Shown: positions 1-64,000 of the stretch, piece after piece
Layout: every line of letters begins with the position of its first letter
Numbering within the stretch: the stretch's first letter is position 1
Source: Rhodospirillaceae bacterium
GTDB taxonomy: Bacteria > Pseudomonadota > Alphaproteobacteria > GCA-2746255
NCBI GenBank assembly: GCA_002746255.1
Contig: NVWO01000007.1
Coordinates: forward strand, 2,404 to 66,403
Reading direction: 5' to 3'
DNA length: 64,000 nt
Notes under the pieces: model-generated
Database searches by the model: none
Seen by the model: only the letters and a program-made list of their open reading frames with translations
Told to the model about the DNA's origin: nothing
Program-made: the position numbers and the translations under genes

Positions 1-3000
1 ATTCGCACTTGGTGCGAGGCGGATGACCCGCATCACCTGCTCGCGTCCGTCCTTCTCAAGCCGGAGCAGATCGTTCTTCCGGACCCGCATGATCGGGCGC
101 GCATCGGGGTGGTCGCGTTTCCATGGGGGCGTCCAGTCCTTCCGGTTTGCATCGAACCGCGTCACGCCATAGCCGCGCCACTTCCCGTCCGGCGTTTCGA
201 TGATATCGATACAATAGTTCTCGCCGGGGATGACGGCCTTGTATTCTCCATTCTTCCCGTGGCGGATGACCTTGTAGTCCGCCTCGACCTTATGGACGCG
301 CACACGGTGTGTACCGGTTTCCTTGACGCAGCGTTCGAGTTCGGCCTGAAGCTCCTTTTTTTCAAGTCCTTTGGTGCGTTCCATCAATGTCTTGCGGATC
401 CCAAGATCGCCGATGCGCTTGACTTCCGCCGCCGTGAGCGAAGTCACGGGCTTGCGGGTTGCGAGCCGCGGTTCCCCCGTTAGAGGATCCCGAACGATCC
501 CGTAGGCCGTTTCCTCATGCAGCGCGCCTTCTACGCCGTGGTCCGGTTTGTGGGAAATGGTGATGCGGTTGATGGAGGTCCGGACATCTTCGCGGAAATT
601 CCGCCATGGCTCCTTCAGCCCTGCCAGCAGGCGTCTGTCGAAATTTTCTTCCGCACGTGCCGCTTCCGTGGCGACGCGTTGCAGCAGGCCACGGTCGGTC
701 AGCGCCACGACGATGGCATCGATGGCATGGTGGCGGTGGTCGTTGCGGTTCTTTGCCGGGTCCGCCGCCTCTTCCAGATTGTGACCCGCGAGCACCGAAT
801 TAAGCCCCCAGGTCCAGCGCAGATCGGCTGTCAACCGGCCCGGCGTCACCCAGACATCCGCGCCCGTGCGTAGAAGGTAGGTCTTGGCCAGGAGGGAGAG
901 GTAGCGCGTCTCGTTAAGCTGGCGGGCGAGGAAGTCCCGCTCTTCGTTGTCATAGCGCGCCATGGCGTCCGGCCCAAAGCGCCAGCTTTTGTTATTTGGT
1001 AGATTGGCGGCCCGCGCCTTTATTGCTGGCCAGTCGAAACCTTCTGGCGAGGAAGCAAAGGCTTCATAAGGTGTTTTCTGCCCCTTGACGCGATTGGCGA
1101 TGCGCATCGAGACGGTTTTGTTGCCGATGCCATCGTCAAGGGTGCGCGAGAACGGCAAAATGTGATCGATCTCCACTTCATCGGTGAACAGCCGCTCGAT
1201 GCCGATCTGTTCGCCGGTATAGGGGCAACGCCGGGTGAGCGGATTAGCCGGGTTTAGCTCCTCCCAAAGACGCAGGCGCAGGCGGTTTTCGTAAGTATCG
1301 GATAGTTTCTGTTCTTCAAGGATGGCGCGGCGCTTGTCGTTGGCATCCTGGTTGTCCCTTTGCTGTCGTTCGAGTTCCGATTTACCCTTGGCGGACAGCG
1401 GCAGATTGCGGGCGAGTTCGACCACGATTTCGGTCGGGCGGCCATAACGTTTTATCAACGCTTTTATCAACGTATTGATGACACGCCGAAGCTGGTTGAG
1501 CGCGACATGCACGGTCGGGTTGGCGATCTTGCCGACGCGCTTTTCAGGCAAGTCGGCGGGCTCGCCCGTGCCGAACGCGACATGACGTTCCAACACCTCG
1601 CCGTAATAGGGCAGCGCGTCGAACACCTCGCCGTCGAAATCAAGGTCGTCATAGCCCGCCGCCTCCTTGGCGGCGTCATAGGTAATCACGGCGCGTTCCA
1701 GTTCGGCCAGAACCCGGCGCGTGGCGGTGCGGCCCAGTCGCCCATGTCCGGCCGGCAAGGGCGCGTTGGCGACCTTCTCGGCGGCTTCGGCGGAAAGGCT
1801 ATGTTCGGCCATAAGCCAGTCAACGAGTGTTTTTTCGTTTTCCTCTTCGAGCAGACGCTTGACGATCTCTTCCTGGGCCTCGGCCGGAATTTTTCGCCAC
1901 CCCGGTCCCCAGCGATTATTGTTGGCGAGGACGGCGGCGGTCTTGTCGCCGTCGAGATGCTTGCGGCGTTCGCTTTCCAGATTGAAACGCGCCTCGTCCG
2001 GCAGTTTCAAGAGCTTGCGCGCCTTCTGAAATTCAAGCTTCTGATGTGCGAGGGCCCATGCGACAAGAGAATCACGTTCCTCCAGGGTCAGGTTGCGCTC
2101 AGCCTCGCCGGGCAGCCGCACGTTCAGATGATTAACCTCCTGATAGATACGGATGCGCTGGACCGAGGGCAGGGCATGCGGCGCGCGTTTCTCGGAAGGA
2201 TCAAGCGAACATTTGCCGACCGGCTGGGATTTTAACTTCCGCTGAAAGAGAAGGGTGTTGCGAAGCGCATCCCGCGCGGCATCGGACAGCGCCGCGTCAT
2301 GAAATTTTTTCTGCGCTTTCCACAACGTGTCAAACTCTTGCGCGATCATGTCACGGGTGGGGTAAAAGTCGTAAAATGCCTTGGCGCCGGAACCCTGAAG
2401 CCGCGCCCGAACCGGGTGTTCCTGTGCGGCTTCGTGAGCAGCTTTGCGAGCGGCTTTGCGAGTTTCGAAATCTTTCGGATTTTTAACGCGCGGTTTGGCG
2501 AGATATTCGCCAAGGGTTCGCGCGCCCGCGTTTTTCATTACCGTTTTTACGTTTTCCGCCGCAGATTTGATCTTGCCCTTTTCATCCTCGGCGCCCTTGT
2601 CTGTCTTGCGGTTCGACTTGAAGCCTCGGCGTTGCTGAAGGTGGAACAGCGCCCGGCCGAGTTCGTGGAGGGAAAGTTTCTCGTCAAGGCCGCGTACACG
2701 CAAGTACCAGGGGTCGAACTTTTCGAGCCGCTTTCGTTCAGCCGGGTCCTTCGGCATCAGGCCGTGTTCGATCAGGCGCTCCATGAATTCAGAGCGCCGC
2801 TTGAGATAACGGTCACGCCGCCTGCGTTGCTGGCGGGGCAGCCGACGCATGACGGCGAGCGACTGCTTGTCTTTTGGATTGCGCCCGTCCGAAAAGATGC
2901 GCACGCCCGATGCGATCAAACCGGTTGGCCGGCCTTGACCGTCTAGTTTAAGCGCCGCCCAGCCGAGTGAATTCGTCCCCAGATCCAGTCCCAAACGCCA

Positions 3001-3006
3001 TGCCAT
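1..3006 (-). CDS. cas9: Cas9 endonuclease, type II-C-like, C-terminally truncated by the window edge (1002 codons in window)
   Basis: Reverse-complement translation from the ATG at 3006 (RBS GAGGGAGGA upstream) reads MAWRLGLDLGTNSLGWA (RuvC-I), RRLPRQQRRRRDRYLKRR (bridge helix), IVVELARNL (RuvC-II), EIDHILPFSRTLDDGIGNKTVSMRIANRVKG (HNH), DHRHHAIDAIVVA (RuvC-III). The frame stays open to position 1. The plus-strand track ORFs here are G/R/L-rich antisense artefacts. Confidence 0.85.
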   Translation of the reverse strand, partial: MAWRLGLDLGTNSLGWAALKLDGQGRPTGLIASGVRIFSDGRNPKDKQSLAVMRRLPRQQRRRRDRYLKRRSEFMERLIEHGLMPKDPAERKRLEKFDPWYLRVRGLDEKLSLHELGRALFHLQQRRGFKSNRKTDKGAEDEKGKIKSAAENVKTVMKNAGARTLGEYLAKPRVKNPKDFETRKAARKAAHEAAQEHPVRARLQGSGAKAFYDFYPTRDMIAQEFDTLWKAQKKFHDAALSDAARDALRNTLLFQRKLKSQPVGKCSLDPSEKRAPHALPSVQRIRIYQEVNHLNVRLPGEAERNLTLEERDSLVAWALAHQKLEFQKARKLLKLPDEARFNLESERRKHLDGDKTAAVLANNNRWGPGWRKIPAEAQEEIVKRLLEEENEKTLVDWLMAEHSLSAEAAEKVANAPLPAGHGRLGRTATRRVLAELERAVITYDAAKEAAGYDDLDFDGEVFDALPYYGEVLERHVAFGTGEPADLPEKRVGKIANPTVHVALNQLRRVINTLIKALIKRYGRPTEIVVELARNLPLSAKGKSELERQQRDNQDANDKRRAILEEQKLSDTYENRLRLRLWEELNPANPLTRRCPYTGEQIGIERLFTDEVEIDHILPFSRTLDDGIGNKTVSMRIANRVKGQKTPYEAFASSPEGFDWPAIKARAANLPNNKSWRFGPDAMARYDNEERDFLARQLNETRYLSLLAKTYLLRTGADVWVTPGRLTADLRWTWGLNSVLAGHNLEEAADPAKNRNDHRHHAIDAIVVALTDRGLLQRVATEAARAEENFDRRLLAGLKEPWRNFREDVRTSINRITISHKPDHGVEGALHEETAYGIVRDPLTGEPRLATRKPVTSLTAAEVKRIGDLGIRKTLMERTKGLEKKELQAELERCVKETGTHRVRVHKVEADYKVIRHGKNGEYKAVIPGENYCIDIIETPDGKWRGYGVTRFDANRKDWTPPWKRDHPDARPIMRVRKNDLLRLEKDGREQVMRVIRLAPSAN

Positions 3007-3084
3007 GACTTTCCTCCCTCTCAAGCCGCAACCAGTGGTTGATTAAACCCCTTGCGCGAATGCGGGTAAAGGTGGTTAAATCAG

Positions 3085-3180
3085 GGACTGGTTTAGCTGA
3101 CTAGGAAACGAGGTCTTTCCGTTAACAAGATGAAAGATTCACAAAATAGGCGGTCCTTCGGGGCCGCCTTTCTTTTTTCG
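3085..3180 (+). ncRNA. candidate small RNA (possible tracrRNA) transcribed divergently from cas9, ending at a strong intrinsic terminator
   Basis: No plus-strand CDS precedes the terminator at 3149-3180. Weak TTGCGC / 18 nt / TTAAAT promoter-like elements near 3048-3080. No CRISPR repeat is available in the window to test anti-repeat complementarity. Confidence 0.2.
3149..3180. terminator. Rho-independent terminator: 8-bp GC stem with UUCG tetraloop (GGCGGTCC-TTCG-GGGCCGCC) followed by TTTCTTTTTT on the plus strand; also lies 20 nt past the stop of the minus-strand gene 3201-3908
   Basis: Read directly from the sequence. The T-tract is stronger on the plus strand (TTTCTTTTTTCGGGTTTT) than on the minus strand (TATTTTGTG). 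Confidence 0.7.
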
Positions 3181-3200
3181 GGTTTTCCTGTTTCCGGTGT

Positions 3201-3908
3201 CTAATGCCGAAGGAAGGTAACGATGGTGCCGCGTTTCGACGGGAAGCGGGCCTTCAGGATCACCCCGTCTTCGCCATACCAGAGGTCGGTACGCACGGGT
3301 TTGCCCTTGCGCATCTGGATGAGCGCGAAGGCCTTGGCCTGATGCGTCTGTCCCCGGATGGTGATGGCGGCTTGGCCCATATCCTCGGTGCGAATGGCCT
3401 TCATGCGCCCCTTTAGGGGGCTGAAAAGCTGGGCATGCCTCAGGGTTTCCTTGCACCAGATAACTTGAGAAAACAGCGGCGTTTCAATCTCTGAAAGGCT
3501 GCCATTCCGGTTCACCTTCAAACTCTGTCCGTTCGGTCCATGACTGTTCGGTTTGATGCGAATGGCGACTTCGCGGCGGTTGTCGACGGTTTTTCCATCA
3601 AAGCTCTGAAAAACATCCGTCTCCCAGATTTCTTCGGATTGATGGCGGTAATTCAGCAGCGGGATCAGATAAAGAAGCGTGACCTTCACCTTGATGAGGG
3701 TCGAAACTTTCGTGCGCGTGCCCTCGCGTTCGAAGTCGATCCATGCGCCGCCGATGGGGGTATTGTCGTTCAGGATGTCATAAGAAAACTTGCCTTGGGG
3801 AAGCGAACAGGCATCCGCCGACCTTGCGGCAAGAAAAACAAAGGCCAGAAAGAAAAACAAAACCTTGCTTGCGCGCACCGGATTTTTGCCTCCGACCATG
3901 CATCCCAA
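3201..3908 (-). CDS. exported protein of unknown function (N-terminal signal peptide)
   Basis: Track ORF, 235 aa, with hydrophobic N-terminus KVLFFFLAFVFLAARSADAC. Lies on the same strand directly downstream of modA. Confidence 0.55.
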   Translation of the reverse strand: MGCMVGGKNPVRASKVLFFFLAFVFLAARSADACSLPQGKFSYDILNDNTPIGGAWIDFEREGTRTKVSTLIKVKVTLLYLIPLLNYRHQSEEIWETDVFQSFDGKTVDNRREVAIRIKPNSHGPNGQSLKVNRNGSLSEIETPLFSQVIWCKETLRHAQLFSPLKGRMKAIRTEDMGQAAITIRGQTHQAKAFALIQMRKGKPVRTDLWYGEDGVILKARFPSKRGTIVTFLRH

Positions 3909-3940
3909 GGGGTCAGTATAGCGGCGCGCGCACGTCCGGC

Positions 3941-4720
3941 CTAGCTCGGGTGAAAGCCAAAACGTTTAAAGATTTTCTCGACTTCCGGCTCGCGCAGAAA
4001 GTGGTAGAAATTCGTCACCGCCGGTTCTGTGCGTGTGCCAATGGGAACAAGGTGGTAACGGATGGGCGCATGGGTCGTTGCCGGGATGACGGCGATCACT
4101 TTCACCCGGTCGCTGATCAGCGCGTCCGTCGCATAGACGATGCCGGCATCCGCCTGGCCGCGTTCGACCAGGGTAAGGGCTTCGCGCACGTCGCTTGCGA
4201 AAAGAAAGTTGGGCGTCAACGCTTCCCACAGTTCAAGCTGCGAAAGCGCCTCGCGGGCATAGCTTCCGGCGGGCACGTTGTCCGGCTCGCCGATGGTGAT
4301 CGTCCGGTCTTTCAGGTTCTTCGTGATGTGGAGGCCAAGCGGAATGCCGAGCTGAATGGAACTGTTCTTGCGGGTGATGAAAACCAGCCCGTTGCCACGT
4401 ATTTCCGAGGTTTTGCCGGTGGGCGTGATGCCGTAAGCGGCAAGAGCCTCTTTCCACTCCGGCCGGTCCGTAATCAGAAGATCAACCGGCGCACCTTTTG
4501 AAACCCGCTTCTCAAGCTCGGCACTGGAGGCAAAGGTGACCAGCACCGCCCCCAAACCCTTTGCAGCAAAACGCTCGGAAACGACTTGCAGCACGTTGGT
4601 AAGGCTTGTGGGCGCGTAAACGGTAACCGGCGTTATCACTCTTTCTGGTGCTTCCGCGAGAAGCGTGCCGGGAATGCACAGCACCACGAGTGCAAAAACG
4701 CAAAAGATGCCCTTTTGCAT
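3941..4720 (-). CDS. modA: molybdate ABC transporter periplasmic substrate-binding protein ModA
   Basis: VTVYAPTSLTNVLQ, GEPDNVPAGSYAREAL and VERGQADAGIVYATDA align with ModA. Start taken at internal Met MQKGIFCVFALVVL (signal peptide) immediately after the hisI stop; the track ORF extends to 4768. Confidence 0.8.
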   Translation of the reverse strand: MQKGIFCVFALVVLCIPGTLLAEAPERVITPVTVYAPTSLTNVLQVVSERFAAKGLGAVLVTFASSAELEKRVSKGAPVDLLITDRPEWKEALAAYGITPTGKTSEIRGNGLVFITRKNSSIQLGIPLGLHITKNLKDRTITIGEPDNVPAGSYAREALSQLELWEALTPNFLFASDVREALTLVERGQADAGIVYATDALISDRVKVIAVIPATTHAPIRYHLVPIGTRTEPAVTNFYHFLREPEVEKIFKRFGFHPS

Positions 4721-4721
4721 T

Positions 4722-5129
4722 CTAGCTTTTGTAAAGGTTCTTCGGATCGACAAGGACATCTTCCACATTTTCGAGTTTTCCCCCGCGCACCGCGCGGAAA
4801 AAACAACTTTGCCTGCCGGTATGGCAGGCCACCCCTTTTTGTTCGACGGTTACAAGCACCGTATCGCCGTCGCAATCCAGACGAAAGTCGATCAGCGTCT
4901 GGGTTTGCCCGGATGACTCGCCCTTTCGCCACAATTGCTTGCGGGATCGCGACCAATAATGGACCTGGCCGGTCGCAAGGGTCTTTTTGATCGCTTCGCG
5001 GTTCATCCACGCCATCATCAGAACCTCGCCCGTGCCGTCTTGTTGGGCGATTGCCGGGACAAGACCGTTTTGATCGAAAAGGACGGTTTCCAGAATTTCT
5101 GGCAAAGCATCGTCCCATGCGCTTGGCAT
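4722..5129 (-). CDS. hisI: phosphoribosyl-AMP cyclohydrolase HisI
   Basis: MPSAWDDALPEILETVLFDQNGLVPAIAQQ...CHTGRQSCFF carries the conserved Zn-ligand cysteines. Start at internal Met preceded by AGGAGA; the track ORF extends to 5225. Confidence 0.8.
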   Translation of the reverse strand: MPSAWDDALPEILETVLFDQNGLVPAIAQQDGTGEVLMMAWMNREAIKKTLATGQVHYWSRSRKQLWRKGESSGQTQTLIDFRLDCDGDTVLVTVEQKGVACHTGRQSCFFRAVRGGKLENVEDVLVDPKNLYKS

Positions 5130-5197
5130 CGGTGTTCTCCTAGGCGGCGTTTGTTCGTTCTGTCTTCTTGAGGGATGCGCTAAAGGGGCGCGCCCTG

Positions 5198-6175
5198 TCA
5201 ACCGTCCCGCGCGGGCATCAGGCAATTTTGCAGCGACGTGGCGTTTGTTTGCATCATCTGGAAGTAAAGGTCTGGGCTTGGTGTCAGACCACTTCCCAGC
5301 GGGTCCAGCGGCGCGGTGGAAATATCCGATCCCTCACGCAAGCGCGCAAGGATAGGCGCGGTGAATTGAGGTTCGTGGAAAAGGCAGCGAAAGGCGTTTT
5401 CGGTGATTTTCCTGCGAAGTGCCACGATCCGGCGTGGGCCGGCCCGGCGTTCGGGATCAATGGCGACGGCTTGCGACGGGCCGAGGTCATAACGCCCTTC
5501 AAGATAGGCATAGGAATCGTGAAAAACGAGGTACGGGATGCCGGCGAGGGGGGCAAGCTTTCGCCGTATTTCCAGGTCCAGGGCGCGCAGCCTTGCGATT
5601 GTCCTGTCGCGATTTTGCCGATAGATGGCCGTCCGTTCCGGGTTCGCTTCACCAAGCTGTTCGGCGACGATTGCCACAATCCGGATTGCGTTTTCCGGGT
5701 CGAGCCAGAAATGGGGGTCCAATTGGTAATTTGCGTCCGGATTGTGAGATTCGCTGTCGGTATCCCGATGCAGATGCCTCGCCTCACGGCGGAATATGCC
5801 CGGTGCGTGCAGAAGGGCTATGATTTTGGCCCCAGATTTTTCCGACAGACGCTTTAAGGGCGTTTCCAGAAAATTCTCCAGTTCCGGCCCGACCCAGAAG
5901 ACAAGATCTGCCTCTGCGAGGTGCCTGGCGGTCGATGGGCGTAGCATCGCGCGGTGAGGGGAGGTGCCGCCGGGGCTGAGAAGAGCCGGTTTTCCGATCC
6001 CCTCCATGACGGCGGCGACAAGGGAATGCAGGGGGGGGATGCTGACGGCCACAGCGGGTGGTGCGACCACGGCGGGTGGCGCAGTCACAGCGGGCGGTGT
6101 GGCTTTGACCGGTTGGATGGCTAGGCCAAAAACGACCAAAACAGAAAGAACATTAAAGACTTTTAATAACGGCAT
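5198..6175 (-). CDS. znuA: zinc ABC transporter substrate-binding protein ZnuA with His-rich loop
   Basis: Signal peptide, ZnuA/TroA fold motifs, His/Asp/Glu-rich loop HLHRDTDSESHNPD. Divergent from zur-znuCB across a Zur box. Confidence 0.85.
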   Translation of the reverse strand: MPLLKVFNVLSVLVVFGLAIQPVKATPPAVTAPPAVVAPPAVAVSIPPLHSLVAAVMEGIGKPALLSPGGTSPHRAMLRPSTARHLAEADLVFWVGPELENFLETPLKRLSEKSGAKIIALLHAPGIFRREARHLHRDTDSESHNPDANYQLDPHFWLDPENAIRIVAIVAEQLGEANPERTAIYRQNRDRTIARLRALDLEIRRKLAPLAGIPYLVFHDSYAYLEGRYDLGPSQAVAIDPERRAGPRRIVALRRKITENAFRCLFHEPQFTAPILARLREGSDISTAPLDPLGSGLTPSPDLYFQMMQTNATSLQNCLMPARDG

Positions 6176-6247
6176 GAAATATAGTTACTTTTTCGTCTTT
6201 AAAGGCGCGTCTGTACGACGTCCTTCGCCTTGTTTCTATAGAAGGTA

Positions 6248-6262
6248 TGTTATAGCATAACA
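6248..6262. promoter_or_regulatory. candidate Zur box (palindrome TGTTAT-AGC-ATAACA) in the znuA / zur-znuC divergent promoter region
   Basis: Perfect 6-bp inverted half-sites seen in sequence. Resembles the alphaproteobacterial Zur operator (GTAATGTTATAACATTAC type), recalled from memory. Confidence 0.5.
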
Positions 6263-6294
6263 GGCATCTATTCCCTGAAAAATATAGATTTTTT

Positions 6295-7683
6295 ATGCGA
6301 GAAGCGATGAAGTCGATGTCCGGTCAAGAAACGCGGCCAAAAGCTCCACCGCCCGACGATGGGCACGATCATCGCCGCTGTATGACAGAGGCGATGACGG
6401 TGGCGGCGGACCTTTGCCAGCAGCGCGGTGTGCGTTTTACACCGCTTCGCCGTCAGATTCTTGAACTGATCTGGGACAGCCATATGCCCCTTGGGGCTTA
6501 TGCCATTCTTGACCGCCTCCAGGAGGCGGGCAAGTCCGTCCGGCCGCCGACGGTTTACCGCGCCCTCGATTTTCTGAGAGAGCAGGGGCTAATCCACCGG
6601 ATTGAATCCCGGAACGCCTATCTCGGCTGCGTCGATCCGTCGCGGCCCCACCCAAGCCAGCATTTGATTTGCGAAGATTGTGGGAAGGTTACGGAACTGG
6701 ACAATCGGGCGGTCGAAACGACTTTGGCAGCCGGGGCCAGGGCGAAAGATTTTCAACTGGTTGGTGCCACAATTGAGGTCCATGGGTTTTGCCGCGATTG
6801 CCGCCATGAGGTATCGCCGGAGGCGTTGAAAATGCCGCCGGAGGCACCACCACCACAGCCATCGCAGAACCTGTCCGGCACCGGGCAGGATTTGAAGCAG
6901 GGCCCCGTGCTGATCTCGGCAAAGGGGCTGACGCTTCGCCATGGCGGGCTTTTGGTGTTGGATCGCGTCGATCTTGCCGTCCATAAAGGCGAGATTGTGA
7001 CGATCATTGGCCCGAACGGCTCCGGCAAGACAACCCTCGTCCGGGTCCTTCTCGGTCTTATCGACCCCGAGGCGGGCAAAATCAAAAAGGCCAACGGCCT
7101 CCGCATCGGCTACGTGCCCCAGACTTTTGTGGTGGACCCGAACCTGCCCCTTACCGTCCGACGGTTTTTGGCGATGGCGGGGAGGGGGGCGGCGGATGTC
7201 CGCGAGATGCTTGCCGTCGTCGGCGCCGGGGATATCTTGACCCACCCTATTCAAAGCCTTTCCGGTGGCGAGCTTCGCCGGGTTCTGTTGGCGCGCGCCC
7301 TTCTCAGAAGGCCGAATTTGCTTGTCCTTGACGAACCGGTTCAGGGCGTCGATATGCCGGGCCAGTCGGAACTCTACCGGTTGATCGGCGATATCCGCCG
7401 CAAGCAGGGTTGTGCCGTGCTGATGATTTCCCATGATCTGCACCTGGTGATGGCGGCGACGGACGAGGTTATCTGTCTGAACCGCCACGTTTGCTGTGCC
7501 GGCCATCCAGAAGCCGTCAGCCGGCATCCGGAATATCTGGCCCTGTTTGGCGAAGTGGCCGATGAGACGCGTTTTGCCGTCTACACCCATCACCACGATC
7601 ACGTCCACGACGAGGCCGGAAATGTTTTACCGGCCTCCGATGTGCCACCTACCGGGGGGCCGACCCCCGGACCGGAGGTCTAA
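6295..7683 (+). CDS. znuC: single 462-aa ORF: Fur-family zinc uptake regulator Zur (aa 1-172) fused in frame through a Pro-rich linker to zinc ABC transporter ATPase ZnuC (aa about 200-462)
   Basis: Zur part: winged-helix segment plus CEDCGKV and CRDCRHE CxxC pairs. No stop codon follows it. Linker VSPEALKMPPEAPPPQPSQ. ZnuC part: Walker A GPNGSGKTT, signature LSGGELRRV, Walker B LLVLDEP, H-loop ISHDLH, His-rich tail. Internal ATG at about 6832 is preceded by GGAGG. Confidence 0.75.
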   Translation: MREAMKSMSGQETRPKAPPPDDGHDHRRCMTEAMTVAADLCQQRGVRFTPLRRQILELIWDSHMPLGAYAILDRLQEAGKSVRPPTVYRALDFLREQGLIHRIESRNAYLGCVDPSRPHPSQHLICEDCGKVTELDNRAVETTLAAGARAKDFQLVGATIEVHGFCRDCRHEVSPEALKMPPEAPPPQPSQNLSGTGQDLKQGPVLISAKGLTLRHGGLLVLDRVDLAVHKGEIVTIIGPNGSGKTTLVRVLLGLIDPEAGKIKKANGLRIGYVPQTFVVDPNLPLTVRRFLAMAGRGAADVREMLAVVGAGDILTHPIQSLSGGELRRVLLARALLRRPNLLVLDEPVQGVDMPGQSELYRLIGDIRRKQGCAVLMISHDLHLVMAATDEVICLNRHVCCAGHPEAVSRHPEYLALFGEVADETRFAVYTHHHDHVHDEAGNVLPASDVPPTGGPTPGPEV

Positions 7684-7686
7684 GCC

Positions 7687-8529
7687 ATGGATGATCTTTT
7701 GCTGCGCGCGATTTTGGCTGGCATTGGCGTTGCCATTGTCGCCGGCCCCCTGGGCGTGTTCGTGGTCTGGCGGCGGATGGCCTATTTTGGCGACACCATG
7801 GCCCATTCTGCCTTTCTTGGTGTGGCACTTGGCTTCTTGCTGCATCTCGACGCGTTGATTGGTATTTTTGCGGTGGCCGTTGCCATTGCCCTGGCGCTTG
7901 CGTTTGCCGAGCGGCAAAAGCGACTGGCTACCGACACGCTGCTTGGGATTTTTGCCCATGGGGCGCTTGCCTTCGGGCTGGTCGGGCTGGCCTTTCTCGA
8001 AGGCCTGCGTGTGGATCTGATGGGCTATCTCTTTGGCGATATCCTCGCCGTTGGTGATGTGGATCTTCTCTGGATCTATGGCGGCGGCTTCACGGCCCTT
8101 GCCCTCCTTGTGGCGATCTGGCGGCCGCTCCTTGCCATGACGATCCACGAAGAACTTGCCCGGGTCGAGGGCGTGCCGGTGCGCCGGGTGCAGATTTGTT
8201 TCATGATGCTGATTGCGTTGGTGATTGTCGTTGCGATCAAGATCGTGGGCATCCTTTTGATTACGTCGATGCTGATTATTCCGGCGGCGACGGCGCGGCG
8301 CTTTGTCCGTAACCCTGAGGCAATGGCTGTGCTTGCCGCCTTTCTTGGCGTCGCGGCCGTCATTGGCGGGGTCTGGGGCTCGTTCACTTGGGACACGCCG
8401 TCCGGCCCATCAATCGCCGCCACGGCCTTCCTGATCTTTGCGGCAAGCCTGCTTGTGCCGGTTGGTGCCTTGGGTTATATGGCGGGGCGAAAGAAGGAAC
8501 CCGTCGCCCATGCGCAGTCCCATCTTTAA
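7687..8529 (+). CDS. znuB: zinc ABC transporter permease ZnuB
   Basis: 280 aa, polytopic, ABC-3 family permease, directly after znuC. Confidence 0.85.
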   Translation: MDDLLLRAILAGIGVAIVAGPLGVFVVWRRMAYFGDTMAHSAFLGVALGFLLHLDALIGIFAVAVAIALALAFAERQKRLATDTLLGIFAHGALAFGLVGLAFLEGLRVDLMGYLFGDILAVGDVDLLWIYGGGFTALALLVAIWRPLLAMTIHEELARVEGVPVRRVQICFMMLIALVIVVAIKIVGILLITSMLIIPAATARRFVRNPEAMAVLAAFLGVAAVIGGVWGSFTWDTPSGPSIAATAFLIFAASLLVPVGALGYMAGRKKEPVAHAQSHL

Positions 8530-8908
8530 TAAGCTCGGTAACGCCCTTGCCGTTTTCGGCATCCTTTGCCTCATCCTTTCCGGTGCGGGCCAGGCGAGGC
8601 CGGCTTCGGCCCCTGTAACGGGGGAGATGCCTGGCGATCTCGCGATCGCGCTTCAGACAATTTGCTCCGGTTCCGGCCTCCGCCACGCAGGCGGGGAAGG
8701 GCCGTCTTCACCACACGAACCGGGGTCGATTGCGTGTTCGCTTTGCTGTCTGCAGGGACCGTCACCGCTCGCATTCGTTCCAGCTTCTTTCGTTGCCTTG
8801 CCATCTTTCACGGCTCTGGCATTCCTTCTGCCGGCGGTGCGGCAGACAGACAGCTTCCTTGTGACGCGGCCTCCAAGCCGCGCACCGCCACGCACGCACA
8901 TTCTCTAG
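8510..8908 (+). CDS. small exported Cys-containing protein, DUF2946-like
   Basis: Start MRSPIFNKLGNALAVFGILCLILSG overlaps the znuB stop by about 20 nt. Carries CSLCC and a C-terminal RAPPRTHIL. Family assignment is from memory. Confidence 0.45.
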   Translation: MRSPIFNKLGNALAVFGILCLILSGAGQARPASAPVTGEMPGDLAIALQTICSGSGLRHAGGEGPSSPHEPGSIACSLCCLQGPSPLAFVPASFVALPSFTALAFLLPAVRQTDSFLVTRPPSRAPPRTHIL

Positions 8909-8976
8909 CTTTTCCAAGTTTACTGTTTTCTGGAAGCGTTTTTTCTGCCTCGCGGCAGAAGAAAGAAATGTGAAAG

Positions 8977-9783
8977 TTGCGAACGATGAAATTCTTAAAC
9001 GTCTCAGGGTTTTTTCTATGTCTTCTCCTGGCGGGCACTCCGGCGATTGCTCATGAGAAGGGAAAGCCTTCACCGGAATCCCTGCATTTTCTTGATCCTC
9101 TTATTGGCGAAACGCCAACGCTGGAAACGAGCCTTCGCCTCGATCACCGCTTTCGCAATCGGGCAGCAGGCACGGAACACACCCTTGGGTTGACGGCAGA
9201 ATACGCTTTCAATGACTGGCTTGGGTTTGAACTTGGCGTGCCATACGCTTTTTTAGATCCGGGCGATGGGCCAAGCCGTTCGAACCTCGGCACAATCGAA
9301 ATCGGTCTAAAATTCGCGCCCTTTATCTTTCCGGCAGAAGGGCTCGCCTTCGGCGGTGGGCTTGAAATCGGGCTACCCACCGGGGATGAAAGCAAGGCAA
9401 TCGGCAGCAACCGTGAATGGGAGCTGGAACCCTTTCTGAATGCGGGCTGGCAAGTGCGCGGCCTGCAAATGACGGCCCAACTCAGCTTTGGGATTCCTAT
9501 GAACCAATCGGAAGAAGAAGCGGACGAAGTCGATCTTGAAATCGGCTTCAATCTCGCTTTTCTTTATCCGCTCTCGCCGAAATTCACGCCGTTGCTTGAA
9601 TTCGATGGCAAGGGGGTCGCAAAAGGCACCGACAACAAAACAGTGATCAACGCCACTATTGGTTTTTTAAGCGCGCCTTTTGAAAACGAAGACATCAAAC
9701 TGGGTTTTGGCCTTGGCGCACCGCTTACCAGCGATGAGAATTTTGACGTCCGGACGATTTTTACGGTTTTCTACGAATTATAG
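8977..9783 (+). CDS. putative outer-membrane beta-barrel protein (signal peptide, alternating amphipathic strands)
   Basis: 268 aa, signal peptide ...AGTPAIAHE, many G/F/L alternations, ends FTVFYEL. Confidence 0.5.
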   Translation: MRTMKFLNVSGFFLCLLLAGTPAIAHEKGKPSPESLHFLDPLIGETPTLETSLRLDHRFRNRAAGTEHTLGLTAEYAFNDWLGFELGVPYAFLDPGDGPSRSNLGTIEIGLKFAPFIFPAEGLAFGGGLEIGLPTGDESKAIGSNREWELEPFLNAGWQVRGLQMTAQLSFGIPMNQSEEEADEVDLEIGFNLAFLYPLSPKFTPLLEFDGKGVAKGTDNKTVINATIGFLSAPFENEDIKLGFGLGAPLTSDENFDVRTIFTVFYEL

Positions 9784-9790
9784 GGGCGGT

Positions 9791-10954
9791 CTAGCCAGCG
9801 GCGTTTAGCCGCTTGAAGCCTTCGTCGAGGTCCTGAATCAAATCGTCCGGGTCTTCAAGCCCCGCATGGATACGGATGGCAGGCCCTTCTTTCCAGGTCG
9901 TCGCCGTTCGGATTGTTTCTGGGTAGATGGGGAGGATCAGGCTTTCATAGCCGCCCCAGCTATACCCGATGGCGAACAGTTTCATGCCGTCGAGCATGGC
10001 GGCGATGGCTTTTTTCGGACGGTCCCTGAGGATGAAGGAAAAAAGCCCCGGCGCACCGGTGAAGTCGCGTTTCCAGATGGCATGGCCCGGATCTTCGGGA
10101 AGGGCTGGATAAAGAATTCGCGCCACTTCGCGTCGCTCTTTCAGCCATTCGCAGAGGATGCGCGCCGTTTTCTGATGCCGTTCAAGGCGGATGTGGAGCG
10201 TGCGCAGGCCGCGCAGGGCCAGATAGCATTCTTCAGGTGCCGAACAGCCCCCCAGACTGGCGACCGTCTGCCGGACCGTCTTGAAATGTGGCTCAAGGGT
10301 GGTGATGACGCCAAGCATGGCGTCTGCGTGGCCGACGATGTATTTCGTCGCCGCCTGAATCGAAACGTCAACGCCATGGTCGAACGGCTTGAAGTAAAGC
10401 GGCGTCGCCCAACTGTTGTCCAGGATGACGACGGCCCCTTTTTCATGGGCTGCTTTGGCGATGGCAGGAATGTCCTGCACTTCGAAGGTCAGCGATCCGG
10501 GTTGCTCGACAAAGACGACCTTCGTGTTTGACCGCAGCAAATCCTTGATGCCGGCGCCTATAAGCGGATCGTAATAGGTCGTTTCGACGCCGAAGCGCGC
10601 CAGCACCTGATCGCAAAAATACCGTGTCGGCCCATAGACGCTGTCGGCAACCAGAAGGTGATCGCCCGCTTTGAGGAAGGCGAAAAGCGATGCGGCGATG
10701 GCGGCAAGGCCTGACGCCATTGCGATGCTGCGATCGCCGCCTTCAAGCTCCGCGATGGCGGCTTCCAGCGCAAAGGTCGTCGGCGTGCCGTGGCGACCGT
10801 AATAGACCCCGTCGAAGGGGTGCTTGTCGAAGGATTCAAGCGCCGCAAGGCTTGGAAAGGTCACGGTGGAGGCGCGATAGATCGGTGGATTGACGATCCC
10901 GAAATTTTCTTCCGGGTTCCGCCCGGCATTGACGATGCGCGTGTCTTCCTTCAT
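9791..10954 (-). CDS. metC: cystathionine beta-lyase (PLP-dependent, Cys/Met metabolism family)
   Basis: Cys/Met-metabolism PLP fold motifs (VVILDNSWATP, AATKYIVGHAD). Start taken at MKEDTRIVNAGR; the track ORF extends to 11023. Confidence 0.75.
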   Translation of the reverse strand: MKEDTRIVNAGRNPEENFGIVNPPIYRASTVTFPSLAALESFDKHPFDGVYYGRHGTPTTFALEAAIAELEGGDRSIAMASGLAAIAASLFAFLKAGDHLLVADSVYGPTRYFCDQVLARFGVETTYYDPLIGAGIKDLLRSNTKVVFVEQPGSLTFEVQDIPAIAKAAHEKGAVVILDNSWATPLYFKPFDHGVDVSIQAATKYIVGHADAMLGVITTLEPHFKTVRQTVASLGGCSAPEECYLALRGLRTLHIRLERHQKTARILCEWLKERREVARILYPALPEDPGHAIWKRDFTGAPGLFSFILRDRPKKAIAAMLDGMKLFAIGYSWGGYESLILPIYPETIRTATTWKEGPAIRIHAGLEDPDDLIQDLDEGFKRLNAAG

Positions 10955-11097
10955 CTGAAACCTGTCCACTTTACCGCGATGCCCGATCTTTCCGCTTGTA
11001 AAGTGACTGGCAGGGCCGGTCAAGGCGTCCGCTTTTGGGCTTGGAGAACGCCGCCCTTTCTAAGATGATGGGCCGGAAACAGGATTGAAGGTGCTGC

Positions 11098-12327
11098 ATG
11101 CCCCATACTCACGCCACCATTCTTCTTCTGCTGATCGTGCTTGGCGTTCTTGCCGGCGTCGTGACCGGCTGGTTCTGGGGAGAAGACATGCTTGCCGTTG
11201 CCTGGCTGGGCGAACTTTTTCTGAACGCGCTGAAGATGCTGATTATTCCCCTGATCGTCGCTGCCGTCATCAGCGGCGTGGCTTCCCTGGGCGACATAAG
11301 AAAATTGGGGCGTATTGGCGGCATTACCATTCTTTACTTTGTCGGCACGACGGCGGTGGCGGTGGTCATCGGGCTTGTCGTCGTCAATCTCATTCAGCCC
11401 GGCGTTGGGCTTGACTTCGAAGTACAAAGTCTGCCCGAAGCGGTCGCGGCGAAAAGGGAAATCGGCTTTACGGACATCCTGCTTTCCATTGTGTCGCCGA
11501 ATTTGATCGCGTCCGCCGCAGAAATGCAGCTTCTGCCCCTGATCTTCTTTTCCATCCTGCTTTCCGCCGCCCTGACAACGTTGGGGCCGGTTGGCGAGCA
11601 TGTCATCGGGCTTTTCAACGGGTTGAACGAAGCGTTGATGAAGGTGGTCATCTGGCTGATGTATTTTGCGCCGGTTGGTATCTTCGCCCTTGTCGCTGCG
11701 CGCCTTGGAAAGGCAGGGGGTGGGGATGCGTTTTTAGCCGAGGTGAGCGCCGTCGGCCTTCATGTCGTGACCGTGTTGAGCGGGCTGACGATCCATTTTC
11801 TCTTTCTGGTGCTGCTGATGATCTTTGTAAGCGGCCGGGGGTTGGGCTATCTGCTGGGCCTGATGCGCGCGCTTCTGACGGCGTTCGGCACGGCCAGTTC
11901 GTCGGCGACCCTGCCGTTGACGATGGAATGCGCGCGCGAACAGGCGGTGGACGAAAAAGCGATCCGCTTCGTCCTGCCGCTGGGAAGCACGGTCAACATG
12001 AACGGCACCGCCCTTTATGAGGCGGCGGCGGCGATGTTCATTGCCCAGGCCTATGGCATCGATCTTGGGCTGGGGGCCCAGAGTCTGGTTTTCATCACCG
12101 CCACCCTTGCCGCCATCGGTGCCGCCGGCATTCCCGAGGCAGGCCTGGTGACGATGGTCATCGTGTTGACGGCCGTGGGGTTACCCCTGGAGGGGCTTGG
12201 GCTTTTGCTTGCGGTTGACTGGTTCCTCGACCGCTTCCGCACGGCGGTGAACGTCTGGGGCGACGCGACAGGGGCGGCGATTGTTCACCGGTTTTTGCCG
12301 AAGCCCTCCTCCGGTGGCACGTCTTAG
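11098..12327 (+). CDS. dicarboxylate/amino acid:cation symporter (DAACS family)
   Basis: 409 aa, GltP/DctA-like transmembrane protein (PLGSTVNMNGTALYE). Confidence 0.75.
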   Translation: MPHTHATILLLLIVLGVLAGVVTGWFWGEDMLAVAWLGELFLNALKMLIIPLIVAAVISGVASLGDIRKLGRIGGITILYFVGTTAVAVVIGLVVVNLIQPGVGLDFEVQSLPEAVAAKREIGFTDILLSIVSPNLIASAAEMQLLPLIFFSILLSAALTTLGPVGEHVIGLFNGLNEALMKVVIWLMYFAPVGIFALVAARLGKAGGGDAFLAEVSAVGLHVVTVLSGLTIHFLFLVLLMIFVSGRGLGYLLGLMRALLTAFGTASSSATLPLTMECAREQAVDEKAIRFVLPLGSTVNMNGTALYEAAAAMFIAQAYGIDLGLGAQSLVFITATLAAIGAAGIPEAGLVTMVIVLTAVGLPLEGLGLLLAVDWFLDRFRTAVNVWGDATGAAIVHRFLPKPSSGGTS

Positions 12328-13175
12328 GTTGCGATCGGCAAATCGTTCCGGCTGCCCCATTCGGACCAGGACCCGTCATAGACGGGGACGTCCTCAAGCC
12401 CCAGCAAATGCAGGCCCAACGTCACGACGCCTGCCGTAACCCCAGAGCCACAGCTGGTTACGATGGGTTTCTTAAGGTCAATCCCGGCATCGGTGAATTT
12501 GCGTTGCAATTCACTGGCGGGCAGTAGCGTTTTTTCCCTGGGGTCGAGAATATCCGGGTAAGGCAGGTTGAGGCTGCCCGGGATATGGCCGGCGCGAAGG
12601 CCGGGACGGGATTCCGGCACTTTTCCGTGGAAACGTTCGGCGCTTCGCGTATCGACGACCTGTTCGTCATGGCTGTCGAGATTGGCCAGAATCTGATCGG
12701 TATCGCGCACCAGAAGATTGTTGATGCAGGCCGTAAAGTGGCGGCGGCCCGGGGTAACATGCGCGTCATCAATGGCGCGGCCTTCACGGATCCATTTTGG
12801 CAGGCCACCGTCCAGCACGGCGACGTCCTTGTGACCGAAAAAACGAAACATCCACCACACGCGCGCTGCGCTGATCAGACCGGCGGCGTCGTAAACGACG
12901 ATGCGGCAGCCATCCCCAAGGCCCAACGCGCTGACGCGGCTGGTGAATTTTTCAGGCGAGGGAAGCATGTTCGGATAAGGGCTTTGCGTATCGGCGATCT
13001 CGCCGGTATCGAAGAAGACGGCACCGGGAATGTGCCCTTTCGAATATTCCTTCATGGGGTCCAGGTCCGGGTCTGGAAACTGGTTTGTGCCGTCTACGAT
13101 CCGGATGTCCGGTGCGTGGAGTTGTTCGGCCAGTTTGGCCGTGCTGATCACGGAATCGTGGTTAATGTAATCCAT
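12324..13175 (-). CDS. sseA: 3-mercaptopyruvate sulfurtransferase (tandem rhodanese domains)
   Basis: Active-site loop CGSGVTA is typical of MST rather than the CRKGVTA of thiosulfate sulfurtransferase. Confidence 0.75.
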   Translation of the reverse strand: MDYINHDSVISTAKLAEQLHAPDIRIVDGTNQFPDPDLDPMKEYSKGHIPGAVFFDTGEIADTQSPYPNMLPSPEKFTSRVSALGLGDGCRIVVYDAAGLISAARVWWMFRFFGHKDVAVLDGGLPKWIREGRAIDDAHVTPGRRHFTACINNLLVRDTDQILANLDSHDEQVVDTRSAERFHGKVPESRPGLRAGHIPGSLNLPYPDILDPREKTLLPASELQRKFTDAGIDLKKPIVTSCGSGVTAGVVTLGLHLLGLEDVPVYDGSWSEWGSRNDLPIAT

Positions 13176-13216
13176 AAGTATATTCCATCAATGCATTGTT
13201 TTATTTAATTTAAATC

Positions 13217-14215
13217 TTACATCCACTCCGGCACAGGCAGGTTTTTTGCGCGCAGGAATTTTGGATTGAAAAGCTTGCTTTGGTAGCGGGCACCGGTATC
13301 GGTAATCAGCGTAACGATGCGATGGCCGGGGCCCATTTCTTTGGCAATTTTTATTGCCGCGCCGATATTGATGCCGCTTGATCCGCCGACCAGCAGCCCT
13401 TCGGATTTGACGAGGTCGAAGATCAGCGGCAGGGCCTCCTCATCGGTGACGCGCAGCCAGTCGTCGATCGGGGCGCCGTTGAGGTTTTTGGTAATGCGCC
13501 CCTGGCCAATTCCCTCGGTGATCGAGGAACCCTCTGCCTTCAGTTCGCCATGGTCGAAATGGTTGAAAAGGGCCGAGCCCATTGGGTCGGCGAGCACGAT
13601 TTTTATCGCCGGGTTCCGCTCTTTCAGGGCCATGCCCACCCCGGCCAGGGTGCCGCCCGTCCCGGTGGCGCAGGTAAAGGCATCGATTTTGCCGTCCGTT
13701 TGCTCCCAGATTTCGGGCCCGGTTGTCCGATAATGGCCGTCGCGGTTGGCAAGGTTGTCGAATTGGTTCGCCCAGATGGCGCCGTTCGGCTCTTTCTCGG
13801 CCAGTTCTTTCGCCAGGCGTTCGGAGGCGGGGACGTAATTTTCCGGATTTGCGTAGGGGACTGCGGGCGCAAGGTGAATTTCGGCACCGCACATTTTTAG
13901 CATGTCGATCTTTTCCTGGCTTTGGGTCTCCGGCATGACGATGACCGTGCGATAACCAAGGGCGTTGCCAACCAGTGCCAGCCCGATGCCGGTGTTGCCT
14001 GCCGTTCCTTCGACGATGACGCCCCCCGGCCTTAGAAGACCGCGTTTCTCCGCGTCCTGAACGATGAAAAGTGCCGTTCGGTCCTTGATGGAGCCGCCGG
14101 GATTGAGAAATTCCGCCTTTGCCAAGATTTCGCAGCCGGTTGCTTCCGACGGACCTTTGAGGCGAATAAGCGGTGTGTTGCCGATTGTGCCTAGGAGTCC
14201 GTCCCGGATGTCCAT
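13217..14215 (-). CDS. cysteine synthase / CBS-family PLP enzyme (CysK-like)
   Basis: GGSIKDR lysine motif, GTAGNTGIGLA, TGTGGT. Confidence 0.75.
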   Translation of the reverse strand: MDIRDGLLGTIGNTPLIRLKGPSEATGCEILAKAEFLNPGGSIKDRTALFIVQDAEKRGLLRPGGVIVEGTAGNTGIGLALVGNALGYRTVIVMPETQSQEKIDMLKMCGAEIHLAPAVPYANPENYVPASERLAKELAEKEPNGAIWANQFDNLANRDGHYRTTGPEIWEQTDGKIDAFTCATGTGGTLAGVGMALKERNPAIKIVLADPMGSALFNHFDHGELKAEGSSITEGIGQGRITKNLNGAPIDDWLRVTDEEALPLIFDLVKSEGLLVGGSSGINIGAAIKIAKEMGPGHRIVTLITDTGARYQSKLFNPKFLRAKNLPVPEWM

Positions 14216-14293
14216 GTGATTCCTGACGTTTTTTGAATGGGAGGCTAACTTATCGGTCGTGTCTGCCCGAAAGCAAGGCGTTGTCTTTCAGTC

Positions 14294-14917
14294 TCATGCG
14301 CTTGCCCAGCGTTTGCGCAAATCGTCCACGTTCAGCGCCAGCCATTGCAGCGCGATAATGGTCATCGAATTGTTGAGACACCCTTCTTTTAGCAGGCGCA
14401 TGGCCTCTTTTCTGGGCGTTGGCAGGACGCGGATGTCTTCCTGCTCGTGATCCAGGCCGTGAATGCCGCCGGCGTCCTTCAGATCCATGTGGCCGCAGAA
14501 AAGCGCCATCGTTTCCGACGTGCCGCCTGGACTTACCAGGTAATCGGCAATCGGGATCAGTTCGCCGACTTCCAGTCCGGCTTCTTCGACCGCCTCGCGG
14601 CGGACAACCACCTCTGGGCTTTCGCCTTCCTCGATGATGCCGGCGACGATTTCGGTGACCCAGGCAGGACGGTTGGCGACAAAGGCGCCGATCCGGAACT
14701 GTTCAATCAGCAACACTTCGTCCCGGTCCGGGTCGTAGCCGAGAACGCCGGCTGCGTGCCCACGCTCGAACACCTCCCGCTTGACCTCGTCACTCCACCC
14801 CCCTTCGTGGAGCGTGTGGCGCAGAAAATAGCGGTTGATGCGGAAATAGCCCTGAAAGGCGGTTTGTTTTTGCAGGATAGAAACCTGCGGCTTTTTTCCC
14901 TTGGTCATCGTCCTCAT
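14294..14917 (-). CDS. nudF: ADP-ribose pyrophosphatase (NUDIX hydrolase)
   Basis: NUDIX box GIIEEGESPEVVVRREAVEEAG. Start ATG overlaps the bioD stop (ATGA); the track ORF extends to 14998. Confidence 0.7.
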   Translation of the reverse strand: MRTMTKGKKPQVSILQKQTAFQGYFRINRYFLRHTLHEGGWSDEVKREVFERGHAAGVLGYDPDRDEVLLIEQFRIGAFVANRPAWVTEIVAGIIEEGESPEVVVRREAVEEAGLEVGELIPIADYLVSPGGTSETMALFCGHMDLKDAGGIHGLDHEQEDIRVLPTPRKEAMRLLKEGCLNNSMTIIALQWLALNVDDLRKRWASA

Positions 14918-15645
14918 GTCTCCTTGGGTGGCACCGGCTGGCGTGGCCGTGATGTCTCCATGAAAAGCGGTGTCACCAGGTCCGGAGCCTCTTGCCATGC
15001 TTCCAGGCCGCCAGCCAGGCGGGGTAGCGCCAGCATCGGCACGCGGGGGAGGAAGCGCGAAAGCGTCTGGATGGTATCGTTCATGGGCACCGGCTGATGC
15101 GTTGATTCGCTCACGATAACGCCGGCAATTTCGACGCCGCTGCGCTCTAGGGCCAGTGCCGAAGTCAGGCTGTGATTGAGACTACCAAGATAGCTGCCGA
15201 CAACAAGAAGAACCGGATAGCCAAGGGCCCGGGTCCAGTCCAGGACGGTCTTTTTCTCCGTAAGCGGCACCATGACGCCGCCGATCCCCTCGACAAAACG
15301 AAAATCCGGCGCCACCTTGCCTGAAATTGGGTTTGTCCTGGAAAAGCGCACCAGTTCGTCAAAATCAATCGCGCGGCCCTCTCGTTGCGCCGCCATATCG
15401 GGGGAAATGGGATCGTGGAATCGCCATGGCGAAATCGCGACGATGCGTTCGGCCTCGGCGGCATGGCCAAGGCTTTCGATGAGAATGGCGCTGTCGCAAT
15501 TCTTGTCACCGATGACAAATCCGGTAATGACCGGTTTGAGCAATTCCGTTCGCAATCCACGCTTTTGAAGCTGACGGGCGAGAAGGGCGGCAACAAAGGT
15601 TTTGCCGACATCGGTGCCGGAAGAGGTGATGAAAAACGACCGCAT
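14914..15645 (-). CDS. bioD: dethiobiotin synthetase
   Basis: N-terminal P-loop FFITSSGTDVGKT, 243 aa. Confidence 0.8.
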   Translation of the reverse strand: MRSFFITSSGTDVGKTFVAALLARQLQKRGLRTELLKPVITGFVIGDKNCDSAILIESLGHAAEAERIVAISPWRFHDPISPDMAAQREGRAIDFDELVRFSRTNPISGKVAPDFRFVEGIGGVMVPLTEKKTVLDWTRALGYPVLLVVGSYLGSLNHSLTSALALERSGVEIAGVIVSESTHQPVPMNDTIQTLSRFLPRVPMLALPRLAGGLEAWQEAPDLVTPLFMETSRPRQPVPPKET

Positions 15646-15813
15646 GAAAAATTCCTGTGCCTCTGGCGCCTTTGCCCATGATGTAGCCAGCCATCTGAAG
15701 GTTAGTCAACGCGTTCAGCACTTGCAGAAGGGGGGGTGCTTTGGCTATGACATTGTGACGCATGCGGAGAGAACCTGAAAAAAAGTCTAAGAAAAAACAT
15801 AAGGTTGAAAAGA

Positions 15814-16797
15814 ATGGAGAAAATAAGAACGGCTGTCATCGGGGTTGGCTATTTCGGTAAATTTCACGCTGACAAATATGCGGGTCTTGCCCTTTCGGAA
15901 TTTACCGCTGTCGCCGACAGCGATCCGGCACGCGCCAGGGAAATTGCCGAAAAACACGGTGTGTCGTTCGTTTCCGACTATCGGGACCTGCTTGGCAAGG
16001 TCGATGCGGTCAGCATCGCCGTGCCGACACCCTTTCATTACGAGGTCGCCAAGGCTTTTCTTGAAAACGGCGTGCATGTTCTGATTGAAAAGCCAATCAC
16101 AGGCGACCTTGCCGAGGCCGACGAGTTGATCCGTCTGGCAGCGGAAAACGGCCTTGTGCTTCAGGTCGGGCATCTTGAGCGATTTTCGGCGGCCCGGCTC
16201 GGACTCGAAGGGGTGATTAATCGGCCTCTTTTTATCGAATGCAACCGTATCGCTGCTTTCAAGCCGCGCGGCACGGATGTCAGCGTGACTCTGGACATGA
16301 TGATTCACGACATTGACATGATCCAATATCTCGTCAAATCGCCAATATCCGAGGTCGATGCGGCCGGGGCGCCGGTTTTTTCAGGGGAGGAAGATATCGT
16401 CAATGCGCGGCTTCACTTTGAAAATGGCTGCATTGCAAATGTGACGGCAAGCCGTATCAGCATGAAGAACGAGCGCAAGATGCGTATCTTTCAACACGAT
16501 GCCTATCTCATGATCGACTTTGTGAACAAAAAAGTGGTCGTCGCCCGGAAGGGGGAAGGGGAAAGCCTTCCCGGCGTTCCGAAAATTGACGTTGAAGAGC
16601 ACACGTATGAAGACGAGGACATTCTAGAACGCGAAATCGATGCGTTTCTGAAATCCATTGCGGAAGGTCGCCCCCCCCTCGTCAGCGGTGAAGACGGTCG
16701 CCACGCCCTTGAAACGGCCTTGTTGATTAACGAGAGCCTGAAACTGCATGCGAGCCGCAGCCAGGCTCTTGGTGCAAAAGGGACGCTGCCTGGTTAA
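15814..16797 (+). CDS. Gfo/Idh/MocA family NAD(P)-dependent oxidoreductase
   Basis: Rossmann motif AVIGVGYFGKFHA, EKP motif HVLIEKP. Sits between bioD and bioB. Confidence 0.75.
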   Translation: MEKIRTAVIGVGYFGKFHADKYAGLALSEFTAVADSDPARAREIAEKHGVSFVSDYRDLLGKVDAVSIAVPTPFHYEVAKAFLENGVHVLIEKPITGDLAEADELIRLAAENGLVLQVGHLERFSAARLGLEGVINRPLFIECNRIAAFKPRGTDVSVTLDMMIHDIDMIQYLVKSPISEVDAAGAPVFSGEEDIVNARLHFENGCIANVTASRISMKNERKMRIFQHDAYLMIDFVNKKVVVARKGEGESLPGVPKIDVEEHTYEDEDILEREIDAFLKSIAEGRPPLVSGEDGRHALETALLINESLKLHASRSQALGAKGTLPG

Positions 16798-16962
16798 GGG
16801 GGGCCTGTCTATGGAAGCGGAAGCCTGCCTTTCTCCAATCCCTCTATGGCGAGGCGGACCGCTTCGCCACGGCCGATGCGACTGTGGCACGGCTTTTTTC
16901 GTGAATTTTTGCGAAAAAACGAGTATATCGCTGTTACCCTTTGGAAGGTTGATCTCTTGAAA

Positions 16963-18003
16963 ATGACGTCGAACTCGTCCCCAGCCCCAGTTAATGTCAC
17001 AGCCCCGTCAGGGACCGCTAGCAGCGACGCTCTCCGCCATGACTGGCAGTGCGAGGAAATTCTTTCTCTTTTTGATCGTCCCTTTAACGATCTTCTTTTT
17101 GAGGCGCATTCGCTGCACCGTCGCAGTTTCGATCCGAACCGCGTGCAGATCAGTACATTGCTCAGCATCAAGACGGGCGGTTGCCCGGAAGACTGCAAAT
17201 ATTGCGCGCAAAGTGCTCGCTACGATACCGATCTTGAGGCGGAAAAGCTCCTTGCCGTGGAAGAGGTCGTGCGCGAGGCGCGCAAAGCAAAAGCGGTGGG
17301 GGCGACGCGTTTTTGCATGGGGGCTGCCTGGCGCAATCCAAAGGACCGGGATCTTCCTTGCGTCCTTGAAATGATCCGCGAAGTGAAGGCGATGGGCCTT
17401 GAGACCTGCGCCACCCTCGGCATGGTGACGGCAGAACAGGCCGCCGCATTGAAGGAAGGCGGCCTGGATTATTACAATCACAACGTCGATACGTCGGAAG
17501 AATTCTATGGCGAGATCATCACGACGCGAACGTATCAGGATCGCCTCGACACCCTGGCCAATGTGCGCGCTGCGGGCATGAAAGTATGCGCGGGCGGTAT
17601 TCTTGGCATGGGAGAAGCGCGCAAAGATCGTGCAGGCATGCTGATGACCCTTGCCAATTTGCCGACACACCCTGAGAGTGTACCCATCAACCTTTTGATA
17701 CGGGTTGCCGGAACGCCATTTGAAAAGAGCGAAACGGTTGATCCGATTGAATTCGTGCGCACTGTGGCGGTTGCCCGGATTCTTATGCCGCAATCCGTCG
17801 TCCGTCTGTCGGCGGGGCGCGAACATATGACCGATGAGATGCAGGCCCTTTGCTTCTTTGCCGGCGCCAACTCGATCTTCTATGGCGAAAAACTACTGAC
17901 TGCCGGCAACCCGGAGGAAAGCGCGGACCGCGCTCTTTTTGAACGTCTCGGTCTTAAGGGTGAAGAACTTTCCGCGCCGCCTGACGAACATCCGCATCGA
18001 TGA
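16963..18003 (+). CDS. bioB: biotin synthase (radical SAM)
   Basis: [11 protein letters not shown] radical-SAM cluster motif. Start at MTSNSS; the track ORF extends to 16846. Confidence 0.85.
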
Positions 18004-19292
18004 CGCGCCCGCCGCCGGATATGCCGGGGCGGCATTCAGAACATCTTTGGCTGCCCTATACCCAGATGGCGACGGAAACGCCGCCCCTGGAAGCGGTGGC
18101 GACGGAAGGCACACGCATTCGCCTTAAAGATGGCCGCGAACTTATTGATGGCATTGCGTCCTGGTGGACGGCCTGTCACGGTTACAACCACCCCCATATC
18201 CAAAGGGCGGTTGCCCACCAGCTTGAAGCCTTTCCCCATATCATGTTCGGCGGATTTCTTCATGAACCGTCGGTGCGTCTTGCGGACCGCCTTGTCGCGC
18301 TGTTGCCGTCGGGGCTGTCGCGCGTCTTCTTTTCTGAATCCGGCTCTGTCGCGATCGACATTGCGCTAAAACTTGCGGTCCAATATTGGACCAATCGGGG
18401 CCAGACCGGGCGCGACCGTTTTGTTGCATTTCGTCGTGGCTATCATGGCGACACGCTGGGGGCGATGGCTGTCTCGGACCCCGGTGTCGGCTTTCATGAC
18501 CGCAAGCATTTTGGCGATTACATTCCCGAACAATTTTTTGTGGACGTTCCTGACGATGCCGAAGGGGCGAAGCGTTTCGAGGATTTTCTGGCGTGTAACG
18601 CGAACAGAATTGCGGGTGTCATTCTAGAGCCGCTTGTTCAGGCGGTTGGCGGCATGCGGTTTCATTCTTCTGAAACCCTGCGTTGGATATCGCAAGCCTG
18701 CACCCGCCAGGGCGTGCTTTTCATCGCCGACGAAATTGCCACGGGCTTTGGGCGTACAGGCGCGCTTTTTGCGTGCGAGGAGGCAGGCATCACGCCGGAC
18801 ATTTTGTGCCTTGCAAAGGCGCTGACCGGCGGCACGCTTCCCCTGGCGGCGACGGTTGCGACGTCTGAGGTTTTTGACGCTTTCTATGGGGAAGACCCGG
18901 AAAAAGCCTTCCTGCACGGCCCCACCTTTATGGCCAACCCACTGGCCTGCGCTGCGGCGAACGCGTCCCTCGATTTGTTTGAGAGCGAGCCGCGGCTCGA
19001 ACAGGTGGCGGCGATTGCGGCGCATTTGCGTTCCGCGCTCGCGCCATGCCGTGCCTTTTCCGGCGTTTGCGACGTGCGCGTGAAGGGGGCTATCGGTGTT
19101 GTTCAGCTTGAAGGCGAGGTCGATCACGACTGGTTGCGCGGTCGTTTTATCGAAGAAGGGGTCTGGATTCGCCCCTTCGGCGACATGGTTTATCTGATGC
19201 CGCCCTTTGTGATCTCAGAAGAAGAATTGGCCTGTCTTACAGACGCCATCGTCAAGGTGGTTGGTGAGTGGTCGGTGCAAAAGCGGGCATAA
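18000..19292 (+). CDS. bioA: adenosylmethionine-8-amino-7-oxononanoate aminotransferase
   Basis: Class-III aminotransferase. ATGA overlap with bioB. Confidence 0.85.
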
Positions 19293-19330
19293 AAAACCCC
19301 CGACCGCGATTTGCGCGCCGAGGGTTTTTA
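19293..19330. terminator. bidirectional intrinsic terminator (A-tract, GC-rich hairpin, T-tract) between convergent bioA and the hydrolase gene
   Basis: AAAAAACCCCCGACCGCGATTTGCGCGCCGAGGGTTTTT seen in sequence. Confidence 0.55.
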
Positions 19331-19343
19331 ACGTTTGGCTTTG

Positions 19344-20441
19344 TTAGCCAAGGAAGGCTTTTTTGATCCGGTTGTTTACGAGATCGGGCTTCTCCCACAT
19401 CAGGAAATGGCCGCCGTCTGGCACATATTCCATCGTGTAATTGTTGTACCAGAGCGGAACATCGTTGGACCAGGCGGAGGGAACGACGGGATCCCCCATG
19501 CCCCAAAGGAAGGTCATTTTAAGATCCGAGATTGTGCGATCCAGCGGCGTCCACGGGTTGCTGGTGATCGACAAATTCGCCCGGTAGAAATTGAACCCCC
19601 CATGCACGTTTCCGGGTTTGACGAAATTATCCGTAAAGATTTCCAGCTCCTCATCCGTGAGCAGATCCTTGTTGTAGGACCAATGCGTGAGGAAATGCTG
19701 GAAGTAGCGCTTCGTCGCTTTGCGCGAAGAAGAAACCACGTCAACGGCCATGTCGAGCTGGTGGAATTGCGAATACCAGGATTCCGGGAAATGCCCGACG
19801 CTTAGATAGCGTGGCCCAAAACCGGGAACGATGGGGTTCATGACGAGGGCTTTGATGACCCGGTTGCGGTATTTGCGAATGAATTTGTGAGCGACGATGG
19901 AGGCGTAGTCGTGGCCGACGATGTAGGCCTTCTCAATGCCCAGGGCATCCATCAACTGGACGTAGTCCTCAGGGACGTGATTGAGATGGTAGCTCGAAAT
20001 GTCCTTGAGGTCGGGCTTTTCCGTATCGCCATAACCGCGCATGTCGGGAACGATCACGTCAAAATGCTTGGCCAGTTCGCCGATATTTTTGTGCCATTCC
20101 CACCAATAGCCCGGCCAGCCATGCCACAGGAGGAGCGGCGGGCCCTTGCCCTCGCGGACGTAATGCATCTTGACGTCTTTTAGCTGGACATAGTGATGCT
20201 TGAAGTCTTCGGGCCTGCGGATGCCGGAGGCGGCCAGCGCAGAGGGAAGGAATGCGTTCGGCGCTTTCTGTTGGAAGGGAATGCCAGCACCAAGAAAGGC
20301 ACCCGCAGTGGCGAGGCCGGCGCGTTTGAGAAAGCTGCGGCGTCCATTGTTCAAAACCGGATTGAAAAGGGCGGCGTCCACAATATCGTTGCTCTGGGAT
20401 TCTATTTTTAGAATTCCACGCTCTGTCTTGGTGGTCGTCAT
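19344..20441 (-). CDS. Tat-exported alpha/beta hydrolase, epoxide hydrolase-like
   Basis: Twin-arginine signal RRSFLKRAGLATAGAFLGAG; HGWPGYWWEW motif typical of epoxide hydrolases/haloalkane dehalogenases. Confidence 0.7.
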   Translation of the reverse strand: MTTTKTERGILKIESQSNDIVDAALFNPVLNNGRRSFLKRAGLATAGAFLGAGIPFQQKAPNAFLPSALAASGIRRPEDFKHHYVQLKDVKMHYVREGKGPPLLLWHGWPGYWWEWHKNIGELAKHFDVIVPDMRGYGDTEKPDLKDISSYHLNHVPEDYVQLMDALGIEKAYIVGHDYASIVAHKFIRKYRNRVIKALVMNPIVPGFGPRYLSVGHFPESWYSQFHQLDMAVDVVSSSRKATKRYFQHFLTHWSYNKDLLTDEELEIFTDNFVKPGNVHGGFNFYRANLSITSNPWTPLDRTISDLKMTFLWGMGDPVVPSAWSNDVPLWYNNYTMEYVPDGGHFLMWEKPDLVNNRIKKAFLG

Positions 20442-20647
20442 AGGTTTTCCTCCCTAAAGACTTTTCTTTTTGGGTCGCGCACATGGTGGCGACTGCATTC
20501 AAGTATGCCTATTTTGGTCGCCAGAGGAAACAATTTCAGGCTCCCAAATGGGAAATCCGGTCCCAGTTTACCTCTTGTCAAGTTTGCCCCTACAGGGTTA
20601 AGCCAAGTTCTTGGCTCTCGGAAGGCGTCGAAGAAGGAAAATTGGCA

Positions 20648-21511
20648 ATGGATTCTGAAAAAGAGCGCTCCATCCTGACGATTGCCTGTCCGGACCGGAC
20701 GGGGATTGTCGCCGCCGTTGCCGGCTTTCTAGCAAACCAGGACTGCTTTATTGCCGAATCGTCTCATTTTGGTGACATGAAGACCGGGAAGTTTTTCATG
20801 CGGACGGTCTATCTGCGCGGGGCGAAGACGCCTTCCCAGACGGCGCTTTTTGCGAAATTTTCCGAGATCGCCAAGCCTTTCCAGATGGATTGGGATATTT
20901 ATGACGCGCGCGCGCGCCCAAAGGTCCTCATCCTGGTTTCGCGGTTCGATCATTGCCTGAACGATCTGCTTTACCGTTACCGGACGGGGGCGCTTGGGAT
21001 GGATATCCCGGCGATCGTTTCAAACCACCCGGATCTGGCCGAGCTTGCCAACTGGCATCGCATTCCCTTTCACCATTTCCTGGTCACCGAGAAGACGAAA
21101 GGTGAGCAGGAAGCTAGAATTCTGGCCCTTATCGAGGAAAGCGGTGCCGAACTTGTTATTCTTGCGCGCTATATGCAAATTCTGACGCCGGAGTTTTGCC
21201 GGAGGTTGTCGGGGCGTATCATCAACATTCACCATTCCTTCCTGCCAGGGTTCAAAGGAGCGAAACCCTACCAGCAGGCTCACGAACGCGGCGTGAAACT
21301 GATTGGCGCAACGGCGCATTACGTCACCCCCAATCTTGACGAGGGGCCGATCATCGAGCAGGAAGTCGAGCGTGTAGACCATGCCGGCACGATCAAGGAA
21401 TTCATCCATGTTGGCCGGGACATCGAAAGCGTCGTGCTGGCACGCGCGGTGCGCTATCACCTCGAACGTCGCGTTCTCCTGCACGGAAAAAAGACAGTCG
21501 TCTTCCGGTAG
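20648..21511 (+). CDS. purU: formyltetrahydrofolate deformylase (ACT + formyltransferase domains)
   Basis: N-terminal ACT segment LTIACPDRTGIVAAVAGFL and formyl-transferase core. Start at MDSEKERS; the track ORF extends to 20483. Confidence 0.8.
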   Translation: MDSEKERSILTIACPDRTGIVAAVAGFLANQDCFIAESSHFGDMKTGKFFMRTVYLRGAKTPSQTALFAKFSEIAKPFQMDWDIYDARARPKVLILVSRFDHCLNDLLYRYRTGALGMDIPAIVSNHPDLAELANWHRIPFHHFLVTEKTKGEQEARILALIEESGAELVILARYMQILTPEFCRRLSGRIINIHHSFLPGFKGAKPYQQAHERGVKLIGATAHYVTPNLDEGPIIEQEVERVDHAGTIKEFIHVGRDIESVVLARAVRYHLERRVLLHGKKTVVFR

Positions 21512-21538
21512 ATATAGCCGGGTGAAGGGGCCGTAAGA

Positions 21539-22132
21539 TTAATGCGCGTGCCCGTCCGCGTCATGGCTCTGGTTGTGGGGGGCTTTCTTCTGGTTCGTAT
21601 GGGCGGGGGCTTCGTCATTTGTCTCGATTGTGGGTAGGGACTGGACCCCAAGGCCGTGGCGGAAAACCAGATTGCCGCCCTTGAAGCCGGTGATGGCAAG
21701 CATGCCGAGCCCAACGACAAGAACAGCAAGAAAGGCGGGGGCGACGCGCCGTTCTTGCCGATGCATCCATGCGGCCCACAGTGCCAGACCCCACCAGACA
21801 AGCGCAGTTGGCACGGCCCAGTTTCGATGGTTGGTCATTGCCCCGTGGCTTACTTCGTCATGGGCGACCGTGCCATAGGCATAAAAACCGGCGCCGATTG
21901 TAAGGATCGTAAAAAAAGCACCAAGCCAAAGGTTCCAGTAAGCCGCAATTTGCAGCGATCCGGCCCAGCGTTTTCCGGAGAAGGCGGCGCTTGCGAGAAA
22001 AAACAACCCTGAGGTTCCAAAGAGGGCGATTGTGAAATGGACGAAAATTGGGTGCCAGTTGGGCAAAATTTCGATCACGAATTTCTCCTGCGTCCTTTTT
22101 TCTTTGTATTTTGGCAGCATAGCCTCTCTCAT
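21539..22132 (-). CDS. membrane protein, DUF2231-like (4 TM helices)
   Basis: Hydrophobic segments IFVHFTIALFGTSGLFFL etc. Start uncertain: ATG at 22132 or 22147, or GTG at 22079 with an AGGAGA RBS. Confidence 0.5.
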   Translation of the reverse strand: MREAMLPKYKEKRTQEKFVIEILPNWHPIFVHFTIALFGTSGLFFLASAAFSGKRWAGSLQIAAYWNLWLGAFFTILTIGAGFYAYGTVAHDEVSHGAMTNHRNWAVPTALVWWGLALWAAWMHRQERRVAPAFLAVLVVGLGMLAITGFKGGNLVFRHGLGVQSLPTIETNDEAPAHTNQKKAPHNQSHDADGHAH

Positions 22133-22156
22133 AATGGTCTTACCCATTTTATGTAG

Positions 22157-23371
22157 ATGAAGACAGGTTCCATGGTCGATTTCACGCTTTCTCCGGAAAT
22201 TCGCGATTTTCAGAAACGCATCCACGCCTTTGTTGCCGATCGGATTTTGCCCCTTGAATCGGATCCGAGTGCCTATGACGACCATGAAAACATCGCACCC
22301 GAACGGCTGGAGGGCTTGCGCACGGCGGCAAAACGCGAAGGCCTCTGGGCGCTGCAAATGCCGAAATCGCGTGGCGGCCAGGGCCTTGGCGTCGTTGGCA
22401 TGGCGATCGCTTATGAGGAAATGGGGCGATCAATCTTCGGGCCCGTCGTCTTCAACGCCGCAGCGCCTGATGACGGCAATATGCTTTTGCTGAACCGCGT
22501 CGGCACGGAGGCGCAAAAGGACCGTTGGCTGCAACCGATCATCGATGGCGATGTCCGGTCCGCCTTTGCGATGACGGAACCGATGCCGGGTTCAGGCTCG
22601 GACCCGGCCGCCATGCGGACGACGGCGACGAAAACGGGAAAGGAATGGATCGTTCATGGGGAAAAATGGTTCACGACAGGGGCCATGGGGGCCAGGCATT
22701 TTATCCTTGTGGCGCGCACGTCGGACAATCCAAGACGGGGCTTGAGCGCCTTTCTCTTTGATAGTGATCAGCCGGGCTGGGAAGTGACGCGCCGCACGCC
22801 GATCATGGGGCCGGAGGAACATGGCGGCCATTGCGAACTTCGCTTTGACGGCCTTGCGATCCCGGACGCGAACCGGCTGCTTGAAATTGGTGACGGTCTG
22901 AAGGTCACGCAGATCCGCCTTGGCACGGCACGGCTGACGCACTGCATGCGCTGGCTGGGGATGGCCAAGCGGGCGCTGGAAATTGCCGGCGACTACATCT
23001 GCGAGCGCGAGAGCTTTGGAACAAAACTTGCCGACCACGAAGGCGTCCAATGGATGATGGGCGAGGCGGCGAAGGAAATCGCCGTCGGTCGGCTGCTCAC
23101 CCTGCACGCAGCCTGGAAGCTGGATCAGGGCGATTTTGCCCGCAAGGAAGTTGCGATGGCCAAGATTCAGGTGGCGGATACCCTGCACAAGGCGGTCGAT
23201 ACGGCGATGCAGCTTTGTGGGGCGCGTGGCTATTCAAAGGATATGCCGCTTGAGTGGATGTACCGCTATGCCCGACAGGCGCGTCTCGTCGATGGCGCGT
23301 CCGAGGTCCACAAGATGGTTTTGGCACGCTTTTTGTTGAAAGAAGGCGCGGATTTCTGGTCGTGGGAGTGA
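22157..23371 (+). CDS. acyl-CoA dehydrogenase family protein
   Basis: 404 aa, ACAD N/M/C domains. Confidence 0.75.
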   Translation: MKTGSMVDFTLSPEIRDFQKRIHAFVADRILPLESDPSAYDDHENIAPERLEGLRTAAKREGLWALQMPKSRGGQGLGVVGMAIAYEEMGRSIFGPVVFNAAAPDDGNMLLLNRVGTEAQKDRWLQPIIDGDVRSAFAMTEPMPGSGSDPAAMRTTATKTGKEWIVHGEKWFTTGAMGARHFILVARTSDNPRRGLSAFLFDSDQPGWEVTRRTPIMGPEEHGGHCELRFDGLAIPDANRLLEIGDGLKVTQIRLGTARLTHCMRWLGMAKRALEIAGDYICERESFGTKLADHEGVQWMMGEAAKEIAVGRLLTLHAAWKLDQGDFARKEVAMAKIQVADTLHKAVDTAMQLCGARGYSKDMPLEWMYRYARQARLVDGASEVHKMVLARFLLKEGADFWSWE

Positions 23372-24399
23372 TCGAGCCCGGTTTGCGCACCCGCCTGGAG
23401 AATTTTATCGCCGAGGCCACCAGCGCAAAATCGGTGGCCCTGCTTGCGTTGGAGCCTCTTTCCGGGGGCGCCGTTCAGGAAAACTGGCGCCTTGATGTTG
23501 AATTTGCCGACGGACCCTATCGGGGAAAACGGGCGTGGGTGCTGCGTGCCACGGCACCGGCCGGCATTCCGAACAGCCATAGCCGGGCCGAGGAATTCGC
23601 TCTGCTTGAAACGGCCCACGGGGCGGGGGTGCTGGTGCCGAAGCCGCTTTTTTTGTGCAACGAGAAAAGCGTATTCGGGCGGGATTTTTTCATCATGGAA
23701 CGCCTTTCTGGCCTTGCTGCCGGCCACCGCCTGGTTCGCGATGAAAACCTGGACGGCGAGGGGCTGTTGCGGCACCTCGGCACCGAACTTGGGCACATTC
23801 ACGGCATCCGCCCACCACCATGCCAAGCGCTTGGGTTTCTCGATCTGCCGGAAGTGTCGCCGGCCCTTGAAGCGGTCCGTCGCCTGCGGGCCCAAATTGA
23901 GGCCCATCCACAGCCGCACCCGGTTTTTGAATGGGGCTTACGCTGGCTTGAACAACACGCGCCGGAAGCTCAGGCCGTGGTTCTTTGCCACCGCGACTTC
24001 CGTACCGGCAATTACCTTGTCGAAGCGGGTAAACTTACCGGCCTGCTCGATTGGGAATTCGCCGGTTGGGGGGACCCGATGGAGGATGTGGGCTGGTTCT
24101 GCGCAAAATGTTGGCGTTTTGGGGCCAATGCCCGCGAGGCAGGCGGGATCGGCTCGCGCGAGGCTTTTTATCGGGCCTATGAAGAGGCCTCCGGCCTTTT
24201 GATTGTGCCGCCTTCCGTTCATTATTGGGAGGTCATGGCGCATTTGCGTTGGGGGGTCATCGCGGTTCAACAATGCGGCCGGCATCTGAGTGGCAAGCGT
24301 CCTTCGCTGGAACTTGCGTTGACCGGTCGGCTTGTGGCTGAAATGGAGCTTGAGATTCTTGCCCTTATCGAACGGGCGGATCGGGGAGAAGAGGCCTGA
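23368..24399 (+). CDS. phosphotransferase family protein (APH/choline-kinase-like)
   Basis: HRDFRTGNYLV catalytic loop and DWEFAGWGDP. GTG start overlaps the ACAD stop (GTGA); the track ORF extends to 23254. Confidence 0.65.
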   Translation: MIEPGLRTRLENFIAEATSAKSVALLALEPLSGGAVQENWRLDVEFADGPYRGKRAWVLRATAPAGIPNSHSRAEEFALLETAHGAGVLVPKPLFLCNEKSVFGRDFFIMERLSGLAAGHRLVRDENLDGEGLLRHLGTELGHIHGIRPPPCQALGFLDLPEVSPALEAVRRLRAQIEAHPQPHPVFEWGLRWLEQHAPEAQAVVLCHRDFRTGNYLVEAGKLTGLLDWEFAGWGDPMEDVGWFCAKCWRFGANAREAGGIGSREAFYRAYEEASGLLIVPPSVHYWEVMAHLRWGVIAVQQCGRHLSGKRPSLELALTGRLVAEMELEILALIERADRGEEA

Positions 24400-24821
24400 T
24401 GCAGGATCGCCCGACGACGTCGGAACTTCTAAAAGCGGCGCGCGACGCCTTTGTCCAAGACCTGCTGCCTGAAATTACGGGTGAGAAGCGCTATGTGGCG
24501 CTGATGGTGGCTAATGCGCTTGCGATCCTTGGCCGCGACCTTGAAAGTGATGCGGCGTTTCTTCAAAAAGAATATAAGCGTCTTCAAGGACTTCTCGATG
24601 TTTCCTTATCTGAAACCGAAGATTTAGGCGGGCTTCGGGCCAAGGTCGAAACCCTCAACCGCCAGTTGGTGGCGCAAATTCGCGCCGGCGCCTTCGACGA
24701 ACCAGAGGCGGCCTGTGCGCGCCTGCGCACGCATCTTCACGCCACCACTGCTGAGAAGCTTGCCACCAGCAATCCGAAGGCTTTGCGGAAGCAGAACGAC
24801 GTGCGTAGACCTTGGCGGTAA
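24399..24821 (+). CDS. hypothetical protein (small helical protein co-occurring with the ACAD/phosphotransferase pair)
   Basis: ATGA overlap with the upstream gene; 140 aa. Confidence 0.45.
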   Translation: MQDRPTTSELLKAARDAFVQDLLPEITGEKRYVALMVANALAILGRDLESDAAFLQKEYKRLQGLLDVSLSETEDLGGLRAKVETLNRQLVAQIRAGAFDEPEAACARLRTHLHATTAEKLATSNPKALRKQNDVRRPWR

Positions 24822-24883
24822 AAATTGACTAGCCCGGCCACTCTTCTAGAATAAAAAGCGAATTTCTTTCAGGGGGGAATGTC

Positions 24884-26032
24884 ATGTTGAACACCAATCT
24901 TCAGATTATCCTCGCTCAAAATCCGGTCGGTAAGTTCAGCGGCAAAGATTTCGAAATCCGTAAGGCAGCTGTTCCACGTCCGAAGAAGGGGCAGTTTCTT
25001 GTCCGCAACCTTTACCTTTCCCTGGATCCGGCAAACCGTCTTTGGGCGTCCCCCTTTGCCAGCTATACGCCGCCGGTTGGGCTTGGCGAGGTGATGCGCG
25101 GCTTTACGGTCAGCGAAGTCATTGAATCAAAACATCCAAAATTCAAGCCAGGCGACATCGTCCAGGGGATGGACGGTTGGCAGGAATATGCCATTTCGAA
25201 CGGGGTCAATTACAACGAGAAAGGCAAGGTCGATACCTGGAACCTGAAGGCCGTCGTCAAGGCCGGTCTGCCCATTTCGACGGGGCTTAGCGTTCTTGGC
25301 ACGACCGGGATGGCAGCCTATGTAGGGGTCATCAAAACCGGCCAGCCGAAACGCGGCGAAACGGTGCTGATCTCCGGCGCTGCGGGGGCGACGGGCTCCA
25401 TCGCTGGCCAGATCGCGAAAATCAAGGGCTGCCGTGTCGTCGGCATCGCCGGTTCCGATGCAAAATGCAAAATACTTCGCAAGGAATTCGGCTTTGACGC
25501 GACGATCAACTACAAAACCCAGAATCTGGACAAGGCCATCGCCAAGACCTGCCCGAAAGGCATCGATATCTATTTCGATAACGTTGGCGGCGATACGCTG
25601 AACATTGCGCTGACCCACATCAACGATCACGCGCGCGTTGTTATTTGTGGAGCAATTTCCCAATACACGACGTTGGAAAAAGGCATCCAGGGGCCATCAA
25701 ATTACGGCTATTTGCTGTTCAAGCGGGCGCGCATGGAAGGCTTTATCGTTCTCGATCATTACGTCAAGGATCGGGGAAAAATGGAGGCGGACTTAATCCG
25801 ATGGCTCAAGGCGGGGAAGATCCACTACCGCGACGAGGTCGTGAGCAGCCTGAAAAACGCGCCGAAGGTTATCAATCGCCTTTACGATGGGCGGAACATG
25901 GGCAAGCTTACGGTCAAGATTGGAAAAGAGCCGAAGATGCTTGGCCGTGCAACGCCGGCGCGCAAACCTTCCAAAGTAAAACGCAAAGCCAGCACGCCAA
26001 AACGTAAAGTCACCAAAGCAAAACGTCGCTAG
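24884..26032 (+). CDS. NADP-dependent oxidoreductase (MDR superfamily, YncB/CurA/LTB4-dehydrogenase-like) with a 35-aa Lys/Arg/Pro-rich C-terminal tail
   Basis: Nucleotide-binding GAAGATGS. Tail GKEPKMLGRATPARKPSKVKRKASTPKRKVTKAKRR. Confidence 0.75.
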   Translation: MLNTNLQIILAQNPVGKFSGKDFEIRKAAVPRPKKGQFLVRNLYLSLDPANRLWASPFASYTPPVGLGEVMRGFTVSEVIESKHPKFKPGDIVQGMDGWQEYAISNGVNYNEKGKVDTWNLKAVVKAGLPISTGLSVLGTTGMAAYVGVIKTGQPKRGETVLISGAAGATGSIAGQIAKIKGCRVVGIAGSDAKCKILRKEFGFDATINYKTQNLDKAIAKTCPKGIDIYFDNVGGDTLNIALTHINDHARVVICGAISQYTTLEKGIQGPSNYGYLLFKRARMEGFIVLDHYVKDRGKMEADLIRWLKAGKIHYRDEVVSSLKNAPKVINRLYDGRNMGKLTVKIGKEPKMLGRATPARKPSKVKRKASTPKRKVTKAKRR

Positions 26033-26061
26033 GCGGCGGTCTTTTTTTCTTTTTGTATTTC

Positions 26062-26089
26062 GGCCGGGGAGGAATGCCTCCCCGGCCGG
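26062..26089 (+). terminator. hairpin GGCCGGGGAGG-AATG-CCTCCCCGGCC (11-bp perfect stem) after the oxidoreductase gene; the downstream U-tract is only moderate
   Basis: Seen in sequence. Confidence 0.45.
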
Positions 26090-26133
26090 TTCTTTATCAA
26101 TTTAAAAACCGCGTCCTTCACATATTTGCGCGA

Positions 26134-27834
26134 CTAGAAAACGGGGGTTTCGCGATAGGTTCCCCAAAGCTCCCGCAAGGTTTCCACGATATCGCCCATG
26201 GAAGCACCAGCTTTCACAAGCTTAACTGTGATCGGCATGATGTTTTTGTCCGGGTCCTTGGCGACTTCGACGAGCTCTTTCAACAGGCTCTGAACCTTGT
26301 TCTCGTCGCGTTCGTCCCGCACTTTTTTCAAGCCTGCGATCTGCCGGTCCGTGGTGGTGTGATCGTGGGGATGCAGTTCCACGTCGAAGACTTCGTCTTT
26401 CTCGACGAATTTGTTTACCCCGATCAGCGGGTACTCGCCGCTTGCCTTTTTCATCGCCGTCTCGTAAGCGAAGTCGGCGATGTGGCGCTGGAACCAGCCT
26501 TCTTCGATCAGCTTGATCGTGCCGCCCTTTTCATCAATCTCGTCGAGAATCTTGAAGATTTCCTTCTCGTACTCGGTCGTCAGGTGTTCGACGAAATACG
26601 AACCGCCCAGTGGATCGATGACCTGGGTAACGTTCGTTTCTTCGGCAATGACTTGCTGGGTGCGAAGGGCGATCTTCATCGCTGCTTCCGTCGGGATGGC
26701 AAAGGCTTCGTCCATGCCGTTCGTGTGCAGGCTCTGCGCGCCGCCAAGGACGGCGGAAAGGGCCTGAACGGTCGTGCGCATGATGTTGACCTTGTATTGG
26801 GGCTTGGTCAACGTCGCTGCGGCCGTCTGGCAATGGAAACGAAGCCGCATGGATGCCGGATTTTTAGCACCAAAGCGTTCTTTCATGATCTTTGCATAGA
26901 CCCGACGTGCTGCCCGGAACTTTGCGATTTCCTCGAAGAAATCACGCTGGCATACAAAGAAGAAGGCGAGCCGGGGTGCGAATACGTCAACATCCAGGCC
27001 GGTTTTTATAACTTCTTCCACATAGGTAATCGTGTTCGCCATCGTGAACGCAACTTCATGTACCGGAGACGAACCAGCTTCCGAAACGTGGTAGCCGGAA
27101 ATATTGATCGGATTGAAGCGCTTCATGTTCTCGGCGCAGAAGGTGATGCAGTCGCGGACGATGCGGACAGAAGGTGTGATCGGATAGATCCATTCCTTCT
27201 GTGCCATATATTCTTTCAGAATATCCGCCTGAACCGTTCCGGAAAGCTTGTGTGGGTCGTATCCCCGCTTTTGCCCAAGGGCGTAATACATGGCCAGCAT
27301 GATCCACGCCGAAGGATTGATGGTCATGGAGACGGAGATGTTTTCAAGGTCGATGTCGGCGTAAAGCGCCTCCATATCGGCCAGGGTATCGACGGCAACG
27401 CCTTCACGACCGACTTCACCGATGCTCATCGGGTGGTCTGAGTCATATCCCATAAGGGTTGGCATATCGAAATCGGTAGAGATACCGGTCTGGCCCTGCT
27501 CGATCAGGTATTTGAACCGCTTGTTCGTGTCCTCGCCGGTGCCGAAACCTGCAATCTGGCGCATGGTCCAGTTGCGGCCACGGTACATGGTCGGATAGGG
27601 GCCACGGGTGAAGGGATATTGGCCAGGCAGGCCAATGTCCTCAAGCGGCGTTTCTGCCACGTCGAGTGCTGTATAGACGCGTTTTACCGGGAAGTTGCCG
27701 AAGGTGGTGAATTGTTCCTTCTGCTCCGGTTGACGGTTGAGGAAGGTGGCGAGTTCTTTCTTCTCCCATTTCTCAAATTGCTGTTCAAGCCGTTCGAGAG
27801 CCATGTTGTCCAGGGCCTGCTTTTCGTTAATCAT
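26134..27834 (-). CDS. hcmA: B12-dependent acyl-CoA mutase large (substrate-binding TIM-barrel) subunit, HcmA-like (candidate 2-hydroxyisobutyryl-CoA mutase)
   Basis: MCM-family motifs [10 protein letters not shown] and [14 protein letters not shown]. Specificity positions: Ile94 (MCM Tyr89 / ICM Phe80 site), Asp121 (HcmA Asp117 site), Gln212 (MCM Arg207 site). No B12-binding domain in this ORF. Confidence 0.7.
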
Positions 27835-27837
27835 TTC

Positions 27838-28857
27838 CTATTTCTCCATCCGGATTTCGGCCAGAAGGTCTTGTGCCGCTGCATATGGATTGGTTTCGTG
27901 AGCCATCATCTGTTCGATTAGTGTCGAGACTTTCCCATCCCGGTGTTCCTGAAATTTGTCACGCAGGATTTCCTCGGCCGTTTTTAGCATCCGCCGTTCG
28001 GCGATGCGCTTTTTTTGTTTGTCGAGCTCTCCGGACGTTCCGAGGTACTCCCAGTGCTGGTCGATTGCCTTAAGGAGTTCCGAAACACCCTCAAGCTTCA
28101 GGGCGCTTGTCGCGATGACCGGGACCGGCCAGTTGGTCGCGCCGGAAAGGCTTAGACCAAGGGTCATCATTCCTTTTAGATCGGTGATTGTCCGGTTTGC
28201 ATCCGGGCGGTCACATTTGCTGACGACGTGGATGTCGGCAATTTCTAGAATGCCGGCTTTGATCGCCTGAATGTCGTCGCCAAGGCCGGGGGCGGAAACG
28301 ACGATTGTCGTGTGGGCCGCTTGGACGATGTCCACCTCATCCTGACCGACCCCCACCGTTTCGATCAGGATCATATCGAAGCCGGCGGCGTCCAGAACGT
28401 CCACGGCATCCAGGCTGGCACGTGCCAGGCCGCCAAGCGAACCTCGCGTTGCCATGCTGCGAATAAAAATTCCCTTATCCCCGGCAAGTTCGTTCATGCG
28501 GATACGGTCACCCAGAATGGCCCCGCCGGAAAACGGGCTGGAAGGGTCAATCGCGACGACGGCAACCTTACGGCCTGTTTCGCGGATCATGGCGATCAGC
28601 TTGCCCATCAGGGTGGATTTGCCGCTGCCGGGCACGCCGGTGATGCCGACGATATGCGCGCGACCCGTGCGTTTGTAAATTTCGGCAAGGGCCGGGCGGC
28701 ATTCGTTTTTTCCGGCTTCGGCACGCGTGATCATCCGCGCGATGGCGCCAATATCGGCAGCAACGACACGGTCAATCAGGTCAAGAGAAGGAATATTTCT
28801 CACGGCGTCAGGCTCCGTCATTTTTTTTAAGCATGTCCTGGAAGACGGCACGGTCAT
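27838..28857 (-). CDS. MeaB/ArgK-family G-protein chaperone for B12 mutases (MeaH-like)
   Basis: P-loop GVPGSGKST; GDRIRM and SKCDRPD switch motifs. Start may be the internal Met at about 28821. Confidence 0.8.
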   Translation of the reverse strand: MTVPSSRTCLKKMTEPDAVRNIPSLDLIDRVVAADIGAIARMITRAEAGKNECRPALAEIYKRTGRAHIVGITGVPGSGKSTLMGKLIAMIRETGRKVAVVAIDPSSPFSGGAILGDRIRMNELAGDKGIFIRSMATRGSLGGLARASLDAVDVLDAAGFDMILIETVGVGQDEVDIVQAAHTTIVVSAPGLGDDIQAIKAGILEIADIHVVSKCDRPDANRTITDLKGMMTLGLSLSGATNWPVPVIATSALKLEGVSELLKAIDQHWEYLGTSGELDKQKKRIAERRMLKTAEEILRDKFQEHRDGKVSTLIEQMMAHETNPYAAAQDLLAEIRMEK

Positions 28858-30241
28858 CGATGACGCGGCGTGCCTTGAAGTCTGTCCGGGGAATGGAGTT
28901 CAGCGGTACGATCTCAACCTTTGTACGGACACCAAGCACCCGTTGCAGGTCCTTGCTGATCGTGCTTTGGAATGCGTTCAGGGCGTCGTCACCTTTCGTG
29001 TAGGTTTCCTTCACGGCCTCCACGCGGACCAGCAATTCGTCCATGGTTCCTTCGCGCGTGATGATGATGCGATGTTCCCCGCCATAGCCGTCGACTTTGT
29101 TCAGGACGGCGTCGATTTCACTTGGGTAGATGTTTTCACCACGGACCGTGAATTGATCGTCGATACGCCCAAAAATTCCGTTTGGAAGGTGTGGATAGGT
29201 ACGGCCGCAAGGGGCGGGGCCGTCATAGCGCCACTCGGTCAGGTCGCCGGAGAGCAGGCGGATCATCGGTTGTGAGGTGCGTTCGAGATGGGTGTAGACG
29301 GGCGTTCCCTTCTGACCATAGGGCACACGCCGAAAATTTGATGGGTCGCAGACTTCTGTGTAGACGATGTCCTGCCACAACAGCATGCCTTCCGGCGTTC
29401 CCTGTGAACCGGCGCAGTTCATCCAGGGCGCCATCTCGGCCATGGAACCGGAATCGTAAACTTCGGCGTTATAAAACTCCTTGATCCGGTCACGCACACC
29501 CGGGATCGATGCGCCAGGTTCGCCCGAGAAGAACAGGCATTTGAGGCCGAAATCTTTCGGCTCCAAGCCTTCCTTGATGGCGGTCTCGGCCAAATGAATG
29601 GCAAAGGACGGGGTGCCATAGAAGGCAGCGGGCTTCATCTGGCTGAGCCATTGTGCGGCGCGTGCGCTCATACCCGGGGCACCGGCGCCAAAAGGGAAGG
29701 CCTTGGCGTGCAGGCGTTCTGCACCGGCCAGCGCACCCCAGGAACCCAGGTAGAGGCTGAAAATTGCGGCGACGAAGATCATATCGCCCGGGCGCATGCC
29801 CATGCCGTACATGATGCGCGCATGGGCGTTGGCAATGGCGTCCCAGTCGTTGCGGCCGATGGCAAAAACGGTGGGCGTTCCGGTGGTTCCGGACGTGCCG
29901 TGGATGTGATGAATTTCCGATTCAGGAATGCAGAGATAATCGCCGAACCTCGGTACATTGGTCTGGGCCGCGCGCAAATCCTTCTTCGTGATGACCGGGA
30001 CCTTGTCCTCAAAATCCTCAAGGGACTTCAGGTGGTCCGGATGAAAGCCAGCTTTGTCCCATATCCGTTTGTAGAAGGGGGATTTTTCATAGGCATAACG
30101 CGTGACTTCCTGCAGGCGCCCGAGAATAGCTTTTTCCCGATCCCCCGGGTCCATCGTCTCCCGCTTTGTAAACCAGTAGGGAGAAGAGGGTTCCGGCAGG
30201 TAATTGGGGTCAAATTTTGGTGGAAACGACCAATTTTCCAT
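28808..30241 (-). CDS. PaaK-like (phenylacetate-CoA ligase family) AMP-forming acyl-CoA ligase, candidate 2-hydroxyisobutyrate-CoA ligase
   Basis: 477 aa; HGTSGTTGTPT adenylation motif; PaaK-family architecture; embedded in the mutase operon. Confidence 0.65.
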   Translation of the reverse strand: MENWSFPPKFDPNYLPEPSSPYWFTKRETMDPGDREKAILGRLQEVTRYAYEKSPFYKRIWDKAGFHPDHLKSLEDFEDKVPVITKKDLRAAQTNVPRFGDYLCIPESEIHHIHGTSGTTGTPTVFAIGRNDWDAIANAHARIMYGMGMRPGDMIFVAAIFSLYLGSWGALAGAERLHAKAFPFGAGAPGMSARAAQWLSQMKPAAFYGTPSFAIHLAETAIKEGLEPKDFGLKCLFFSGEPGASIPGVRDRIKEFYNAEVYDSGSMAEMAPWMNCAGSQGTPEGMLLWQDIVYTEVCDPSNFRRVPYGQKGTPVYTHLERTSQPMIRLLSGDLTEWRYDGPAPCGRTYPHLPNGIFGRIDDQFTVRGENIYPSEIDAVLNKVDGYGGEHRIIITREGTMDELLVRVEAVKETYTKGDDALNAFQSTISKDLQRVLGVRTKVEIVPLNSIPRTDFKARRVIDDRAVFQDMLKKNDGA

Positions 30242-30273
30242 CGTGCTTTCTCCTCCCGTCTCCGTTTTAGCTG

Positions 30274-30690
30274 TTAGCGTGCGCCGCGTTCGGCAACAAG
30301 GCGTCGCATCGTTTCAATTATTTCTTGCGGGGGTGTGTCCTGCAGCAGAATCTGTTTCACGCCAATTTTATGCAGCTCTTCGACTTCGTCGTCTGGAATG
30401 ACGCCGCCGCCGGTGACGATGATGTCTTCGGCGTTGCTTTCTTTCAGCAGTTCGATGATGCGTGGAAACACCGTCATATGCGCGCCCGAAAGAATGCTGA
30501 CGCCAAGGATGTCCACGTCTTCCTGAACGGCGGCGCGAACAACGTCCTCCGGCGTACGGTGAAGGCCTGTATAGATGACATCCATTCCGGCATCGCGAAG
30601 GGCACGTGCCACGACTTTGACGCCGCGGTCGTGACCGTCCAGCCCGACTTTCGCGATCAGCACGCGAATGATGTCTGAATTCTTACTCAT
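30274..30690 (-). CDS. hcmB: acyl-CoA mutase small B12-binding subunit (HcmB-like)
   Basis: 138 aa; DxHxxG cobalamin-binding motif in LDGHDRGVKVV. Confidence 0.8.
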   Translation of the reverse strand: MSKNSDIIRVLIAKVGLDGHDRGVKVVARALRDAGMDVIYTGLHRTPEDVVRAAVQEDVDILGVSILSGAHMTVFPRIIELLKESNAEDIIVTGGGVIPDDEVEELHKIGVKQILLQDTPPQEIIETMRRLVAERGAR

Positions 30691-30702
30691 AATAACGACT
30701 CC

Positions 30703-31425
30703 CTAATTTCCTAATGTGTTTTTTATCTCAAGGTCGACCACCTTGTCGATAGGGGCGGCCTTGGCATGGGTCTGTTTGTTCAACTCGCGTTGTAGAGACG
30801 TGGAGGCAGCTTCGGCGTGCTCGCCGGCGAGGGTCTCGGCTTTTTCCGCATCACCTTCGGCGATGGCGTCAAGAATGGCGTCATGCTCCATCCAGACGTT
30901 TTTACTATAGCCATCGATACGCAGCACGACACTCATGATGCGCCGGAAGTGGTTCAAATAGGGCTGCATCGTATCGGCAAGGATGGCATTGCCGGAAAGT
31001 TCGTAGATCAACCGGTGGAAGTCCATGTCCGTTGCGATCAATTTTGAAATTGATGCGTTCGCGGCCGTCTTTTGGTCCAGGGCCGCGGTGCGTTTTGCAC
31101 GCGCAATGTCGCGCGACGCGGCGTTTGTAGCGGCCTGTCTTGCGGCAAGTCGGTCGAGGGCGCCGCGAAATTCGTAAAGGGAACGGACAAAACCTTCTTC
31201 AAGCGGCGCAACCATCAACCCGCGTCGGCCAGCTTTGCAGACAAATCCCTGGCTTTTCAAAAGCATCAGCGCCTGGCCAACCGGTTGCCGGGAGACGTTG
31301 AGCTGCTCGGCAATGCCTTCCTGAGCAAGCCGCTCACCGGGGGCTAGCTGGCCATCGCAGATGGCATCCAGGATGGTGTTGTAGACCTGCTCCATCATGT
31401 GGGGCTGAACGTGGAGTTTACGCAA
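30703..31425 (-). CDS. GntR-family transcriptional regulator (FadR/FCD subfamily)
   Basis: N-terminal winged HTH ...ERLAQEGIAEQLNVSRQPVGQAL plus C-terminal FCD-type domain. Confidence 0.75.
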   Translation of the reverse strand: MRKLHVQPHMMEQVYNTILDAICDGQLAPGERLAQEGIAEQLNVSRQPVGQALMLLKSQGFVCKAGRRGLMVAPLEEGFVRSLYEFRGALDRLAARQAATNAASRDIARAKRTAALDQKTAANASISKLIATDMDFHRLIYELSGNAILADTMQPYLNHFRRIMSVVLRIDGYSKNVWMEHDAILDAIAEGDAEKAETLAGEHAEAASTSLQRELNKQTHAKAAPIDKVVDLEIKNTLGN

Positions 31426-31517
31426 GTGGCCGCTCCCGATTATTGCATACAGTGTTCAGTAATTTGAATTTTTCAGCGACACAAGAACTATTATTAAAAG
31501 TGTTGCCTTTCAGTGCA

Positions 31518-33257
31518 TTAGCTATTTTTTTTAGGGGGGTTCCGCCAGTCGCGTTCGGCGTTGTCCCACGCTTCCAGCGGTTGCAAATCCGGCACCAGGG
31601 CAAGGCCGGCCTTGGCATCGCCCGAGACCGCCTCGCGGGTGACCCGCACGTCAAGGACGGCGGGTGCGTTTTCGAGGCAGCGCGCGAAGGCTTCGCCAAT
31701 ATCTTCCTCGCGCTCGACATGCTCGCCATGGGCGCCAAGCGCACGCGCAAGACCGGCATAATCGGAAAAGCGAAGTTCCGTGCCGACGATATTGCCGTCA
31801 TAGGTTTCGCGCTGGTCAAAGCATTCAATGTTCCATGCACCATTGTTGGCGATGACGAAAACAACCTTGGCGTCGTGGCGAACGGCGGTATCGACCTCGA
31901 TTGCATTGAAGCCAAAGGCGCCGTCGCCGGTGACAACAATGACCTGGCGGTCGGGAAGGGCGAGGGCGGCGGCGATTCCAAAAGGAACGCCCACGCCCAG
32001 GCAGCCAAGCGCGCCGGGGTCCATATAGGGGCCTGCGGAAAGGGCGACGCGGGCGAAACTCAGGATATCGCCGCCATCGGCGATGGTGACGGCATCGGGT
32101 GCGATCCGTTCCTGCAACACACTCAACAGGCGATTGGGATGGATATGGCCGTCGCTTCCGGGGGGCGTCTTCCTAAGTTTTTTAATAAATTTTTCTCTTT
32201 TTTTCGCGTGGGTTGCGCGTATTTCCTGAACCCACTTCTTATCTACGGCGGGCTTGCGATTGCCGGCTGCCGCGACGATGGCTTTCAGGGCCAGCGCCGG
32301 CGTGGCGACGATTTCTGGGCAGCCGCGCCGATTGTCGCGAAGTTCCTCTGCATGTTCGGCAAGGCGGACGAAGCGGGCGTTTTTGAAAATAGCTGGCGAG
32401 CCATAAGCAAGCTGAAAATCGAGCTTGCGGCCGATGGTCAGGACGACATCGGCTTCTTCCATCACCTGGCCGCGCAGCGAGGAAACGACGGCGGGGTGGC
32501 TGTCTGGAACAAGCCCCCGGCTTTCAGACGTGTCGAGGTAAAGGGCGTCCAGCGCATCAAGCATCGCGCGAAGTTCGGGCCCGGCACCGCGTGCGCCACG
32601 CCCGGTAATCACCAGCGGTCGTTTGGCATTCCACAGAATTTCGACCGCCGCGGCGATGGTTTTTGGGTCGGGCTGCAATTGCACCTTGGCCCGTGGTGCC
32701 AAATGTTCGGCAAAAACCTGGTGCCGGGGCAGGCGTGCGCGCAGGAGATCCGTCGGAAAATCAATGTAGGCCGGGCCTGGTACATTGCCTTCGCCGCTGG
32801 CGCGCGCAAAGGCCTCGTCAAGGGCGGGCACGACATGGGCCGCTTCGCGCACGGTCCGGGTGTAGCGGGTGATGGAGCGAAGCAAATCCGTGTGCACAAG
32901 ATCCTGCAATGCCCCCATCTGTTCCTGGGGGCATGGCGGCACGCCGGAGATGACGACGATCGGGGCCCGGGCGACATCGGCGTTGACGATGCCGGTGATC
33001 GCGTTCGTGACGCCGGGTCCGGCGGTGGCAAGCACAACTGCGATGTTGCCTGTCAGTTCGGCATGGGCATGGGCCATGTGGGCGGCGGCACGTTCGTCAC
33101 GGACGTCAATGATGCGAATGCCGGCGCGGGCGACCCGGTCCCAGATGGGCATGATATGGCCGCCGCAAAGCCCGAAAACACGGTCGATGCCGCGTGCGGT
33201 AAGGAATTCGGCAATAAGGCCGGCGATCGTTTCCGATGTCTCTGCATTCTGAGCCAT
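31518..33257 (-). CDS. thiamine diphosphate-dependent enzyme of the 2-hydroxyacyl-CoA lyase / oxalyl-CoA decarboxylase family
   Basis: GLVPDSHP and GDGAFGFNAIEVDT...NNGAW resemble the Oxc/HACL GLLPDNHP and GDSAFGFSGMELET...NNGGIY more than acetolactate synthase. Start taken at MAQNAETSE; the track ORF, with an alternative start, extends to 33323. Confidence 0.65.
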   Translation of the reverse strand: MAQNAETSETIAGLIAEFLTARGIDRVFGLCGGHIMPIWDRVARAGIRIIDVRDERAAAHMAHAHAELTGNIAVVLATAGPGVTNAITGIVNADVARAPIVVISGVPPCPQEQMGALQDLVHTDLLRSITRYTRTVREAAHVVPALDEAFARASGEGNVPGPAYIDFPTDLLRARLPRHQVFAEHLAPRAKVQLQPDPKTIAAAVEILWNAKRPLVITGRGARGAGPELRAMLDALDALYLDTSESRGLVPDSHPAVVSSLRGQVMEEADVVLTIGRKLDFQLAYGSPAIFKNARFVRLAEHAEELRDNRRGCPEIVATPALALKAIVAAAGNRKPAVDKKWVQEIRATHAKKREKFIKKLRKTPPGSDGHIHPNRLLSVLQERIAPDAVTIADGGDILSFARVALSAGPYMDPGALGCLGVGVPFGIAAALALPDRQVIVVTGDGAFGFNAIEVDTAVRHDAKVVFVIANNGAWNIECFDQRETYDGNIVGTELRFSDYAGLARALGAHGEHVEREEDIGEAFARCLENAPAVLDVRVTREAVSGDAKAGLALVPDLQPLEAWDNAERDWRNPPKKNS

Positions 33258-33508
33258 TGTGCGATATCTCCACCTGTAGACAAGCAGTAACTGCTTGAAA
33301 TAAAAGTATAATATTTCACGCACTTTGCATGTCGTATGCAGTCTTTGGAGTGTACGCGTTTGCTTGGCGCATCACAATGTCTGTATGCCGCTCTTGCGAT
33401 CCACCATCTGTAAAATCCCCTGCCAGACGCCCACAAAGGGATGCTAATATCGATCCCATTGTGGGCGTTGGCCTGTCCGAAATCTGTCCTGTTGAAGAGG
33501 TGTTTTCC

Positions 33509-34015
33509 TTGCGTTGCATAGTAAGAACTTCATTTATTCTATTGATTTTTATGCTTCTTTTTTCTGCTAACGCCAGAGCTGACTTTGAAGGCGGCCTTGT
33601 GGCTTATCAGGAGAATGATTTCAAAAAGGCGCTTGAAGAATTCACACCCTTGGCCAAGAACGGCCACGCGATGGCTCAGTTTTACCTCGGCCTTCTTTAT
33701 GGTTTTGGCGAGGGGGTCGAAAAGGATCTGGTTACGGCGGTGCGCTGGTGGCGGCTGGCGGCCGAGCAGGGCAACACCGCCGCCCAGTCCAATCTTGGCT
33801 TCATGTACAAATATGGCAACGGTGTGTCCCCGGATCCGGTGCAGGCCTATATGTGGTCAAAAGTGGCGTCCATGGGCGGCGCGGCGTTTGCCGATGAGAA
33901 TCTTATCACCTTCGCCGAGGGCATGACTTCGGATGCGATCGCGCGTGCCGAACGGCTTGCCATGGACTGGCTGGATGCTCATCCTGCCGCCGCCGGGTCC
34001 AGGGAAACCCCTTAG
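33509..34015 (+). CDS. Sel1-repeat (TPR-like) exported protein
   Basis: Signal peptide RTSFILLIFMLLFSANARA with AT-rich codons; Sel1 repeats AQFYLGLLYGFGEGVEKD, AQSNLGFMYKYGNGV. Start is approximate (TTG or GTG). Confidence 0.6.
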   Translation: MRCIVRTSFILLIFMLLFSANARADFEGGLVAYQENDFKKALEEFTPLAKNGHAMAQFYLGLLYGFGEGVEKDLVTAVRWWRLAAEQGNTAAQSNLGFMYKYGNGVSPDPVQAYMWSKVASMGGAAFADENLITFAEGMTSDAIARAERLAMDWLDAHPAAAGSRETP

Positions 34016-34133
34016 GCGTTTCTGCGCGAAGGTTCATGGCGTTCGCCACCAAAACCCTGAAATGATCGATTTCATTGAGGCGCGCATGTTTTAGGCCATT
34101 GACGCGATCAAATATTTATATAACATATTTCTT

Positions 34134-34505
34134 ATGGAAAGAATTGGTTATATAAGCGCAGAATCAAGTCTCGACGCCATTTTTTCGGCGCTGGCCGACC
34201 CGACGCGGCGGGCAATCCTGTTACGGCTTGTGAAAGGTCAGGCTTCCGTCAATGAGATCGCCGCGCCATTTGAAATAAGTCAACCGGCGGTTTCAAGGCA
34301 TCTGAAGGTGCTGGAACAGGCGGGGTTGATCGAGCGAGATGTTGACGAACAGCGCCGCCCGGCGAGGCTGAAAGCTGAAACGATGGCAACCGCTGTCGAC
34401 TGGCTTGCCGAATTTAGAGCTTTTTGGGGGATGTCTTTTGATCAATTAGACGACGTCTTGATGCAGATGAAACTAGCCAAAGCGAAGGAAACAGACCATG
34501 AGTGA
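34134..34505 (+). CDS. ArsR/SmtB-family transcriptional regulator
   Basis: LADPTRRAILLRL...NEIAAPFEISQPAVSRHLKVLEQAGLI. Confidence 0.8.
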   Translation: MERIGYISAESSLDAIFSALADPTRRAILLRLVKGQASVNEIAAPFEISQPAVSRHLKVLEQAGLIERDVDEQRRPARLKAETMATAVDWLAEFRAFWGMSFDQLDDVLMQMKLAKAKETDHE

Positions 34506-34999
34506 ATTACCCGAATACGTACTTGACCGGGTGTTTGATGCGCCCCGCGAAGTGGTCTGGCGCGCCTGGACGGATCCTGAATGGCTCTCGCGTTGGTATG
34601 GCCCCGGCGCAGAAACGATCATCCATAAATTTGATTTAAAACCCGGTGGCATATGGCTTAACGAAATGAAGTGGGGGGGACAATTCTAACTTTCAGAAAG
34701 TCGTTTTTCAGGACGTTTTGCAACCCTCAAGGCTGGTTTGGCACCATTATTCTTTGACAGATTCGGATTGGACTGTTGTTGTGAATCCAAGAATGCCGGA
34801 TTAGCCCCGGTTGCTGCTGACAACGGTGACTTTTGAGGACATGGGCGACAAAACAAATGTGTGCCTCTCTCAGGTGCCGATTGAGGCCACAGACGCCGAG
34901 ATCGCCTGTTTCACCAAGATGATGGCTGGCATGGATCAGGGTTGGGGCAGCGGTTACGCAATCATGGATACGCTGTTCGCAGAGTTGCGGGCAGGATAA
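34498..34999 (+). pseudogene. disrupted SRPBCC (Aha1/BPI-like) domain gene, the usual partner of ArsR
   Basis: N-terminal fragment (34498-34689) and C-terminal fragment (34811-34999) are both SRPBCC-like. The middle part is recoverable in another frame (NSNFQKVVFQDVLQPSRLVWHHYSLTDSDWTVVVNPRMPD) after a poly-G run at about 34672-34680, and carries an in-frame TAG at about 34800. Confidence 0.6.
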
Positions 35000-35337
35000 G
35001 GCAGCACCTTGGGGGCAGGAGCATGTCCCTGCAAAAAGAGGCTTTGGCGGGGGACGGCCGGCCGAAGCCGGCACCGGAACTTTATGGGTAACCACCGACC
35101 GGCTTGTGTCCCGATGCCTAGCATCAATTATGCCCGTATTTTCTAAAAACGCGGCGTCCCAAAATAGCGCCACGGCATTGGCTGGCGGCTTTCCTGGTAC
35201 CCAGCCGTCTCTTGCGGGCTTTCTGGGGCAAGGCCATATTCTGCGTACCATTTTTGATAGTACAGCGTCTTTGGCATCCCGATCTAGGGATGGCCAGCGC
35301 CACGAAGTTACATGATTTTAAAAAAATGTCTGAAAAG

Positions 35338-35413
35338 TGGCTCCCCGAGTCGGACTCGAACCAACGACACAGCGGTTAACAGCCGCTTGCTCTACCAACT
35401 GAGCTACCGGGGA
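35338..35413 (-). tRNA. tRNA-Asn (anticodon GUU)
   Basis: Reverse complement folds as a cloverleaf: acceptor UCCCCGG/UCGGGGA, anticodon loop CUGUUAA, T-arm GUUGGUUCGAGUCCGAC, encoded CCA. Confidence 0.85.
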
Positions 35414-35551
35414 TCACGGGCACCGGCATGGAAATGCGCCCAGCACCACCGGGGCTTATATAGCAGAGCGATCCCCTTCTTGGCCAGCCAGAACGCCGCA
35501 CGGTTGAATGGCGCTTGTCGGATGGGAAAGCAGACGATGGGGGGCAGGAAG

Positions 35552-35625
35552 TGGAGGCGCGGGCCGGATTCGAACCGGCGTACACAGATTTGCAGTCTGC
35601 TGGATAACCACTCTCCCACCGCGCC
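35552..35625 (-). tRNA. tRNA-Cys (anticodon GCA)
   Basis: Reverse complement GGCGCGGUGGGAGAGUGGUUAUCCAGCAGACUGCAAAUCUGU...GGUUCGAAUCCGGCCCGCGCCUCCA. Confidence 0.85.
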
Positions 35626-35740
35626 GATTATTGATCGGGGACGGTCGCCAGGGTATGTAGCTGGCGGCACTTACGGTTCCCGAGAAGGGGTCGAGGTATA
35701 GGACCTGACCGAAGGCCGGTCAAGCAAGGGGGAGGCCTTT

Positions 35741-35767
35741 GGAAATCCGCTCTGGGAGCGGATTTCC
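35741..35767. repeat. perfect 11-bp inverted repeat / hairpin GGAAATCCGCT-CTGGG-AGCGGATTTCC about 75 nt upstream of the pcm-like gene
   Basis: Seen in sequence; no adjacent T-tract. Confidence 0.6.
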
Positions 35768-35840
35768 TGCAAGCGGCGTTGTGTTTGTTCCATCCGGAAC
35801 GTATAAATGGTTCCTCCGATTCGGCTGATCGAGAGATAGA

Positions 35841-36497
35841 ATGACGGATTTTACCGCCGCCAGGCGAAACATGGTGGACTGCCAGTTGCGACCGAACAAG
35901 GTGACGGACCCGCGCCTCGTTGCCGCCATGTCCGAATTGCCACGGGAACGCTTTGTCCCGTCAGGCTATGAGGGCGTTGCCTATGTCGATGCCCATTTGC
36001 CTCTGGACCGGGGCCGTTCGATTATGGAACCGATGGTGCTGGCACGTCTTCTGGAACTTGCCGAAATTCAGCAAGGAGATGTCGTTCTTGATATTGGTTG
36101 CAGCACCGGTTATTCGGCAGCCGTGATTGCCGCTCTGGCGGGGACGGTTGTTGCGCTTGAATCGGATCCCGTCTTTGCGGGTTTTGCAACAAAACTGCTT
36201 TTGGAGCTCGGCTGCGACAACGTGGCCGTCGTCGAAGGGCCATTGGCCGATGGCTATCCCAGTCAGGCACCTTTTGACGTGATTTTTATCGATGGCGCCA
36301 TCGCCGAGGTTCCAGAAGCGATCCGCAATCAGCTAAAGAAAGGCGGGCGCCTGGTTGCCGTACTCACCGGGCCGGCGGGCGTGGGGCAGGCGACTGTCCT
36401 GACGCGGACGGATAGTAGCGTTGGCAGCCGCGCCGCCTTCGACGCAGCGACGCCCGAGCTGCCGGAATTCGCAGCCAAGGAAGGCTTTGTCTTCTAA
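35841..36497 (+). CDS. protein-L-isoaspartate O-methyltransferase paralog (PIMT family)
   Basis: SAM-binding VLDIGCSTGYSAAV. Distinct from the canonical surE-linked pcm at 55285. Confidence 0.7.
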   Translation: MTDFTAARRNMVDCQLRPNKVTDPRLVAAMSELPRERFVPSGYEGVAYVDAHLPLDRGRSIMEPMVLARLLELAEIQQGDVVLDIGCSTGYSAAVIAALAGTVVALESDPVFAGFATKLLLELGCDNVAVVEGPLADGYPSQAPFDVIFIDGAIAEVPEAIRNQLKKGGRLVAVLTGPAGVGQATVLTRTDSSVGSRAAFDAATPELPEFAAKEGFVF

Positions 36498-36541
36498 GCG
36501 CATTTATATTACGATTTAGATGTAAATTTATAGCAATTTGT

Positions 36542-37966
36542 GTGGCGCGAATGAAAAACGCCAGGCGAAAGGGATTAGGGTTGGGCATCCGGGCGGTTCG
36601 ATGGTTCTCAAGGGCTTGCGCTCTCCTTCTGGTTGGTGGTGGGGCGTTTTCGGCTTTTGATGCTTGCGCGCAAAGCATCGCACAATCCCTCGTTTCCGCT
36701 TATCAGAGCAATCCGACCTTGCGCGCGCAAAGGGCCAGGCTGCGGGCGACGGACGAGGCACTTCCCCAGGCCCAGGCCGGCTGGCGGCCAACGATCACGG
36801 CAAACGCAGAAATAGGACGATCCCGGGTCGAGGGGAATTTATTCGCCCAATCTTCGGGCACCCAGATTCGTTCCCCCTCGAGTGTGAGCATCCTCCTTTC
36901 GCAACCCATCTTCCGTGGTGGCCGGACCTTTTATGAAACGCGCCAGGCGGAATATCGCGTGCAGGCCGAGCGCGCACGCCTGCGCCTCGTCGAGGCAGAA
37001 GTGCTGCTGGATGCGGCTGCGGCCTTTATGGATGTTGTGCGCGATCAGGCGGTCGTCGAGTTGAATGTCCACAACGAACAGGTTCTTCGCCGACAGCGGG
37101 AAGCCGCCGGCGACCGTTTCGAAATCGGCGAAATTACCCGAACGGATGTTGCCCAGGCCGAAGCGCGGCTGGCTGGCGCGCGCGCGGACCGAATTCAGGC
37201 GGAAGGGAATCTCGCTGCCTCGCGAGCCACCTTCAAGAGGGTAACTGGCATGGCACCGGAACGGCTTGTCACGCCGGCTTCTCTGGGAAACCTGCCGCAA
37301 TCCGAGGCCGAGACGCTGCGCATTGCGGCGATGTCTTTTCCGGCGATCATCGCTGCGAAATTCGATGAAAAATCTGCGGCGGAGGCCGTCAATATCGTTG
37401 AAGGCGAATTGCTGCCGACGGTTTCCCTGAACGCTGAGGTCAGCAAGGCGCAGGAACAGTTTTCTACCGTTGATGACACAAAACGGGGAACAATCAGCGC
37501 CCGGGTTTCGATGCCACTTTATCAGGCTGGTGCCGTACATTCGCGCCTGCGCGAAGCGCGTCAGGTTGCCGGTCAGCGTCGGGTCGAGGTCGAAGAGAGC
37601 CGTCGCAGCGCCGTCGAGCAGGCTACCCGCGCCTGGTCGGATATGATTACCGCCCAGGCGGGTATCGTCTCGCTCAAATCCCAGGCCGAAGCGGCAACCA
37701 TCGCCCTGGATGGGGTCGAGCAGGAGGCGCTTGTCGGATCGCGCACCGTGCTGGACGTGCTGGATGCTGAACAAGAGCTTCTGGATGCGAAGGTGGCTCT
37801 GGTGCGGGCTGAACGTGACGAATTTGTTGCGTCCTTCCGCCTAAAATCGGCGATCGGCGCCCTGACGGCGGAGGCCCTGGCCTTGCCGGTCGCGTTCTAT
37901 GACATGAACAAGAACTACGACGATGTGCGTGGGCGCTGGATTGGCTTTGGCAGCGATTCGGAGTAA
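36542..37966 (+). CDS. tolC: TolC-family outer membrane efflux protein
   Basis: 474 aa, signal peptide, two OEP repeats. Confidence 0.8.
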   Translation: MARMKNARRKGLGLGIRAVRWFSRACALLLVGGGAFSAFDACAQSIAQSLVSAYQSNPTLRAQRARLRATDEALPQAQAGWRPTITANAEIGRSRVEGNLFAQSSGTQIRSPSSVSILLSQPIFRGGRTFYETRQAEYRVQAERARLRLVEAEVLLDAAAAFMDVVRDQAVVELNVHNEQVLRRQREAAGDRFEIGEITRTDVAQAEARLAGARADRIQAEGNLAASRATFKRVTGMAPERLVTPASLGNLPQSEAETLRIAAMSFPAIIAAKFDEKSAAEAVNIVEGELLPTVSLNAEVSKAQEQFSTVDDTKRGTISARVSMPLYQAGAVHSRLREARQVAGQRRVEVEESRRSAVEQATRAWSDMITAQAGIVSLKSQAEAATIALDGVEQEALVGSRTVLDVLDAEQELLDAKVALVRAERDEFVASFRLKSAIGALTAEALALPVAFYDMNKNYDDVRGRWIGFGSDSE

Positions 37967-38099
37967 CAACGGACCCGGCTGCGGACGACTTCTTATTCTG
38001 GCGTTTTTTTGGGGACTGGCTTAGGGTTGACGAATTCTTTGCCGTGATCGGCCAAGACGTTACGGGTTATGACGGGCCACGGCGAAAGGGCAGGGACGG

Positions 38100-38906
38100 A
38101 TGGCGGACGGTCAGGAAAACAATCTTTCCTCGGAAGAGGATGGCGACGGGCAGGGAGAACCCTCAATGGAGGAGATTCTGTCGTCCATTCGCCGTATTAT
38201 TTCTGAGGACGACGAGGCGGAAGGCACGAAGGCCACCGGGGAAGGCGATGCAGACGTATCGGATGAGGCGGCTGTTCTGGAGGATGCGGACGGTGCGGAT
38301 GACCTGACGGTCCCGAAGGATGTTGACGGTGCGGAGGATGCCGGGGATGAAGACGAGGACATTCTGGAACTCACCCGGATGGTTTCGGAAGACGGCAGCG
38401 TGACGGACCTGGCGGAAGAAAGAAAGCCGGAGGCGGAGATGGCGACAGAGGCGAGCGAGACGGAAGCGACCTCCGAAGAGGCGATGGCAGGGGAAGGTGC
38501 GGTCGATGCGGATGCGCTTGAGATGCAGGACCCGGAACCGGACGCGCCTGCCGAGAGCAGCACACCTGCCGAGAGCACACCTGCCGAGGCCACGCCTGTC
38601 GAGGATGCGCCCGTTGAAGTTGAGGCGTCACCGACAGCATCTGAACCCGGCGGTGATTCACTCCTTGATAAGACAGCTGCCGCTGCGGCCACGGAATCCT
38701 TTGGGGAGCTTACGAAGGCGGTCATCAAAGAGGACGGGCCGGGCATTCAACTTGGTTCTCTTACCGAGAAGACCCTGGAAGACCTCCTCAAGGAGCTGCT
38801 TCGCCCGATGCTGAAAGAATGGCTCGACCAGAATTTGCCTTCGATTACTGAAAAGCTGGTGCGAAAAGAAATCGAGCGCACGGCGCGACGGGCCGAAGAA
38901 CTCTGA
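38100..38906 (+). CDS. popZ: PopZ-like polar organizing protein (DUF2497 C-terminal domain, long acidic middle region)
   Basis: N-terminal EPSMEEILSSIRRIISED and C-terminal LRPMLKEWLDQNLPSITEKLVRKEIER match the PopZ signature; D/E/A/P-rich low-complexity core. Confidence 0.7.
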   Translation: MADGQENNLSSEEDGDGQGEPSMEEILSSIRRIISEDDEAEGTKATGEGDADVSDEAAVLEDADGADDLTVPKDVDGAEDAGDEDEDILELTRMVSEDGSVTDLAEERKPEAEMATEASETEATSEEAMAGEGAVDADALEMQDPEPDAPAESSTPAESTPAEATPVEDAPVEVEASPTASEPGGDSLLDKTAAAAATESFGELTKAVIKEDGPGIQLGSLTEKTLEDLLKELLRPMLKEWLDQNLPSITEKLVRKEIERTARRAEEL

Positions 38907-39022
38907 CTTCCATGTGACTCCCCTTATGTGATTTGGATGATGATTTGGATGCCTGAGGCCAGGACGCTTTCCGTGGCTGGTCTTCCCTTTGCTTAAAAGA
39001 TGAGAAAACGCTTTAAACGGTC

Positions 39023-41674
39023 ATGAAAGAGCTAGAAAAAAGATACGATTCCAAAGCGGTCGAAGGGCCGTGCTACAAGGCCTGGGAAAATGCCGGTGCC
39101 TTTGCTGCCGACACCAAATCGGACGCGGCACCCTTTACGATCATGATGCCGCCGCCGAACGTGACCGGCAGTCTGCACATGGGCCACGCCCTCAACCATA
39201 CGCTCCAGGACATTCTGACCCGCTATTACCGCATGAAGGGGGCAGATGCCCTCTGGCAGCCGGGCATGGATCACGCAGGTATCGCCACCCAGATGGTCGT
39301 TGAAAGGCAACTCGCCGAAAAAGGCATCACGCGCCACGATCTTGGTCGCGAAGCCTTTGTTGAACGTGTCTGGGACTGGAAAGAAGAATCCGGCGGGACG
39401 ATTACCACCCAATTGCGGCGTCTGGGGACGTCCCCCGATTGGGAAAAAGAACGCTTCACCCTGGATTCGGGCCTCTCGCAAGCCGTTACGAAAGTCTTTG
39501 TCGAACTTCACAAGGCCGGCCTTCTTTATCGGGACAAGCGCCTCGTCAATTGGGATTGCGAATTGCTGACGGCGATCTCTGACCTTGAAGTCGTACAAAA
39601 AGAAACGAAAGGCCATCTGTGGCATTTTCGTTATCCGCTGGAAGACGGTTCCGGCCATATCGTCGTTGCAACCACGCGTCCGGAAACGATGTTTGGCGAT
39701 ACGGCGGTTGCTGTGCATCCCGAAGATGCGCGCTATCAGCACCTTGTCGGCAAAAAGGTACGTCTGCCGATTTCTGATCGCCTGATTCCGATTGTTGCCG
39801 ACGAACATTCGGACCCGGAGATGGGAAGCGGGGCGGTCAAAATCACCCCGGCCCACGACTTCAACGATTTCGAAGTTGGTCGTCGTCATGACCTTCCTTT
39901 GGTGAACGTGTTTGATGCGAAGGCGCATTTAAACGAAAATGTTCCCGAAGCCTATCGCGGTCTTGACCGTTATGTGGCGCGCGAAAAAGTTATTGCTGAA
40001 ATGGAATCCCTCGACCTTCTTGAACGGATTGAAGACCATGTTCACGCGCTGCCCCATGGGGATCGTTCCGGCGCGGTGATTGAGCCTTATCTCACCGATC
40101 AATGGTTTGTAGACGCCGCCACCCTGGCGAAACCGGCGATTGAGGCTGTGGAGACGCGCAAGACCCAATTCGTGCCGAAACATTGGGAAAACACCTATTT
40201 TGAATGGATGCGCAACATTCAGCCCTGGTGCATTTCGCGCCAGCTGTGGTGGGGGCATCGGATTCCGGCCTGGTACGGACCGGATGGGGAAATTTTTGTT
40301 GCGGCATCGGAGGAAGACGCCGCCGCCGCCGCCAAAATCCATTACGGCAAGGAAACCGAACTCACCCGTGACCCCGATGTGCTGGACACCTGGTTTTCAT
40401 CGGCCTTGTGGCCGTTTTCGACCCTGGGCTGGCCGGAAGAAACGCCGGAACTTGCGCGCTATTATCCGACGGACGTGCTGGTTACCGGGTTCGACATCAT
40501 TTTCTTCTGGGTGGCACGCATGATGATGATGGGGCTGCACTTCATGGGCGAGGTGCCTTTCCACACCGTCTACATCCACGCGCTGGTCCGCGATGCCTCG
40601 GGCCAGAAAATGTCGAAGTCGAAGGGCAACATCATCGATCCCCTGGGGCTGATCGAACAATATGGCTGCGATGCGCTGCGGTTCACGCTGACGGCTCTTG
40701 CTTCGCCGGGGCGTGACATCAAACTTTCGGAAGCGCGCGTTGAAAGCTCGCGAAATTTTGCAACGAAGCTTTGGAACGCGGCGCGCTATTGCCAGATGGC
40801 GGAATGCATTCCGGACCCGGATTTTAATCCGGGTGCCGCGTCGCTTACGGTCAATCGCTGGATCATCGGCCATGTTGCCAAACTGGCGGGCGATCTTGAG
40901 CAAGCGCTTGCGGCTTACCGCTTCAACGATGTGGCCAATGTGTTGCATCACTTTGTCCGGGGAACTTTCTGCGACTGGTATCTGGAGTTTACAAAACCGA
41001 TCCTGAATGGCGACGACGCGGCCGCAAAAAAAGAGACGCGCGCGACGACGGCCTGGGCGCTGAACCAGATCCTTCACCTGCTGCACCCGGTCATGCCGTT
41101 TATCACCGAGGAATTGTGGCAGAAAATCGGCGAAGGGGACGGGATGCTGATGACGTCCGGCTGGCCGATTTTTGATGCCGGCTTGATCGACGAAGACGCG
41201 ATGGCGGAAATGGATTGGGTTGTGCGGCTGATTACGAAAATCCGCATCATCCGTTCAAAATTTCAGGTGCCGCCGAAAAAGGCAATCAAGGCTGGGGTTG
41301 AGAACGCGAACGAAACCACATTGCAACGCATGAAAACCCATGACGCGATCATCAAGACACTCGCCAATCTGGAAAGCCTTAGCCAGGAAGAAAACATGGC
41401 AGGAGGCACCATTCCCTTTGTGCTCGACGAGGCGACGGGCCATGTTTTTCCGGGTGATGACATCAACGTGCCCGTACAGCAGGCGCGTTTGGAAGAAGAA
41501 ATACGCAGCCTCGACAAGGAAGTCGCCAAGATCGAAAAGAAGCTTGGCAATGCGCAATTTCTTGCGAAGGCCCCGGAAGAAGTGGTGGCGGAACAGCGCG
41601 CACGCCGGGACAGGGCCAAAGATGAATGCGACGAGAATCGAAAGTGGCTCGCGGGAATGCAAGAACGGCGTTAA
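39023..41674 (+). CDS. valS: valine--tRNA ligase
   Basis: 883 aa; HIGH-type PNVTGSLHMGH, KMSKS. Confidence 0.9.
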   Translation: MKELEKRYDSKAVEGPCYKAWENAGAFAADTKSDAAPFTIMMPPPNVTGSLHMGHALNHTLQDILTRYYRMKGADALWQPGMDHAGIATQMVVERQLAEKGITRHDLGREAFVERVWDWKEESGGTITTQLRRLGTSPDWEKERFTLDSGLSQAVTKVFVELHKAGLLYRDKRLVNWDCELLTAISDLEVVQKETKGHLWHFRYPLEDGSGHIVVATTRPETMFGDTAVAVHPEDARYQHLVGKKVRLPISDRLIPIVADEHSDPEMGSGAVKITPAHDFNDFEVGRRHDLPLVNVFDAKAHLNENVPEAYRGLDRYVAREKVIAEMESLDLLERIEDHVHALPHGDRSGAVIEPYLTDQWFVDAATLAKPAIEAVETRKTQFVPKHWENTYFEWMRNIQPWCISRQLWWGHRIPAWYGPDGEIFVAASEEDAAAAAKIHYGKETELTRDPDVLDTWFSSALWPFSTLGWPEETPELARYYPTDVLVTGFDIIFFWVARMMMMGLHFMGEVPFHTVYIHALVRDASGQKMSKSKGNIIDPLGLIEQYGCDALRFTLTALASPGRDIKLSEARVESSRNFATKLWNAARYCQMAECIPDPDFNPGAASLTVNRWIIGHVAKLAGDLEQALAAYRFNDVANVLHHFVRGTFCDWYLEFTKPILNGDDAAAKKETRATTAWALNQILHLLHPVMPFITEELWQKIGEGDGMLMTSGWPIFDAGLIDEDAMAEMDWVVRLITKIRIIRSKFQVPPKKAIKAGVENANETTLQRMKTHDAIIKTLANLESLSQEENMAGGTIPFVLDEATGHVFPGDDINVPVQQARLEEEIRSLDKEVAKIEKKLGNAQFLAKAPEEVVAEQRARRDRAKDECDENRKWLAGMQERR

Positions 41675-41704
41675 AATACGCCGGAACGATCAGGGAAGAC
41701 GCCC

Positions 41705-43429
41705 ATGACCCGCAAATTTAACGAAAAGCAGAACCTGCCGAGCCGCTATGTTTCCATCGGGCCGGAAAGCTCGCCGCATCGGTCCTATTACTACGCGATG
41801 GGGATGACGGAGGAAGAAATCCATCAGCCCTTTATCGGCGTTGCTACCTGCTGGAACGAAGCGGCACCGTGCAACATCACCCTTGGCCGTCAGGCCCAGG
41901 CCGTCAAGCTGGGCGTGAAAGCAGCAGGTGGGACGCCACGGGAATTTACGACGATCACGGTAACCGACGGCATTGCCATGGGCCATGAGGGCATGAAGTC
42001 CTCTCTCGTCAGTCGTGAAGTGATCGCCGATTCGGTCGAATTGACCATGCGCGGCCATTGTTACGATGCGTTTGTCGGCCTGGCCGGTTGCGACAAATCG
42101 CTGCCCGGCATGATGATGGCGATGCTGCGCTTAAACGTGCCGGCCGTCTTTATGTATGGCGGCACAATCCTGCCCGGCCTCTACAAGGGCAAAGAGGTCA
42201 CCGTGCAGGACGTGTTCGAAGCCGTTGGTGCCCACAGCGCCGGCGATATGACGGACAAGGAATTGTACGATCTGGAACGCGTCGCATGTCCTTCCGCAGG
42301 CTCTTGCGGCGGCCAGTTCACGGCCAATACGATGGCGTGCGTCTCGGAAGCGGTAGGGCTGGCGCTGTCCGGATCGGCGGGCGCGCCGGCACCTTATGAA
42401 TCCCGCGACGCCTATGCCGAAAAAAGCGGCGAGGCCGTCATGCGTCTTTTAGAGATGAATTTGCGGCCGCGCGATATCGTCACCCGCAAGGCGCTTGAGA
42501 ACGCGGCCATGGTTGTCGCCGCTTCGGGCGGCTCGACAAATGCGGCTCTTCACCTGCCGGCAATGGCCAACGAAGCCGGAATTGATTTTGATCTGCATGC
42601 CGTGGCCGAAATTTTCCGCAAAACGCCCTATCTTGCCGATCTGAAGCCTGCCGGGCGCTATGTGGCAAAAGACCTTTACGAAGTGGGCGGCGTGCCGATC
42701 CTGATGAAGGCCTTGCTGGACGGTGGCTATCTTCATGGCGAATGCATGACGGTCACCGGCAGGACGATTGCTGAAAATCTGGAAAACATCGTTTTCCCGA
42801 CAGATCAGGATGTTGTGCGCCCAACCTCAAACCCGCTGACACCGACGGGCGGCGTTGTCGGGGTTCGGGGGAATCTTGCGCCCCAGGGGGGGATTGTGAA
42901 GGTTGCTGGCATCGAGAAACTGCAATTCCGTGGCCCGGCGCGTTGCTTTGACTGCGAGGAAGACGCGTTTGAGGCCGTCGAAAAGCGGGATTACAAGGAA
43001 GGCGAGGTCATCGTCATTCGCTACGAAGGACCACGCGGCGGCCCCGGCATGCGCGAGATGCTGGCCACCACCGCTGCCATTTATGGCCAGGGGATGGGCA
43101 ACAAGGTGGCGCTTATCACCGATGGCCGTTTCTCTGGTGCCACCCGCGGGTTCTGCATCGGCCATGTTGGCCCGGAAGCCGCAGTCGGTGGGCCAATCGC
43201 CCTTTTGAAGGATGGCGACATCATCGCCATCGACGCCGACAAAGGCACCCTTGAGGTCGAGTTAAGCGACGACGAACTTGCCGCCCGCGCAAAGGAATGG
43301 AAGCCACGGGAAAGCGCGTTCGGGTCCGGTGCCATCTGGCGTTATGGCCAGACCGTTGGCGATGCGGAGCAGGGTGCCATCACCCATCCCGGCGCCAAAG
43401 GGGAAAAACGCGCTTACGCAGATATCTGA
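41705..43429 (+). CDS. ilvD: dihydroxy-acid dehydratase
   Basis: 574 aa; CDKSLPG, SGGSTNA motifs. Confidence 0.9.
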
Positions 43430-44214
43430 TTGGCGGGCCCCCGGGGCGGTGCAAGGGAGCACCAGACCGGCGTGTGGTCGGATGGCCGCTCTTTTGCCCG
43501 GAGACTTTTGTCGATCTCGCAAGCTTCCAGCCGGTCGGCGGCCTGAGGCGAAAGCAACAGATGGTCGATGCGCAGGCCCAGATCGCGCTGCCAGGAACCG
43601 CTCTGGTAATCCCAGAAGGTAAACGCCCCGGCTTCCGGGTGGTGAATGCGAAAGGCGTCCGTTAGGCCAAGGTGGATCAGCGCGCGGTATTTTTCCCGCG
43701 TTCGCAGGTCGTACAGCGCATCTTTCTCCCAGCCTTTGGGGTCGAAAACGTCGATCGCTGTCGGGATGACGTTGAAATCGCCCGCCAGCACGAAGGGTTC
43801 TTCTGTTTTTAACAACGCTTCGCTATGGCGCTTGAGCCGATCCAGCCAGCGTAGTTTGTAGTCGAATTTCTCGGTCGCAACCGGATTGCCGTTGGGAAGG
43901 TAGATCGAGGCCACGCGTACGTCCCCGATTCGCGCTTCGATGTAACGCGCCTGTTCGTCGTCGGGTTCGCCGGGAAGCCGTCTTTCCAGAACCTCAATGG
44001 GGGCATTGGCGAGAATGGCGACGCCGTTATAGGATTTTTGCCCGACGACGGCGGTGGCATAGCCCGCCGCCTCGATTTCGAACGCCGGAAAGGTTTCTTC
44101 AACGGTCTTGGTTTCCTGCAGGCAAACGACATCCGGCCGGGCGGTCTTCAGCCATTCCAGAAGGATCGGCAGCCGGGCTTTGACGGAATTGACGTTCCAG
44201 GACGCGATTTTCAC
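43414..44214 (-). CDS. xthA: exodeoxyribonuclease III
   Basis: [15 protein letters not shown] start (GTG); the track ORF extends to 44364. Convergent 16-nt overlap with ilvD. Confidence 0.8.
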
Positions 44215-44230
44215 TGGAAGCGCTGGCGGT

Positions 44231-44578
44231 CTAGTTGACGGAAAAGGAATTGCCGCAGCCGCAGGACGCGGTCGCGTTGGGGTTTCGGATGGCGAAGGCA
44301 GAACCGATAAGGTCTTCGACAAAATCGACTTCGGCACCGGCCAGGTATTCGCGGCTGATCGCATCGATCACGATCGACGCCCCGTTCTTTTCAATCACAA
44401 CGTCGTCATCGTTCGTCACATTGTCGAAGGTGAAATTATATTGAAAGCCCGAACAACCGCCGCCGGTAACGGCAATGCGCAGCCTGTGGCCGACCTCGGC
44501 CTCGGCGCTCAGAAGCTCGGCGATGCGCCGGGCGGCGCTTTGCGAGATTGTGACGGGTGCGTGTTCCATAAGACCCAT
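44231..44578 (-). CDS. erpA: iron-sulfur cluster insertion protein ErpA (HesB/IscA family)
   Basis: GGGCSGFQY and C-terminal CGCGNSF. Confidence 0.8.
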   Translation of the reverse strand: MGLMEHAPVTISQSAARRIAELLSAEAEVGHRLRIAVTGGGCSGFQYNFTFDNVTNDDDVVIEKNGASIVIDAISREYLAGAEVDFVEDLIGSAFAIRNPNATASCGCGNSFSVN

Positions 44579-44710
44579 TCTAGAACAAATTTTGCCCGGA
44601 CAATACCAGAGCCTGTCTTAGATGGGGGATGTTCGAATTTTGTCAATGTTTTTAACCGCTTCCCAAGCGAAGCGTTGCGTCCCCCCAAAGCTTCCGGGTA
44701 GTGTCCGGCG

Positions 44711-45889
44711 ATGGAACCCTTTGCACCCTACGCCTGTAAGCCGGAAGAAAGCCGTGGCCGTCGCTACCCTGAAGAGGAAAGCCGGATGCGGACTGTTTTT
44801 CAGCGCGACCGTGACCGCATCATTCATGCTTCGGCGTTTCGGCGGCTGAAATACAAAACCCAGGTTTTCGTCTATCACGAAGGCGATCATTATCGAACAC
44901 GGCTGACCCACAGTCTTGAAGTGGCGCAGATTGCGCGCGCCATCACCCGTACCCTGCGGCTGAACGAAGATTTGGCGGAAGGCCTGGCCCTGGCCCATGA
45001 CATTGGCCATCCGCCCTTTGGTCATGCAGGCGAAGCGGGGCTTAACGAGGCGATGGCGGCCTATGGTGGTTTTGACCACAACGCCCATACGCTTCGCATC
45101 CTCACCAGTCTTGAACGGCGTTATGCGGAATTTGACGGGCTGAACCTCACTTGGGAAACCCTGGAAGGGGTTGTGAAGCACAATGGGCCACTGACCGGCC
45201 CAAAGGCCACCGCAGGCCAGACCGTGCCGGGTGAAATAGCGGATTACATCCGCGTGCACGATCTGGAAATTGAAACGTTTCCGGGCCTTGAGGCGCAAAT
45301 TGCCTCTCTTTCGGATGACATCGCCTATCACAGCCACGACCTTGACGACGGCCTGCGCGCCGGCCTTTTCACTGTGGACGAGGTGGCAGACGTGCCGCTT
45401 GTCGGCCCGGTGGTTGCCGATGTGCGTGCGCGTTATCCTAAAATCGAGGTCCAGCGTCTGGTTCCCGAGACCATTCGACGGCTGATCGACCGCATGGTGC
45501 AGGACCTGGTCGCAGAAACAAAACGCCGGTTGCAAAGCGCGCGTCCGGAAAACGCCCAGGCCATCCGCGAACTCGATGCGCCGGTCGTCGCCTTTTCCGG
45601 GACAATGGAAAAGGACAATCAGGCCTTAAAGGCGTTTCTCATGCGGCGCATGTACCGTCATTACAAAGTCAACCGGATGGCAAGCAAGGCACGCCGTATT
45701 GTGAAAGAGCTTTTTGGGCTTTTTATCTGTGAGCCGGGATGCCTGCCGACGGAATGGCAGGTGAACATAGAGACGTTGGATAAATCGGCAAAGGCGCAGC
45801 TTGTCCTTGATTACATTGCCGGCATGACGGATCGTTTCGCGTTAGAGGAACATCGGCGGCTTTTTGACAGTTATGCAAAAATAGAATGA
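44711..45889 (+). CDS. dgt: dGTP triphosphohydrolase-like HD-domain protein
   Basis: [15 protein letters not shown]...[10 protein letters not shown]. Confidence 0.8.
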
Positions 45890-47643
45890 ACCTTTTCAAA
45901 TACTTTCAGGCAGAAGTTCTAAGAGTTGTTGAAGAAATGACGGTCGCTGGCGAGCTGCCATCAGGTCTGGATTCGACAAAAATCGTGGCCGAACCGCCGC
46001 GCGAGGCGGCCCATGGCGACGTCTCGACGAACGCGGCTCTGGTTCTAGCCAAGGCGGCGGGGAAAAAGCCACGGGAGCTGGCCGAGCGCATTGCATTGCT
46101 TCTCGCGGAAAACACGATGGTGGCGGCTGTGACGGTGGCCGGTCCCGGCTTCATCAATCTGCGGCTTACGGAGTCCTTTTGGTGCGAGCGTCTTGGCGAA
46201 ATTCTCTCGGAGGGCACGGGCTATGGGGATTCGGATTTTGGCCAGGAAGCGCACGTAAACGTTGAATATGTTTCGGCAAATCCGACCGGTCCTATGCATA
46301 TCGGCCATGGGCGCGGGGCCGTCATTGGCGACGTTTTGGCGTCGCTTCTTGAGAAAGTCGGTTATCGCGTTACCCGCGAATATTATATCAACGATGCCGG
46401 TGCCCAGATCAACAAGCTGGCTCAGGCCGTCTATTTGCGGTATCGCGAATTTCTTGGCATTGCGATTGGCCCCGATGCCTTTGAAGATTCCTATCCCGGC
46501 GATTATTTAAAGCCGGTGGCTGAGAAGCTGGCTGAAAAATATGGCCGGGAATGGGTCGATGCGCCGCCGGAGACGTGGCGTCCGGTCTTTCGCGATTTCG
46601 CGATCGATGAGATGATGGCGCTCATCCGTGAGGATTTAAAGGCACTTGGCATTGTTTTCGACCGCTTTTCTTCGGAACGCGTCCTTGTCGCCGAGGGCGG
46701 TGTGGACGCGGCCCTGCAAAGCCTTGAAGCCAAGGGCCTGGTTTATGAGGGCGTCCTAGAGCCACCCAAAGGAAAACTTCCAGACGATTGGGAAGCCCGG
46801 CCGCAAACACTTTTCCGCTCAACGGATTTTGGAGATGATGTCGATCGGCCGTTGAAGAAATCCGATGGCAGCTGGACCTATTTCGCCACCGACATTGCCT
46901 ACCATCTGGACAAGTTTCAGCGTGGGTTTGCTTCGATGATTGACGTTTGGGGCGCGGATCATGGGGGCTATGTCAAACGCATGGTGGCGGCGGTGGCGGC
47001 GATTACGGACGGTCGCGGCGCTCTGGATGTGAAGCTGTGCCAATTGGTCAGTCTGCTTGAAGATGGCGTGCAGGTGAAAATGTCGAAGCGGGCCGGTACG
47101 TTTGTCAGCCTTCGCGAGGTTGTGGACGAGGTCGGCAAGGACGTTGTCCGCTTTATCATGCTGACACGTAAAAACGACGCCCCGCTGGATTTCGATACCA
47201 GAAAAGTATGTGAGCAGACCCGGGACAATCCGGTCTTTTACGTCCAATACGCCCATGCGCGCGCCAAATCCGTGCTTCGCCACGGGAAGGAAAAATTTCC
47301 GGACATGGACCTTGGCAAAATGGCCCTTGCCGGGGCGGCGCTGAACCGGCTGACGGCAAAAGGGGAGCTTGCGCTTATTCGCAAGATGGCGGATTGGCCA
47401 CGTCAGGTGGAAATGGCGGCCCGCTTTCATGAACCCCACCGGATTGCCTTCTACCTTTACGACCTTGCCAGCGAATTCCACGGATTGTGGAACCAGGGCA
47501 ACGAGGACGCCGATCTGCGCTTTCTAATAGCCGAGGATTCAGAGCTCTCCCGGGCCCGGCTGGGGCTGGTTTTGGCGCTGACCCTTGTCATTGCGTCGGG
47601 CCTGGAAATCTTTGGCGTCGCACAGGTAGAGGAGATGCGCTGA
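45886..47643 (+). CDS. argS: arginine--tRNA ligase
   Basis: 585 aa; [11 protein letters not shown]. Confidence 0.9.
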
Positions 47644-48461
47644 TGGCCGTGGCAAAGCATTCGACGACCCGGCCGCCATTTTTCATGCGGCGTGGCGTTT
47701 TGGGCTTTTTCGCGGCTCTTGCCGCTTTTGGGATGTTTGCTGCCGTCGTTTTGGTTGCGTATGAGGAAAATATAAGATCCGGCGACGTCATCGTGCCGAT
47801 TGTGCGGGCCGAAAAGGGTCCGATCAAGATACGCCCAGAAACGCCCGGTGGCATGACCGTGCCATTTCAGGACAAGCTGGTCTATGACCGACTTTCCGAG
47901 ACGGCAGAAGGGGCGGAGAAGACGCACCTGTTGCCGCCCCCGGAAACACCTGTGGCATTGCCAAAAGCGCCTGCGGCATTGCCAAAAGCGCCTGCGGCAT
48001 TGCCAAAAGCGCCTGCGGCGGCTCCAAAAGCGCCTGCGGCAGCCCCAAAAGCGCCTGCGAAAATAGCAGATAGCGTAACTGCCGGTGAGGTGCCGCCGAA
48101 GACGGAGCTTTTGCGCCGTTTGGAGATGGAAACGCCGCCTGTGAAGTCCACACCGGCATTGGCGAAGCCAAAGGCATTGGCCAAACCGAAACCTGCAAAT
48201 GCGGCGTCTGAACAGACTCTTCGCATACAGATTGCGTCCCTGCGATCCGAACAGGCAGCCCGTGACCAGTGGGCACGGCTGCAAAAAGCCCATGGCGACC
48301 TTTTCGGGCCACTGGCCCTTCATGTGCAGCGGGTGGATTTGGGCGGGCGAGGGATTTTCTTTCGTCTGCAGGCGGGGCCGCTGGCCGGCGTTGCGGCGGC
48401 AAAAGCGCTCTGCGCGACACTTCAACAACGCAAGCTGGGGTGCCTGCTTGTCCGCCCCTGA
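47643..48461 (+). CDS. SPOR-domain protein (single TM, Ala/Pro/Lys-rich repetitive linker, C-terminal SPOR)
   Basis: TGATG overlap with argS. C-terminal LRIQIASLRSEQAARDQWARLQ...FFRLQAGPL. The track ORF extends to 47487. Confidence 0.7.
   Translation: MAVAKHSTTRPPFFMRRGVLGFFAALAAFGMFAAVVLVAYEENIRSGDVIVPIVRAEKGPIKIRPETPGGMTVPFQDKLVYDRLSETAEGAEKTHLLPPPETPVALPKAPAALPKAPAALPKAPAAAPKAPAAAPKAPAKIADSVTAGEVPPKTELLRRLEMETPPVKSTPALAKPKALAKPKPANAASEQTLRIQIASLRSEQAARDQWARLQKAHGDLFGPLALHVQRVDLGGRGIFFRLQAGPLAGVAAAKALCATLQQRKLGCLLVRP
47955..48059 (+). repeat. 21-nt tandem repeat x5 (3 identical copies GCATTGCCAAAAGCGCCTGCG + 2 variants) encoding (A-L/A-P-K-A-P-A)5 within the SPOR protein
   Basis: Seen in sequence. 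Confidence 0.85.
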
Positions 48462-49482
48462 TCGAACCGCTGCAAAAGCGCTTGTTCTCGGATGTCGTGG
48501 TTTGGTCCTTGAAGCGGACGAGCGGCGCTTTTTTTCCGAGGCTCAGCCCCTCGGCTTTATCCTTTTTGCACGCAACTGCGCCACGCCAGCCCAGTTACGC
48601 GCCCTGGTTGCCGATTTGAAAGCCAGCGTCGGGCGCGCGACGGCCCCGGTTCTCATCGATCAGGAAGGGGGGCGGGTCTGTCGGCTGCCGTCGTCCCATT
48701 GGCGGGTGCCACCACCGGCGGCGCGATTTGGTGCCCTTGCCAGAACGGACGCCGCAGCGGCATCTCAGGCCGTATGGTTGAATGCGCAGCTGCTGGCGGG
48801 CGAACTTCTCGACCTTGGGGTCACGGTGGATTGCGCGCCGGTGCTGGATCTGCCGACATCGCAGGCAGACCCGATCATCGGGGATCGTGCCTTTGGGGTT
48901 GATGCGGAGCAGACGGTCGTCCTCGGTCGCGCTATGTGCGAGGGGTTTCTTGCTGGCGGCGTCCTGCCGGTGCTGAAGCATATTCCCGGCCATGGCCGCG
49001 CCAGGGTCGATAGCCACAAGGCGCTTCCAGAAGTGACGGCGGACGGCAGCGAGCTTGCGGCGGCAGATTTCCTGCCCTTTTGCGCCCTTGCCGACATGCC
49101 GCTGGCGATGACGGCCCATATTGTCTATCGGGCATTCGATCCCAAAACGCCGGCCACGCTTTCGAAAACCGTCGTTCAGGAGATTATTCGCGGGCAAATC
49201 GGGTTCGATGGGCTTTTGCTGACGGACGACATTTCGATGAAGGCACTGGAAGGCGGGCTGGCAGATCGTGCCCGGGCGGCCCTTGAGGCAGGTTGTGATG
49301 TGGTTTTGCATTGCAATGGGCGCCTTGAGGAAATGGCGGTTCTGGCTGCGGCGGTTGGTTCTCTTACGCCAGACGCGCAGGCACGGTTCGCGCGCGCGGA
49401 AGCGATGCGGATGGCAGCGAAGGTGGACGCGGATATGGATGACGTAAGGGCACGCCTTGCGGAATGTCTGGGCGAGGCGTGA
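48448..49482 (+). CDS. nagZ: beta-N-acetylhexosaminidase (GH3)
   Basis: LVLGCRGLVLEADERRFF...; the KHIPGHG motif fits a GH3 enzyme. Start is approximate (TTG just upstream of the SPOR-gene stop). Confidence 0.75.
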   Translation: MSAPDRTAAKALVLGCRGLVLEADERRFFSEAQPLGFILFARNCATPAQLRALVADLKASVGRATAPVLIDQEGGRVCRLPSSHWRVPPPAARFGALARTDAAAASQAVWLNAQLLAGELLDLGVTVDCAPVLDLPTSQADPIIGDRAFGVDAEQTVVLGRAMCEGFLAGGVLPVLKHIPGHGRARVDSHKALPEVTADGSELAAADFLPFCALADMPLAMTAHIVYRAFDPKTPATLSKTVVQEIIRGQIGFDGLLLTDDISMKALEGGLADRARAALEAGCDVVLHCNGRLEEMAVLAAAVGSLTPDAQARFARAEAMRMAAKVDADMDDVRARLAECLGEA

Positions 49483-50174
49483 TGGAAGAAGAAGCCGCAA
49501 GTATCTTTTATACCGCGTCCGTATGGGTGCTGCCGATCCTGCTGGCAATTACGCTGCATGAAGCGGCCCACGGCTTTGTCGCGCTTCGCTTTGGCGACGA
49601 TACCGCCTTGCGCGCCGGGCGTGTCACGTTGAATCCGTTCCGTCACGTTGATCGCTTTGGCACGCTGTTGCTGCCGGCGCTGTTGCTGCTCGTCCATTCG
49701 CCGATCCTGTTCGGCTACGCAAAGCCGGTGCCGGTCAATTTTTCCCGTCTGCGCCATCCAAAACGGGACATGATCTGGGTTGCCGCGGCGGGGCCTGGAA
49801 TGAACCTTCTGCTTGCTCTTTGTGCCGCCCTAGCCTTCCACCTCCTTCCGATTTTTCCGGAAACAAGCCAGGATTGGCTGGCAGCAAATTTTGAAAATGC
49901 AATATTTATCAATGTGATATTAGCTGTTTTTAACATGCTGCCTCTGCCGCCTTTGGATGGTGGCCGGGTGGCAGTCGGATTGTTGCCCCACATGCTGGCG
50001 GTGCAGCTGGCGCGGTTGGAGCGTGTGGGCATTCCGATTCTTTTGGCATTTCTTTTCATTTTGCCGATGCTTGGAAACGCAATCGGCGTTAACCTGAACC
50101 TGTTCTCCTGGCTGGTGCTTGTCCCGGCCGAAAAGGTGCTTCGCGTGATTGTTGTTCTTGCGGGGCTAGGGTAG
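49482..50174 (+). CDS. site-2 protease family (peptidase M50) membrane zinc metalloprotease
   Basis: HExxH in ITLHEAAHG; second motif NMLPLPPLDGG. Confidence 0.7.
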   Translation: MEEEAASIFYTASVWVLPILLAITLHEAAHGFVALRFGDDTALRAGRVTLNPFRHVDRFGTLLLPALLLLVHSPILFGYAKPVPVNFSRLRHPKRDMIWVAAAGPGMNLLLALCAALAFHLLPIFPETSQDWLAANFENAIFINVILAVFNMLPLPPLDGGRVAVGLLPHMLAVQLARLERVGIPILLAFLFILPMLGNAIGVNLNLFSWLVLVPAEKVLRVIVVLAGLG

Positions 50175-50177
50175 GGG

Positions 50178-50969
50178 TTGGAGCTGTTGGTTACGGAAGA
50201 AAGGTTCGAAGCGTCGCCGGTCGTTAACGCGGACGGCCAGTTTGTCCTGAATTTGAGCGGGTTCGAAGGCCCGATCGATGTTCTGCTGACGCTGGCGCGC
50301 GAACAAAAGCTCGACCTTGCCCAGATTTCAATCCTGGACCTGGCCAACCAATATCTGGATTTCATGATGCATGCGCGTCGTGAACGCCTTGAACTGGCTG
50401 CTGATTATCTGGTGATGGCGGCATGGCTTGCCTACCTGAAATCGAAATTGCTGCTGCCGGAACCGGAAGAGGACGGGGAAGAGGCAACCGCCGCGCAAAT
50501 GGCCGAGGCATTGGCTTTCCAATTGCGCCGTCTGGAGGCGATGCAGGCGGCCAGTCAGCAATTGTTTGAACGGCCGCAATTGGGACAGGACATTTTTGCT
50601 CGGGGGGATCCGGAAGGCATTACGGTCATTGGAACTTCTGTCTACGTTCTTTCGCTGCACGATCTGCTGCGAAGCTATGGTGATACCCAGAAGCGCGAGG
50701 CGGTCGGTGCCCTTCACATCGAAGCGATGGGCCTGTTTTCGATGGAAATGGCCCTTGAGCGTCTTTCCAGCATGCTGGGCGCAATGCCCGATTGGCAAAC
50801 GCTGATGACGTACCTGCCAGACGTACCGGAAGGCGGCATTCGCCTGCGCTCTGCGATTGCCTCGACTTTTTCGGCGAGTCTGGAACTGGCGCGCGTCGGC
50901 AAAGTCGAACTCCGCCAGGAACAAAATTTTGGCCCCCTCTATATTCGCAAGGCGACAGACGCAAAATGA
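50178..50969 (+). CDS. scpA: segregation and condensation protein A
   Basis: NLSGFEGPIDVLLTLAREQKLDLAQISILDLANQYL. TTG start per track. Confidence 0.8.
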   Translation: MELLVTEERFEASPVVNADGQFVLNLSGFEGPIDVLLTLAREQKLDLAQISILDLANQYLDFMMHARRERLELAADYLVMAAWLAYLKSKLLLPEPEEDGEEATAAQMAEALAFQLRRLEAMQAASQQLFERPQLGQDIFARGDPEGITVIGTSVYVLSLHDLLRSYGDTQKREAVGALHIEAMGLFSMEMALERLSSMLGAMPDWQTLMTYLPDVPEGGIRLRSAIASTFSASLELARVGKVELRQEQNFGPLYIRKATDAK

Positions 50970-51688
50970 CCACTGGCTTGAATCAACCTTCCCAGGACGA
51001 TGGAAATGAAACAACCATTGGCCTCAATCCACATTTACGCATTCTTGAAGCCGTTCTGTTTGCGGTCGCGGAACCCCTGGACAACAAAACGCTGGCTCAA
51101 CAATTGCCAAACGATGTTGATCTGCCGAGCCTTCTTGAAACGTTGCGCCGGGCCTATGCGAACCGGGGCGTCACCCTGGTTCAGGTTGGCGGCAAATGGG
51201 CCTTTCGCACGGCGCCGGATCTGGCCGGGATGCTTCGGATCGAAAAAGAGGTAAAGCGCCGCCTTTCCCGCGCGGCAAAGGAGATGTTGGCAATCGTTGC
51301 TTACCATGCGCCGATCACACGCGCCGAAATCGAAGAGATTCGAGGCGTCGCCTTGAGCCGGGGCACCCTTGACCAATTGCTGGAGGCGGAGTGGATACGT
51401 CCGATGGGGCGGCGGCAGACGCCGGGTCGTCCGATGACCTGGGGGGTGACGGACGACTTTTACAGTCATTTTGGCCTGTCTGGCCACGATGATCTGCCTG
51501 GCATTGAGGAGTTGAAGGCGGCGGGCCTGTTGGATCAGCGACCGGCGATTTCTATCTATGCCGACCGGGCGGGCGAGGAAAGCTTGTTGCCGGATGAAGA
51601 CGCGGAAATGTCGGATGAAGACGCGGATGGAGAAGAAAACGCCGTGTTGGCACCTCTTGAGGTAGAGGAAGATCCGTCTGCCCCATAG
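50966..51688 (+). CDS. scpB: segregation and condensation protein B
   Basis: ATGA overlap with scpA; ILEAVLFAVAEPL winged-helix region. The track ORF extends to 50792. Confidence 0.8.
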   Translation: MTTGLNQPSQDDGNETTIGLNPHLRILEAVLFAVAEPLDNKTLAQQLPNDVDLPSLLETLRRAYANRGVTLVQVGGKWAFRTAPDLAGMLRIEKEVKRRLSRAAKEMLAIVAYHAPITRAEIEEIRGVALSRGTLDQLLEAEWIRPMGRRQTPGRPMTWGVTDDFYSHFGLSGHDDLPGIEELKAAGLLDQRPAISIYADRAGEESLLPDEDAEMSDEDADGEENAVLAPLEVEEDPSAP

Positions 51689-51785
51689 AGGCCAAGGGGC
51701 TGGGCGTTGCGGATGGTGCACATTTCTGGCATGATCCTGGTAGTTTTGATCTCGAAACCCTTTTTCGAAAATTAGGAGTCCTTGG

Positions 51786-52034
51786 ATGGGCGGCATTGGC
51801 ATTTGGCAGATCGTTCTGGTCTTGGCGATCGTTCTGATTCTCTTCGGGGCAGGGAAATTGCCGAAAGTGATGGGAGACTTGGCGAAGGGGGTAAAGACCT
51901 TCCGTTCCGGCCTTAAAGATGAGGAGGGGGGGGGCTCGACAAGCGTCGCATCGACTTCTCTGGAGCAGGATAAATCCTCTACCAGTCCGGCCTCAAAGGT
52001 CGTCGGCGAGAAGGACGACGCCGTCAAATCTTAA
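51786..52034 (+). CDS. tatA: twin-arginine translocase subunit TatA
   Basis: MGGIGIWQIVLVLAIVLILFGAGKLP. Confidence 0.85.
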   Translation: MGGIGIWQIVLVLAIVLILFGAGKLPKVMGDLAKGVKTFRSGLKDEEGGGSTSVASTSLEQDKSSTSPASKVVGEKDDAVKS

Positions 52035-52085
52035 CTGGCTTTCCCAGCGCCATGAACGCGATCCGGGTTCCCAGGATTACAAGAA

Positions 52086-52394
52086 ATGTTTGATATCGGT
52101 TGGCCGGAACTGGCCTTGGTCGTCCTTCTGGCAATCCTCGTGATTGGACCGAAGGAATTGCCGTTGGTGCTGCGTACCCTTGGTCGGTGGGCGGGCAAGG
52201 CGCGTGCGCTTGTCCGTGATTTTCGTAGCAGCCTTAATGAGATCGCGAAGGAAGCCGAATTGGATGAATTTCGCCGCATGGCTTCCGGCGATATGAGCGA
52301 AAAGGCAATTGAACCCGGCTCGACAGACGAAAAAGCGCGTCCCGCGAGCGATTCTTCCGTAAACAGGCCTTCGGGTGGCACGCGTGGAGAATGA
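52086..52394 (+). CDS. tatB: twin-arginine translocase subunit TatB
   Basis: MFDIGWPELALVVLLAILVIGPKELP. Confidence 0.8.
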   Translation: MFDIGWPELALVVLLAILVIGPKELPLVLRTLGRWAGKARALVRDFRSSLNEIAKEAELDEFRRMASGDMSEKAIEPGSTDEKARPASDSSVNRPSGGTRGE

Positions 52395-53166
52395 GAAAAA
52401 AATGCCGTTGCTCGGTCATCTGATCGAGCTTCGCAACCGTCTCATGTGGTCGGTTGGAATTCTCTTCATCACGTTTATTGCCTGCTATACCGTTGCCGAG
52501 GAAATCTTCGCCTTCCTGGTGAGCCCGCTTGCGGAAATCTATGGGACAGGGACGGGGCGGCGGCTGATCTATACGGGCTTGGCCGAAGTCTTCTTCACCT
52601 ATGTAAAAGTCTCTTTTTTTACGGCCCTTTGCATTTCCTTTCCGATCATCGCAACGCAAGTCTGGGCCTTCGTTGCGCCCGGGCTCTATCGCGATGAAAA
52701 GAAGGTGTTTATGCCGTACTTAATTGCGACGCCGGTTCTTTTTATCGTGGGGGCGGCGCTCGTCTATTACGTTGTTATTCCACTGGCCTGGGAATTTTTT
52801 CTAACCTTCGAGACGACGGACACGGTAAGTGGCCTGCCGATCCAACTGGAAGCGAAGGTGAATGAATATCTAAGCCTGGTCATGAAATTAATCTTTGCCT
52901 TTGGGCTCTGTTTCCAGCTTCCGGTGCTGTTAACGCTGCTTGCGCGGGTCGGTGTGGTCACTGCGGCGGGCCTTGCAGCCAAACGAAAATACGCTCTGGT
53001 CGGGATTTTTATTGCGGCCGCCGTGTTGACGCCACCCGATCTTATTAGCCAGGTGAGCCTGGCCTTGCCGGTGCTCCTGCTCTATGAGATTTCAATCCTT
53101 TCCGTCCGTCTGGCCGAAAAACGTGCCCGGGTACGGGCAGACGATGGACCTTCCGATGATGCCTGA
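52375..53166 (+). CDS. tatC: twin-arginine translocase subunit TatC
   Basis: 6-TM TatC; start may be MPLLGHLIELRNRL at about 52402. Confidence 0.85.
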   Translation: MARVENEKKMPLLGHLIELRNRLMWSVGILFITFIACYTVAEEIFAFLVSPLAEIYGTGTGRRLIYTGLAEVFFTYVKVSFFTALCISFPIIATQVWAFVAPGLYRDEKKVFMPYLIATPVLFIVGAALVYYVVIPLAWEFFLTFETTDTVSGLPIQLEAKVNEYLSLVMKLIFAFGLCFQLPVLLTLLARVGVVTAAGLAAKRKYALVGIFIAAAVLTPPDLISQVSLALPVLLLYEISILSVRLAEKRARVRADDGPSDDA

Positions 53167-53229
53167 TTGTGGACGCGATAGCATTTTGCCCCCTATAAGG
53201 TGGTCTGGCGCTGCAACCATTGGATTTCC

Positions 53230-54507
53230 ATGTTCGATCTAGCCTGGATTCGGGAAAACCCTGATGCTTTCGACCAAGGTCTGGCCCGGCGTGGCGTTGC
53301 GCCACAGGCGGCGGGTGTTCTCGACCTCGATCAGCGGTGTCGCGCCGCCCAAACTGCACTTCAGGGGCTTCAGGAAAAGCGGAAAACGCTTTCCAAGGAA
53401 ATCGGCCTTGGCAAGCGGGACGGCACCGATACGGCGGCGCTGGAAGGTGAGGTTGCGGGGATAAAGGATGCGATGACGTCGCGTGAAGTGGCGGCCCGGG
53501 AACTGGGCGAAAGCCTTACCGGCCTGCTTGCAGGGCTTCCCAATTTGCCAGCTGAGGACGTGCCCGACGGTACCGATGAAGCGGCAAATGTAGAGATAAG
53601 ATCATTTGGCAAGAAGCCGGACTTTCCATTTAAAACAAAAGAACATTTTGAATTGGGGGAAGCGCTTGGCCAGATGGACTTTACGGTTGCCGCCAAGCTT
53701 TCGGGCGCGCGTTTTGTCGTGCTTTCGGGTGCGTTGGCGCGGCTTGAACGGGCACTTGCCGCCTTCATGCTTGACCTTCATACCCAGGAATTTGGCTACC
53801 TTGAGGTAAGCCCGCCCTGTCTGGTGCGCGAGGAAGCCCTGTTCGGTACCGGCCAATTGCCGAAATTCGGGGAGGATCTGTTTCATACGACCGACGGTTA
53901 CTGGCTGCTGCCGACGGCGGAAGTGGCGCTGACCAATCTTGTGGCCGGCGACATCGTTGACGCGGAGGCCCTGCCGCTGCGCTATGTCGCGCTGACGCCC
54001 TGTTTCCGCTCGGAGGCGGGGGCGGCTGGCAAGGACACGCGCGGCATGATCCGCCAGCACCAGTTTAACAAGGTCGAACTTGTCAGCATCGTGCATCCCG
54101 ATCAGTCGGACGCGGAACATGCGCGCATGACGGCGGCTGCGGAAGAGGTGCTGAAGCGCCTGGAGCTTGCGTACCGCGTCGTCACTCTGTCGGCGGGGGA
54201 CATTGGGTTTTCTGCACGCAAGACCTATGATTTGGAGGTCTGGTTGCCGGGTCAGGGCTGTTATCGCGAAATTTCCAGTTGCTCGAATTGTGGCGACTTT
54301 CAGGCACGGCGCATGAAGGCGCGATTCCGCTCCAAGGGCGAAAAGGGTACGCGTTTTCCTCACACGCTGAACGGCTCGGGTCTGGCAGTTGGCCGCACAT
54401 TGGTGGCGGTTCTTGAAAACGGCCAGCGCGCCGATGGTGGCATCGACATTCCCCAAATATTGCGCCCCTATCTTGGTGGCATGAAGGAGATCGCGCCGAA
54501 TGTTTGA
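53230..54507 (+). CDS. serS: serine--tRNA ligase
   Basis: [12 protein letters not shown] start; class-II motifs. The track ORF extends to 53200. Confidence 0.9.
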
Positions 54508-55288
54508 TGCGCCGCTTGATCTCAAAAACGCACGCATACTTGTTACAAATGACGACGGCGTTGAAACCCCCGGCATTGAATTGCTGGAAAAGATTGCACG
54601 CGGTTTCTCAGACGATGTCTGGGTGGTGGCGCCGCGATGGGACAATACGGGTGCCGGGCATTCCATCACCTTCAACACCCCGTTTCAGGTGGAAGAGATC
54701 GCGCCGCGCCACTTTGCCGTTCACGGCACGCCGACGGATTGTGTGTTGCTGGCCTGCAAGGAACTGCTTGCCGACAAGAAACCAGCGTTGTTGCTTTCCG
54801 GGGTAAATCCGGGGCCGAATCTGGCAGAGAACGTAACCTATTCCGGCACCATTTCGGCGGCGTTCGAGGGAACGCTTCTTGGTGTGCCATCGATCGCGTT
54901 CAGTGTGCATGGAATGCCTCCCTATTGTTGGGAAACCCCGGCCCGTTTCATCGGGGATATTATTCGCAAGGCCGTTTCCGTGCCTTGGCCGAAAGATGTT
55001 CTTATCAATGTCAACTTTCCCAATGTGCCTGTAGCTGAAATCACGGGAATTTTTGCAACCCGCCAGGGGCGCAGCAAGCTGGAACAGCGCATCACGCGGG
55101 AGGACGGCGCTGATGGCAAGGTGACGTACAGGATGGATTGGATTCTTCCAAATTTTGCTAGGAACGATGGCGTTGTGCCGGAAACGGACATCGAAGCGAT
55201 CGGGAACAATGCTGTTTCCGTTTGCCCACTTAGCCTGGACTTCACCGATGAAACGCTGATCGACAATTTAAAACGGGTGCTTGATTGA
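54500..55288 (+). CDS. surE: 5'/3'-nucleotidase SurE
   Basis: [14 protein letters not shown]. Confidence 0.85.
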
Positions 55289-55923
55289 CGGTTGACCCGC
55301 GGCAGATACGTCTGCTTATGGAGCTGCGTCAGGGAGGCATTCAGGACATCGCGGTGTTGGCGGCCATCGAAAAAACGCCGCGCCACCTCTTCGTGCCGGA
55401 TAATTTTCAAGAAGAAGCTTACAAAAACACGGCGCTTCCCATCGAGTCGGGCCAGACGATCAGCCAGCCGCAGGTTGTGGCGATGATGACCGAGGCCTTG
55501 GCGGCCGATAAACGGCTTCGGGTGCTTGAAATCGGCACCGGTTCTGGCTATCAGACGGCGGTGCTGGCCAAACTCTTTCGCCGCGTCTACACGGTCGAAC
55601 GCCATCACAATCTTCTGAAGAGGGCGCAAGCCCGCTTTGCGGAGCTTGGCCTGCACAACGTTACAACCCGGCTTGGTGACGGCGCGCTGGGGTGGCCGGA
55701 GCAGGCCCCCTTTGACCGTATCCTGGTAACGGCCGGTGCCGTGGAAATTCCGTCCACACTTCTTGATCAGCTTCGAATCGGCGGCATCCTGGTTATACCG
55801 GTCGGTGCGACTGGCAATGAGCAATGCCTTCAGTGCATCCGCAAGGAAGAAGATGGCATCCATGCGGAAAACCTTGGGCTTGTCCGCTTTGTCCCGCTTG
55901 TCAAAAAACCGCCTGTTCGTTAG
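55285..55923 (+). CDS. pcm: protein-L-isoaspartate O-methyltransferase
   Basis: VLEIGTGSGYQTAVLA; canonical surE-pcm-nlpD arrangement. Confidence 0.85.
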   Translation: MTVDPRQIRLLMELRQGGIQDIAVLAAIEKTPRHLFVPDNFQEEAYKNTALPIESGQTISQPQVVAMMTEALAADKRLRVLEIGTGSGYQTAVLAKLFRRVYTVERHHNLLKRAQARFAELGLHNVTTRLGDGALGWPEQAPFDRILVTAGAVEIPSTLLDQLRIGGILVIPVGATGNEQCLQCIRKEEDGIHAENLGLVRFVPLVKKPPVR

Positions 55924-56001
55924 AGAAAAAGGCGGGTTTACGGTTGAAGCTCCGCATGCCCCCACCTAGTATTTGGAAATTGGCACCGGGGCGAATGGGG
56001 G

Positions 56002-56967
56002 ATGCGCATGGGCCGTAACCTCTTGCAAAAAGGATGGCAGGCGGTCGCGTTGCTGGTGGTCACGCTGGCATTTTCGGGTTGCAGCGAACCCTGGATTACC
56101 GGCAAGGCCATTGGCTACTCGCTGTCGCAAGCCTCGCCTGTTTCTGGAAAAAATGGTGTCACGGTGCGTAAGGGGGACACCGTTTACGGGATTGCGCGTC
56201 GTCATGGCGTCACAATACGCGCGCTTATCGATGCGAACGGTCTTCGACCGCCTTACACGCTCCGGGTTGGTGGGAAGCTTAAACTTCCAGGGCGTCAGAC
56301 CTATATTGTACGGAAAGGGGACACCGTTTACGGCATCTCGCGCAAATTGGGGACCGACATGCGCGACCTGGTGCGACAAAATGGAATCCGCTCGCCTTAC
56401 CGAATTACCGTTGGTCAAGAATTGCAGTTGTCGCAGAAGGGCGCGCGCGACGCGGCTGCTTCCTCTGCAAAGACAAAGAAAAAGCGGCGTTCGTCTGCTT
56501 CTTCCAGGGTGACGAAGCCGCCCCCGCGGCAAAAAGGTAATTTTCTTATGCCGGTTAAAGGAAAGCTCCTGGCCGGGTTCGGTCCAAAATCGGGCGGTCT
56601 GCACAATGACGGCATCAACATTTCAGCCCCGCGAGGGACGCCGGTCCGGGCAGCGGAAAATGGCGTTGTCGTCTATGTTGGCAATGAGCTTCGAGGCTTT
56701 GGAAATCTCCTGCTTATCAAGCACGCGAATGGCTGGGTATCGGCCTATGGGCATACGGATGGGTCGCTTGTAAAGCGCGGCGACGTCATCAAACGGGGGG
56801 AGCAGGTGGCGAAAGTTGGAAAATCGGGCAATGTCGATCAGCCACAACTGCACTTCGAATTGCGGCGCGGTGTCCGAGCCGTCAATCCCTTGCGCTATCT
56901 CACCAGTTCTTTGCGTGAGAAAAAGGAACGTGTTCTAGCGAAGCTGCTTGCCCAGGCGTCCGGCTAG
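56002..56967 (+). CDS. nlpD: LysM + M23 peptidase lipoprotein (NlpD-like)
   Basis: Two LysM repeats (DTVYGIARRHGV, DTVYGISRKLG) and a C-terminal M23 domain. Confidence 0.8.
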   Translation: MRMGRNLLQKGWQAVALLVVTLAFSGCSEPWITGKAIGYSLSQASPVSGKNGVTVRKGDTVYGIARRHGVTIRALIDANGLRPPYTLRVGGKLKLPGRQTYIVRKGDTVYGISRKLGTDMRDLVRQNGIRSPYRITVGQELQLSQKGARDAAASSAKTKKKRRSSASSRVTKPPPRQKGNFLMPVKGKLLAGFGPKSGGLHNDGINISAPRGTPVRAAENGVVVYVGNELRGFGNLLLIKHANGWVSAYGHTDGSLVKRGDVIKRGEQVAKVGKSGNVDQPQLHFELRRGVRAVNPLRYLTSSLREKKERVLAKLLAQASG

Positions 56968-57792
56968 ATCCTGGATGAACTGCCAGGCTACCCGGCCTGA
57001 TCGCGCGCCACGGGTCATGGACCATTCCAGCGCTTCGGCACGAAGCGTTTTTTCAGGTATATCCAGCCCATAATGCTTTGCATAGCCCTCGACGATTTCG
57101 AAAAAAGTGGGCTGATCGCAATTGTGGAAGCCGATCCAAAGCCCAAAGCGGTCGGAAAGGGAAACTTTTTCGTCGACGGATTCGCCGCCATGAATTTCGA
57201 TGGAACGCGTGTTTTCGATCATTTCCCTGGGCATCAGATGACGGCGGTTCGAGGTGGCATAAAAGAGAACGTTCTCTGGCCGCCCTTCAATGCCACCCTC
57301 CAACACCGCTTTCAGGGATTTATAGGCGGCGTCCTTGCCGTCGAAGGAAAGGTCGTCGCAGAAAAGAATAAAACGCCCCTCGTTTTTCCGAAGACGCGTC
57401 AGCAGGCGCGGCAACGAGGCGATTTCCTCGCGATGGATCTCGACCAGCGTTAAGGCGCTACCGTCTTCCTCGGCCCGCAAGGTGGCGTGCACCGCCTTTA
57501 CCAGTGAGCTTTTTCCCGTTCCCCTGGCACCCCATAGCAGCGCATTGTTGGCCGGATATCCCTTTGCGAAGCGGCGCGTGTTTTCCAAAAGCAGCCGCTT
57601 TTGGGTGTTGATGCCGCAAAGCAGGTCGATTTCGATGCGGTTGACGGTGGCCACGGCCTCCATCTCGCCAGGTTCCGCGTGCCAGACGAAGGCATCGGCC
57701 CCATTGATGGGGGGCGACGTGTGTTTTACCGGGGCCATTCGTTCCAGCGCATCGGCTATTCTGTGGAGCAGCGTCTCAAGGGGGTGGTCCAT
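56935..57792 (-). CDS. AAA-type ATPase, DUF815 family
   Basis: Walker A GARGTGKSSL. Start taken at MDHPLETLL; the track ORF extends to 57840. Confidence 0.65.
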   Translation of the reverse strand: MDHPLETLLHRIADALERMAPVKHTSPPINGADAFVWHAEPGEMEAVATVNRIEIDLLCGINTQKRLLLENTRRFAKGYPANNALLWGARGTGKSSLVKAVHATLRAEEDGSALTLVEIHREEIASLPRLLTRLRKNEGRFILFCDDLSFDGKDAAYKSLKAVLEGGIEGRPENVLFYATSNRRHLMPREMIENTRSIEIHGGESVDEKVSLSDRFGLWIGFHNCDQPTFFEIVEGYAKHYGLDIPEKTLRAEALEWSMTRGARSGRVAWQFIQDLAGRLGKQLR

Positions 57793-57975
57793 CTTCTTGT
57801 CCCGGCATGATTTTCGGTTTTGGCCCGCTGGCCCAGGCAATTATAGACGATCGGCAGGCGGCGAGGGAACAGGTGCGCGGGCCGCCCGTTTTAATGGCTT
57901 TGAAAAGCGCTGCTTTCCAAGGCAGTGGCAGCACAGTATGATCCGCGCAAACCGAAGCTTTTTAGGGAAAGTCCG

Positions 57976-58317
57976 ATGTTGATTTCACCAGCACTAGCGC
58001 AAACCGGGGCCGAGCCAAGCGGGCTTGAAATGTTCCTGCCGCTTATTCTTATTTTCGTCGTCTTTTATTTCCTGCTTATCCGGCCACAGCAGAAAAAGGC
58101 GAAGCAGCACCGAGACATGGTCGGAACCCTGCGCAGGGGGGATCGGATCGTAACTGGCGGCGGTATTCTTGGCACCGTTGCGAAAATCGTTGACGATGGG
58201 GAAGTTCTGGTCGAAATCTCTGAGAACGTCCGCGTTCGTGTGGCCCGGGCGACGATTGCGAATGTTTTGTCAAAGCCGGAACCGGCGGCAAACGACGACA
58301 AAAAGAAATCCGATTAG
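57976..58317 (+). CDS. yajC: preprotein translocase subunit YajC
   Basis: FLPLILIFVVFYFLLIRPQQKKAK. Confidence 0.8.
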   Translation: MLISPALAQTGAEPSGLEMFLPLILIFVVFYFLLIRPQQKKAKQHRDMVGTLRRGDRIVTGGGILGTVAKIVDDGEVLVEISENVRVRVARATIANVLSKPEPAANDDKKKSD

Positions 58318-58369
58318 GAAACGTCGCTAGGAAACGTCGCACAATCCTGTTCCCCCGCTCGGTGGTCGA

Positions 58370-59941
58370 ATGATCTATTTCGCAAAATGGAAAGTTGCTC
58401 TGATTCTCGGAATCTGCTTTTTTGGCGTCGTTTTTTCGATGCCAAACCTGTTCCGGGAAGAAACACTTGAGGCTATGCCAGACTGGCTGCCTCATAAGAA
58501 GATCAACCTTGGACTGGATTTGCAGGGCGGGTCGCATCTGCTTCTCGAAGTCGAGGTTGATGCCGTCATTCGCGAACGCCTCGAATCCATTGTCGATAGC
58601 GTGCGCGTGACCCTTCGCAAGGCACATGTCGGCTATAAAAATCTTGGTGTTGACGGGAATCGGGTTACCTTCCGTCTCGTTGAAAACGCTGACCTTTCGA
58701 AAGTCCGGGAACTGATTGAAAAACTGGATGCGGATACGGTTTTCTCGGAAGGTGACGGCCAGATAAGACTTACCTATACGGACAAAGCGCTTGCTGAGCG
58801 CAAGCGGCTTGCCGTCGAGCAGTCGATTGAGATCGTTCGCCGCCGCATTGATGAAACGGGCACGCGGGAGCCGACAATCCAGCGTCAGGGAACGGATCGT
58901 ATCCTCGTCCAGCTTCCAGGCGTGGAGGATCCGGAACGCATCAAGAAGCTTCTTGGCAAGACCGCCAAAATGAATTTTCACCTTGTTGATCTGACAACGA
59001 CAGTAGAGGAAGCGCGTGCCGGGCGCATTCCGCCGGGTTCCATGCTGTTGCCCTCCGATGATGTCGGTGCCGATGGTCGGCCCACCCCCTACGTTATCCG
59101 CAAGCGCGTGATGCTTGCGGGCGATACGCTGGTGGATGCGCAGCCAACCTTCGAAGATGCCCAGCCGGTTGTTTTCTTTAAATTTGATTCGCTGGGGGCT
59201 AGAAAATTCGGAGAAATCACAAAGAACAATATCGGCAAACCCTTTGCGATTGTCCTGGACGGCAAGGTGATCAGCGCACCGGTGATCCGTTCGGCGATTT
59301 TGGGGGGAAGCGGCATCATCAGCGGCAGCTTCACCGTGCAGCAAGTGCAGGATCTGGCGCTACTGCTGCGTGCCGGTGCGCTTCCAGCCCCTCTGACAAT
59401 TCTTGAGGAACGGACCGTTGGGCCCGGGCTTGGGGCCGATTCCATTCGCGCAGGCAAGATTGCCTGCATCCTCGGCCTTGTGCTTGTCCTTATCTTTATG
59501 GTGGGGATTTACGGGCGCTTCGGTTTAATGGCAGATGCGGCCCTTGTGGTAAACGTCATGCTGCTTGCAGCGGCGCTGTCGCTCTTGCAGGCGACGCTTA
59601 CCCTTCCCGGAATTGCGGGCATCGTGCTTACCATCGGGATGGCGGTGGACGCCAATGTGCTTATTTTCGAGCGGATTCGCGAAGAAGCCCGCGCCGGGCG
59701 TACGCCAATCTCGGCGATTGATTCCGGCTACCGGCGGGCGCTGACGACGATTATCGACTCGAATTTAACGACGTTTATTGCAGCGGTGCTTCTTTTTCTG
59801 TTTGGGTCCGGGCCTGTGAAAGGTTTTGCGGTCACCCTTTCCATCGGTCTTCTGACGTCAATGTTTACGGCAATGATGGTGACGCGGTTGATCATGGTGA
59901 CCTGGCTTCGGCGCACCAAGCCAACAAAATTGCCAATATAG
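58370..59941 (+). CDS. secD: protein translocase subunit SecD
   Basis: 523 aa. Confidence 0.9.
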   Translation: MIYFAKWKVALILGICFFGVVFSMPNLFREETLEAMPDWLPHKKINLGLDLQGGSHLLLEVEVDAVIRERLESIVDSVRVTLRKAHVGYKNLGVDGNRVTFRLVENADLSKVRELIEKLDADTVFSEGDGQIRLTYTDKALAERKRLAVEQSIEIVRRRIDETGTREPTIQRQGTDRILVQLPGVEDPERIKKLLGKTAKMNFHLVDLTTTVEEARAGRIPPGSMLLPSDDVGADGRPTPYVIRKRVMLAGDTLVDAQPTFEDAQPVVFFKFDSLGARKFGEITKNNIGKPFAIVLDGKVISAPVIRSAILGGSGIISGSFTVQQVQDLALLLRAGALPAPLTILEERTVGPGLGADSIRAGKIACILGLVLVLIFMVGIYGRFGLMADAALVVNVMLLAAALSLLQATLTLPGIAGIVLTIGMAVDANVLIFERIREEARAGRTPISAIDSGYRRALTTIIDSNLTTFIAAVLLFLFGSGPVKGFAVTLSIGLLTSMFTAMMVTRLIMVTWLRRTKPTKLPI

Positions 59942-59943
59942 GG

Positions 59944-60876
59944 ATGGGTATGTTTCGTCTTCTCCCCGATAAACCGAATTTCGAATTTCTTCGCTGGCGC
60001 CTGATTTTCTTTGCGCTGTCGGCGGTGCTGATGTTGGCCTCAATCACGGTCTATTTTGCCAAGGGGCTGAATTACGGAATCGATTTTGAAGGTGGCGTCC
60101 TTGTTGAAGTGCGCACACCAACACCTGCGGACCTTGGCAGCATGCGGGCGACGCTTGGTGATTTGGGGCTGGGCGAGGTTACGTTGCAGGAGTTTGGTAC
60201 GCCGACGGATGTGCTTATTCGTGTGCAGAAGCAGGAGGGGGGCGAAGCGGCCCAACAGCGCGCCGTTGAAGCTGTGCGCAATGCCCTTGGCAAGGACGTT
60301 GAATACCGGCGTGTCGAATTTGTAGGCCCGAAAGTTGGCAGCGAGCTTATTCGTGCCGGGGTTACGGCCGTTCTTCTGGCGATCGTTGCGATGCTGATTT
60401 ACATCTGGTTTCGCTTCGAGTGGCAATTCGGCATCGGTGCTGTTCTTGCGCTGAGCCATGATGTCCTGGCGACGATCGGGGTTTTTGCCTTCTTTCAGTT
60501 CGAATTTAACCTGTCGACGGTTGCTGCCATTCTTACGATTGCCGGTTATTCCATTAACGATACCGTCGTCGTTTACGATCGTGTCCGCGAGAATTTTCGA
60601 AAATACAAACGAATGCCTCTGGACCAGCTTTTCAACCGCAGTATTAATGAAACGCTTTCGCGCACGGTCAGGACCAGCGCGACGACGTTGCTGGCGCTGT
60701 TCGCATTGTATTTCTTCGGCGGTGAGGTGATTTCCGGGTTCAGCTTCGCCATGATTTTCGGCATCGTTGTCGGGACCTATTCATCCATTTGCATCGCGGT
60801 GCCGCTGCTTCTTTACATGAGCCTTGGCCGGGATGCTGGCATGGGCGGCAGAGAAACGGCTGAGGAGACGCCGTAA
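59944..60876 (+). CDS. secF: protein translocase subunit SecF
   Basis: 310 aa. Confidence 0.9.
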   Translation: MGMFRLLPDKPNFEFLRWRLIFFALSAVLMLASITVYFAKGLNYGIDFEGGVLVEVRTPTPADLGSMRATLGDLGLGEVTLQEFGTPTDVLIRVQKQEGGEAAQQRAVEAVRNALGKDVEYRRVEFVGPKVGSELIRAGVTAVLLAIVAMLIYIWFRFEWQFGIGAVLALSHDVLATIGVFAFFQFEFNLSTVAAILTIAGYSINDTVVVYDRVRENFRKYKRMPLDQLFNRSINETLSRTVRTSATTLLALFALYFFGGEVISGFSFAMIFGIVVGTYSSICIAVPLLLYMSLGRDAGMGGRETAEETP

Positions 60877-60888
60877 GGAGCCGACCTG

Positions 60889-61263
60889 GTGGATATTACG
60901 CCCCTGGTTCCTGGAAGCCTGAAGGTTGTTCAAGGCTATGGCGATTGCCGCTTTCGCATAAGTGGCAAGGTGCATGAAGGCAGCGTGCTGATCTTTCCCG
61001 AATTTGTGGTGAGCTGGGACGTGGTGGATGTTTCCACGACGGCCCTTATGGCATTGGTGCCGTTGGTTGCAGAGACAGAAATCGAGTTGCTGTTGCTTGG
61101 CACCGGCAAGACGGCCTTTTTCTTGGAAAAGACGTTGCGGCAGGCTTTCCGAGAACATGGCATCGCCCTTGAGGGGATGGACACCGGCGCGGCGTGCCGG
61201 ACCTACAACGTGTTGGCCACAGAGGGACGGCGCGTTGCTGCGGCGCTGATCGCCGTCGACTAA
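60889..61263 (+). CDS. Mth938-like domain protein (DUF498)
   Basis: 124 aa, immediately after secF. Confidence 0.6.
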   Translation: MDITPLVPGSLKVVQGYGDCRFRISGKVHEGSVLIFPEFVVSWDVVDVSTTALMALVPLVAETEIELLLLGTGKTAFFLEKTLRQAFREHGIALEGMDTGAACRTYNVLATEGRRVAAALIAVD

Positions 61264-61280
61264 AAAGCCAGACAAAAAAA

Positions 61281-61310
61281 ACGGGGCGCCGAAGCGCCCC
61301 GTTTGTATTC
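61281..61310. terminator. bidirectional intrinsic terminator: A8, hairpin ACGGGGCGC-CGAA-GCGCCCCGT, T-rich tail, between convergent genes
   Basis: Seen in sequence. Confidence 0.8.
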
Positions 61311-61327
61311 CCTGAAAAATAATCGCC

Positions 61328-61846
61328 TTAATAGAGATTCTGCGCCGCGACCATGGCGTAGAGCATTGGGATCGAAAGTGCGGTGTTGATCCGCGATGTC
61401 AGCATGGCGATTCGCGCCGAGGCTGCTTTCTCCTCGTCGCTTGCCGGCACGATGCCAATGGCCCGTTTCTGGTTTGGCCAGATGATGAACCAGACGTTGA
61501 AGGCCATGATCAGGCCCAGCCACATGCCGATGCCGATGGCGGTCTGCTGGACATTGCCGCTTTCCATGAGACCAAGCGTCATCGCGTCGTGGAGGTAGCC
61601 GCTACGCCCTGCCAGCATAAGTCCGAAGACAATGGTGGCCAGCGCGGACCAGCGAAACCAGAAAAGCGCTTTCGGTGCGATATGTTTTCCGATCGCGGGT
61701 TTCAATTCTGCCGGCAAACCCTTTGCAACGGGGATTTGGACAAAGTTGAAATACCACAGAAGACCGATCCACATAAAAGCGCTCAGTACGTGAAGATAGC
61801 GGACGAAGAAATCCACCCAAGAAGCGTTGAAATATTCCATTTCCAT
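61328..61846 (-). CDS. integral membrane protein of unknown function (4-5 TM, aromatic-rich)
   Basis: 172 aa hydrophobic ORF. Confidence 0.5.
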   Translation of the reverse strand: MEMEYFNASWVDFFVRYLHVLSAFMWIGLLWYFNFVQIPVAKGLPAELKPAIGKHIAPKALFWFRWSALATIVFGLMLAGRSGYLHDAMTLGLMESGNVQQTAIGIGMWLGLIMAFNVWFIIWPNQKRAIGIVPASDEEKAASARIAMLTSRINTALSIPMLYAMVAAQNLY

Positions 61847-61863
61847 CCTCTACGTGCTGGCTA

Positions 61864-61947
61864 GAGATTGTTGAGTGCGATGACCATCAGAACTGTTAGC
61901 ACGACCCCTAGAAGGACCGTTCCGGTAAGTGATTCGAGAATCTTCAT
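61864..61947 (-). CDS. 28-aa hydrophobic micro-ORF (MKILESLTGTVLLGVVLTVLMVIALNNL) immediately upstream of the membrane protein
   Basis: ATG...TAG read on the reverse strand; single predicted TM helix. Confidence 0.3.
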
Positions 61948-62060
61948 GTTTACATTCCCTCTCGACAAAAATCTGCCAGTCTTTGCAAATTAGAATTGTT
62001 CGAACTATAGCTCGTCGGGCCGGTGGCGAAAAGAAATTGTTGCCGACCTTGTTTTTCGCC

Positions 62061-62483
62061 TTATTCCTCGACGATTACCGTGATGACCTTTGAAACGATC
62101 GGCGGATCATGGGGGGTGTGGTTGTGATCGCCAAGCAGAAGTTGCAGGCGATGGACTCCTGGGGAGAGCGTGATCGCCGTTTCCGTTTGCCCACCACCGA
62201 AATGCCGGTGTTGCTCGTCCTTTGGAATGGACTGGTCAAGGGGCGGCAGGCCGGTGTCGATCAGAAGGTGGTGATGCCCGCTTTGGGTTTGCTCGATTCC
62301 GGCGGGAACGATTTGCACGCCTCGCGCTCCAAAGGTTATCTTGAACGTGCCTTTCACGGTGGTCCCGTCCGTCGGTGCGATAAAGAAGACCTCGCCAACG
62401 GATTCCTTTTGTGTTGGCATGGACATGACAACGATGGCGACGACCGCAGCAATCGCAGCAAGTATGATCAGGTTTCGCTGCAT
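62061..62483 (-). CDS. DUF4399-like periplasmic protein (signal anchor, His-rich GHHHLLID motif)
   Basis: 140 aa. Confidence 0.55.
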   Translation of the reverse strand: MQRNLIILAAIAAVVAIVVMSMPTQKESVGEVFFIAPTDGTTVKGTFKITFGARGVQIVPAGIEQTQSGHHHLLIDTGLPPLDQSIPKDEQHRHFGGGQTETAITLSPGVHRLQLLLGDHNHTPHDPPIVSKVITVIVEE

Positions 62484-62563
62484 GGCGAATATCTCCGTCT
62501 GGATGATTTGATCGTTTTTCAGTGGATGCTGGTTAGCCTAGAAAACTCATCACCTGCTGGCAA

Positions 62564-63418
62564 ATGGTAAAAGATAAAACCCTCTCCTATTGCGCGGTCC
62601 GGCTTCGCCAATTTGATCGCGACCGTTATCTTACCGCGCTTTTTGCACCACGAGAACGGCGCGACGCTCTCTTTGTTCTCTACGCCTTCAATCTTGAAAT
62701 TGCGCGCATCGCGGAAGCGACGACGGAACCCTTGATCGGCGAAATGCGGCTGCAATGGTGGCGGGACGTCATCGCTGACGCCTATGGGGGGAAGGTTCGA
62801 CATGGGGATGTTGTTGCCAAAAGCCTGGGAGAGGTGATTGCCGCCTATGGCTTGACGCGACGCCATTTCGACCGATTGCTGGAGGCGCGCGCCCTTGATG
62901 TGGAACGTCGTCCGCCAGCCTCTCTTGAAGAATTGAAGGTCTACGCAGAGGCAACGTCGGGTGGCCTGCAACGCCTTGCGCTTGAAATCCTAGGCGTTGG
63001 CGAACACTCAGGCGCCGCCCGGGCGGCATCGGCGATTGGCATTGCCTGGGCGTTGACTGGCCTGCTTCGTGCCGTGCCCTTTCATGGCCGCGCCGGGCGG
63101 CTTTACCTGCCTGGCGATCTGATCGCCGCCACCGGCATTGCACCCGACGCCCTTCCTCTGGGCCAATCGACCCCGGCGATGACGGCTGTTGCCAAAAGCC
63201 TTGCCGAGGCGGCACGTTCGGCGTTGCACCAGGCCAGGCAAAGGAAACGTGACATGCCGGGTGACGCGCTTCCGGCCTTGATGCTGGGGGCATTGGCCGA
63301 CCGTTACCTGGCCAGGATTGCAAAGGCGGGTTATGACCTTTTCGATCCCCGGGTGGCCGCGCCGCCGCCATTTCGCGAGGTGGGGCTTTGGCTGCGCGCG
63401 CGGAAAGGAAATTATTGA
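62564..63418 (+). CDS. squalene/phytoene synthase family protein (NDUFAF6-like)
   Basis: FVLYAFNLEIARIAE, RLQWWRD. Confidence 0.7.
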   Translation: MVKDKTLSYCAVRLRQFDRDRYLTALFAPRERRDALFVLYAFNLEIARIAEATTEPLIGEMRLQWWRDVIADAYGGKVRHGDVVAKSLGEVIAAYGLTRRHFDRLLEARALDVERRPPASLEELKVYAEATSGGLQRLALEILGVGEHSGAARAASAIGIAWALTGLLRAVPFHGRAGRLYLPGDLIAATGIAPDALPLGQSTPAMTAVAKSLAEAARSALHQARQRKRDMPGDALPALMLGALADRYLARIAKAGYDLFDPRVAAPPPFREVGLWLRARKGNY

Positions 63419-63422
63419 ACCC

Positions 63423-64000
63423 CTATTTGGTAGCGGGATGCGATGCGGCAAGCCAGCTGTCCAAATCGTTGAGCGCACGCTGGGACAGCGCGCTTCTGCG
63501 CTCTTTCTTTGGCATTTTTTCTTCAAGGGGTGGAAAAAGTCCGAAATTGATGTTCATCGGTTGGAAGGTCGCCGCTTCGGCACCGCCGGTAATGTGGTCA
63601 AGCAGCGCGCCCAGGGCCGTCGTCGGCGGTGGCGGCGGCGTTGACGTTGCCCCTTTCGCAGCCATGGCGGCAAAACGACCGGCGAGAAGGCCGATGGCGG
63701 CGCTTTCCACATAGCCTTCGACGCCTGTGATTTGTCCGGCAAAGCGTAAATGGGGTGCCTTTTTCAGCCGCAGGCTTTTATCCAGCAGCTTTGGACTGTT
63801 CAGGAAGGTGTTCCGGTGAAGCCCGCCAAGGCGTGCAAACTCGGCCTTTTCCAGGCCCGGGATTCTGCGAAAGATATCGACCTGCTCGCCATATTTGAGC
63901 TTCGTCTGGAAGCCGACAAGGTTGTAGAGAGTGCCAAGGGCGTTGTCCTGGCGCAATTGCACGACCGCATAGGGCTTTTCGTCGCAATGGGGATTTGTGA
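63423..64000 (-). CDS. trmFO: methylenetetrahydrofolate--tRNA-(uracil-5-)-methyltransferase TrmFO, C-terminal part (N-terminus beyond window end)
   Basis: [22 protein letters not shown]; the frame is open to the window end. Confidence 0.75.

Follow-up and report, generated by a model that had tools for sequence, protein, structure and literature searches.

Gene content of the locus

In the 64-kb stretch of DNA analysed here (the window), six genes at 26134-33257 all lie on the minus strand in the order lyase, GntR/FCD regulator, hcmB, hcl, meaB-like chaperone and hcmA, separated by gaps of 92, 12, 32, 4 and 3 nt, respectively. This layout agrees with the initial annotation, which had placed a lyase-family gene, a GntR regulator and a mutase/ligase set on one strand.

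31518..33257, minus strand: AcHACL-type 2-hydroxyacyl-CoA lyase, ThDP-dependent, 579 aa (NF058623, PDB 7PT1, Pfam, residues)
30703..31425, minus strand: GntR-family regulator with FCD effector domain, 240 aa (Pfam GntR and FCD)
30274..30690, minus strand: hcmB, small B12-binding mutase subunit, 138 aa (TIGR00640, Pfam B12-binding)
28808..30241, minus strand: hcl, PaaK-like-type 2-hydroxyisobutyrate-CoA ligase, 477 aa (PDB 6HDW)
27838..28803, minus strand: meaB/meaH-like G-protein chaperone (TIGR00750, Pfam MeaB)
26134..27834, minus strand: hcmA, large subunit of 2-hydroxyisobutyryl-CoA mutase, 566 aa (PDB 4R3U)
26060..26089, no strand: GC-rich hairpin with a 13-bp stem between the convergent hcmA and reductase genes, a terminator-like site

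HcmA matched PDB 4R3U from Aquincola with 983 bits, compared with 438 bits for human methylmalonyl-CoA mutase, and its RQIAGF (I94) and STDFD (D121) segments are identical to those of 4R3U. I94 and D121 represent Ile90 and Asp117, the substrate signature that, as Kurteva-Yaneva et al. reportedly described in 2015, defines Hcm. Hcl scored 782 bits against the Aquincola 2-hydroxyisobutyryl-CoA synthetase (PDB 6HDW) and 221 bits against PaaK. HcmB was recognised by TIGR00640 (156 bits) and Pfam B12-binding, with the DxHxxG motif present in its translation as DGHDRG, and the chaperone matched TIGR00750 (337 bits) and Pfam MeaB. Judged by these matches, the hcm mutase/ligase set in the window is genuine.

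Following the L086 gene call and the sequence, the chaperone starts at a GTG at 28803 or at an ATG at 28821 that overlaps hcl. The GntR/FCD gene runs from 31425 to 30703 with a TTG start, and its N-terminal codons are kept in relatives, with synonymous changes. A GntR gene adjoining the hcm operon is the usual arrangement (PMC7176365).

The hairpin at 26060..26089 is the probable end of the operon; because it was scored on the plus strand, we infer its role for the minus-strand operon. The terminator scan returned no intrinsic-terminator-like site on the minus strand in the lyase-gntR spacer. Because the counts from the sigma-70 promoter and terminator scans were at chance level, with promoter-like matches not above chance frequency, both scans are used descriptively only.

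Identity of the ThDP enzyme

The lyase ORF runs on the minus strand from 33257 to 31518, with an ATG start and a GGTGGAG ribosome-binding site. The motifs that the initial annotation had pointed out, GLVPDSHP and GDGAFGFNAIEVDT...NNGAWN, are found in the 579-aa ORF at residues 248, 444 and 471, and GDGAFGFNAIEVDT...NNGAWN (residues 444-476) represents the ThDP/Mg binding motif GDG...NN. Pfam TPP_enzyme_N, TPP_enzyme_M and TPP_enzyme_C together delineate a three-domain ThDP fold. Oxalyl-CoA decarboxylase (Oxc) and acetolactate synthase (ALS) have the same fold, and the identical protein and its relatives carry the public names 'acetolactate synthase' or 'thiamine pyrophosphate-binding protein', so the enzyme could be read from public annotation as one of these two.

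The profile scores argue otherwise. The enzyme passes the NCBIfam 2-hydroxyacyl-CoA lyase equivalog NF058623 (858 bits, cutoff 600), whereas the second-best model, NF004516 (ALS), reached 348 bits and fails its own cutoff of 587. The ALS model TIGR00118 (237.5 bits, cutoff 538) and the Oxc models NF006721 (235 bits, cutoff 557) and TIGR03254 (203 bits, cutoff 739) likewise stayed far under their curated cutoffs. Against PDB 7PT1, the crystallised AcHACL to which it is ~54% identical, the enzyme scored 629 bits, compared with ~207 bits for other HACL/Oxc-type chains. The neighbouring ORFs that were scanned include neither an ALS small-subunit gene nor oxalate genes.

Residues H34, T78, L117, Q118, I477 and E478 of the window enzyme correspond to H44, T88, L127, Q128, I492 and E493 of AcHACL, and these six acyl-pocket/catalytic positions are nearly invariant across the ~97 family members aligned. 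In AcHACL, E493 is catalytic on the active-site helix, H44 and T88 are water ligands, and L127 and I492 limit substrate size; in Oxc, a conserved Glu takes the place of Q128, and near the position of E493 OfOXC carries a Tyr (PMC8760513). AcHACL also has an extended C-terminal lid (residues 556-590) that restricts its substrates to C4-C5 (PMC8760513). The 7PT1 alignment extends to window residue 569 of 579, with the lid segment free of gaps; within the lid, D561 is kept and K564 is replaced by Ala. At the AcHACL CoA-contact positions Q255, S274, R362 and K564, the window enzyme has S, G, K and A, respectively.

The model scores, Gln118 where Oxc has Glu, Glu478 and the AcHACL-specific lid (PMC8760513) refute an Oxc or ALS identity at the sequence level, and we regard such an identity as scarcely credible. 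The same data confirm the assignment of the ThDP enzyme as an AcHACL-type 2-hydroxyacyl-CoA lyase. The initial annotation had named a firm position within the acetolactate synthases or true oxalyl-CoA decarboxylases, along with no co-regulation with the mutase genes, as the outcome that would speak against its proposal, and the profile scores place the enzyme in neither. Its proposal that the mutase/ligase set adjoins a HACL-type lyase of the sort known to cleave 2-hydroxyisobutyryl-CoA (2-HIB-CoA) is borne out by the NF058623 score and by the Hcl and HcmA matches.

AcHACL is the sole assayed member of the family (PMC7176365, PMC8760513), with a kcat/Km of about 11 s-1 mM-1, and uses 2-HIB-CoA made by Hcl (PMC7176365). 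We infer that the window lyase would cleave 2-HIB-CoA into acetone plus formyl-CoA. Pocket residues are identical in lyases linked to hcm and in lyases linked to an ANL-type ligase, and a separation of the two groups by these residues was dropped. Because the same pocket residues occur beside a different ligase, the sequence cannot prove 2-HIB-CoA as the substrate.

Linkage to the hcm genes and operator-like elements

If the substrate is set by context and not by sequence, the lyase might use another small 2-hydroxyacyl-CoA, which a ligase or transferase from some other locus would provide, and its adjacency to hcm would reflect a shared neighbourhood ancestry. This reading, which we consider unlikely, draws on two facts: the lyase has an upstream region to itself, with 92 nt between it and gntR, and most proteobacterial members lack hcm and have as partner an ANL-type ligase whose specificity is not known. 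Across Proteobacteria, a CoA ligase adjoins the lyase almost always: 61 of 77 lyase loci have an ANL-type ligase and 6 of 77 have hcl/hcm; in Actinobacteria, the ligase partner of the lyase is hcl (PMC7176365).

The recurrence of the linkage speaks against this reading. The lyase and hcm are linked in all close relatives examined (77-94% identity) and in at least four further gene orders, that is, at least five including that of the window, and hcm-linked lyases fall on more than one branch of a neighbour-joining tree (drawn without support values). In PM1-type operons the lyase is embedded among the hcm genes, and the 64-kb window contains no homologue of the ANL-type CoA ligase that is the usual lyase partner. 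The use of Hcl-made 2-HIB-CoA by the sole characterised member (PMC7176365) also counts against another substrate. The lyase accompanies 14 of the 80 sampled hcm operons and 11 of the 35 with enough flank, roughly a quarter in a sample that includes the MTBE degrader PM1 and consists, like the other 80-locus samples, of best matches to the queries and not of random draws. The combination had been called unusual; it recurs in several gene orders, including those of PM1 and ELW1 (PMC13188929), and the window locus is a further case of a combination already present in many public genomes, including those of fuel-additive degraders.

The lyase has upstream and downstream of it the following elements.

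33327..33339, no strand: operator-like palindrome 1, GCATAC-G-ACATGC (coding strand), centre ~76 nt upstream of the lyase ATG
31426..31517, minus strand: lyase-gntR spacer, 92 nt, AT-rich (39% G+C vs 57% in the window)
31455..31468, no strand: TTCA-N6-TGAA inverted repeat, overlapping the left edge of palindrome 2
31445..31457, no strand: operator-like palindrome 2, GAACAC-T-GTATGC (coding strand), 20-32 nt upstream of the gntR start

The spacer, estimated at 90 nt and described as AT-rich in the initial annotation, thus measures 92 nt and is indeed poor in G+C. It has no match in Rfam. Control by a cobalamin or TPP riboswitch was rejected because Rfam, at gathering thresholds, gave no match anywhere in the window and, around the lyase, none at E<=1 either. 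The TTCA-N6-TGAA repeat noted earlier is present at 31455-31468, but it occurs three times in the window against 1.18 expected occurrences, and 10 of 100 shuffles reach three; the repeat is therefore real but no more than chance. Because it is neither enriched nor conserved beyond the closest relative (it was found only in the window and in the 94%-identical relative L006), it was rejected as a GntR site.

The conserved element beside it is a 13-bp palindrome of the hcm-operator type, which is a predicted operator. In L001, L003, L005, L006 and L007, a near-perfect GCATAC/GTATAC-N-GTATGC/GTATAC sits at the orthologous position, 71-82 nt ahead of the lyase start, and palindrome 2 is kept at the same offset in L001, L003, L005 and L007. 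In these four relatives, the lyase-upstream and gntR-proximal sites are the sole hits with at most two mismatches; in L006, the only such hit is the lyase-upstream site. Because palindromes 1 and 2 of the window have two mismatches each to the clade consensus, a match level at which ~2.5 hits per 64 kb are expected by chance, the support for an operator comes from positional conservation in the relatives. Most of the betaproteobacterial hcm operons examined have the same motif type 55-120 nt upstream of hcmB. The motif was not found near the lyase in any of 77 other lyase loci, which mostly have an ANL-type ligase instead of hcm, and the search around ANL-type lyase loci gave 9 hits in 1.2 Mb, none of them near a lyase. 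The doubling of an hcm-type operator ahead of the lyase in the window clade, and its absence from these 77 loci, is a further point against a substrate unrelated to hcm.

Conservation of the palindrome ahead of the lyase and ahead of gntR predicts one regulon, and the lyase and the hcm genes are probably under one shared regulator. The GTATAC-type palindrome and the GntR/FCD protein would form a candidate operator-regulator pair, with the protein probably responsive to 2-hydroxyisobutyrate (2-HIBA).

A putative branch point and comparison with known systems

We consider it reasonably probable that the region serves 2-HIBA catabolism as one locus, with a branch point at which one CoA ester has two outlets, a model that presumes a shared substrate, co-regulation, a reaction direction and a physiological role for the lyase. 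Hcl would convert 2-HIBA to 2-HIB-CoA, which HcmAB, with the MeaB-like chaperone and adenosylcobalamin, would turn into (S)-3-hydroxybutyryl-CoA. The AcHACL-type lyase would cleave the same ester to acetone and formyl-CoA, and it probably cleaves the C5 homologue 2-hydroxy-2-methylbutyryl-CoA as well. The GntR/FCD protein is predicted to bind the 13-bp palindromes ahead of the lyase and ahead of gntR-hcmB-hcl-meaH-hcmA, so that both outlets would be switched together.

Most plausibly, the lyase is a B12-independent relief or secondary route that would release CoA at times of limiting mutase activity and take on homologues, and it probably does not support growth as a pathway of its own. Among the window ORFs scanned, no genes were found for the processing of acetone, formyl-CoA or formate, such as those for acetone carboxylase/monooxygenase, formyl-CoA transferase or formate dehydrogenase. 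ELW1 has both enzymes yet requires cobalt for growth on the intermediates before 3-hydroxybutyrate (PMC13188929), which indicates that the lyase alone does not sustain growth there and counts against a full bypass. A PurU-like formyltransferase gene at 20483-21511, ~10 kb from the lyase gene, looks housekeeping.

The lyase might also run as a synthase, condensing acetone (or butanone) with formyl-CoA to 2-HIB-CoA, which HcmAB would pass on to 3-hydroxybutyryl-CoA in an ATP-sparing ketone assimilation. The AcHACL reaction is reversible (PMC8760513), and Desulfococcus biacutus and Desulfosarcina cetonica grown on acetone induce a ThDP enzyme and a B12 mutase, with 2-HIB-CoA detected as an intermediate (PMC7888143; PMC7176365); the co-location and probable co-regulation of lyase and mutase would fit as well. 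However, hcl, a ligase for the free acid, is kept in every hcm-lyase locus examined, whereas the acetone pathway of the sulfate reducers lacks it (PMC7176365), and the family-wide pairing with a CoA ligase is a signature of acid catabolism. No formyl-CoA transferase or other source of formyl-CoA was found among the window ORFs scanned, nor did one recur in related loci, and the ThDP enzyme of the sulfate reducers is a different protein (685 aa, 22% identical to AcHACL; PMC7176365). Synthesis at this locus, which would be analogous to the pathway proposed for the sulfate reducers, we rate as improbable. That aerobic Proteobacteria with both genes use the AcHACL-type enzyme as a synthase, with HcmAB passing tertiary 2-hydroxyacyl-CoA into central metabolism, has in our estimate a slim chance. 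If true, it would be an ATP-free, carboxylase-independent route of acetone or butanone assimilation and would provide a concrete enzyme type for 'acetone formylation', a step that in sulfate reducers has eluded demonstration in vitro.

The double-LbH gene of PM1 (gamma-carbonic-anhydrase/PaaY/CaiE-like) was considered as a formyl-CoA thioesterase partner and rejected. It follows hcmA in 15 sampled lyase-free hcm operons and is found in 0 of 71 hcm-less lyase loci, a distribution by which it belongs with the mutase and hence gives no argument for the cleavage direction. The gene is absent from the window.

In descending order of certainty, the branch-point reading and the survey bear on annotation, on a design puzzle and on biotechnology. 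Proteobacterial relatives with the public names 'acetolactate synthase' or 'thiamine pyrophosphate-binding protein' score above the cutoff of the 2-hydroxyacyl-CoA lyase equivalog, and because many do so, the 'actinobacterial' lyase is widespread in Alpha- and Betaproteobacteria. The puzzle is that a carbon-wasting cleavage is encoded beside a carbon-conserving isomerisation; candidate reasons are B12 economy, CoA relief, the handling of C5 homologues and reverse flux. Interest in the lyase family comes from formyl-CoA-based C1 extension, for which the survey gives many natural variants beside a 2-HIB-CoA mutase.

Acetone activation in D. biacutus and D. cetonica (PMC7888143) differs from the window system in its Rcm-like mutase, the lack of Hcl, and its anaerobic, synthetic direction. 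The window encodes a 579-aa AcHACL-type enzyme instead of one of ~685 aa, together with Hcm and Hcl, and is thus set apart from the sulfate-reducer system as published descriptions present it.

The window lyase shares family NF058623, GLVPDSHP, the ThDP motif and the lid with AcHACL of Actinomycetospora chiangmaiensis DSM 45062 (PDB 7PT1-7PT4; PMC7176365, PMC8760513) and, as there, is encoded near hcl for the 2-HIBA-CoA ligase. The A. chiangmaiensis cluster differs in containing mpdBC but lacking a mutase, in a genome without hcm, whereas the window lyase is alphaproteobacterial, with gntR and hcmB between lyase and hcl and a complete hcmAB-meaH set.

Methylibium petroleiphilum PM1 (plasmid NC_008826) and Aquincola tertiaricarbonis L108 resemble the window in their hcmB-hcl-meaB-hcmA set with an adjoining GntR gene, and their hcm operons have a GTATAC-type repeat upstream of hcmB, the motif type of the window. 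The hcm operon of PM1 also contains an NF058623 lyase (MPE_RS22155, 742 bits); a literature search by PM1 locus tags found no paper discussing this ThDP gene. In PM1, the lyase lies downstream of hcmA, behind a hypothetical gene and an adenosyltransferase gene, gntR is divergent, and genes for the double-LbH protein, a second adenosyltransferase and 3-hydroxybutyryl-CoA dehydrogenase follow 3′ of the lyase. In the window, by contrast, the lyase comes first, gntR is co-directional, and none of these accessory genes is present.

In Mycolicibacterium sp. ELW1, ibc cluster 2 (pELW1-1; PMC13188929) is actinobacterial and plasmid-borne, unlike the window. There, ilvC and a dehydrogenase gene stand between hcmA and the lyase, which lies ~4.5 kb downstream, and cobalamin-biosynthesis and alkene-monooxygenase genes surround the cluster. 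Between its lyase and that of the window, identity is only 48%. Like the window, the ELW1 cluster unites an FCD regulator with the mutase/ligase set and a ThDP lyase, and this combination was already noted in the 2026 paper on ELW1 (PMC13188929).

Gene order and enzyme identity at the locus

The open reading frames (ORFs) of the window include six genes that lie head-to-tail on the minus strand at 26134-33257, which bears out the initial annotation of a ThDP enzyme gene, a GntR gene and a mutase/ligase set on one strand within about 7 kb.

Genes of the locus
33257 to 31518, minus strand, ThDP enzyme, 579 aa, GGTGGAG before the ATG
31425 to 30703, minus strand, GntR/FCD regulator
30690 to 30274, minus strand, B12-binding protein, 138 aa
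30241 to 28808, minus strand, PaaK-like ligase, 477 aa
about 28803 to 27838, minus strand, MeaB-like GTPase
27834 to 26134, minus strand, mutase large subunit, 566 aa

The intergenic gaps are, in order, 92, 12, 32, 4 and 3 nt. The first of these, correctly described as AT-rich, has a G+C content of 39% versus 57% for the window, and a terminator scan found no terminator-like site in it.

The ThDP enzyme scored 858 bits against the NCBIfam model NF058623 (2-hydroxyacyl-CoA lyase, curated cutoff 600) and at most 348 bits, each below the respective cutoff, against the models for acetolactate synthase, oxalyl-CoA decarboxylase, pyruvate oxidase and sulfoacetaldehyde acetyltransferase, so that its assignment to the HACL type rather than to acetolactate synthase stands; the motifs quoted in its favour were found at residues 248, 444 and 471. 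Among solved structures, the Actinomycetospora chiangmaiensis lyase AcHACL (7PT1) matched residues 5-569 with 629 bits, and other HACL/Oxc-type chains reached about 207 bits. The AcHACL active site consists of H44, T88, L127, Q128, I492 and E493, and a C-terminal lid (residues 556-590) restricts its substrates to C4-C5 (PMC8760513, Zahn et al.). These residues are matched by H34, T78, L117, Q118, I477 and E478 in the window lyase, and the alignment of the lid segment is ungapped. The identical protein of a 'Rhodospirillaceae bacterium' MAG is publicly named acetolactate synthase, and proteobacterial relatives are recorded as 'acetolactate synthase' or 'thiamine pyrophosphate-binding protein'; part of the significance of the locus is that a large protein family is misannotated.

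The mutase/ligase set is a genuine hcm set. The mutase large subunit scored 983 bits against Aquincola tertiaricarbonis HcmA (4R3U) versus 438 bits against methylmalonyl-CoA mutase, and shares with 4R3U the segments RQIAGF and STDFD, which we take to carry the Hcm-specific Ile and Asp. The ligase scored 782 bits against Hcl (6HDW) versus 221 bits against PaaK. Because the three enzymes match Hcl, HcmA and the lyase family, the locus appears to encode a ligase that makes 2-hydroxyisobutyryl-CoA (2-HIB-CoA) together with both known types of enzyme that consume it. That both outlets are encoded is a further part of the significance of the locus.

Upstream of the lyase, the window contains ArsR and AHSA1-like genes (33599-35251) and, about 2 kb away, two tRNA genes (35341-35413 and 35555-35625, minus strand). 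A DUF3750 gene directly precedes the lyase in relatives and is missing there in the window, which indicates that this flank was remodelled. On the other side, a trio of acyl-CoA dehydrogenase, APH-family phosphotransferase and DUF6285 genes (22157-24821, plus strand) is kept beside the hcm cluster across the whole clade, e.g. in the downstream flanks of L001, L003 and L005; on an Azoarcus KH32C plasmid (L169 9529-13586), the trio adjoins a lyase-GntR module together with SDR and histidine phosphatase genes. The trio presumably resembles the LvaA/B/C-type (ACAD10/11-like) system for phosphorylation and elimination of 4-hydroxyacyl-CoA. The CurA-like NADPH enone reductase encoded at 24884-26032 (plus strand; 356 bits, with a cutoff of 440 that it does not reach) has a terminal tail rich in lysine and arginine (...ARKPSKVKRKASTPKRKVTKAKRR) that is unusual for its family. 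Farther away, a single 462-aa ORF (6295-7683, plus strand) that combines a FUR-family domain (residues 44-162) with an ABC ATPase domain (residues 222-349) adjoins ZnuA- and ZnuB-like genes; either Zur and ZnuC are fused here, or the ORF lister ran two genes together.

Partner genes of the lyase family

All close relatives (L001-L008, lyases 77-94% identical) have the order lyase-gntR-hcmB-hcl-meaB-hcmA in the same chromosomal neighbourhood. In L003 (15390-18800), two tandem 566-aa MM_CoA_mutase genes follow meaB; the window has one hcmA. The proteobacterial lyase family is large, with thousands of matches at 60-65% identity. In 61 of 77 further genome loci (L009-L085), an ANL-type acyl-CoA ligase adjoins the lyase, and a GntR gene is present in many; most proteobacterial members of this 'actinobacterial' family are paired with both. 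These ligase-paired loci (e.g. L053 8388-9977, L168 7375-10698 and L169 1641-9460), some of which also contain PQQ alcohol dehydrogenase, aldehyde dehydrogenase and AEC transporter genes, appear to be a counterpart of the mpdBC-hcl-lyase cluster of actinobacteria. Hcm genes are found instead in six loci (L020, L028, L059, L075, L076 and L085), with the full hcmB-hcl-meaB-hcmA set in five and hcmA only on the short contig L028. The commonest order is hcmB-hcl-meaB-hcmA-lyase; in L020 the lyase lies about 4 kb upstream of hcmB.

Conversely, 14 of 80 metagenomic hcm operons, sampled as best matches to an Hcl profile built around the Aquincola enzyme, contain the lyase. Among the 35 operons whose sequence extends 2 kb or more past hcmA, the lyase is present in 11, and among the 25 that are informative on both flanks, in 7. 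Further gene orders in this sample are a lyase divergent from hcmB (L106) and lyase-hcl-meaB-hcmA (L108, L137). The operon L087 (9584-16778), whose Hcl shares 94% identity with that of A. tertiaricarbonis, has a gene for an NF058623 lyase (751 bits) downstream of hcmA at a distance of about 950 nt, so the lyase may also be present in strains closely related to the one in which the mutase pathway is best studied. In an AcHACL-rooted neighbour-joining tree without support values, the window clade forms a separate deep branch, and other hcm-linked lyases are scattered over two or three positions between ligase-linked lyases.

Predicted operators upstream of lyase and hcm genes

The TTCA-N6-TGAA repeat noted initially is present in the lyase-gntR gap (31455-31468), but its three occurrences in the window versus 1.18 expected are not significant on their own, and it is not conserved in the aligned orthologous non-coding regions of relatives. 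Directly beside it lies a conserved 13-bp palindrome (consensus GCATAC/GTATAC-N-GTATGC/GTATAC). In the relatives L001, L003, L005 and L007, the only matches to it with at most two mismatches in about 21 kb precede the lyase start by 71-82 nt and the gntR start by 30-32 nt; shuffled controls gave 0.35-0.7 matches per locus. In L006 (6.4 kb), the lyase-proximal palindrome alone reaches this level. The window copies, 33327-33339 and 31445-31457, have two mismatches each; because chance gives about 2.5 such palindromes per 64 kb, their support comes from positional conservation in relatives.

In most of the betaproteobacterial hcm operons examined, hcmB is preceded at a distance of 55-120 nt by the same GTATAC-type element, often in 7-bp-period repeats. 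The 77 other lyase loci essentially lack it, with nine matches in 1.2 Mb that are all away from the lyase genes. Because of this distribution, the palindrome is probably the site bound by the GntR regulator that accompanies hcm genes, and a second copy of this operator seems to have been placed before the lyase in the window clade. We predict that lyase and hcm genes are co-regulated, and the regulator-operator pair is testable. An Rfam search of the window found no riboswitch. In the gntR-hcmB intergenic region of M. petroleiphilum PM1 (L167 3397-3515), the repeat GCATGTC GCATGTC GCATGTC GCATACG occupies the position of GTATAC-N-GTATAC in other hcm operons and is probably this operator in diverged form.

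A proposed branch point and known degraders

The most economical reading, which agrees with the initial one, is that the locus is a branch point for 2-HIB-CoA. Hcl would make this ester, HcmAB would convert it to (S)-3-hydroxybutyryl-CoA, and the lyase would split it into a ketone and formyl-CoA; it would probably do the same with the C5 homologue, which is an equally good substrate for AcHACL (PMC7176365). Two findings support both the common substrate and the catabolic direction: throughout the family, the lyase is paired with a CoA ligase, and the window contains no ligase of the paired type other than Hcl. The reverse scheme proposed for sulfate reducers (PMC7888143), in which a ketone and formyl-CoA would form a 2-HIB-CoA-type ester feeding the mutase, is improbable here: hcl is kept in every hcm-lyase locus examined, and no source of formyl-CoA was found in the window or recurrently in related loci, neither of which suits this scheme.

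The gene of a protein with two gamma-carbonic-anhydrase/PaaY/CaiE-like hexapeptide (LbH) domains (about 340 aa) beside the PM1 lyase was considered as a marker of formyl-CoA hydrolysis and rejected, because its occurrence goes with hcmA, not with the lyase, and so has no bearing on reaction direction. Many hcm operons of betaproteobacteria have this gene after hcmA, whether or not they contain a lyase (e.g. L167 10734-11756, L108 4917-5990; 22 of the 80 sampled hcm loci); it was never found in the hcm-less lyase loci and is absent from the window.

For the catabolic branch point, we favour the lyase as a secondary or relief route over a complete bypass, because no acetone or formate genes were found among the window ORFs scanned and Mycolicibacterium sp. 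ELW1, which has both gene sets in one cluster, still needs cobalt (PMC13188929).

The combination had been called unusual, which did not hold. A plasmid tblastn search located an NF058623 lyase (742 bits) within the hcm operon of PM1, for which our literature search found no paper discussing the gene, and also recovered the ELW1 lyase gene. Rohwerder et al. 2020 described lyase-hcl clusters as lacking mutase genes and discussed the combination for sulfate reducers only (PMC7176365). Because the pairing recurs in several gene orders among the sampled loci, in PM1 and in ELW1, and has already been remarked on once in the literature, it is recurrent rather than rare. The window locus is an alphaproteobacterial case of an arrangement that pre-exists in sequenced model degraders; its gene order is its own, and the predicted operator is present twice.
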